This document shows positions 1-33,591 of a stretch of 33,591 bases of DNA, piece after piece. The position numbers and the translations under genes were made by a program. This stretch comes from a bacterium (lineage in GTDB: Bacteria > JADJOY01). Numbering within the stretch: the stretch's first letter is position 1; every line of letters starts with the position of its first letter. The DNA lies in contig JAXLQJ010000028.1 of the NCBI GenBank assembly GCA_046331705.1, positions 62,001 through 95,591 of the forward strand, given 5' to 3'. Under the pieces are notes generated by a model. It had not been told where the DNA came from, searched no databases, and was given only the letters and a program-made list of their open reading frames with translations.

Positions 1-1
1 T

Positions 2-988
2 TGGGGAACCAACGTCGTCCGCAGCCTGGGTTGGGTGCCGGGCGCCGAGCTGGGCTGGGTATGCGATCGCGAGGCGAGCCGTCTGGCGCCGTTCGCCGCG
101 CGCCTGCCCCGCACGCGCTTCACCACCTCGCTCGACGAGCTGCTCGCCGATCCCACGCTCGACGCGTTGCTGGTGGCGATTCACGCACCGGCGCAAGCGG
201 AGGTGGCGATCCGGGCGCTCGGGGCCGGCAAGCACGTGTTCGTCGAGAAGCCCCTCGCCCTGACGCTCGAGGGCGCCGAGCGCGTGGTGGCCGCCGCGGA
301 GCGCGCGGATCGCGTCCTGATGCTCGGCTTGACCTACCGCTACAACCCGCTGGTGGAGGCGGTCGCCCGACTCTTGGGTTCCGGCGCGCTGGGCGAGGTG
401 CGCGCGTGCTTCTCGCAACGCTCGAACCTGACGGTGGAGGATCAGCACACCAACGCCCTGTGGTCGCTGGCGCCCCACGACGTGTCGATCCTGCACCACC
501 TCTTCGGCGAGCCGACACGCGTCGCGGCACGCGGCGGGCGTCACGCCCACGGCAGGCCCGCCGCATCCGCGTGGCTGAGGTTCGATTGGCAGGGCGGCCC
601 GACGGCGTGGGTCTTCGTCAGCCTGGTCGATCCGCCCAAGCGCCGCCTGCTGGTGATCGTCGGCACGGAGCGGGCGCTGATCTTCGACGAGCTGGCGCCG
701 CCCGCCACGCGGCTGCGACTCGTCGACGCAGGCGCGGTGCGCTGGCGCGGCGACGCGAGCATTCCCGCGCTTCCCACCGACCTCGGAACGGCGATCGCGG
801 TGCTCGACGGCGAGCCGCTGGTGCACGAATGCGAGCACTTCGTGGCCTGCGTCCGCGCCGGCAGCGAGCCGCTCACCGGCCGCCGCGCCGCGCTCGACGT
901 GACTCGCATCCTGGAGGCGCTACAGCGGTCGCTCGACGGCCACGGCTGCTTCGTCGATCCGCGCGGCGCTGCCGTCCCCGCCAGCTGA
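2..988 (+). CDS. Gfo/Idh/MocA family oxidoreductase (5' truncated)
   Basis: Frame is open from position 2 (WGTNVVRSL, tail of the GxGxWGxN NAD-binding motif). It has HVFVEKP and LAPHD motifs and a stop TGA at 986-988. The start lies upstream of the window. Confidence 0.9.
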   Translation, partial: WGTNVVRSLGWVPGAELGWVCDREASRLAPFAARLPRTRFTTSLDELLADPTLDALLVAIHAPAQAEVAIRALGAGKHVFVEKPLALTLEGAERVVAAAERADRVLMLGLTYRYNPLVEAVARLLGSGALGEVRACFSQRSNLTVEDQHTNALWSLAPHDVSILHHLFGEPTRVAARGGRHAHGRPAASAWLRFDWQGGPTAWVFVSLVDPPKRRLLVIVGTERALIFDELAPPATRLRLVDAGAVRWRGDASIPALPTDLGTAIAVLDGEPLVHECEHFVACVRAGSEPLTGRRAALDVTRILEALQRSLDGHGCFVDPRGAAVPAS

Positions 989-2959
989 GATCGGGACCGT
1001 CCGTTCCGCCAGCGTCGTCACCGGCAACGGTGGCGCGCCGTCGCCGAGCGCGAGGCGAGCGAAGTGCCGGTTGATCCCGCGGTGCAGGAGCCGGCCGTGG
1101 AGCTCGAACGGCGGCTGCGCGTCGGCGGGGACCGACACCGGCAAGCGCCGCTCGATCCGTCCTCCCGGTGGCACCGTCAGGTCCTCGAGATGACCGGCGG
1201 CGGAGAGGATGTCGTGATCCAGGATCGCGCGCCCTTCCCCGTCGCGAAACACGCGCCGCAAGGCCAGCGAATCCGCCGCGCGCTCGCCCTCGGGCCCGTC
1301 GAAGCCCGAGCGCCAGATCGAGCGGTTCGCGCCATCGCGCACCTCGAGCTCGACCCACGCGTCGTTGAGGTCGAGCGCCCCCGACGGAAATCCGTGACCG
1401 ACGCCGCGACTGCGGATCACCACGTCGAGCTGCAGGCCGGGCGTCGACCCCGGCGCCGTCGCGGGCTCGATTCGGCCGGCGAGCGCCAGCTCGAGGTCGG
1501 CGCTCTTCAGGAACCCGACCAGCGCATCGAGCTGCAGCGCGTCGTTCGCGACCGCGGCGAGGTGCGTGTTCCCGCCGAGGAACCGGTGGCTCGCCTCACG
1601 CGGACCCGGCCGATCCGGGTCCTCCACCTTGGGCATGTGGCACGAGACACAGGGGCGCCGGGTGGCACCGGGCTGGGTGGGCTGGCCGGGCTGGTCGCCG
1701 AACGGACCGCGTCGCCACTCGCCGTACGTGTCCTGCTCGAGCAAGGCGAGCCCATCCGGGCCGTGCAGCTCGAGCGAATGGCATTCGCCGCACAGCGCCG
1801 GATCCGCGTAGCGAGACTCGCCGAGCATGTCCGCCATGTGATCGGGCCGCATGGCGTGGGCGCTGTAGCCCTCCATGGGCGGGCCGACGAAGAAACGCGG
1901 CGGGTCGAAGCGATAGCTGCCGCTGCCGACGTGATCGGGGGTGATCTGCAGGCGATGGCAGGCCAGGCACGAGACACCCTCCTGATCGGCGCTCGGGCCG
2001 AAGAGCGCGTCTGGACGAGTCGCGTAGTAGCCGGTCAACAGCGCCACGGGGTCGTGGCACGACGCGCACAAGCGCGCCGCTTCCCAGCCGTGACGCTCGA
2101 CGGCGATCTCGACGGCCTTGCGGTAGAAGACATTGGCCGAGCGGTGGTGCGCCGAGTGCTGCCACTGCTCCATCACCCGCGGATGGCACGCCGAGTCGCC
2201 GCAGCGCGCCGAGTCTCCCACCAGCGGCGCGGGCACGGTGTGCCCACCCTCGGTCGCCGCTCGGGCAGGTGCGACGGCGAGCGGCGGCATCGCGGCATAC
2301 GTCGCCTGCGGTGTCGGCTCCCACCACAGCCGCGTGTTGAGCCAGTACGTGAGGCCGAACGCCGACGCTCCCAGCATCAGGCCGATCGCAGGCGGAACCC
2401 ACCCCGCGAACCCCACGCGCCGGAAGCGCGGCAGCAGCGCATGGAGAGCCATCGCGGCGAGCGCGGGCACCAAGCACCAGACGTGCCACGTACGCAGCGA
2501 CAGCGGCCCGATGGCGAGCGTCCCGCCGACGATCGCCGGCCAGAACGAGAGCCGCGCCACCGCGAGCGCCGCTTGCCCGGAGACCTGCGCACGTCCCGGT
2601 GCCGCGAGACCCCGACGCACGTGCTGGATGAGGGGCGGCAGCAGCAACAGGATCCAATGCGCGCCGACCATCGCATGGATGACCAGGAACGCGATCGTCG
2701 CGTTGTCGACGGGAGGGCCGAGCCAGCTCGCGAGCCCGCTGCCCACGACCACCACGGCGAAGGCCGCGATCAGCACCGTGAGCAGGTGTCGCCGCCACCG
2801 GCGCCCAGGCCGGTTCAGGAACCACGCGAGACCGAACGCGAGCGGATAGGTGCCGGCGAGGATGCCGTAGCGAAGCGCCAGCCCGAAGCAGACGACGAGC
2901 GCCGCGGCGTCGAGCCACAGGATGGAGCGCAGCAAGCGCCGCGGGGACGGCAGGTTCAT
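920..2959 (-). CDS. Membrane-anchored multiheme cytochrome c (c554-like, 5 heme motifs), paralog 1
   Basis: Hydrophobic N-terminal helices, then CGDSACH, CASCH, CLACH, CGECH and CVSCHMP. C-terminal GHGFPSGALD..W.EL.V.D segment. Confidence 0.88.
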   Translation of the reverse strand: MNLPSPRRLLRSILWLDAAALVVCFGLALRYGILAGTYPLAFGLAWFLNRPGRRWRRHLLTVLIAAFAVVVVGSGLASWLGPPVDNATIAFLVIHAMVGAHWILLLLPPLIQHVRRGLAAPGRAQVSGQAALAVARLSFWPAIVGGTLAIGPLSLRTWHVWCLVPALAAMALHALLPRFRRVGFAGWVPPAIGLMLGASAFGLTYWLNTRLWWEPTPQATYAAMPPLAVAPARAATEGGHTVPAPLVGDSARCGDSACHPRVMEQWQHSAHHRSANVFYRKAVEIAVERHGWEAARLCASCHDPVALLTGYYATRPDALFGPSADQEGVSCLACHRLQITPDHVGSGSYRFDPPRFFVGPPMEGYSAHAMRPDHMADMLGESRYADPALCGECHSLELHGPDGLALLEQDTYGEWRRGPFGDQPGQPTQPGATRRPCVSCHMPKVEDPDRPGPREASHRFLGGNTHLAAVANDALQLDALVGFLKSADLELALAGRIEPATAPGSTPGLQLDVVIRSRGVGHGFPSGALDLNDAWVELEVRDGANRSIWRSGFDGPEGERAADSLALRRVFRDGEGRAILDHDILSAAGHLEDLTVPPGGRIERRLPVSVPADAQPPFELHGRLLHRGINRHFARLALGDGAPPLPVTTLAERTVPISAGGDGSAARIDEAAVAVERPL

Positions 2960-2996
2960 TCGCTCGAGTGGCGGCGATCGCGGCGAGGGCGCGCGG

Positions 2997-3003
2997 TATC
3001 ATA
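2997..3003. promoter_or_regulatory. Overlapping divergent sigma70-type -10 hexamers (TATCAT on +, TATGAT on -)
   Basis: Only AT-rich patch in the 93-bp divergent gap 2960-3052. No clear -35 elements. Confidence 0.4.
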
Positions 3004-3052
3004 GCTGGCTCGCGCCTTTCCCCCCCGCCGCGCCGCCGTCCGACTTCGCCTC

Positions 3053-5281
3053 GTGGACCCCGTCCCGACCGGTTCCGGCCTACCGCGGCTCTCGCTTCGC
3101 GCGTTGCTGGCGACGGCCTGCGCGGTGGTGGCGCTGATCGTCGCCAGCGTCCACCACGAGCCACCCGTGCTCGCGGAATCGTTCGAGTACGCCGAGCTGG
3201 CGCGCAATTGGCTGGAAAGCGGCGAGCTCCGCGAGGACCACTATCGCGATTGGTTTCCGGCGACGCGTGCGCTCGGCCTGCCGCACCCGGCGGGTCAGCG
3301 CGCCAACGCGTACGTGCTGGTGGTCATGCCGTTCGTGGCGCTCTTCGGCGCCTCCACGGCGGCCGTGGTGATCCCGGGGATCCTCGGCCACCTCTTCCTC
3401 GCGTGGAGCTCGCTGCGCTTCGCGCGCACGCTCTTCGACGAAGGGGTGGCGCGCTGGACCGCGCTCGCGATGCTGGTCCATCCACGCCTCGTCTACACGG
3501 CCGCATCCGAGCCGCACCCGGCGGCGGCGGCGACGGCGTTCGCGCTGCTCGCGCTCGCGGCCTTCGCGCGCCGCCGCTACCTCGCCGCAGGCGCGTGCGC
3601 CGCGCTCGGCTGGCTCTTTCACGCCGCCGCCGCGCTGGTGCTGCCGGTCTTCCCGCTCTGGATCGTGCTTCGCGACCGCGCGGCGCTCGGCCGCCGCGAG
3701 CTCTGGGTGGGCGCGCTCGCCGGCCTCGCGATCTTGAGCCCGATGCTGGTTCGCAACGCGTGGCTCTTCGGCAATCCGCTCGCCATGGAGAGCCACGGCG
3801 AGGTGGCGAGCTACACCGCCGAACAGCGCAACACCTGGACGCGCCTCGAGCAGCTCTATCGCTACACGCGCGACGCTCCGAGCGCGCCCGCGGGTATCGC
3901 CGTTCGCGCCCGCGCGCAGCTCGCCAACTTCCGGCACGCGCTCGCCGGCGAGGGCGCGATCGATTGGTATCCGGGGCTCTTCGAGCTGATCGGTCTGGCG
4001 GTGGTCCCGTTCGCGGCGTGGGGCGCGTGGCGCGCGCGACACCGCCACGAGGTCCAGCTGTTGCTGCTCGCCTCGGCCGTGCTGCTCGCCACCTACGCGG
4101 CGCTCACCCAGGGACACGAGGATCGCTATCTCTTCCCGCTGCTGCCGATCGCCCTCGCGCTCGCCCTCGACGCCTTGTCGCGACGTCCATCGCGATCGTT
4201 CGCTTCCGCTGTGCTCGCGCTCGTCTTGCTGGGGGAGATCGTCCCCGCGACCTGGCCGATGCTGCAGGACGTGGTGAGCGGCGATTCACGGCCCCGGCGC
4301 ATGGCGGCCGAGCTCGCCCGCGCCGAGCAGTGGCTCGCGGACACGACTCCCGCAGGCGGTCGCATCCTGTCGTTTCCCTCGTTCTCGACCGCCTACTTCA
4401 CGCGCCGGCGGGTGATCCCCTTTCCCGCCGGCGGCAGCGACGAGCTGCGCCAGGTGGTGCGCGAGCACACGCCGGACACGTTTCTCTACGTGCGGCTCTT
4501 CGGCGATCAGCCGTCGCCCCGCGCGGATTATCTGCGAGCGGTGGCCACCGGCGAGTTCGTCACCGTGGGCATCGTCGATCGAAACGCGCCCGGGCTCGCG
4601 GGCGCCGATTGGTCCACGTCCTGGAGCGAGCGCGAACCGCTGCTGGCCGCGTTCTCGCGGGTGAGCCCCATCATCCCGTTCGTGCGACGCCCGCTGTGGG
4701 GCTACTGGACCGCCTACCTGCCGCATCCCGCGTTCGCGGTGCTCGCGTACGGGGCGGCGGCGTGCGCGTTCGTGTGGGTCTGGGCTCGCGCGCGCTGGCG
4801 CGGCCGCGCGGGGCTCGTGGCGTTCTCGCTGGTCGCGACGTTCGCCTCGCGCATGGGTGCGCTGGCCGCGAACCCGGCGCGCGCGGCGATGGAGCAGCGC
4901 CACCCGGTCGCGACCGAATCGCTGCGCGCGCTGCTCGCGAGCAACGCCACCCCGCTGCCGCCGCTGGTGCTCGCATCGACGGGCGATGCGTCGCTCGACG
5001 CCGACTACGCCCGCGAGATCGCGGCCGCCATCGGCGTCGCGCCCGAGCCCAGCGCCGAGGTGAGCCTCGAGCGGCGGCCGGAGGCGGCGATCGCCGTGCC
5101 GCTGCCCGAGCCGCGCGAACCCCTCGTCGACGCGGCCGCCTTCGCCGCAAGCGAGGCGCGCTGGCGCGCGATCGAGCAGCGCTCCCGTGCGCTCGATCGG
5201 CTCGCCCTCGCCGCGGGCCGCCGCTCGGCGTGGCTGGGCGGGCTCTGGATCGCGCTTCCCGCCGGGCGCACCGCGCCGTGA
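3053..5281 (+). CDS. ArnT/PMT-like GT-C fold membrane glycosyltransferase (GT39/83-like) with C-terminal extension
   Basis: Polytopic. ESFEYAELARN first-loop motif, PMLVRNAWLFGNP and HEDRYLFPLLP (RYLxP), followed by a soluble domain. Confidence 0.75.
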   Translation: MDPVPTGSGLPRLSLRALLATACAVVALIVASVHHEPPVLAESFEYAELARNWLESGELREDHYRDWFPATRALGLPHPAGQRANAYVLVVMPFVALFGASTAAVVIPGILGHLFLAWSSLRFARTLFDEGVARWTALAMLVHPRLVYTAASEPHPAAAATAFALLALAAFARRRYLAAGACAALGWLFHAAAALVLPVFPLWIVLRDRAALGRRELWVGALAGLAILSPMLVRNAWLFGNPLAMESHGEVASYTAEQRNTWTRLEQLYRYTRDAPSAPAGIAVRARAQLANFRHALAGEGAIDWYPGLFELIGLAVVPFAAWGAWRARHRHEVQLLLLASAVLLATYAALTQGHEDRYLFPLLPIALALALDALSRRPSRSFASAVLALVLLGEIVPATWPMLQDVVSGDSRPRRMAAELARAEQWLADTTPAGGRILSFPSFSTAYFTRRRVIPFPAGGSDELRQVVREHTPDTFLYVRLFGDQPSPRADYLRAVATGEFVTVGIVDRNAPGLAGADWSTSWSEREPLLAAFSRVSPIIPFVRRPLWGYWTAYLPHPAFAVLAYGAAACAFVWVWARARWRGRAGLVAFSLVATFASRMGALAANPARAAMEQRHPVATESLRALLASNATPLPPLVLASTGDASLDADYAREIAAAIGVAPEPSAEVSLERRPEAAIAVPLPEPREPLVDAAAFAASEARWRAIEQRSRALDRLALAAGRRSAWLGGLWIALPAGRTAP

Positions 5282-5320
5282 CGCTTGGGTCCCGCTGCCA
5301 CGCGCGTCGCGAGGAACGGA

Positions 5321-6052
5321 TCAGCGCGACGGAAACCGCAGCTTCACGAGCTCGACCAGGATGCGCGGGACTCGCGCGTAGAGCGTCGCGCGCGCGCTGG
5401 TGCCGAACGCACGCGCACGGACGTCGATGGGCACGCCGCACACCCGCGCGCCGTCTCGCTCGACGCTCACCGCCAGCTCGGTCATGAGCACGGGCGTGCG
5501 CGAGCGCAGCGAGAGGCGGCGCACGATCTCGCGCCGCACCAGCAAGCAGGGACCGAGGCGCCACCACGAGCGGCGGCCGAAGAGCGCCGCGACAGCGAGG
5601 TGATAGGCCGTCGAGCTGGCGCGCGCCGGCGAGCCAGCGGCGGGCACGCCCACGACCAGGCCCACCTCGGCCTCGCCGGGCGCGCGCGCGGCGGCGAGCA
5701 GCGCGTCGAGGCAGGCGGGGTCGACCTGTCCGTCCGCCGGCATCAGGAAGATCCACTCGCCGCGGGCATTCGCGAAGCACGCGCGCTGCACCTCGGCGTA
5801 GCCGCGGTTCTCCGGGTGGTGGATCACGCGCACCGACGGGTCGCCGTGCGCCAGGCGATCGGCCAGCGCACCGCTGCCGTCACGGCTGCCATCGTCGACG
5901 ATCAGCACCTCGCCGCGCGCGCCGGGTGCGAGCCGCGCGAGCACCGCCAGCGCGCGCGTCACCACCTCCGCGAGCGTCGCGATCTCGTCGTGTACCGGGA
6001 GCGCGATCGTGAGCGCGGGCGACGCGAGCGCCGTGTGGACGGCGGGATTCAC
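5321..6052 (-). CDS. GT2 glycosyltransferase (polyprenol-phosphate glycosyltransferase-like)
   Basis: IALPVHDE, IVDDGSRDGS, NRGY and FLMPADGQ motifs. GTG at 6052 overlaps the upstream TGA (GTGA). Confidence 0.88.
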   Translation of the reverse strand: MNPAVHTALASPALTIALPVHDEIATLAEVVTRALAVLARLAPGARGEVLIVDDGSRDGSGALADRLAHGDPSVRVIHHPENRGYAEVQRACFANARGEWIFLMPADGQVDPACLDALLAAARAPGEAEVGLVVGVPAAGSPARASSTAYHLAVAALFGRRSWWRLGPCLLVRREIVRRLSLRSRTPVLMTELAVSVERDGARVCGVPIDVRARAFGTSARATLYARVPRILVELVKLRFPSR

Positions 6053-7035
6053 GTGTGCCAATTCCGGTCGCTCACGACCAGCGCATGCGCGAGCGGCTCG
6101 AGCGCTGCCCAGGTGCGCGCGAGCCCGTCCGCGAACGCGACGCTGGGATGCCAGCCGAGGAGGCGGCGGGTCGCGCTCGCATCGGCGCGCTGCCGTCGCA
6201 GGTCGCCGGGGCGCGCCGGCAGATGCTGCACGCGCAGCTCGCGACCCACGATCCCGGCGATCGCGCGAGCCACGGCGAGAACGCTCACCTCCTCCGCGCT
6301 CGCGATGAGCCCGATCCCGCGATTCGCAGCCGGATGCTCGGCGGCGCGCGCGATCGCGTCCACGGTGTCGGTGACGAACGTGAACGTCCGTGTTTGCTGC
6401 CCGTCACCGAAGATCGGCAAGCGCTCGCCACGCGCAGCGCGCACCAGCCAGCGCGGGATCAGCTCGCCGGCGTCGCCCTCCACGTGAGCGCGCGGTCCGT
6501 AGGCGTTGAAGGGCCGTAGAATCACCGCGTCCAGCGCTCCCGCGTCGCGAAGCGCGGCCACGTGGCGCTCGCCTTCGAGCTTGGTCGAGCCGTAGGCGGT
6601 GAGCGGCTCGGTCGGGCTGGTCTCGCACAGCGCGACCTCGCTCGAGCCGTAGACCTCCGAGGTGGACACGTGCACGAAGCGGCCGCGGCGGCCCGCCCAC
6701 GCCGCGGCCACCGTGCGCGTTCCGACGACGTTGACGCGCGCCGCTTCGTGCGGGTCGGAGAGGCTGCGCCGCAGGTTGCGCGTCGCGAGGTGGAAGAGCG
6801 TCGCGTCGGCGGGAACGCGCGCCAGCTCGCCCGCGACCCAGCGCGCGTCGCACACGTCGCCCACCGCGAGGCGCACGTTGCCGCTGGCGAGCGCTCGGCG
6901 AAGATTGTCGGCGCAACCCGTCGAGAGATCGTCCAGCACCAGCACCCGCCCGCGCGACGCGAGCACGTCGACGAGGTGGCTGCCGATGAACCCGGCGCCA
7001 CCCGTCACCACGAACTCGGCCGCGGTCCCGCTCAT
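6049..7035 (-). CDS. NAD-dependent nucleotide-sugar epimerase/dehydratase
   Basis: TGGAGFIGSHL, STSEVYG, YGSTK, RPFNAYGP and GDGQQTRTF motifs. ATG at 7035 overlaps the SDR stop (ATGA). The 599-aa ORF in the track is over-extended at its 5' end. Confidence 0.93.
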   Translation of the reverse strand: MSGTAAEFVVTGGAGFIGSHLVDVLASRGRVLVLDDLSTGCADNLRRALASGNVRLAVGDVCDARWVAGELARVPADATLFHLATRNLRRSLSDPHEAARVNVVGTRTVAAAWAGRRGRFVHVSTSEVYGSSEVALCETSPTEPLTAYGSTKLEGERHVAALRDAGALDAVILRPFNAYGPRAHVEGDAGELIPRWLVRAARGERLPIFGDGQQTRTFTFVTDTVDAIARAAEHPAANRGIGLIASAEEVSVLAVARAIAGIVGRELRVQHLPARPGDLRRQRADASATRRLLGWHPSVAFADGLARTWAALEPLAHALVVSDRNWHT

Positions 7036-7871
7036 CGCTCGCGCACCGGGCGCGGCGCCGCGAGGCCCCCGGTCCCACGCCGCATGAGCGCGATCGCGAG
7101 GCCGAGCGGCAGCAGTCGCGCGCCCGCGACCAGCAGCCGGTTGAGGATTCCCGGAATCACCACCGTGCGTCCGTGCATCACGCCGCGGTAGCCCGCCCGC
7201 GCGACGTCCTCGGGCGCAGACCAGAGCCAGCCGGGAATGCGCGCGACCGCGGCCTGCATGCCCGCGACGGCGAAGATCTCGGTGCGCGTGAAGCCGGGAC
7301 AGACCGCGGTCACGTTCACGCCGGTACCGCGACTCTCGGTGGCGACGGCGATCGCGAACTGCACCAGGAACGACTTGATCGCGCTGGAGAGCGTATGACC
7401 TGCGGCGCCCGGCAAGAACGCCGACACGGACGCGACCTGGACGATGCGCCCCCAGCCGCGTGACACCATCCCCGGCAACAGCCGATGCGTGAGCTCGGCG
7501 TAGCCGCCGAGGGTGAGGTCGAGCAGGCGCCGCTGCTCGTCCCACGCGGTGGCCGCGTAGGCGCCGGGCAGCGAGCGGCCGGCGGCGTTCACCAGCGCGT
7601 CGATCGTCAGGCCGCGGTCCGCGAGCTCGCGCTGCACTCGCGCTGGGCTGCCGGGCTCGGCCAGATCGAGGGCGAGGGTGTGCGCGCGCACGCCGTGGGC
7701 GGCGGCGAGGGCGGCAGCGAGCTCGTCGAGCCGAGCGGCGCGGCGCGCGCACAGCACCACGTCGAAGCCGTGGGCGGCGAACTCGCCCGCGAACGCGCGA
7801 CCGATCCCGGAGGATGCACCGGTGACGAGCACGGTTCGCCCGCGCCACTCGGCGGACTCTCGCCTGGTCAT
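7032..7871 (-). CDS. Short-chain dehydrogenase/reductase (classical SDR), YxxxK replaced by SxxxK
   Basis: TGASSGIG, LVNAAG, VASVSA, HTLSSAIK and VCPGFTRTE motifs. Confidence 0.9.
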   Translation of the reverse strand: MTRRESAEWRGRTVLVTGASSGIGRAFAGEFAAHGFDVVLCARRAARLDELAAALAAAHGVRAHTLALDLAEPGSPARVQRELADRGLTIDALVNAAGRSLPGAYAATAWDEQRRLLDLTLGGYAELTHRLLPGMVSRGWGRIVQVASVSAFLPGAAGHTLSSAIKSFLVQFAIAVATESRGTGVNVTAVCPGFTRTEIFAVAGMQAAVARIPGWLWSAPEDVARAGYRGVMHGRTVVIPGILNRLLVAGARLLPLGLAIALMRRGTGGLAAPRPVRER

Positions 7872-7904
7872 CGCGCTGGACCGGTCCGTCGCCGCGTCAC
7901 GTCG

Positions 7905-9599
7905 TCACTTCGTCAGGATGCAGGGACCGAGGACGAGCACGTCGAGGCCGGATGCGAAGAACGTGCGCACCGCGTCGGCCGGCGTGCACACGATCGGCTC
8001 GCCCGAGACGTTGAAGCTGGTGTTGAGCGCCACCGGCACGCCGACCCGCGGCTCGAGCGCGGTGAGCACGGCGTGGAACTCGGGGTTGCTGGCGTGCGCC
8101 ACGGTCTGCACGCGCGCCGAGCCGTCGACGTGCGTGACCGCCGCCAGCGCCGCGCGGTGCCGCGGGCGAGCGTGAGCGATCCGCTCCATGAACGGCGACG
8201 GGAAGCGACCGGCGAAGAGCTCGGCGGCGCGCTCCGCGACGACGGCGGGCGCGAATGGCTGGAACTCCTCGCGCGGCTTGACGGTGGCGCGCAGCCGCGC
8301 CGCCACGTCGGCGCGCCCCGGATGGGCCAGGATCGATCGCGCGCCGAGCGCCCGGTCCCCGAATTCCATCCGTCCCTGGAACCAGCCCACCAGCTTGCCG
8401 GCGGCGATCGACTCCGCGGTGGCCGCTGCCAGATCGTCGACCTCGCGCCAGGCGAGGCCGAAGCGCGCGAGCTCGGCGCGGATCCGGTCGGCGGCATACG
8501 CGGGGCCGTGGTAGGCGTGCGTGAGCGGCTCGATGGCGCACTCACCGAGCTCGCGCGCCACCGCCAGCGCGGCGCCCACGGATCCCCCGGAATCGTCCGG
8601 CATCGCGGGCACGTAGAGTCGATCGATCGGCAATCGCTCGGCGAGCTTGCCGTTCAGGACGCAGTTCAGCGCGACGCCGCCGGCGAGGCAGAGATCGTGG
8701 GCCCCCGTCTGGGCGAGCAGCCGGCGCGCCAGCTCGAGCACGACCTCCTCGAGGGTACGCTGGGCGGCGGCCGCCACGTCGAAGAAGCGCTGGTCGCGCT
8801 GGCTCGGGTCGCGACCGTAGCTCGGCCCCAAGAGCGCGACGAGCTCGGGGGAGAAGAGCGCCGGCGTGTGGAAGAGGTAGTGCTCGAAAGGCGCGAGGTC
8901 CATCGCGAACGAGAACCCCTCGCCGAGCCGGACCAGCGAGCGGATGCGCGGCAACAACACCTCGGGATCGCCGAGCGCCGCCGCCGCCATCACCTTCCAC
9001 TCCTCGTCGAACGGCTTGAAGCCGAGGTACGCGGTGAGCGCGGCGTAGAAGCAGCCGAGCGAGTGCGGAAAGCGAACCGCCCCGATACGTCGCAGCCCGT
9101 CCGACGCCGCCGCGTAGCCGACCGTCGAGTCTTGCTCGCCGAACGCGTCGAGCGTGAGCACCGCGGCGTGCGCGAATCCCGAGCCGTGATACGCGAGCGC
9201 GGCGTGGGCATCGTGGTGGGTGACGTAGTGGATGCGCCGCTCGCCAGCGGCGCCGCGGCCGGCGAGCACACTCGTGCCGTCCACCCGAAACGGCGCGCGC
9301 GAGGCGAGGAACGCGGGATAGGCGTAGAGCAGCTCACCGCGAAAGCGGGCGCGCTCCGCGTAGGCGGGTCCCGCCGCGTCCAGGTAGAGGAGCGGGTTCA
9401 CCGGCGCGGCGACCGCGTCGAAGTCGTCGACGGCGAGCCCGCTCGCCTCCAGGCAATAGCTCAGCGCGCCTGCCGGGAAGCGCCGCGTGGCACGCTCGCG
9501 ATTGAAGCGCTCCTCGCGAGCCGCAGCGACGACGCGGCCGTCGACCACCGCGGCAGCGGACGTGTTCCAGTCGTTGAGACAGAGCCCCAGGATCTTCAT
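7905..9599 (-). CDS. CmcH/NodU/TobZ-family carbamoyltransferase, paralog 1
   Basis: MKILGL..., EERFNR, HHDAHA, LAGGVALNC, GRMEFGDRALGARSILA, HVDGSARVQTV and LNTSFN motifs. Start ATG 9599 chosen from the family N-terminus. Confidence 0.93.
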   Translation of the reverse strand: MKILGLCLNDWNTSAAAVVDGRVVAAAREERFNRERATRRFPAGALSYCLEASGLAVDDFDAVAAPVNPLLYLDAAGPAYAERARFRGELLYAYPAFLASRAPFRVDGTSVLAGRGAAGERRIHYVTHHDAHAALAYHGSGFAHAAVLTLDAFGEQDSTVGYAAASDGLRRIGAVRFPHSLGCFYAALTAYLGFKPFDEEWKVMAAAALGDPEVLLPRIRSLVRLGEGFSFAMDLAPFEHYLFHTPALFSPELVALLGPSYGRDPSQRDQRFFDVAAAAQRTLEEVVLELARRLLAQTGAHDLCLAGGVALNCVLNGKLAERLPIDRLYVPAMPDDSGGSVGAALAVARELGECAIEPLTHAYHGPAYAADRIRAELARFGLAWREVDDLAAATAESIAAGKLVGWFQGRMEFGDRALGARSILAHPGRADVAARLRATVKPREEFQPFAPAVVAERAAELFAGRFPSPFMERIAHARPRHRAALAAVTHVDGSARVQTVAHASNPEFHAVLTALEPRVGVPVALNTSFNVSGEPIVCTPADAVRTFFASGLDVLVLGPCILTK

Positions 9600-9633
9600 C
9601 GGCGGGACGGGATCCGCATCAACGCGGGCGGTG

Positions 9634-9642
9634 ATGGTACCA
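9634..9642 (-). promoter_or_regulatory. Putative extended -10 promoter (TGgTACCAT) for the leftward operon
   Basis: TGn + TACCAT on the minus strand, about 35 nt upstream of ATG 9599. Confidence 0.35.
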
Positions 9643-9849
9643 GTCGTCGGCGCGATTTGCGCACTCGTCGTGAAGCAGCGTGAAGCGGCGCCGACCACCG
9701 AGGGCGCAAGCGAATCGCGGGGCCCCTCGAGGCCCGCGACCAGCGTCGCGACGCTCGCGCTCGCGATCGGCCGCGCCGATCGAAGCGCCGGCAAGGAAAT
9801 GGGCCGGGCGCGCCTGGCCCGGCGCTCGAGCCATCGAGCCCGCTGACAC

Positions 9850-9951
9850 GCAAAACGCAACCCGGCCGTTGCATTTTGCACAAGGCCCTCAAAATTCATC
9901 CAATGAGTTCAGGCATTCACGGCCACCCCGAGAGGAGTGCAACTTGCACTC
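9850..9951. promoter_or_regulatory. Palindromic operator-like sites in an AT-enriched divergent intergenic region
   Basis: 12-bp inverted repeat with 1 mismatch at 9850-9861 and 9868-9879. Perfect GAGTGCAA-C-TTGCACTC palindrome at 9935-9951. Confidence 0.45.
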
Positions 9952-9969
9952 GGCGTGGCGGGAATCGCC

Positions 9970-10707
9970 ATGCAAACTCAGATCACGTCCATTCCAGCGC
10001 GGTGGCTTGCCGGGCTGGCCCGGCTTTCCGAGCTGCGGGAGCGTCTCGGCGTGGCGCTGGCCGTGAGGCTCGGATCGAGCCCAGCGCACGTCGCCGAGGT
10101 GATCCGCGGCTTCCAGGCCACCGAATCCGATGGCGTCTGGCATCTGCACCGCGGCATCCGCAAGGTCGAGTCGCCGCGCGAGCGGGCGATCGTCTTCGGG
10201 CACTGCCTGGAAGAAGAGGCACACGCGGACGCATTCGCGGACACCTACGTCCGGGTCACGGACGGAGTGTTCCGTCCCGTGCACTTCGAGCGGCAGGACC
10301 TCGACTCCCGCCAGAGCCCGGCGTGGAAGACGTTCGCGTACGTGCACGTGGGCGAGATCGACGCGACCCAGCGATTCCGGGTGCTCGCCGAGACGCTCCC
10401 GCCAGGTGCACTGCGAAGCTGCCTGGAGACGGTGGTGGGCGACGAGGAAGGCCACGTCGATCTCACCTTCGGCATGCTGGAGCGCCTCGGCGCCGCGCCC
10501 GCCGCCATTCGTCGCGAAGTGCGGCGCGTGCGGCTGCGGCGCGCCTGGGAGGCCTGGCTCAGGCTCGGGCGCGGCGCGATCGACCGGCTCGCCACGGCCG
10601 CGCTGACCCTCGCGTATTTCGCCGCCGGACCGCTGCTCGCCTCCGCGGCGCGCCGCAAGCTCGCGAGTGGGTCGGTCACCGACACCACCGGCATCAAGCG
10701 TCTGTGA
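9970..10707 (+). CDS. Ferritin-like diiron domain protein with SxtJ-like C-terminal membrane segment
   Basis: Four-helix ligand pattern ATE / EEEAH / VGE / DEEGH. C-terminal AWLRLG...LTLAYFAAGP. ATG 9970 preferred; GTG 9937 is an alternative. Confidence 0.72.
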   Translation: MQTQITSIPARWLAGLARLSELRERLGVALAVRLGSSPAHVAEVIRGFQATESDGVWHLHRGIRKVESPRERAIVFGHCLEEEAHADAFADTYVRVTDGVFRPVHFERQDLDSRQSPAWKTFAYVHVGEIDATQRFRVLAETLPPGALRSCLETVVGDEEGHVDLTFGMLERLGAAPAAIRREVRRVRLRRAWEAWLRLGRGAIDRLATAALTLAYFAAGPLLASAARRKLASGSVTDTTGIKRL

Positions 10708-12530
10708 GAGTGCTGGGGGTCTCCTACGGTTACCACGACTCCTCGGCCTGCCTGGTCGTGGATGGCGAGGTCGTGGCGGCGTCGGCGGAGGAGCGATTCA
10801 CCCGCCAGAAACACGACTCGAACTTCCCCACCTACGCCATCGAGGCCTGCCTGAAGCAAGGCGGCTTGAGCGCGGATCGCCTCGACCAGATCGTCTTCCA
10901 CGAGGACCCGCACGCGAAGTTCTCGCGGGTGCTGTGCAGCGCCATCGCGGGGTTCCCGAACTCGCGGCGAGAGTTCGTCGAGTCCATGAAGTCGTGGCTC
11001 GGGCGCAAGCTGTGGGCCGTGAACACGATCTCGAAGCGCCTCGACGTCGCTCCCGACAAGATCAGTTACCTGGGGCACCACTTCAGCCATGCCGTGCAGG
11101 CGTTCATGGGCTCCGGCTTCTCGTCGGCGGGGATCCTGGTGGTGGATGCGGTCGGCGACTGGTCGTGCTCGGGCCTCTACCGCGGCAGCTGGCAGGACGG
11201 GAAACCGCGGGTCGAGCGACTGATGGAGATCGCCTTTCCGGATTCGCTCGGCCTCGTCTACTCGGCGGTCACCGCGTACCTCGGACTCGCACCCAACGAC
11301 GACGAGTGCAGCACGATGGCGCTCGCGGCCTTCGGCCGTCCGGTCTACCTCGATCGGATGCGCGCGATGGTGCCCGCCACCGAGGACGGCCTCTATCGCG
11401 TCGAGCCCGGCTACTTCCACTTCATCGACTTCTACCGCGGGCCGGTGAGCCAGCGCTTCATCGACGAGCTCGGCCCGCCGCGCAAGAGTCGCGACCCGCT
11501 GCCGTTCGACGCACTCGGCGCGGGAACCCCCGTGAGCGCCGACGCGCAGCGCTTCGCCGACATCGCGGCGAGCGTCCAAGCGCTTCTCGAGGAGCGGGTG
11601 CTGGGGCTCTGCCAGAAGCTCCACACCCTCGAGCCGTCGCCGCGGCTCTGCCTGGCTGGCGGAGTGAGCCTCAACTGCGTGTCCAACTCGCGCATCCTCG
11701 CCGAGTCGCCTTTCGAGACGCTCTACATCCCCCCGGACCCAGGCGACGGCGGCACCTCCGTCGGGACCGCTCTGTACTACGACGCGTGCTCGGGCGGCGG
11801 CGCCCCCGAGCAGCATCGCTACACGCCGTACGTCGGCGAAGCGTGCGACGAGGGCGAGGACCTAGCGATGCTCGCGCACGTGCGACCCGCGCAGTTCGAG
11901 GCGTATCGCAAGCCCGGCGCGAGCCCCACCCCTGCTGGCGACTGGCGCTGGGAGACCTTCTCCACCAGCGAGGCGCTCTGCGACGCGGTGGCGGCACGGC
12001 TCGTGGATCGGCAGATCGTCGGGTGGGTCCAGGGGCGCGCCGAGCTCGGGCCGCGAGCGCTCGGCAACCGCTCGATCCTGATTCGCCCGGACGATCCCGC
12101 CCTCGCGACGCGCTTGAGCCGCAGGGTGAAGGAACGCGCCGCCTACCGGCCTTACGCCCTCTCGGTCGCGGACTTCGATGCTCCCCGCACGCTCGACGTC
12201 CCCGCGGATCAGCTCACGCTGCACCGCTGGATGCAGTTCGCGGCGCGTATCGCGCCCGACGCGCTGGCCCAGGTTCGTGCCGCGGTCCACATCGACGGAA
12301 CGACACGACCGCAGGTCTGTCGTCGCGACGACAACCCGTCGTTCCACGGCCTGCTGCGCGCGTTCGGCGAGCGCTTCGGCCGTGCCGCGCTGCTCAACAC
12401 CTCGTTCAACCCCAGCGGATACCCCATCGTGACGACGCCGGTGGAAGCCCTGTCCATGTTCGCGCGCACCGACATGGACGCGTTGGTGCTCAATCGCACC
12501 GTGATCTGGAAGGAACGACATGTCCACTAG
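10704..12530 (+). CDS. CmcH/NodU (SxtI-like) carbamoyltransferase, paralog 2
   Basis: VRVLGVSYGYHDSSAC, EERFTRQKH, HHFSHA, LAGGVSLNC, GRAELGPRALGNRSIL and LLNTSFN motifs. GTG at 10704 overlaps the upstream TGA. Confidence 0.93.
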   Translation: MRVLGVSYGYHDSSACLVVDGEVVAASAEERFTRQKHDSNFPTYAIEACLKQGGLSADRLDQIVFHEDPHAKFSRVLCSAIAGFPNSRREFVESMKSWLGRKLWAVNTISKRLDVAPDKISYLGHHFSHAVQAFMGSGFSSAGILVVDAVGDWSCSGLYRGSWQDGKPRVERLMEIAFPDSLGLVYSAVTAYLGLAPNDDECSTMALAAFGRPVYLDRMRAMVPATEDGLYRVEPGYFHFIDFYRGPVSQRFIDELGPPRKSRDPLPFDALGAGTPVSADAQRFADIAASVQALLEERVLGLCQKLHTLEPSPRLCLAGGVSLNCVSNSRILAESPFETLYIPPDPGDGGTSVGTALYYDACSGGGAPEQHRYTPYVGEACDEGEDLAMLAHVRPAQFEAYRKPGASPTPAGDWRWETFSTSEALCDAVAARLVDRQIVGWVQGRAELGPRALGNRSILIRPDDPALATRLSRRVKERAAYRPYALSVADFDAPRTLDVPADQLTLHRWMQFAARIAPDALAQVRAAVHIDGTTRPQVCRRDDNPSFHGLLRAFGERFGRAALLNTSFNPSGYPIVTTPVEALSMFARTDMDALVLNRTVIWKERHVH

Positions 12531-12714
12531 CCGCCACTGGTACACCGGGCCCGTCCTGATCGTGCGCAACATCGTGCGCACGGCGCAGGTGCTGGAGGCC
12601 CAGGGTCTGCCACGGTTCGTGCCGTTCGCGGCGATCCTGTTCTTGCTCGCCGGCGGGATCTGGGTCGTGAACACGATCTCGCCGCTCGCGCCGTTCATCT
12701 ATTCCTTGTTCTGA
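12520..12714 (+). CDS. SxtK/DUF5989-like small membrane protein
   Basis: 64 aa, one hydrophobic helix, C-terminal LAPFIYSLF matching the APFIYTLF signature of small proteins that follow SxtI-type carbamoyltransferases. 11-bp overlap with the carbamoyltransferase. Confidence 0.82.
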   Translation: MSTSRHWYTGPVLIVRNIVRTAQVLEAQGLPRFVPFAAILFLLAGGIWVVNTISPLAPFIYSLF

Positions 12715-12734
12715 CCCGCACGGCGATCGCGATC

Positions 12735-13922
12735 GTGGTTCGCCGGGCTGCGCGGGCGCTGCAGTGCGTGCCGCTGCTTTGCGCAGCCGCGTGGGCGGTG
12801 ACCGCGATCCTGTACCTGGCGAGCAGCTCGCTCGTCACGCTGGCGCTGATCGCCATCCCTGCCGCGCTGTGGAGCGCGCCGCCGGTGCGACGCGCGACGG
12901 ACGCGAACCCGCGGGCCTGGACGGCCCTCGCCGTGGCGCAGGCTTGCGCGTGCGCCGCGCTCTACGGGTGGTCGAGCGATCGGGAGCTGGCGCGCGCCGC
13001 ACTCGCCGCCAACACCGCGTTGCTCGCGCTCCACTGGGTCGGTCGGGGCCGGCGCGAGCTCGGCCTCGAGCCCGTCGCCGCGCGCACCTGGCTGGCCTGG
13101 TGCGCCGTGGGCTGGGCGCTCACGCTCGTGCTCTGGCAAGGCGCACCGCTCGTGGCGATCGCCGCGGCGATCCATCGGCATCGTGGCGTGCTGCGCGAGA
13201 AGGTGGCTCCGCGCTGGCACCTGTCGGCGCGCACGGCGCTGCTCGCTCTGGCGATGGTGGGCGGCTGTGTGGGCGTCCACGTCGGCCAAGACGAGCACGG
13301 CGGACGGGCGTCGTGCGCGCCGCGGGGCGCGCTTCCCGCCGGCTCGAGCACGGTGCGGGTGGCGGCGCTCGGCGGCTCCGCGACCTACGGCTTCCTGATG
13401 CGCGAGCGCGACGTGTACGTGAGTCGCGCCGTGGCTGCGCTCGAGGCGGCGGCGGGCGACGGCCGCAGCTACGAGGCGCTCGACTGTGCGCTCTCTGGCG
13501 CCGACTCGCGGGCGGACGTGAGCCAGCTCACCCGCGCCAGCGCGAGCGATCCGCGAGTGGTGGTGCTCTATCCCGGCTTCAACCACGTGCCCGAGGACGT
13601 TCCCGGGCTGCGGCGCGATCTGGAAACGATCGTCGACGAAAGCCGTCGCGGCGGTCGCGCCATCGTGCTCGTCACCGCGCCGATCGGCACGCCATGGGTC
13701 GATCGGGACGTCGAGCCGAATCAGACCATCCGTGCCGTCGCCACCGCGCGCGGCGTCCCTCTGCTGGACGCCGCCGACGCCTTCGGCCGCAAGCCGTGGC
13801 TCTTCACGCTGGACCTGCTCCACCCCAACGCGCTCGGCCACGCGTTGCTCGGGCGTCTGCTCGTGCCGATGATCTCAGCGGCAGCAGCGGAAGCCGACCG
13901 GCTCCAGATCGAGCAGCGGTAG
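12735..13922 (+). CDS. Membrane-anchored SGNH/GDSL hydrolase/acyltransferase family protein, paralog 1
   Basis: Hydrophobic N-terminal half. Block I ALGGSATYG, block III YPGFNH, block V DLLHPN. Confidence 0.8.
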   Translation: MVRRAARALQCVPLLCAAAWAVTAILYLASSSLVTLALIAIPAALWSAPPVRRATDANPRAWTALAVAQACACAALYGWSSDRELARAALAANTALLALHWVGRGRRELGLEPVAARTWLAWCAVGWALTLVLWQGAPLVAIAAAIHRHRGVLREKVAPRWHLSARTALLALAMVGGCVGVHVGQDEHGGRASCAPRGALPAGSSTVRVAALGGSATYGFLMRERDVYVSRAVAALEAAAGDGRSYEALDCALSGADSRADVSQLTRASASDPRVVVLYPGFNHVPEDVPGLRRDLETIVDESRRGGRAIVLVTAPIGTPWVDRDVEPNQTIRAVATARGVPLLDAADAFGRKPWLFTLDLLHPNALGHALLGRLLVPMISAAAAEADRLQIEQR

Positions 13923-15464
13923 CTGTGCCTCGTGCGCCATCAGCGCGAAGTGGCACGACTGCGTGAGATCGTCGCTCAGCCCGTAATACGCCCCCGCGAA
14001 CCCGTACCAGCCGGGCAGATCGGGGAACGTGACCAGCTCGAGGGCGTTGCCGGCGAGGTCGAAGAGCTCGAGCGGATTGCGACATCCGGGTCGCGCGCCC
14101 GCCGGCCTGAGCCCCGCGGCGCTGCGCAGATTGCAGTCCGCGTTGAGGCGATTGGTGCGATCCCGCACCTTCGATTCGGTGAGGATGTAGGGAAGCCGGC
14201 CGTGGTCCGAGCACGCCCAGTACCACTCGTCACGGCTGCACAGGTGCTTGCCTTCGGCGGCGCAGAGCGCGCTCGCCTGCGACGGCGACACTCCCGTGAG
14301 CGGCAGCTCGCCGGCGCGTGCCGGGAACTCGTAGCGATCGATGTCGTAGGCGCCGTCCTCGGTGCTCACGCGCACCATGGACGAATCGAGCGGCGGCGCC
14401 GGACGCGCGGGGACCCTCGGCGCGCGCCCTGGCCCGGTGCCGCCGTCCCACTCGAGGAACCGAGCTGGCAGCAGCAACACCAAGGCGAGCGGAAGGGCCA
14501 CGCGCGGCCGAACCCACCTGCGCACGCGCGCGAGGGCGCGGGCGAGCTCGTCTTGAACGGCGGCGTCCGCGTGCCGATCGGCGGCGGCGCGCCGCCCGAG
14601 CGGTACCAGGCTCGCCACCACGCCGGCCACGAGCGGCACGGCGCACAGCGGCGGATGGATGAGCGCCGTCACCGCGCCTGCGCCGAAGAGCGCCCGCGCC
14701 CAGGCTCTACCCGAGGTCAGCAGGAAGAGCTGCCACGCACCGGAGGCGGCAAACATCGCCGCCACCATCTGCCAGGCGATCGATAGAGCCGTGCCCCACG
14801 GTTTGGCGCGCTCCAGCGAGATGCGCGCGACGATGGCGATCACCGTCACCGCCGCCGGTATCCGGCCCCGGATCGCGACGGCGCGCGGCGGCAGCTGCGG
14901 CGCCTTGCCGCGCACGCACTCGTAGAGCAACGCCACCAGCACGAGATTGCCGGCGAACGTGAACCCGAAGAGGTGCTGACCGAAGAACACCAGGAACGGC
15001 GACGCCTCCCGAACCAGCACGGGGATCGTGGCATCGAGCCCGAACGCACGGAGGCCAGCGCCCGCCGTCGCCAGCAGGAACTTGTCGAAGGCGTCGATCT
15101 GCCAGAACGCGACCTTTCCCGCGGGCTCGAGGATGCGCTCGGGCAAGTTGAGGATGATCTGGAGACCCCAGAGCGCGGCGAGCCCCACCCACATCGTCCC
15201 ACGCACCCAGGCGCGCTCGGACGAGGACCACACTGCAACGAGCTCCAGGAACGGGTAGACCGCCGCCACCGCGATCCACAGCAACAGCAACGGCTCGAGG
15301 TAGCCGGGCACGTCGGTCTGCGTGATCCAAGCGAGCGCGAAGAGCGCCACCAGCCATGCGAGCACTGCCCGTCGCCAGCGCAGCGCCCCCGCCAGCACAC
15401 GCGCGAAGACACTCGCCGGAAGCAGCGCGATCAGCACCAGCACGCCGGTCGCCGCGTCACCCAC
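13875..15464 (-). CDS. Polytopic membrane protein with C-terminal FGE-sulfatase (SUMF1/EgtB-like) domain
   Basis: Many TM helices, then IDRYEFP, GKHLCSRDEWYWAC, LFDLAGNALE and VGFRCC. Start GTG 15464 inferred from an 8-bp overlap with the upstream gene. Confidence 0.75.
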   Translation of the reverse strand: MGDAATGVLVLIALLPASVFARVLAGALRWRRAVLAWLVALFALAWITQTDVPGYLEPLLLLWIAVAAVYPFLELVAVWSSSERAWVRGTMWVGLAALWGLQIILNLPERILEPAGKVAFWQIDAFDKFLLATAGAGLRAFGLDATIPVLVREASPFLVFFGQHLFGFTFAGNLVLVALLYECVRGKAPQLPPRAVAIRGRIPAAVTVIAIVARISLERAKPWGTALSIAWQMVAAMFAASGAWQLFLLTSGRAWARALFGAGAVTALIHPPLCAVPLVAGVVASLVPLGRRAAADRHADAAVQDELARALARVRRWVRPRVALPLALVLLLPARFLEWDGGTGPGRAPRVPARPAPPLDSSMVRVSTEDGAYDIDRYEFPARAGELPLTGVSPSQASALCAAEGKHLCSRDEWYWACSDHGRLPYILTESKVRDRTNRLNADCNLRSAAGLRPAGARPGCRNPLELFDLAGNALELVTFPDLPGWYGFAGAYYGLSDDLTQSCHFALMAHEAQLPLLDLEPVGFRCCR

Positions 15465-16371
15465 GCGACACCCGCTCCAGCCAGATCTCGCCCGCGCGGA
15501 TCGCGAGCTCGAGTCGTCGCGCACCGCCGAGGCGACGCTCGGCCGCCGCGTGGATTCGCACGATCTCGGCGGCCAGCTCGTCGCCTTCGGCCACCGCCAG
15601 CGCGAGCTCGTCCGAGGGCGCGACGACCGTGCGCTCGCGCGGCAGCCGCGCCTGGACCAGGATCGCGCGCCGCTCGCCCGCGGGGGCCGACGCGCGGAGC
15701 TGGCTCATGACGCGCTCCAGCGCCGCGACGCCCTCGTCGCGTGCCCACGCGAGCGCGGCCTCGGGTACGCGCGGCGCGGCGCCCACGCCCGCCTCGCAAG
15801 GGGAGGCGCTGAGCTCGAAGCACGCGATCGCCTCCGCGGCGAGGTACGACTGAAGTCGCCGTGCCAGTCGCGCCGGCCGCGGCGCGGCACGCACCCGTGC
15901 GGCGAAACCCGCGTGGCCATCGGTGGCGGCTGAAGAGCCGCGCGACGCGAGGCGCTCGAATGCGTCGGCCGTGACGATCCAGCCCACCGGGATACGCGGA
16001 CCGAGCGAGGCGAGCCGCGCGAGGTCGCGCGCCTCCTCGCCGACGTCCCGCTCGGCGAGGTCGAAACGAGCGACGCGATCGAGCCCGACCACCCAGCCGG
16101 GTCGTCGACGACGCCCGAGCGCAGTGACGAACGCGCGCACCGCCAGCGAGACCGCTGCGAACGAGACCAGGACGAGCACCGCGACCAGCCAGCGCTCGGC
16201 GGGCGCCACACCGAGGGCGAGCCATACCGCCGCGAACGCCCAGCCGACCAGCGCGACGAGCAATGCGACGAAGAGCGGCACCACCGCGGTGATCGCCGCG
16301 TAGCAGTCGAGGCCGTGCCGCCACGCGTCCGGCGAATCCGCGAGCCAACGGCCGAGCAGCTCGGTCCACAT
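15457..16371 (-). CDS. Membrane protein with degenerate PEP/pyruvate-binding (PPDK_N, ATP-grasp) domain
   Basis: Two N-terminal TM helices. VGEEARDLARL..RIPVGWIVTADAF resembles VGGKAANL..VPxGFVITTxAF; AILVQARL resembles AVLVQEM; LELAIRAGEIWLERVS resembles IEWAxxxGxLYILQAR. Confidence 0.6.
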   Translation of the reverse strand: MWTELLGRWLADSPDAWRHGLDCYAAITAVVPLFVALLVALVGWAFAAVWLALGVAPAERWLVAVLVLVSFAAVSLAVRAFVTALGRRRRPGWVVGLDRVARFDLAERDVGEEARDLARLASLGPRIPVGWIVTADAFERLASRGSSAATDGHAGFAARVRAAPRPARLARRLQSYLAAEAIACFELSASPCEAGVGAAPRVPEAALAWARDEGVAALERVMSQLRASAPAGERRAILVQARLPRERTVVAPSDELALAVAEGDELAAEIVRIHAAAERRLGGARRLELAIRAGEIWLERVSRG

Positions 16372-16377
16372 GCGACG

Positions 16378-17340
16378 TCACTCCGCGTTGGCCGGGGCCG
16401 GGAAGCCGAGATGGCGCGCGATCGCACCGAGCGGCGCGATCCACAGCTCGCCCGCCGACGCGTGCCCGCGCAGCAAGGCTTCGAGCGCCGCGCGCCCGCG
16501 GGCGTTTCCCGAGAGATGCGGCTCCTGGTGATCGACGTAGACCGCGACGCCGCCGCGCGCCTGCACTGCCGCGAGCCAGCCCGCCAGCACCGCTCGTCCC
16601 GCGTCGCCACCGAGCCCGGCGCGCAGCAGGTCGTCGTCCACCGGCAAGCTGACCGGCAGCTCCCAGAGGCGGCCGACGCGAAACGGCCGGCAGGTACCTG
16701 CTCCCGTCACGCGACCGGCGTGCGCGCCGGCACGCAGCGAAGGCAACGACGAGTCGTACGCGAGCGGCGCCGGCAAGCGTTCGATGATCGGAGCACGGAT
16801 CCAGAACGACGGCGCGCGAAATCCCCGCATCTCGAAGGCCGCGGCGATCGCGGCGATGCGCGCGAGCCGATTGGCGAGTGCGGCTGCATCGAGGTCTGGC
16901 AACCGGTTGTCGTGCCGCACGTCGTGCAAGCCGAGCTCGAATCCGCGCGCCTGCCAACCGCGCACGCGCGCCGCGTGGCGCTCGGCGAGCTCGCCCGGGA
17001 GGAAGAGCGTGGAGCGCACCCCCAGCCGCTCCTCGAGATCGAGCAGGCGCTCCGTGGGGTCGAGTGCCCGCGCAGTGTCGAGGTCGTGAGAGAGGCCGAG
17101 CGCCGCCCGCGCCGACAGCGGCCACGAGACGGCTTCCCCGGCAACCAGCGGCTGGTCCCGCGCGAACGCGACCTCGGGCGAGACGCTCGCCATGCCTCGC
17201 CCCAGCAAGCGGCGACTCAGCCAGAACCGAATCGGCCCCGGCACGCGCTGATAATCGAACGGCAGCCACGTGCTCGGGTGACGGTGCGCCGGCGCGCCCA
17301 ACGACGCGGGGCTCGGCGGTTGCGTGAGAAGCGCGGTCAT
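16378..17340 (-). CDS. Polysaccharide deacetylase (CE4/NodB-like) family protein
   Basis: LSHDLD, FELGLHDVRH, GFRAP, YDSS, LWELPVS and HQEPH motifs. ATG 17340 chosen because the longer ORF would overlap the divergent gene. Confidence 0.82.
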   Translation of the reverse strand: MTALLTQPPSPASLGAPAHRHPSTWLPFDYQRVPGPIRFWLSRRLLGRGMASVSPEVAFARDQPLVAGEAVSWPLSARAALGLSHDLDTARALDPTERLLDLEERLGVRSTLFLPGELAERHAARVRGWQARGFELGLHDVRHDNRLPDLDAAALANRLARIAAIAAAFEMRGFRAPSFWIRAPIIERLPAPLAYDSSLPSLRAGAHAGRVTGAGTCRPFRVGRLWELPVSLPVDDDLLRAGLGGDAGRAVLAGWLAAVQARGGVAVYVDHQEPHLSGNARGRAALEALLRGHASAGELWIAPLGAIARHLGFPAPANAE

Positions 17341-17371
17341 CTTCGGACGCTGCACGGCGAACGAGGTGCCG

Positions 17372-17381
17372 ATAGTACAAT
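17372..17381. promoter_or_regulatory. Overlapping divergent -10 hexamers (TACAAT on +, TACTAT on -)
   Basis: AT-rich island in the divergent gap 17341-17477. Confidence 0.4.
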
Positions 17382-17477
17382 CCGCGACCGCGACCGTGGC
17401 ATGTTGGTCCCGCCTGCCGTCGTCCCCCGACGCGACACCGCCTTCGCCGCGCCTCGCACGCACAGGCACCGCTCTCC

Positions 17478-19631
17478 TTGACCTCGCTGACGAACGTCGC
17501 GGCCGGGCTCGGCCTGGTGACGAGCGCCTGGTACCTCCCGGGCCGCGCGCTGCTGGGTCCACGGCGCGGGCGACCGGCGAGCGAGCACCGCTTGCTCGCC
17601 TGGGCCGTCGGTTGCGCGGCCACCAGCCTCGGCGCGTTCACGTTCGCGATGCTCGCCGGTGTCCCGCTGACCCGCACGGTGGTGCTGGGCTCGGCGGTCG
17701 CGTGGCTCGGCATGGGTCTCGCCTGGTGGCGCTGGCGCGAGCGCGGCCGTGCGTCGGCGCAGCCCGCGGAGGAGCGCGCGGCCTCGCGAGGACCGTACGT
17801 CCTGGCGGCGGTGGTCTTCGCGATGTCGCTGGCGCGTTTTCACACGGCCGATCTGCACTTCACGTGCGAGAACTATCCCACCGCGCTGGCGCTCGGCCTC
17901 GAGATCGGCGCGGAGCCGCGTCCGCCGCTCTTGCACGCCGACTTCGAGCAACGGCTCGGCACGTCGGCGGTGGTCGCGCCCACGGTGGCGCTGCTCGGCA
18001 TGCCCGGATTCCGCATCGAGTACGCGTGGGTCGTGACCACCATCGTCATCACCGTCGCCGAGCTTCTCTTCGCGTTCGGCGCGAGCTCGCGGCTCGCGAT
18101 GACGGGCGGCGTCCTCGCGTTCTTCTGCGCTCCGATCGCCACGATCGGCGAGATCGACCCCAACCTCAACGCCCTCGCGTGGCTGGGGATCGCGCTCCTG
18201 TCGATACGCCCGAGGGTCACGCCGCGACCGTGCGTGGCCGGTCTGGCGTTGGGGCTGGTGATCGGCCGCGATCCGATCCTGGCGCCGTCGCTCGTCGCGC
18301 TGGGGTTGCTGGCGTGCCACGGGCCTGGCACCGCGCGGCGCATCGGCGTCGCGGCGGCAACGCTGCTCGTCGCCTGTGTGCCGTGGGCGGCGCACCAGCT
18401 CGCCACCTACGGCGCGCTCTTCTCCCATCCCAGCCTGGAGCAGTTCCCGAAGCCGCTGCCGCACGCGTTTCTCGGAGTGCCGTTCGCGATCAAGGCGGCG
18501 CTCAACTGGCCGTTCGTCGCCACGCCCGTGCGTTCGCCGTTCAACCCGTTTCCGTCCGCGCTGATGTACGTGCAACGCCTGGGCGCGGCGACCGGAGCCG
18601 CCGGCATCGGGCTGATCGCGCTCGGCGTGGCCGCGGGCTGGCGTCGCCAGCGCGCGCTCGCCGCGGCGGTGATCTTCGCTTCGCTGCCGCCGGCACTGGC
18701 GCTCGCGCTGGTCGAGAACTGGACCGAGCCGACCCGCTTGTGGCTCCTGGTGTGCGTGTTGCTGCCGGTGCTCGTGTTCCTGCCGCTGGGAATCGGCGAC
18801 GCCTGGCACGCGGTGCGCGCGCGGCGCATCGCGACGCTCGCGGCAGCCGTGCTGGTCGCCGTCGCCTTTCGTGCCGGCGTGGGCGCTTGGCTCGCGCCGC
18901 CGACGGTGCCCGTCGACGAGCGTCTGCTCGACGCGTTCCCCGGGATGCCGCGCGAGCGGCCGGAGGAGCTGGCCGCGCTGATCGAGCAGTACGCGGCACC
19001 CGGTTGGCTGCCGACGCTCGACGCCGACTGGTTCATTCGCAGCTTCGATGGTGCCGAGTGGCGAACCTTTGCCGGCGAGATCGCCCGTCCCTCGCTCCCG
19101 GGACAGCCCATCCCGCTCTCCCAGGAGGTGGTGCGCTGGATCGCGCCGGAGCGTTACGCACGGCAATTCGCCGCGCCGTTCCTCGGCCCCAGCGAGCCGC
19201 TCCGGGCGGGCGCGCCGGCATCGCTCGCGATCGACCTGACGCGCGCGCCCACGGCACGCGACGCCACCGCGCTGCGCGCGCCGCGGCCGGACGATCCCGA
19301 GCCGATCGACCTCGCCGGCCGCGCGGACCCGCTCCACGTCGCGCCGTGCGTGCCGGCGTGGAACGCGCGCCCCGTCGAGATCTACGTCGTGGGACGCACC
19401 GACGCCGGTCGGCCGAGGCTGATGGCGTTCGCCGTCGAGCGCGACGCGACCGACGTGCAGCCGGCGCGAGCGTGCGCCCGCGAGGACCTCGTGCACACCG
19501 TCACCGTGCCCGCGGACACCGGCGCATTGGTCTTCTACGTCCGCCAAGTGCTGCCGACCGTGGTATTCGAGCTCGGCGCGCGGGTCGGACCGGACGGCGT
19601 CGTCCGCGGCCCGGGCTTTCAGAAGATCTGA
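17478..19631 (+). CDS. Uncharacterised polytopic membrane protein (LNWPF family, possibly GT-C fold), paralog 1
   Basis: 717-aa ORF with about 10 or more hydrophobic helices and a soluble C-terminal domain. Shares motifs with 25410-27641. TTG start uncertain. Confidence 0.72.
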   Translation: MTSLTNVAAGLGLVTSAWYLPGRALLGPRRGRPASEHRLLAWAVGCAATSLGAFTFAMLAGVPLTRTVVLGSAVAWLGMGLAWWRWRERGRASAQPAEERAASRGPYVLAAVVFAMSLARFHTADLHFTCENYPTALALGLEIGAEPRPPLLHADFEQRLGTSAVVAPTVALLGMPGFRIEYAWVVTTIVITVAELLFAFGASSRLAMTGGVLAFFCAPIATIGEIDPNLNALAWLGIALLSIRPRVTPRPCVAGLALGLVIGRDPILAPSLVALGLLACHGPGTARRIGVAAATLLVACVPWAAHQLATYGALFSHPSLEQFPKPLPHAFLGVPFAIKAALNWPFVATPVRSPFNPFPSALMYVQRLGAATGAAGIGLIALGVAAGWRRQRALAAAVIFASLPPALALALVENWTEPTRLWLLVCVLLPVLVFLPLGIGDAWHAVRARRIATLAAAVLVAVAFRAGVGAWLAPPTVPVDERLLDAFPGMPRERPEELAALIEQYAAPGWLPTLDADWFIRSFDGAEWRTFAGEIARPSLPGQPIPLSQEVVRWIAPERYARQFAAPFLGPSEPLRAGAPASLAIDLTRAPTARDATALRAPRPDDPEPIDLAGRADPLHVAPCVPAWNARPVEIYVVGRTDAGRPRLMAFAVERDATDVQPARACAREDLVHTVTVPADTGALVFYVRQVLPTVVFELGARVGPDGVVRGPGFQKI

Positions 19632-19652
19632 CCTCGGCGCACGCCGAGCGAA

Positions 19653-21335
19653 TCAGCGACGCAGCCGATCCAGCGCCACGCACGCCGGCACCTGATCGCG
19701 CTCCACGGAGGCCGGCCACGGCGCCGCGCGCGGGGCCACGAGCTCGGGATGCGCCTCGAACCACGCCGCGAGCGTCGCGGCGACCCAGTCGTACCCGAGC
19801 GTGGTGAGGTGGATGTACTCGTAGAAGCGCAGCCGTTCGGAGTCTCGATCCGCCTCTTCCTGCAGCCGCACGATCGGCACCCGCAGCTCCTCGGCGACGC
19901 GGACGAGAATCTGCTGAAACGGCGCGGTCGGGTTGGCGCCGCCGAAGTAGTACCGGTCGATCGGTTCCTCGATCCAGAGCGCCTCCACCTGATGGGCCGC
20001 GGCGATGCCGGCGAAGCAGCGCAGCCCCGCCTCGTAGAGATCGAGGCTCGCCGGTGCGATGCGCAGCTCGACCCACGGCCTGCCGAAGATGTGCGCGAAG
20101 AGCGTCGTGATGCTCGTGTCCATCGCGAGCCGCTGGTCGCTCGCGACGCGGATGTCGAAGTCGAAGAGGTTGTTGTAGACGGACGAGAGCATCACCGCCT
20201 GGGGCCGTGCCGCCTCGATCACGGGAGCGAGGATCGCGTCGATCGACGTGAGCGAAAGCCCCACCTTGGCCGCGTTCGCGACCCGCACCGTGCGCGCGGC
20301 GAACGTCGGCGACTGCGCGAGCCGCCGCTCGAGCCGTGCCGGATAGTCGAACCCCTCGCCCGCCTCGAAGGGATCGCCCGCGGTCGTCGACCCGCCGAAC
20401 GCGACCAGCGTGAGCCGTGGCGCGGCCACCGGCGCGTCGAGGCCGTGGGCCGCAGCGAACCGCGTGGCGTCGAAGCGGCCGTCCACCTGGTAGGGGCCTT
20501 GCTCGTCGCTCGACGGGCACCAGCGCGGCGCGAACAGGATCGTACCCACGACCAGCGCCAGCGCGCTCGCGCTGGTGGCGGCAGCGGCGCGGCGCAGATA
20601 TCGCCAGCGGCGCAAGCGGACGAACCCGAGCAGCGCGAACGACGCGAGCGCCACGGGACGCAGCGGGCTCGCGAGCCACGGCCGCCACGCCTCGCGCTGG
20701 TGCGACCCGGCAGCATCGTGCCAGCGCACGGCGAGGTCCTTCAGGCGGTCGAAGTCGGCGCGCAGGTACGCCATCGGATAGCTCGGATAGAGCGCCAGGT
20801 GGACCGGACCCGCGGGGGGCGCGAACGCGATCGTGCCGGCGTCGCGTCCGTCCTGCTCGATGGCGAGCACCCCATCGTGGAGCCGCAGCCGAAAGCGCGA
20901 TGCGGTGAATCCGGCGCGCACCTCGGGCAGGCGTTCCACGCGCGCCGTGCGGCCGGATTCGATCCAGACGAGCTCGCTGGGAAGCTCCGGGATCGCGCTC
21001 AGCGACAGCACCGCCAGCTCGTCGTCGACCAGCTCGTGGTCCAGCCCGAACACCACGCGCACCATGCGCGTCCGCCGATTGGGCGCGAGATCGAACCGCA
21101 GCTCGTCGAGCACCTGATCGCGAGCGAGGAGCAGGCGCAGCGACGGCGCGAGCCGCGGCCGTAGCTGGACGAGATCGCCGTCGAGCGGGCTCGGCCAGGC
21201 GACGCTGACCGCGAGATCGAGAAGCACCACCGCGCCGCTGGTGATCGCCAGCGCCAGCACCGTCTCGACGATGCGCCTCGCGCGCCCACCCGGCGGGGGC
21301 GCCATCGATCGCTGCATCGTGGATCCGGCCGGCAT
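19653..21335 (-). CDS. Membrane-anchored SGNH/GDSL family protein, paralog 2
   Basis: N-terminal TM plus a beta-rich domain and further TMs. VAFGGSTTAG, VANAAKVG, SSVYNN and YEYIHLT motifs. Start may be 21335 or 21317. Confidence 0.75.
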   Translation of the reverse strand: MPAGSTMQRSMAPPPGGRARRIVETVLALAITSGAVVLLDLAVSVAWPSPLDGDLVQLRPRLAPSLRLLLARDQVLDELRFDLAPNRRTRMVRVVFGLDHELVDDELAVLSLSAIPELPSELVWIESGRTARVERLPEVRAGFTASRFRLRLHDGVLAIEQDGRDAGTIAFAPPAGPVHLALYPSYPMAYLRADFDRLKDLAVRWHDAAGSHQREAWRPWLASPLRPVALASFALLGFVRLRRWRYLRRAAAATSASALALVVGTILFAPRWCPSSDEQGPYQVDGRFDATRFAAAHGLDAPVAAPRLTLVAFGGSTTAGDPFEAGEGFDYPARLERRLAQSPTFAARTVRVANAAKVGLSLTSIDAILAPVIEAARPQAVMLSSVYNNLFDFDIRVASDQRLAMDTSITTLFAHIFGRPWVELRIAPASLDLYEAGLRCFAGIAAAHQVEALWIEEPIDRYYFGGANPTAPFQQILVRVAEELRVPIVRLQEEADRDSERLRFYEYIHLTTLGYDWVAATLAAWFEAHPELVAPRAAPWPASVERDQVPACVALDRLRR

Positions 21336-21374
21336 CGCAGGCGGGACGAGGAATGTCCGGAGCGCCGACGAGGG

Positions 21375-23582
21375 TCAGCCGGGCGCGGCGGGTGGAGGCG
21401 CGGAGTCCGCGGGCGCGGAGTCCGCCGGCGTTGCGACCGTGGCCGGGCGCGACGGCACTTGGATCTCGATGGAGGCCTCGCCGATCGGCTTGATGGGGAA
21501 CGGACGCAGCTCGCCGAGCAGCTCGAGCGAGGCATCGGGCGAGACGCGGCGGTAGTTCCACACCAACGCCAAGTGAGCCTTCCCCTCGACCTCCGCGGGC
21601 ACCGCGACCTGCACCCGATCGTTCACCGTCTGTCCGAAGCGGATACGACGCGCGTCGGCGACGGTGGCCACCGAGAGCAAATCGTGGTGGGTGATCGGCT
21701 GACCGTTGCGATCCAGCCAGCGCGAGCCGAGCCAGGGCGCCCGCGGGTCGCGCCGGCCGGTCTCGTCGACCGCGCCCAGCAGCGGGAACGAGCGGCCGTC
21801 GTCGGTCACGAGCGTGACCGAGAGCCAGAGCTCGGCGAGGTCGTCGGCGCCCGCTGGCAACGCGTGGCCGGCGCGCACGTTCGAGGTGACCAGATCCACG
21901 GTGAGCAGGCGCTCGGCGCTCACCTCGGCGGTGGCGTGGATCACGAACGGCAAGCTCTGGATCCGCGCGTTGGGCTTGAAGAACGGATCGAGGCTGCCGT
22001 GCGAGATCTGCGCGAACTTCTGGTACCAGCCGAGCCCCGGGAACTCGTGCACCAGCCCCGTCGCCGCTCGGTCACGCTCTTCCAGCGGCGCGCCGACGCC
22101 GGTCGATCTCGAGATCAGCGCCAGCGATTGCTGAAGCCCGAGCGAGCTGTGGTGGGGATGGTTGAGCGCCCGGCCATCCTCCTTCTCCCAGTCGAAGAAC
22201 TTCACCCGCGGCATGTGACAGAGCATGCAGCTGTTCTCTTCGCGATCGCCGTACGTCCCCGCCTCCCACGTCGACGAGATGTCCTCCACGAACGTGCCGG
22301 GCGCGGCGGCGCTGCCGGGAATGCCGAGATCGACGCGATGGCAGCTCATGCACAGGAAGGCCCGCGGGCCGAGCGGATTCATGTGCTGGCGATGCGCGCG
22401 GCTGTCGGCCTCGACGGAGCGCTGGAAGACCCGCCGCATGACCTCGGGGTCGGTGTCGGGCGAGAACTGCGACGGCAGCATGCCGAGCCGGAAGTTGGCG
22501 TTCTTCGGGTGCTCGTCGACGGCGACGACGCGATGGCAGGAGATGCAGGTCACGCCCTCGGCCTCGTCGTCGGTCGGCGGCGCGGTGCCGGTCTCGAGCG
22601 CCGCCTGACGACGCAGCTCGCGCGCCGGGTCGTGGCAGGAATGACAGAAGTCGGCGGCCTTCTCGCCGTGGCGCTCGATGGTGACTCGCACCGCCGCGCG
22701 GTAGAGGTCGTTGAGCGCCGCGTGTCGGTGCATCGAGACCTGCCATTGGCGGTACTCGTCGGTGTGGCAGCGGCCGCAATAGTGCGCCGACTCGATCGGC
22801 GACCAGCGCACCGGGACGAAATCCTGCGGGTGGCTGTCGCCCCATTCCTGGCGGTTCCAGTTGAGGAACACGAAGGCGAGCGCGGTCATCACCAGCACCG
22901 GCACGACGTAGCGTGGACGCAGCCGCCGCAGCACGCGCCACATGCCCGGCACCGCGGCCCGGATCCGGCGCAGCCCGAGGTGGATGACGATCGCGATCGG
23001 CAGCAGCGTGCCGGCCCATTGGTGCAGCGCGTAGAAGTTGAGCGCGTAGATCCCCTGGTGCCGGATCAACGGCCGATTCAGGATCATCACCTCGAGGTGC
23101 GTGCCGAGACCGGTGGTGAGCGCGATCTGCATCAGCACGAACACCAAGAGCGCGATCCCCGCCGAGCCCGGATCCATGCCCCTGAGCCAGGGGCGCAGCA
23201 CCCGGATCATCCGCCAGAAGATCCAGATCGTGAGCGGACCCAGCAGGATGAGCGTGTTGATGCCGAGGAATCGCGACACGAAGAACATGAACCAGAAGCC
23301 GAACAGGTAGGCGAACACCCGGCGCGGCCCGATGCCATCGAGGTGCCGCTTCAGGAAGACCGCCAGGACCGGCACCAGGAACCGCGCCAGCCAGACGTGG
23401 ATCTCGAACGGCGTCAGTCGCGGCACACCGAGCGCCACCGACGACATCCACAACCCGGTCACCGCCTGGCCGGTCAGCAAGGCGACGGTGATCCACAGCA
23501 AGGGATCCCGCCACACCACGGCGGGACGCGCGCCGGGTCGCAGCGGGGGTGCAGCCGAGGTCGCGGGCTCGGAAGGTTTCAT
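21375..23582 (-). CDS. Membrane-anchored multiheme cytochrome c (5 CxxCH), paralog 2
   Basis: TM region with four His residues, then CGRCH, CHSCH, CISCH, CMSCH and CMLCHMP. C-terminal GHALPAGADDLAELW. Confidence 0.9.
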   Translation of the reverse strand: MKPSEPATSAAPPLRPGARPAVVWRDPLLWITVALLTGQAVTGLWMSSVALGVPRLTPFEIHVWLARFLVPVLAVFLKRHLDGIGPRRVFAYLFGFWFMFFVSRFLGINTLILLGPLTIWIFWRMIRVLRPWLRGMDPGSAGIALLVFVLMQIALTTGLGTHLEVMILNRPLIRHQGIYALNFYALHQWAGTLLPIAIVIHLGLRRIRAAVPGMWRVLRRLRPRYVVPVLVMTALAFVFLNWNRQEWGDSHPQDFVPVRWSPIESAHYCGRCHTDEYRQWQVSMHRHAALNDLYRAAVRVTIERHGEKAADFCHSCHDPARELRRQAALETGTAPPTDDEAEGVTCISCHRVVAVDEHPKNANFRLGMLPSQFSPDTDPEVMRRVFQRSVEADSRAHRQHMNPLGPRAFLCMSCHRVDLGIPGSAAAPGTFVEDISSTWEAGTYGDREENSCMLCHMPRVKFFDWEKEDGRALNHPHHSSLGLQQSLALISRSTGVGAPLEERDRAATGLVHEFPGLGWYQKFAQISHGSLDPFFKPNARIQSLPFVIHATAEVSAERLLTVDLVTSNVRAGHALPAGADDLAELWLSVTLVTDDGRSFPLLGAVDETGRRDPRAPWLGSRWLDRNGQPITHHDLLSVATVADARRIRFGQTVNDRVQVAVPAEVEGKAHLALVWNYRRVSPDASLELLGELRPFPIKPIGEASIEIQVPSRPATVATPADSAPADSAPPPAAPG

Positions 23583-23814
23583 GGCGCGAGCGCAGAACGT
23601 GCGATCCGCACACGGCTCGCCGGCGACACCACGCGCGCCGCACGCGCGCGGCGGCGGAGCCCCACCAGGGCGTCGCGCGCGGCGGACGCGGGATCGGCGA
23701 CGGAATCACGTGCCGGAGGCACGGATCACTGCATTCATCTCGAGGTCCGTTCGCGACCGGGGGCAGGGCGAACGTACTTGCAGCGCGCGGGGGACCGCAA
23801 GCCTGCTCGGACGA

Positions 23815-25269
23815 TCAGCCAGCGAGCCGGGCCTGACCGAGCGCCGCGGGCGCATCGAGGTGCGACGGGCGCGCGGGCGCGCTCGCTCCCCAACCCATCG
23901 TGTCGCGATGCACCGAGTTGTAGAGGCAAAACGGCACGTAGCCCTTGGAGGTGAAGTAGACCATGTGGCAATCGGTGGCCGAATCCACGTCCAGCGCGTC
24001 CTGCGAATAGAACTTCTCGACGTTCACGAACAGCACGTTCGAGGGCCAGCGCCCTTCGTCGTAACGCAGCAGCCGCGGCACGGCGCGCGCCAGGTTCCAG
24101 GCCAGTCGCGGATGGGTGAGCACGAAGAGCGGCCGGAGGAAACGGTTCACCGGGTGGAGACGGTCGCCCTTGCCCACCAGCACGAAGGGCGTGATGCACG
24201 CGCGCTGGCGGAACACCGCCTTGCCGGTCCAGCGATAGAGCAGCGCCCACAACCGCTTGGTGGCCAGGATGTCCTCGCCGGTCACGTCGCCGTCCGTGGT
24301 CTCGGCGAAGCGCGCGAACATGTCCGCGAGGTGCATCTCCCAATGACGCGTGCCGCCCACGGCGACCGCCTTCGGGTTCGGCGGCGCCCAGCGACCCACC
24401 GGCGTCATCGGGTAGAAGGACACGCGCTTCACGGCGGGATGGGCGACGGCGAAGCGCAGGATCGGCCCGACCTCGCGGTCGTTGATTCCCTTGGCGACCA
24501 TCACGGCCAGGTGCACGCCCACTCCCTCTTCGTGGAGCGCGTCCAGGATGCGGCGCTTCTTCGCGAGCAGCGGCTTGCCGCGCAAGGTCTTGTAGATGTC
24601 GTCGTGAAAGCCGTCGAACTGGAGGATCACCCAGCGCATGCCGGCGTCCACCAGCGTGCGCAGGTAGTCGCGGTCGAGGAAGCGCTCGCCGTGGGTGGTG
24701 ACGCGCGCGACGTAACCGCGGCCGTGAAGGGCGCGGAGAATCTCGGGCAGATCCTTGCGCCGCGTCGGCTCGCCGCCGATCAGCACCAGGTTCGGCTTCA
24801 CGTGCCCGGGCGGTGTCTGCGGCAATCCGGCGAGGATCTCGTCGAGGCTCGGCTCGCGGGCGCCGTTGTCGTCGGCCTGCGCGAAGCACGTGGGACACGG
24901 GTAGCCGCACGCCTCGGTCAGATCGATGGCGATGTTGGTCGTGAGCTCGAGGGGGCCCGAGCCGGCGGCGTCGCGGGGACGCGCGTAGCGTCCCAGTCGT
25001 GAGCCCGCCTCGCGAATGCGCCGGAAGAGATCGGCGTCGCGCGCGTAGAGCTCCTCGACGACGCCGTGGGTAGGGCAGTTGCGGCGCAAGTGGAGATCGC
25101 CGTCGCGCTCGACGAGCTCGGCGGATCGCAGCGCGCCGCCGCAGCGCGGGCACGGGCTCGTCACCGGACGCGGCGCGTGCTCGGCTGCGCTGCGGGCGCC
25201 GAACCGGCGACGCAGCGACGACAACGACGCGGTGAAGGCGGAACGAGGGGTCGCGGTCGCGACGTTCAT
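23815..25269 (-). CDS. Radical SAM protein, tetraether-synthase (Tes/GDGT-MAS/MJ0619)-like, paralog 1
   Basis: SPCPRC..ELVERDG..RNCPTHG rubredoxin-like N-terminus, IDLTEACGYPCPTCFA, GGEPT, LQFDG and C-terminal EKF..DCHMVY..PFCLYN. Start ATG 25269 or GTG 25164. Confidence 0.85.
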   Translation of the reverse strand: MNVATATPRSAFTASLSSLRRRFGARSAAEHAPRPVTSPCPRCGGALRSAELVERDGDLHLRRNCPTHGVVEELYARDADLFRRIREAGSRLGRYARPRDAAGSGPLELTTNIAIDLTEACGYPCPTCFAQADDNGAREPSLDEILAGLPQTPPGHVKPNLVLIGGEPTRRKDLPEILRALHGRGYVARVTTHGERFLDRDYLRTLVDAGMRWVILQFDGFHDDIYKTLRGKPLLAKKRRILDALHEEGVGVHLAVMVAKGINDREVGPILRFAVAHPAVKRVSFYPMTPVGRWAPPNPKAVAVGGTRHWEMHLADMFARFAETTDGDVTGEDILATKRLWALLYRWTGKAVFRQRACITPFVLVGKGDRLHPVNRFLRPLFVLTHPRLAWNLARAVPRLLRYDEGRWPSNVLFVNVEKFYSQDALDVDSATDCHMVYFTSKGYVPFCLYNSVHRDTMGWGASAPARPSHLDAPAALGQARLAG

Positions 25270-25320
25270 GGAAGCTCGAGTCTGCGGGGAGGCGGCCGGA
25301 GGGTAGCGCCGGACGTTCCG

Positions 25321-25355
25321 CGCTCGCAACACGCTGGCAACATACGCTGGCAACA
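25321..25355. repeat. Short tandem repeat ACGCTGGCAACA x2 (13-bp period) plus a degenerate upstream copy
   Basis: Identical 12-mers at 25331-25342 and 25344-25355, and cgctcgcaaca at 25321-25331. Intergenic, upstream of Tes-like paralog 1. Confidence 0.6.
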
Positions 25356-25409
25356 CACCCGGCCGACACACGGCTGGCGGCACGCCGTGGGCGGCTCGCG
25401 CGCGCCAGG

Positions 25410-27641
25410 TCAATCGAACGTGTACGCCAGCGGACGCGCTCGCCAGGGGCCGTGGCGCGCCGTCGCCTCCCACGAGAGGTCCCAAGAGGGCTCCCACGCG
25501 ATCAGATCGGTGGTGACCACCCGCGCATCGGCGCCGACGCGAACCACGACTCGTTCCCGGCCACCGACGTCCACGACGCGAACGCCGCGGCCGGCGCTCG
25601 CCTCCAGCACCGCGCTCGGCAGGTTCGCGATCGCGAGCCACACGAGCGGGCCGTGGCGCAACGCCACCAGCGCCGACTCCGGCCCGTGCCAGGACGCGCC
25701 GAGCGACGTCACGATGGCATCGTCGAGGTCGGTCAGGTCGACGTCCACGGCCCCGGCATCCGCACCGGCGTCCACGGCGCTCGCCGCGCGCAGGAAATCG
25801 TCGCGGCCGTGAAGCGGGCGCGACAGGTCGAGCACCAACGCCACCGCACGCGAATCGCGGGCCGCGAGCGGTAGCTGGTCGGGATCGCCGCCGTGCGCGC
25901 GCGCGAGCGCCGAGAGCCCTGGCGGCACCAGCTCGCCGCCGACGCCGAGCAGCCGCAACATGCGGTCGGAAGGCGAGACCGTGAAGTCGCGGAACCGCGG
26001 CTGACGGCCCGCGGCGGCGAGGCTCGCGATCGACGCACCCGGTCCGCCGAACGACGCCCCACCGAGATCGGGAAGCCAGGCGAGCGCCGTGGTGACGGCG
26101 CGATCGACGGCGACGTGCTCGACGAGCTCCGGCGCCGATCGCGGCGTCCCCTTGCCGTCCCACTCGGCGTAGAGCGAAGGCAAGCGAGGATCCACGGGGA
26201 AGCGCGCGCGCTTCGCGAGCGTGACCGCGACTGCCGAGAGCGCCACCGCCACCGCGAGCACGACGAGCGCACGACGGCGCGAGCGCGGATCCACGAGCCG
26301 GCGCGCTCCGGCCACGGCGAGCACGTAGAGCGGCGGCAGCAACGGCAAGATCGTGCCGCTCTTGGCGCGATCGACCCAGTTGGCCTGCGCGAGCAGCGGC
26401 GGCAGCGCGAGGACCGCCGGCATGCACTGCAGCAGCACGCGACGGGCGTCGTTGCGCGCCGCGCAGACGAACCCCACGGCGGCGAGCCCGATGGCCAGGA
26501 GCCCGTGCCGCGCGAGCAGCTCGGCGGGGAACCGCAGCAGCGCCGGCAGCGCGCGATGCGGATCGCGATAGAGCTCCGGCGCGAAGGGCCAGTTGAGCAG
26601 CCCGTGCCAGTCGAAGCACGCCGGCCCGATGCAATGGCGCACGCTCGGGTACTTCTGGAACGACTCGAACGACGCCGGCTGGTCTCCGAACAGCATCGCG
26701 CCGTGCGCGAGCACGCTCGGCAGCAGCGCCCACCCGAGCCCCACGGCGTAACGTCGCGCCACCGCGCGCCACTCGGCGCGCGGCCACAGCACCAGCGGCA
26801 ACGCAAGCGCCGCGGGGAGGAGGTGATGAGAGACCGCCACGGCGAGCCCGGCGAGCGCGCCCACCCACGCGGGCCGATCCCGCCCGATCCCGATGGCGAG
26901 CGCCAGCACCGTGACGACGAGCGCGTAGCTCGTGAGGTTGGGGTTCGGATGCCGGATGGCGAGCGCGAACGGGCTGCCCGCCACGCACGCGGCGAGCGCC
27001 AGCGCCCAGGCCGGTCGCGCCCACAGCGCTCTGCCGAGCCCATATCCCGCCAAGCTCGCGAGCGCGCCCTCGACCCCCATCGCCCACCTCGGGCCGAACG
27101 CCTCGAGGGTCGCGACGTGGGTCGCGAGCAGCGCGACCGCGCCTTCGTTCTGGCCGAAGCGCGCCATGAGCGTGAGGTTCTTCCCCACCATCGAAGCCGG
27201 CAGGTCGGGCGCGTAGCCGCTCAGGAAGTCGGTGAGCGCGATCAGCGCCGAGGCGGGCATGCAGTGGTGCTGGGTGAACGTCAGCGAATCGAATCGCGCC
27301 ATCCACGTCGCCCCGGCCGTCACGGCGAGGGTCAGCGCCGCGAGATCCGCCCGCGTCCACGCGCGCGCGCGCTGCACGGGCGTGCCGCGGGTGCGCCACC
27401 ACGTGAGCCCGCAGGTCGCGAGCGCGGCGACCACCAGCACCGTGCGATCGAGGTGCAGCGGCAGCGCGAGCCCGACGAGCGCGCTCAGCGTCCAGCCACC
27501 CCAGCCGACGCAGAGCAAGCCCAGCGCGATCGCGAACGCGAGGCGTGGCGCCGCTTCCGCATCCGCCGCCAATCGCCGCGCCAGGAACATCCCGGGCGCG
27601 ACGATCACCGCCGCCCACGAGAGGACGAAGACGACGATCAC
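25410..27641 (-). CDS. Uncharacterised polytopic membrane protein (LNWPF family, possibly GT-C fold), paralog 2
   Basis: 743 aa with many TM helices. GGGGGA RBS-like sequence before GTG 27641. Motifs shared with 17478-19631. Confidence 0.75.
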   Translation of the reverse strand: MIVVFVLSWAAVIVAPGMFLARRLAADAEAAPRLAFAIALGLLCVGWGGWTLSALVGLALPLHLDRTVLVVAALATCGLTWWRTRGTPVQRARAWTRADLAALTLAVTAGATWMARFDSLTFTQHHCMPASALIALTDFLSGYAPDLPASMVGKNLTLMARFGQNEGAVALLATHVATLEAFGPRWAMGVEGALASLAGYGLGRALWARPAWALALAACVAGSPFALAIRHPNPNLTSYALVVTVLALAIGIGRDRPAWVGALAGLAVAVSHHLLPAALALPLVLWPRAEWRAVARRYAVGLGWALLPSVLAHGAMLFGDQPASFESFQKYPSVRHCIGPACFDWHGLLNWPFAPELYRDPHRALPALLRFPAELLARHGLLAIGLAAVGFVCAARNDARRVLLQCMPAVLALPPLLAQANWVDRAKSGTILPLLPPLYVLAVAGARRLVDPRSRRRALVVLAVAVALSAVAVTLAKRARFPVDPRLPSLYAEWDGKGTPRSAPELVEHVAVDRAVTTALAWLPDLGGASFGGPGASIASLAAAGRQPRFRDFTVSPSDRMLRLLGVGGELVPPGLSALARAHGGDPDQLPLAARDSRAVALVLDLSRPLHGRDDFLRAASAVDAGADAGAVDVDLTDLDDAIVTSLGASWHGPESALVALRHGPLVWLAIANLPSAVLEASAGRGVRVVDVGGRERVVVRVGADARVVTTDLIAWEPSWDLSWEATARHGPWRARPLAYTFD

Positions 27642-27704
27642 GTCGATCCCCCGCGCGCGCGGCGGCGGAAGCGCTGGCGCTGGGCGAACCGCCGGCGCGA
27701 CGGC

Positions 27705-29066
27705 TCAGCGCCGCGGCGGCGAGGGCGGCGGCAGCGAGTGGAAGGACTGGGGGCGACCACGCACGAGGGCGTTATACACGCAGTCCGTCACGTAGCCTGC
27801 CGGCGTGAGGTAGTACTTGGTGCAGTTGCGCGCCTCGGCGTAGTCCATTCGCTCCGCGTCGAGGAACTTCTCGACGAAGATCCCGACCACCCCGCGCGCG
27901 GCGCCGCGGCCCGCTCGCCAGCCCAGGATCGAGCCGGCGGCGCGCGCGGCGGCGGCGCCCTTGCGCCAATGACGCAGCGCCGCGCCCGGGCTCGTGAGCC
28001 GATTGAGCGCCACGTAGTCGCCCGCGCGACCGACGGCGAAGGTACCGAGCAGGCAGGTTCGAGCGCTGGCGGCGAAGGAACGCTTGCGCAGCACGAATCC
28101 CGCCCAGCGTCCGACGGTCTGCCACTTCCGCGCCGCGTCCACGAAGTCGTCCTTGGTGACGCGACCGCCGGTCTGCTCGCCCACACGATCGAGGAAACGC
28201 GCCAGATCGAAGTCGCGGCTCGTGCCCGCGCCGAGCGCGCTGCGCCCCAGGTTGGCCACCGGCAAGAACGAGACCTGCGCGACGTGCTCGCTCTCGAGCC
28301 CGAGCTGGATCATGCGCCCGACGTGATCGTCGTTGAGCCCCTCGACCACCGTCGCCACCAGCACCACCTGGATGCCGGCCTCGCCCAGCAGCCGGATCAG
28401 CTCGAGCTTGCGCGCGGTGAGCCCCTCGTGCCCGCGCAGGACCGCGTGCACGCGGTCGTCGAGACCGTCGAATTGGAGCACCACCGAGCGCAGCCCGGCG
28501 GCCCGGAATCGGTCCACCATGGCGCGATCGACGACGTGACCGTTGGTGTTGAGCTTGACCGCGAAGCCCGCGCCGCGCAGCCATTCGAGCAGCTCGGGCA
28601 GATCCTTGCGCAGCGTGGGCTCGCCGCCGATGACCGAGATCTCCGGCGGGTTCGGCAGGCGTGCCAGCCGTTCACACTCCGCGCGAATGAGCTCGAGCGG
28701 AAGCCCACCCTGCACGTCGGGTGACGACTGGGAGAAGCACGCGGGACACGTGTAGTTGCAGCGCTCGGTGACGTCGATCTTGATCTCGGTCGCCGGCGGG
28801 GGCGCGCCGCCGAGCGGCGTGAAGACCGAGCCGCTGCGTGTGGCTTGGCCGTGATCGATCACCCGCCGCAACCGCTCGTGGAAGGCCGCGTCGCGCTTGT
28901 GGAGCACGCGCTCCTCGCCGCAGCGTGGGCAGCGGCGCACGAGGTACCAATCCCCGTCCTGCTCGACCAGCTCCGCGGGGCAGAGCGTGCCGCAGCGCGG
29001 GCAGGGGCTCTCGGTGGCGCGCCGCGCTCCGCTCACCTCGTGGCGCGGTTCGCGCGCCGCCGTCAC
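27705..29066 (-). CDS. Radical SAM protein, tetraether-synthase (Tes/GDGT-MAS)-like, paralog 2
   Basis: TESPCPRC..ELVEQDG..RRCPRCG, IDVTERCNYTCPACFS, GGEPT, LQFDG and EKF..NCTKYY..DCVYN. GTG 29066 overlaps the upstream TGA. Confidence 0.85.
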   Translation of the reverse strand: MTAAREPRHEVSGARRATESPCPRCGTLCPAELVEQDGDWYLVRRCPRCGEERVLHKRDAAFHERLRRVIDHGQATRSGSVFTPLGGAPPPATEIKIDVTERCNYTCPACFSQSSPDVQGGLPLELIRAECERLARLPNPPEISVIGGEPTLRKDLPELLEWLRGAGFAVKLNTNGHVVDRAMVDRFRAAGLRSVVLQFDGLDDRVHAVLRGHEGLTARKLELIRLLGEAGIQVVLVATVVEGLNDDHVGRMIQLGLESEHVAQVSFLPVANLGRSALGAGTSRDFDLARFLDRVGEQTGGRVTKDDFVDAARKWQTVGRWAGFVLRKRSFAASARTCLLGTFAVGRAGDYVALNRLTSPGAALRHWRKGAAAARAAGSILGWRAGRGAARGVVGIFVEKFLDAERMDYAEARNCTKYYLTPAGYVTDCVYNALVRGRPQSFHSLPPPSPPRR

Positions 29067-30763
29067 GGCGCCTCGGACGCGGCCACGTGCGCGAACGGGG
29101 CCGCCCCCAGCATCGCGGGCTCGGTCGCCGGCGCATCCTCGCCGCGCTGCTCCACGTGCGGACGCGGCGCGACGCCGGTGCGAAGTCGCGCCGACTCGGG
29201 TTGCCGAAACGGCAGCCGCGCCGTGCCCCGCCGGAAGCCCGGCCAGACGCGACGCACCAGATAGGTCGCGTAACGCTCGGGCGTGCGGATCGCTTCGAAC
29301 CGCTCCATCCGCTCGTGCCCGCGCTTGCCGCGCGCGCGCCACCACTCGCGGATCCGACCCGCGTAGCCCACGACCGCCCACACCGCCGTGTAGCCCGGAT
29401 GCGGCAGGAACCGATAGCGACGCTTCGCCGCGAACCAGCGAATGATCCCCGCGGGCAGGTACGGCGTCAGCACGAACAGCATGCCGAGCTTGCGAATCGC
29501 CGCCTCGGTCCGATAGCCGCCGAGCGCGACCCGCTGCACGGATTCTCCATCCAGGATCCGCTCCACCGCGGCGTGGTCGAGCAAGCCCTGCTCGCGCGCG
29601 ATGTCGAGCACCGCGGTCCCTGGATAGTAGGCGCAGTAGAACGCGTTCACCTCCGCGGGCGGATCGTCGACCAGGTCGAGCAGCGAGCGCACCAGACCGG
29701 CCTCGGTCTCGAGCGGCAGATTGAGGATGACGTCCAGCCCCAGGGGCACGTCGTACTGGCGTGCCAGCCGCAGCGAGCGCCGTACCTCTTCGTCGCTCTC
29801 GCCGCGGTAGGCGACGCGGCTGCGCACCTGTGGATCGAACGACTGCACTCCCACCTCGAGCGAGCGGCAGCCGGCGTCGGCCAAGGCCTTCACCACGTGC
29901 TCGTGGATCGTGTCGGGGCGAGCCAGGCAGAAGAACGGCAGGCCGATCGTGTCGCGGTAGCTCGCGCAGAATTCCTCCACCCACGGCCAGCTCTCGGTGA
30001 AGGTCTCGTCCTCGAAGCGCACCGAACGCGGCGACAAGTGCTCCTTCGCCTGGCTCAGCTCGTCGATGACGTTGGCGACCGACCGCTGCCGCACGTACTG
30101 GCTGTTGGGCAGCCGGTAGAGCCGCTTGCCGTGCCAGTGATGGCAGAACGAGCACGAGTACGAGCAGCCGCGCTGCGCCATGATCGGATAGCCGAACTGG
30201 AAGCCGCGCGCCTCGGCGAGGTAGAGGTTCTTGTTCGGAAACGGCAAGGTGTCGAGATCGGCGATCAGCGGGCGCACCGGATTGACCTGCACCTCGCCCG
30301 TGCCCGGTTTCCGGAACGCGAGGTTCTGGATGGCGGCGGTGGGGGCGCCGCTCGCGAGCGCGTCGACGAGCTCCACGATGGCGTCCTCGCCCTCGCCCCG
30401 GATCACGAAGTCGATCTCGGGGTTGCGCAGCACGCGCTCGGGAACCGCCGTGGGATGGACGCCGCCCAGGACGATGGGCACGTCCCGGCGGCGCTTCACC
30501 TTGCGCGCCAGCCGCAGCGCCCACGGAAATGCCGGGCTCAGCACGCCGAGGCCGACCAGATCGGGCTCGAGCGCCGCGATCCGATCGGCGATCCGATCGG
30601 AGGAATCGAGCAGGCGAGCCAGCGTCGGGAACGAGACGAACCCGTCGTTGAAGAGCACCGGGTCGAAGGCGAGGCTGACGCGATGGCCCGCCCGCTCGAG
30701 CACCGCCGCGAGGTACTCGATCCCCAGGTTCTCGAAAGCGGCGAACGCGAGCACGACGTGCAT
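29063..30763 (-). CDS. Cobalamin-binding radical SAM protein (class B)
   Basis: ENLGIEYLAA, IVLGGVHPT, RGEGE, QRGCSYSCSFC and GVQS motifs. ATG 30763 is preceded by GAGAGGA; GTG 30787 is an alternative. Confidence 0.92.
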   Translation of the reverse strand: MHVVLAFAAFENLGIEYLAAVLERAGHRVSLAFDPVLFNDGFVSFPTLARLLDSSDRIADRIAALEPDLVGLGVLSPAFPWALRLARKVKRRRDVPIVLGGVHPTAVPERVLRNPEIDFVIRGEGEDAIVELVDALASGAPTAAIQNLAFRKPGTGEVQVNPVRPLIADLDTLPFPNKNLYLAEARGFQFGYPIMAQRGCSYSCSFCHHWHGKRLYRLPNSQYVRQRSVANVIDELSQAKEHLSPRSVRFEDETFTESWPWVEEFCASYRDTIGLPFFCLARPDTIHEHVVKALADAGCRSLEVGVQSFDPQVRSRVAYRGESDEEVRRSLRLARQYDVPLGLDVILNLPLETEAGLVRSLLDLVDDPPAEVNAFYCAYYPGTAVLDIAREQGLLDHAAVERILDGESVQRVALGGYRTEAAIRKLGMLFVLTPYLPAGIIRWFAAKRRYRFLPHPGYTAVWAVVGYAGRIREWWRARGKRGHERMERFEAIRTPERYATYLVRRVWPGFRRGTARLPFRQPESARLRTGVAPRPHVEQRGEDAPATEPAMLGAAPFAHVAASEAP

Positions 30764-30783
30764 GGGATTCCTCTCGACGTGCG

Positions 30784-32211
30784 TCACTCGCGGAAGTACG
30801 TGCGGTACTGGCGCAGCAGATCCGGGGCCTCGCGCACCAGCTCGGGAAAGCTCTTACCCGAGCGCTCGCCGTAGCCCAAGGCCTGCCCCAGAAAGAAGAG
30901 CGCGAGGTAGAGCGGCCCGAGATCGTGCCGGGCGAGGCGCTCGATCGTCGGGATGAACCACGGGAAGCGCACGCCCACGGCGAAGAGCTTCTGGACGCGC
31001 AGCACGGCGTCGATCTCGTCGCCGCCGACGTAGCGGCCGTGAAACGAGCGGAACTCGCCCTCGGTGGCCGCGAGCTCCACCAGGCCGCGCTCGAGGCCCT
31101 GCTCGGTGAGCTCGAGCCCGCGGTAGGGCTGGAACACGAAGCCGAGCACCGATTGCGGACGGATGCGGGCGTTGAGCCGCACCGTGTCGAGCGCGTCGGC
31201 GAGCGTCTCGCCGGGAGCACCGAAGATGTTGGTGGTGTGGAACTCGATGCCGGCCGCGTGCAGCGCCTGGGCGCAGCGGACGATCTGATCGTCGGACACG
31301 TACTTCTTGAGGAGGCGGCGACGCAGCTCGGCGTTGCCGCTCTCGACCCCGAACGAGACCTGGTAGCAGCCCGCGCTGGCCAGGTGCCGCGCCACCTCGG
31401 GCGTGAGGGTCTGCGCCACCACGTTGCAGCGAAACGGCAGCGCGACCCGCCGCGCGTAGACCTCGAGGAACTCGTCGAGCCAGCGCGCCGACCAGTTGAA
31501 GACGTCGTCGTAGAAGTGGACCCGCTCGAGACCGTAGCGGGCGCGGACCTCGAGGATCTCGTCGCACACCGCGTCCGGCGAACGGAAACGAAGGTAGTTC
31601 TCGGGGTCGGGATGCAGCGATTTGTAGCCTTCGTTGAAGCAGAAAGTGCACTTGTACGGGCACCCGCGCCCTGCGATGAAGGGCTTGATCGAGTTCTCGC
31701 GCAAGAACGGATGAGCGTCGTAGTAGAGCCGCCGATCCGGCCACGGCAGTGCGTCCAGATCCGCGAGAAACGGCCCGAGCGCGTTGTGCCGCACGGCGCC
31801 GCCGGCCTCGCGCCAGGACAGGTTCGGTGTGCTCCCGGGGTCCTCGCGCCGCTCCAACGCGTCGCAGAGCGCAGGCAGCGCCTCCTCGCCCTCGCCGCGC
31901 ACGAGCCAGTCGTAGGCCTCGTCGCGGATGACGTCCGGACAGAACGTGGGATGAGGACCGCCGAGGACGATCGGCACCCGCGGCAGCGCTTCGCGCAACG
32001 CGGCGACGACGCGCCGGGTCCAAGGCAACCGGATCGTCGGCACGCTGAAGCCGACGAGATCGGGGCGAGCCGCACGCACCTGCTCGACGACCCGCGCCAC
32101 CTCGAAGCCGACGATCGCCGTGCTGCGATGCCCGCGCGGCGCGAGCGCCGCAGCGAGGCTCATCAGCCCGATCTGCTCGAAGTAGAGATCCTGGACGAAG
32201 ACGACGTGCAT
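30784..32211 (-). CDS. Cobalamin-binding radical SAM protein (class B)
   Basis: EQIGLMSLAA, IVLGGPHPT, RGEGE, GRGCPYKCTFCFN, FYDDVF, FGVESG and GAPGET motifs. Start ATG 32211. Confidence 0.93.
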   Translation of the reverse strand: MHVVFVQDLYFEQIGLMSLAAALAPRGHRSTAIVGFEVARVVEQVRAARPDLVGFSVPTIRLPWTRRVVAALREALPRVPIVLGGPHPTFCPDVIRDEAYDWLVRGEGEEALPALCDALERREDPGSTPNLSWREAGGAVRHNALGPFLADLDALPWPDRRLYYDAHPFLRENSIKPFIAGRGCPYKCTFCFNEGYKSLHPDPENYLRFRSPDAVCDEILEVRARYGLERVHFYDDVFNWSARWLDEFLEVYARRVALPFRCNVVAQTLTPEVARHLASAGCYQVSFGVESGNAELRRRLLKKYVSDDQIVRCAQALHAAGIEFHTTNIFGAPGETLADALDTVRLNARIRPQSVLGFVFQPYRGLELTEQGLERGLVELAATEGEFRSFHGRYVGGDEIDAVLRVQKLFAVGVRFPWFIPTIERLARHDLGPLYLALFFLGQALGYGERSGKSFPELVREAPDLLRQYRTYFRE

Positions 32212-32253
32212 GCGAAGGGCGCGAAGGGAACTCGATCTTAGCGCAACGGCGGT

Positions 32254-32261
32254 CTTATACT
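32254..32261. promoter_or_regulatory. Overlapping divergent -10-like hexamers (TATACT on +, TATAAG on -)
   Basis: AT-rich island in the divergent gap 32212-32454. Confidence 0.33.
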
Positions 32262-32454
32262 TCGTCGCCTCCCGATCGCCGCGCCCGAGCCCGTTCTTGG
32301 TGCCCGCCACTTCGAGTCGCACGCCTCGCACGCGCGCCGACCGCTGCATCGACGCCGCTTCGACCCGGCCGCGTGCCGCGTGGCTCGCCGCGCGCGCGCC
32401 GCGCCGCCCCGCCTCGCCACGCCCGTTCTCGCGAAGTGCATCCGGAGCCCCGCC

Positions 32455-33591
32455 ATGCGCGTCCTGCTGGTGAACCCGACGGTCCTCGACAACCCGCTGG
32501 TCGAGCCCAACCTCTCGCTCGGTTACCTGGCGACGGCCTTGCGCGCCGCCGGACACGAGCCCGTGATCCTCGACGAGCTCAAGAAGCCCGCGCATCGGCC
32601 GCGCGATCTACGCACGTATCTCGAGCAGCAGCGCTTCGACGCCGCAGGCGTCCACGTCTACGCGATGAACGCGCTCAAGGCGCGCGCGATCCTGCGGACC
32701 TTCCGCGAGGTCAACCCGCGCGGCGTCACGCTGCTCGGAGGCCCGTACGTGGCCGCCACTCCCGAGGCCGCGATGAACGTGGTGCCCGAGGCCGACTACG
32801 GCTTCCACGCGGAGGGAGAGCGCGGCGTGCCGCGGCTCCTGGATCGCCTCGCGGCAGGCGCCTTGGGCGACCCCACCACCGTCGAGAACCTGGTGTGGCG
32901 CGACGGCGACCACGTGTGCTTCGGGCCCAAGGTCTTCGAACCCAACCTGGACGCGCTGGGCGTGCCCGCCTGGGACCTCATCGCGCCGGCGCACTACAGC
33001 ATGAGCCCGCTCGGCATCTTCACCCAGCGATTGCCGCTGGCGACGATGATCACGAGTCGCGGCTGCCCGTACCCCTGTAATTTCTGCACCATCAAGTCGA
33101 TCACGGGCAATCGCACCCGCCGCCGCAGCGTGGCGCACGTGCTCGACGAGATCCGGTTGCTCAAGCGCGAGCACGGGGTGCGCGAGATCCACTTCGTCGA
33201 CGACCACATCCTCGGCAACCCGGACGGCAACCAGAAGGGACCGACCTGGCTGACCGAGCTGTGCGAGGCCATGGTGCGCGAGCGGATCGACGTCACCTGG
33301 ACGGTGCCGCAAGGAGTGCGCCTCGACGGCCTCGACGAGCCGCTGGTGCGGCTCATGGAGCGCGCCGGCTGCCACGCCATCGGCGTGGGCATCGAGAGCG
33401 GCAGCCAGCGGGTCCTCGACGCCATGGAGAAGAAGCTCGATCTCGCGACCATCCGCGAGAAGGTCGCGCTGGTTCGGCGCGCGACCAAGATCAAGGTCGA
33501 GGGCCTCGTGATGCTCGGCTACCCCGGCGAGACGCCCGAGGAGATCGACGCGACCATCCGCATGGTTCAGGCGCTGCCGCTCAGCTTCTGC
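32455..33591 (+). CDS. Cobalamin-binding radical SAM protein (class B), 3' truncated
   Basis: Not in the ORF track because it runs off the window end. My translation gives MRVLLVNP..PNLSLGYLATAL, LLGGPY, GEGE, TSRGCPYPCNFC, FVDD, GIESG and GYPGET. Confidence 0.92.
   Translation, partial: MRVLLVNPTVLDNPLVEPNLSLGYLATALRAAGHEPVILDELKKPAHRPRDLRTYLEQQRFDAAGVHVYAMNALKARAILRTFREVNPRGVTLLGGPYVAATPEAAMNVVPEADYGFHAEGERGVPRLLDRLAAGALGDPTTVENLVWRDGDHVCFGPKVFEPNLDALGVPAWDLIAPAHYSMSPLGIFTQRLPLATMITSRGCPYPCNFCTIKSITGNRTRRRSVAHVLDEIRLLKREHGVREIHFVDDHILGNPDGNQKGPTWLTELCEAMVRERIDVTWTVPQGVRLDGLDEPLVRLMERAGCHAIGVGIESGSQRVLDAMEKKLDLATIREKVALVRRATKIKVEGLVMLGYPGETPEEIDATIRMVQALPLSFC

Follow-up and report, generated by a model that had tools for sequence, protein, structure and literature searches.

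A 33,591-nucleotide stretch of bacterial DNA (the window) encodes, in one same-strand gene run, two radical SAM enzymes, RS1 and RS2, that have the fold of the lipid enzyme Tes/GDGT-MAS, belong to a clade separate from Tes, and lie among genes for B12-binding radical SAM enzymes (B12-rSAMs) and sugar-handling enzymes. Our best explanation, to which we give an even chance, is that RS1 and RS2 are paralogs, diverged long ago, within a separate bacterial branch of the Tes/GDGT-MAS radical SAM superfamily that is still uncharacterised, and that these radical enzymes would use a lipid pocket to modify a membrane-anchored lipid or lipid-linked sugar in concert with B12-rSAMs. Archaeal-type tetraethers are probably not made by either enzyme.

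RS1 and RS2 share the fold and C-terminal cysteines of Tes/GDGT-MAS

A first-pass annotation had described two radical SAM genes in one run and listed a set of motifs for both proteins. Both genes indeed lie on the minus strand, with a third gene of the same strand between them (Table 1), and each listed motif is present in both translations. The metal site reads CPRC...CPTHG in RS1, a Cys3His ribbon as in GDGT-MAS, and CPRC...CPRCG in RS2, a Cys4 ribbon. The radical SAM motif, of the CX3CX2C type, is IDLTEACGYPCPTCF in RS1 and IDVTERCNYTCPACF in RS2 (C103, C107 and C110), LQFDG is found in both proteins, and the C-terminal segment C-x3-Y...C-x-YN is formed by C434..Y438 and C448-L-Y-N in RS1 and by C415..Y419 and C429-V-Y-N in RS2. 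Both proteins exceed the Pfam cut-offs for Zn_ribbon_HMPTM (PF23545; RS1 35.5 bits, RS2 42.4 bits, cut-off 27) and Radical_SAM (61 and 83 bits, cut-off 29.5), both match GDGT-MAS (PDB 7TOL) by phmmer (RS1 E 1.5e-41, RS2 E 1.7e-40), and they are paralogs of each other (35% identity over 443 columns, E 2e-70). Furthermore, in an independent assembly (run X1) a single contig of 5652 nt spans positions 22981-28619 with 16 differing letters. Pfam, the 7TOL matches, the paralogy and this bridging contig together place the motifs far beyond chance.

Table 1. Features of the window, with positions counted from its first letter
Feature	Position	Strand	Remarks
PMT_2-like GT-C	3053-5281	+	below cut-off; sugar-handling group further upstream (3053-7035)
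GT2	5321-6061	-	same sugar-handling group
NDP-sugar epimerase/dehydratase	6049-7035	-	same sugar-handling group
Polytopic membrane protein, 717 aa	17478-19631	+	weak paralog of the 743-aa protein
560-aa protein	19653-21335	-	last gene of the same-strand run
735-aa protein	21375-23582	-	N-terminal membrane domain and multihaem cytochrome c-like part; directly downstream of RS1
RS1, 484 aa	23815-25269	-	ATG start; Tes/GDGT-MAS-fold radical SAM enzyme
Three tandem GCT(C/G)GCAACA copies	25322-25355		in the 140-nt gap upstream of RS1
Polytopic membrane protein, 743 aa	25410-27641	-	between the RS1 and RS2 genes
RS2, 453 aa	27705-29066	-	GTG start; Tes/GDGT-MAS-fold radical SAM enzyme
B12-binding radical SAM enzyme, 574 aa	29063-30787	-	stop overlaps RS2 start by 4 nt (GTGA)
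Second B12-binding radical SAM enzyme, ~478 aa	30784-32220	-	start uncertain, 32220 to 32310; stop overlaps next gene's start by 4 nt
Third B12-binding radical SAM gene	32380-33591	+	divergent; truncated at window end

The likeness to Tes/MJ0619 proposed in the annotation extends over the whole protein. An AF2 model of RS2 (pLDDT 89.7, pTM 0.90) superposed on 7TOM over its full length (Foldseek E 2e-32, TMq 0.75, TMt 0.69, 495 columns), the runner-up being MoaA (1e-10, TM 0.37, core only); for RS1 the fold is taken from the sequence match to 7TOL. When five verified Tes rows were aligned, the cysteines common to them fell on C338, C415 and C429 of RS2 and C358, C434 and C448 of RS1, and the conserved Tes Tyr was kept in both (Tyr419 in RS2). 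RS1 and RS2 therefore resemble Tes/GDGT-MAS (MJ0619; 7TOL, 7TOM; NF045702) in whole-length fold, rubredoxin-like ribbon, CX3CX2C motif, three C-terminal Cys and Tyr, although they are ~40-70 residues shorter than GDGT-MAS (506 residues). PMC9433317 presents MJ0619 as the lipid enzyme GDGT-MAS, whose C-terminal cluster holds a substrate carbon-sulfur intermediate, and the aligned triad suggests that RS1 and RS2 also hold an auxiliary [4Fe-4S] cluster there. From the fold, the three C-terminal Cys and the Tyr, the radical C-C or C-S coupling on a lipid-like substrate that the annotation put forward can fairly be inferred.

MoaA/SPASM enzymes have the radical SAM core in common with RS1 and RS2, but nothing beyond the core matches. 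NCBIfam MoaA models gave 38-65 bits on the two proteins (cut-offs 231-325), phmmer matches to MoaA in the PDB (E 1e-8 to 1e-11) covered the shared core only, and neither a SPASM nor a twitch domain was found in either protein by Pfam. A grouping with these families, which the annotation had named as one outcome that would speak against it, was not observed.

RS1 and RS2 belong to a clade distinct from Tes

We next compared RS1 and RS2 with the equivalog models of the superfamily. On the Tes model (NCBIfam NF045702, cut-off 450), for which five archaeal proteins score 685-751 bits, RS1 reached 158.3 bits and RS2 148.2 bits. TrsS (NF045646, cut-off 490) was the top NCBIfam model for both, with 163.5 bits for RS1 and 183.1 bits for RS2, about one third of the cut-off, while three reference proteins score 591-636 bits. 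TrsS is like RS1 and RS2 in length (~440 aa) and in its ribbon and core layout; however, the model match spans only their N-terminal two thirds. In the one paper found to name it (PMC13188914), TrsS is a table entry without functional description.

The metal ligands separate the proteins in the same way. In GDGT-MAS, the N-terminal cluster [Fe4S4]N is bound by C73, C77, C80 and a His, and Met439 and Tyr459 are reported as completely conserved in 1000 archaeal homologs (PMC9433317). The linker between ribbon and core, where this CX3CX2C + His site would lie, contains no Cys in RS1 or RS2, and the position of the labile Met439 is occupied by Glu in both (Glu418 in RS1, Glu399 in RS2). In a 22-row alignment, the motif CPxxC..GLCxxH and the Met were present in all five verified Tes and all four TrsS-type rows, whereas RS1, RS2 and six other clade rows lacked the motif and carried Glu at the Met position. 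TrsS rows further differ from RS1 and RS2 in lacking the Tyr.

A quick IQ-TREE search on 102 rows, with MoaA as outgroup, recovered a branch with 100% SH-aLRT support that divides 45 clade rows (plus the outgroup) from 56 rows containing all verified Tes and TrsS. The clade comprises about 45 representatives at 50% identity, and RS1 and RS2 sit in different old subclades (the starred ones, of 22 and 5 rows). All 38 aligned clade members keep the first three Cys of the ribbon and the three of the radical SAM motif; the fourth ribbon position holds His in 30 members, Cys in 7 and Ala in 1. Cys is found at the RS2 positions C338, C415 and C429 in 30, 36 and 30 of the 38, position 399 is Glu in 34, and the conserved Tyr position holds Tyr in 29 and Phe in 6. 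The HMM searches and phylogeny that the annotation had suggested hence place RS1 and RS2 in the Tes/GDGT-MAS superfamily and outside the Tes clade: its Tes-like claim stands for fold, layout, C-terminal Cys and Tyr, but identity with Tes fails on score, [Fe4S4]N, Met439 and clade.

Several Tes-like genes of the clade adjoin B12 radical SAM and glycosyltransferase-type genes

In contrast to archaeal Tes, RS1 and RS2 are bacterial and set among B12-rSAM and sugar genes. The 574-aa enzyme matches the Pfam families B12-binding (80.6 bits) and Radical_SAM (69.8 bits); tried as an NCBIfam equivalog, it scored best with ApyD (131.7 bits, cut-off 750) and HpnJ (115.9 bits, cut-off 577.6), and neither assignment was accepted. 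The divergent third gene scored best with rSAM_ladder_B12 (128 bits, cut-off 360). No Pfam family matched the 743-aa membrane protein, and only its language-model features make it ArnT/PMT_2-like (GT-C), with an Atlas feature score of 0.97 and PMT_2 in 12 of 30 matches; hhalign against a PMT_2 protein gave a probability of 9.5%, and a fold search at E <= 0.001 with a poor model (pLDDT 52.6) returned no match. It is weakly paralogous to the product of 17478-19631 (28% identity over 408 aa, E 1e-7). The 735-aa protein matches the MtrC/MtrF domain (31.8 bits) and Cytochrome_C554 (24.7 bits) in Pfam and has paralogs near other Tes-like loci (W_01, C26_13 and C28up_10) and a relative in L013, while the 560-aa protein matched no Pfam or NCBIfam family. 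The repeat GCT(C/G)GCAACA has three matches, all in the array upstream of RS1, where 0.15 were expected and none of 100 shuffles reached three; contigs from runs X1 and X2 carry 13 nt inserted behind position 25328, which is one more repeat copy. The genes around RS1 and RS2 mark the locus as one for sugars or the envelope and not for glycerolipids.

Similar associations recur beyond the window. A B12-rSAM gene lies within 2.5 kb in all four Tes-like loci of the genome, compared with 4.3% of random 1.4-kb intervals, although some proximity is expected because the genome holds 76 B12-rSAM-like genes in total. The clade also contains natural fusions, of a B12-rSAM (P0017) or a GT2 (P0041 and P0042) with a Tes-like protein; the best GT2 models for the fused domains were ArnC (49-56 bits) and PpgS (40-49 bits), both far below the NCBIfam cut-offs. 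At the locus C21, the order PMT_2 GT-C (44.5 bits, cut-off 26.1), Tes-like, B12-rSAM is kept in L012 and L013, and the locus C26 has B12-rSAM, GT2, epimerase and Tes-like genes. L009, from a MAG titled Thermodesulfobacteriota, has three B12-rSAM genes and a 772-aa relative of the 743-aa membrane protein (28.5% identity, 3.6e-22) adjoining its Tes-like gene. However, at the locus C46 and in L125 a clade member stands beside SPASM radical SAM genes and no glycosyltransferase is present, which counts against a general module. The first-pass annotation had left the B12-rSAM and glycosyltransferase-type partners out of account.

A proposed mechanism and its alternatives

Each enzyme is predicted to carry a rubredoxin-like metal ribbon, a SAM-cleaving [4Fe-4S] cluster and one auxiliary C-terminal [4Fe-4S] cluster with three Cys ligands, the surface N-terminal cluster of Tes having presumably been lost and the labile Met ligand of Tes swapped for the conserved Glu. 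If the enzymes work as GDGT-MAS does, a hydrophobic substrate anchored in the membrane would lie in a pocket with the SAM site on one side and the C-terminal cluster on the other. The 5'-deoxyadenosyl radical would abstract hydrogen from an sp3 carbon that is not activated, the resulting substrate radical would be parked on the auxiliary cluster, and bond formation, C-C or possibly C-S, would follow; substrate, bond and order of steps are what we infer. RS1 and RS2 would not act by themselves: the conserved module to which they belong also includes class B (B12) radical SAM enzymes and genes of glycosyltransferase type (GT2, GT-C-like). Because of this module the substrate is most likely a sugar carried on a lipid, for instance on polyprenyl phosphate, or a different glycolipid precursor of the envelope that is handled at the cytoplasmic face; a pair of phospholipid tails to be joined into a tetraether would be the less likely substrate. 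The chemistry of GDGT-MAS takes place at the tail end, deep within the pocket, and not at the head group, so a sugar-directed reaction would need an altered binding mode. Moreover, a review groups the archaeal ring synthases GrsA and GrsB with radical SAM enzymes that have a B12 domain (PMC13459092), and the pairing of Tes-like and B12 enzymes would therefore suit tail chemistry too.

This last point also favours a reading that we consider unlikely, in which RS1 and RS2 are true bacterial membrane-spanning-lipid synthases that join two alkyl or isoprenoid tails at their ends, as Tes does by a Csp3-Csp3 bond, and so produce lipids of the brGDGT or diabolic-acid type, with the B12-rSAMs as chain methylases or Grs-like ring formers and the glycosyltransferases as head-group builders. 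The whole-length Tes fold with its C-terminal cluster Cys and Tyr agrees with it, as do proposals that bacterial Tes homologs synthesise brGDGTs (PMC8941075, PMC11868695) and the names given to a MAG of the same genus (L012), titled Deltaproteobacteria and labelled Myxococcota by the tree tool. However, RS1 and RS2 fall outside the Tes clade at about one third of the Tes cut-off, and fatty-acid, glycerolipid and ether-lipid genes were absent among the window ORFs scanned. Furthermore, the stretch from the core to the C-terminal cluster is ~40 residues shorter than in GDGT-MAS (RS1 378-413 beside chain residues 379-454), which suggests a trimmed second lipid pocket. The bacterial radical SAM enzyme for which coupling of two lipid tails has been shown is Mss of Thermotoga, which the review discusses in a section apart from Tes (PMC13459092); according to PMC11868695, no bacterial Tes homolog has a demonstrated activity.

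The annotation had also suggested a heterodimer or two-enzyme unit. An obligate RS1-RS2 heterodimer is improbable: the two paralogs do share one run with a single gene between them, but the genome's three other loci have one copy each, the five other genomes of the phylum carry clade members of which none exceeds 37% identity to RS2, the two proteins belong to different old subclades, and GDGT-MAS was purified as a monomer (PMC9433317). The claim was thus left unsupported.

We regard it as highly improbable that RS1 and RS2 are RiPP maturases working with B12 radical SAM C-methyltransferases, as found in other peptide pathways. The two adjacent B12 enzymes do match the RiPP enzyme ApyD best in NCBIfam (132 and 144 bits), and the type B paralog at C46, and L125, adjoin SPASM-domain radical SAM genes; but the ApyD scores are far under the cut-off, six-frame translation of the operon's four intergenic gaps gave no start-to-stop small ORF, peptidase and exporter families were absent among the window ORFs scanned, and the lipid-enzyme fold and natural GT2 fusions point elsewhere. 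Action on a soluble cofactor precursor, in the manner of pterin methylases (the older annotation of MJ0619 and the source of the ribbon's Pfam name, HMPTM), is scarcely credible, as that domain name alone speaks for it, whereas MJ0619 is itself described as a lipid enzyme and the genes around RS1 and RS2 are those of membrane proteins and sugar enzymes, not cofactor genes.

Implications for the Tes/GDGT-MAS family

brGDGTs are widely used climate proxies. In print, bacterial Tes relatives figure only as untested candidates for brGDGT synthesis (PMC8941075, PMC11868695). The clade shows that a Tes-like gene alone is insufficient to infer tetraether production: in it, the Tes fold has lost one cluster, changed a ligand of another and been recruited to sugar or envelope loci with B12 enzymes. 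The clade was probably missed by published screens, since these applied a BLASTP limit of 1e-50 against MA_1486 (PMC8941075) and RS1 and RS2 match GDGT-MAS at ~1e-41. It provides a natural experiment on the roles of the N-terminal cluster and Met439, and its B12-rSAM and GT2 fusions are concrete expression constructs. Near-identical DNA (at least half of the sampled words) is present in 18 runs, which carry the labels activated sludge, sludge, wastewater, anaerobic digester or just metagenome and come from 11 studies; samples for lipid work can therefore be obtained.

Returning to lipid-pocket enzymes that work with B12-rSAMs, there is a small chance that the clade and its dedicated B12 partners make a hitherto unknown class of bacterial membrane-anchored lipids or lipid-linked sugars, whether cross-linked, cyclised or methylated. 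Should that outside prospect hold, it would bring with it a Tes-type enzyme that works with two iron-sulfur clusters rather than three, and bacteria with such genes might account for unusual lipids, branched or membrane-spanning, in wastewater and other habitats poor in oxygen.

A run of seven genes holds two Tes-like radical SAM proteins

The window has a G+C content of 72%, and seven minus-strand genes lie head to tail in it, from ~32220 to 19653. The first three, encoding two B12-binding radical SAM (B12-rSAM) enzymes and the Tes-like protein RS2, are joined by 4-nt stop/start overlaps, and the gaps after RS2 are, in order along the run, 63, 140, 232 and 39 nt. Given this gene order, the interval 23815-29066, which the first-pass annotation had described as two tetraether-synthase-like enzymes in one gene run, covers RS1, a membrane protein and RS2. 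The motifs it had read in both enzymes (an N-terminal CPxC...CPx(H/C)G site, ID(L/V)TExCxxxCPxCF, LQFDG and a C-terminal C-x3-Y...C-x-YN segment) were all found in the translations of RS1 and RS2.

Features of the window: the seven-gene run, its divergent neighbor and other genes
Feature	Coordinates	Strand	Remark
B12-rSAM	30784-32220	-	1st gene of run
B12-rSAM	29063-30787	-	2nd gene of run
RS2 (453 aa)	27705-29066	-	3rd gene of run
743-aa membrane protein	25410-27641	-	between RS2 and RS1
RS1 (484 aa)	23815-25269	-	5th gene of run
Membrane multihaem protein	21375-23582	-	6th gene of run
560-aa protein	19653-21335	-	7th gene of run; no known family
Third B12-rSAM	start at 32380		divergent from the minus-strand run
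NodU/CmcH-type carbamoyltransferase	10704-12530	+	sugar locus
NodU/CmcH-type carbamoyltransferase	7905-9794	-	sugar locus
Second multihaem membrane protein	920-2959	-	also in the window
Sub-threshold PMT_2 protein			sugar locus
GT2			sugar locus
Epimerase/dehydratase			sugar locus
SDR			also in the window
GDSL hydrolase			also in the window
Polysaccharide-deacetylase-like gene			also in the window

A scan of 19000-33591 for promoters and terminators returned 0 and 0 sites and was uninformative at 72% G+C. Upstream of RS1, at 25322-25355, GCT(C/G)GCAACA occurs three times in tandem, with no other copies in the window. In two further DNA runs the contigs have an additional 13-nt repeat copy here, and thus the copy number differs among strains; the repeat might act as an operator or as an element of an internal promoter. 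The two carbamoyltransferases of the sugar locus share 35% identity and suggest a carbamoylated sugar product.

DNA near-identical to the window, with at least half of the sampled words present, occurred in 18 sequencing runs from 11 studies, which are labeled activated sludge, sludge, wastewater, anaerobic digester or just metagenome, and contigs from two DNA runs confirmed the gene order. Contigs of 150-295 nt from two RNA libraries (X19, X20) fell on RS1, RS2 and neighboring genes, mostly with 0-2 differences and in a few pieces with up to 10. These libraries may contain DNA, so that the contigs give a weak hint of transcription of the RS1/RS2 region, and the parts they leave uncovered carry no meaning in this respect.

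RS1 and RS2 are old paralogs in a clade separate from verified Tes and TrsS

RS1 and RS2, which are 35% identical, each contain the Pfam domains Zn_ribbon_HMPTM and Radical_SAM. Of the NCBIfam models, TrsS (cut-off 490) and Tes (cut-off 450) scored best, with 163.5 and 158.3 bits for RS1 and 183.1 and 148.2 bits for RS2; MoaA and SPASM-type models reached 20-77 bits. Among PDB sequences the archaeal lipid-tail-coupling enzyme GDGT-MAS (7TOL) was the sole strong match (E 1.5e-41 for RS1, 1.7e-40 for RS2), MoaA following at 2e-8 and 1e-11. An AF2 model of RS2 from a 38-row alignment (pLDDT 89.7, pTM 0.90) aligned with GDGT-MAS 7TOM across 495 columns (TMq 0.75, E 2e-32); the second fold match, MoaA, covered the core only (E 1e-10, TM 0.37). 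Thus, family models and PDB sequences place both proteins, and the fold places RS2, with Tes-type enzymes, as the first-pass annotation had proposed, and not with the MoaA or SPASM families.

Of the 8000 candidates scored in a word-index homolog search, only 7 reached E <= 1e-10, and an exhaustive search was then made with a profile from four clade members against 1.84 billion representatives. This gave 838 proteins at E <= 1e-30. Among the best 150 of these, the first 45 scored at least 251 bits, were mostly about 420-440 aa long and covered nearly the whole profile; lower-ranked matches of the 150 mostly covered the ribbon and core only.

We built a tree of 102 rows, comprising RS1, RS2, the three further copies in the same genome (G000), 35 clade and 39 lower-scoring representatives, the matched portions of four fused proteins, the G000 MoaA as outgroup, and 18 of 28 extracted locus proteins (the 10 omitted were cut or core-only). 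A branch with 100% SH-aLRT divided the tree into 45 clade rows plus the outgroup on one side and, on the other, 56 rows among which were all verified Tes and TrsS. RS1 fell in a starred subclade of 22 rows, with representative P0009 as sister (48% identity), and RS2 in a starred subclade of 5 rows, with P0004 as sister (58% identity); starred branches are to be read with some caution because they come from a quick IQ-TREE search without bootstraps. Their placement in different starred subclades indicates that RS1 and RS2 are old paralogs. The first-pass annotation had also raised a heterodimer of the two, for which we found no support. Complex prediction for the adjacent B12-rSAM (residues 1-505) and RS2 (residues 12-445) gave no answer in either run (score 0.00 in both) and is neutral on whether these two bind. 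In the portions of the literature available to our search, no paper dealt with this clade.

The clade appears to have two arrangements of its auxiliary cluster site

The structural report on GDGT-MAS (PMC9433317) assigns the enzyme four metal sites. Iron is bound in a ribbon (C9X2C12X20C33X2H36), [Fe4S4]N has a His besides C73, C77 and C80 as ligands, and the remaining two are the radical SAM cluster and [Fe4S4]C with the labile ligand Met439. The same paper describes Met439 and Tyr459 as fully conserved across 1000 archaeal homologs, and catalysis as involving a substrate carbon bonded to sulfur of one cluster (PMC9433317). Reference proteins were drawn from named loci and scored against NCBIfam: five archaeal Tes (685-751 bits), three bacterial TrsS (591-636 bits), and a fourth bacterial protein at 484 bits, just below the TrsS cut-off. 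In a 22-protein alignment, the CPxxC..GLCxxH linker motif and the Met were present in all five Tes and all four TrsS-type rows. In contrast, RS1, RS2, the G000 copies on contigs C21 and C26, P0004, P0009, P0017 and P0041 have a linker without Cys and a Glu at the Met position (consensus EKF). As in Tes, however, RS1, RS2 and these six clade rows retain the three C-terminal Cys and the Tyr.

Across 38 clade members the ribbon and radical SAM Cys were invariant, and the three C-terminal positions were Cys in 30, 36 and 30; position 399 was Glu in 34 of 38 and position 429 Asp in 8 of 38. Of these Asp429 rows, a second kind, the ones that we inspected (the G000 copy on C46, P0011 and P0022) have a different linker motif, CX4CX5CX2H, and only one of the three C-terminal Cys. 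On these motifs, the clade appears to have two flavors with one auxiliary cluster site each, and RS1 and RS2 are, judged by their retained cysteines, of the putative C-terminal-cluster flavor. They are predicted to contain two [4Fe-4S] clusters and one mononuclear Fe, compared to three and one in GDGT-MAS.

The Tes-like loci of G000 lie close to B12-rSAM genes

In G000, an assembly of 8.17 Mb in 118 contigs (95.7% complete), five clade genes are spread over four loci, whose context we read from a simple GC3-based gene call, all-against-all BLAST and Pfam. The C21 locus consists of a PMT_2 GT-C (44.5 bits, cut-off 26.1), a Tes-like gene, a B12-rSAM gene after a 1-bp gap, an unknown gene and an alpha/beta hydrolase-like gene. 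The order at C26 is B12-rSAM, GT2, NDP-sugar epimerase and Tes-like, followed by genes for a membrane protein whose soluble C-terminal half is uncharacterised (no Pfam family) and for a multihaem membrane protein, and by a GT4-like gene. C46 holds a second-flavor Tes-like gene, two SPASM radical SAM genes, a B12-rSAM gene and another SPASM radical SAM gene; the genes beyond this last one, read from translations, are a candidate suf-like run.

A B12-rSAM gene lay within 2.5 kb of all four Tes-like loci (gaps of 0, 1, 2063 and 2410 bp) compared to 4.3% of 20000 random 1.4-kb intervals, and multiplying this chance over the four loci gives about 3e-6. With six B12-rSAM queries, tblastn found 76 B12-rSAM-like loci in G000, often in runs of 3-5 (for example C6:211607-244913, C7:98963-173233 and C4:121121-190202), and five related genomes gave 9-13 matches each at E <= 1e-40 to one query. 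The class B radical SAM expansion in G000 is unusually large, its 76 loci being striking by themselves. Six matches to the 574-aa B12-rSAM of the window (29063-30787) in the related genomes G001, G002 and G004 have one in-frame TGA near the query's C-terminal end; it might encode selenocysteine, reflect a frameshift or simply end a shorter gene. Selenocysteine at the C46 and C26 matches was rejected, the flagged TGA/TAG being the genes' own stop codons or lying upstream of the start.

The GTDB phylum of G000 is a poorly sampled lineage of six species genomes (5.5-8.4 Mb) in two genera and one family. Each of the six has at least two clade genes, and RS2 has no ortholog in the related genomes, since the best identity to it there is 37% or less. 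Gene context covers only a handful of clade members. The C21-type trio is kept at loci L012 and L013 in other genomes, the latter additionally with a multihaem membrane protein and two B12-rSAM genes; L012, of the same genus as G000, is from a record titled Deltaproteobacteria bacterium (MAG). G061, a MAG titled Thermodesulfobacteriota, has four clade genes. At its locus L009, a Tes-like gene is accompanied by three B12-rSAM genes and by a gene whose product is related to the 743-aa protein (28.5% identity over 487 aa, 3.6e-22); L124 and L127 have weaker Tes-like genes amid many B12-rSAM genes, and on the 5.6-kb contig of L126 there are two Tes-like genes but none of the B12 type. L125 (G061:C415) repeats the C46-type gene set. 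At both C46:16257-22581 and L125 a second-flavor Tes-like gene is accompanied by SPASM radical SAM genes, two or three in number, and this set is a second conserved module, distinct from that of the window.

Membrane proteins and fusions in the neighborhood

A multihaem family of 630-810 aa, with an N-terminal polytopic membrane domain and a cytochrome c-like part with several CXXCH, recurs beside Tes-like or B12-rSAM loci; besides the two window members it includes C26:87786-89672, C28:54745-57174 and L013:2989-5085. A role for these proteins in passing electrons to the radical SAM enzymes is speculation and not a finding. Furthermore, G000 encodes ~560-aa paralogs of 35-51% identity (C26:86082-87782, C28:53003-54658, C21:24221-25963) that begin with a membrane domain and have a soluble half at the C-terminus, and one of the paralogs directly follows a Tes-like gene; the C26 copy, the one scanned, had no Pfam family.

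The 743-aa protein likewise had no Pfam family. A protein atlas feature match was ArnT/PMT_2-like (score 0.97; 12 of 30 matches PMT_2), hhalign against the C21 PMT_2 protein gave a probability of 9.5%, and a fold search with a poor AF2 model (6-row alignment, pLDDT 52.6, pTM 0.42) gave 0 matches at E <= 0.001. A GT-C identity is therefore treated as a lead. The one ortholog of the 743-aa protein in the phylum, in the related genome G002, is 57% identical.

Three natural fusions occur within the clade: P0017 joins a B12-rSAM to a Tes-like part, and P0041 and P0042 join a GT2 to one; a methyltransferase fusion, P0069, lies on the TrsS side of the tree. For the fused GT2 domains the best glycosyltransferase models, far under their cut-offs, were ArnC (49-56 bits) and PpgS (40-49 bits), both polyprenyl-phosphate sugar synthases.

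Possible action on a sugar-lipid or envelope lipid precursor

The fold and the retained C-terminal site of RS1 and RS2 point to Tes-like radical chemistry on a greasy substrate. True tail-to-tail coupling is the main rival, which we consider less probable; in its favor, archaeal Tes is likewise paired with Grs enzymes of the B12 type (PMC13459092). In the portions of the literature available to our search, no paper described a Tes-like and B12 module. A peptide pathway is unlikely, as six-frame translation of the four intergenic gaps of the run showed no complete small ORF. The fusions and neighbors suggest that the pathway includes steps by B12 radical SAM enzymes as well as enzymes for lipid-linked sugars. 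Together, fold, C-terminal site, fusions and neighbors therefore favor a membrane-anchored sugar-lipid or envelope lipid precursor as the substrate, and we give this reading of the module as a whole about an even chance of being correct.
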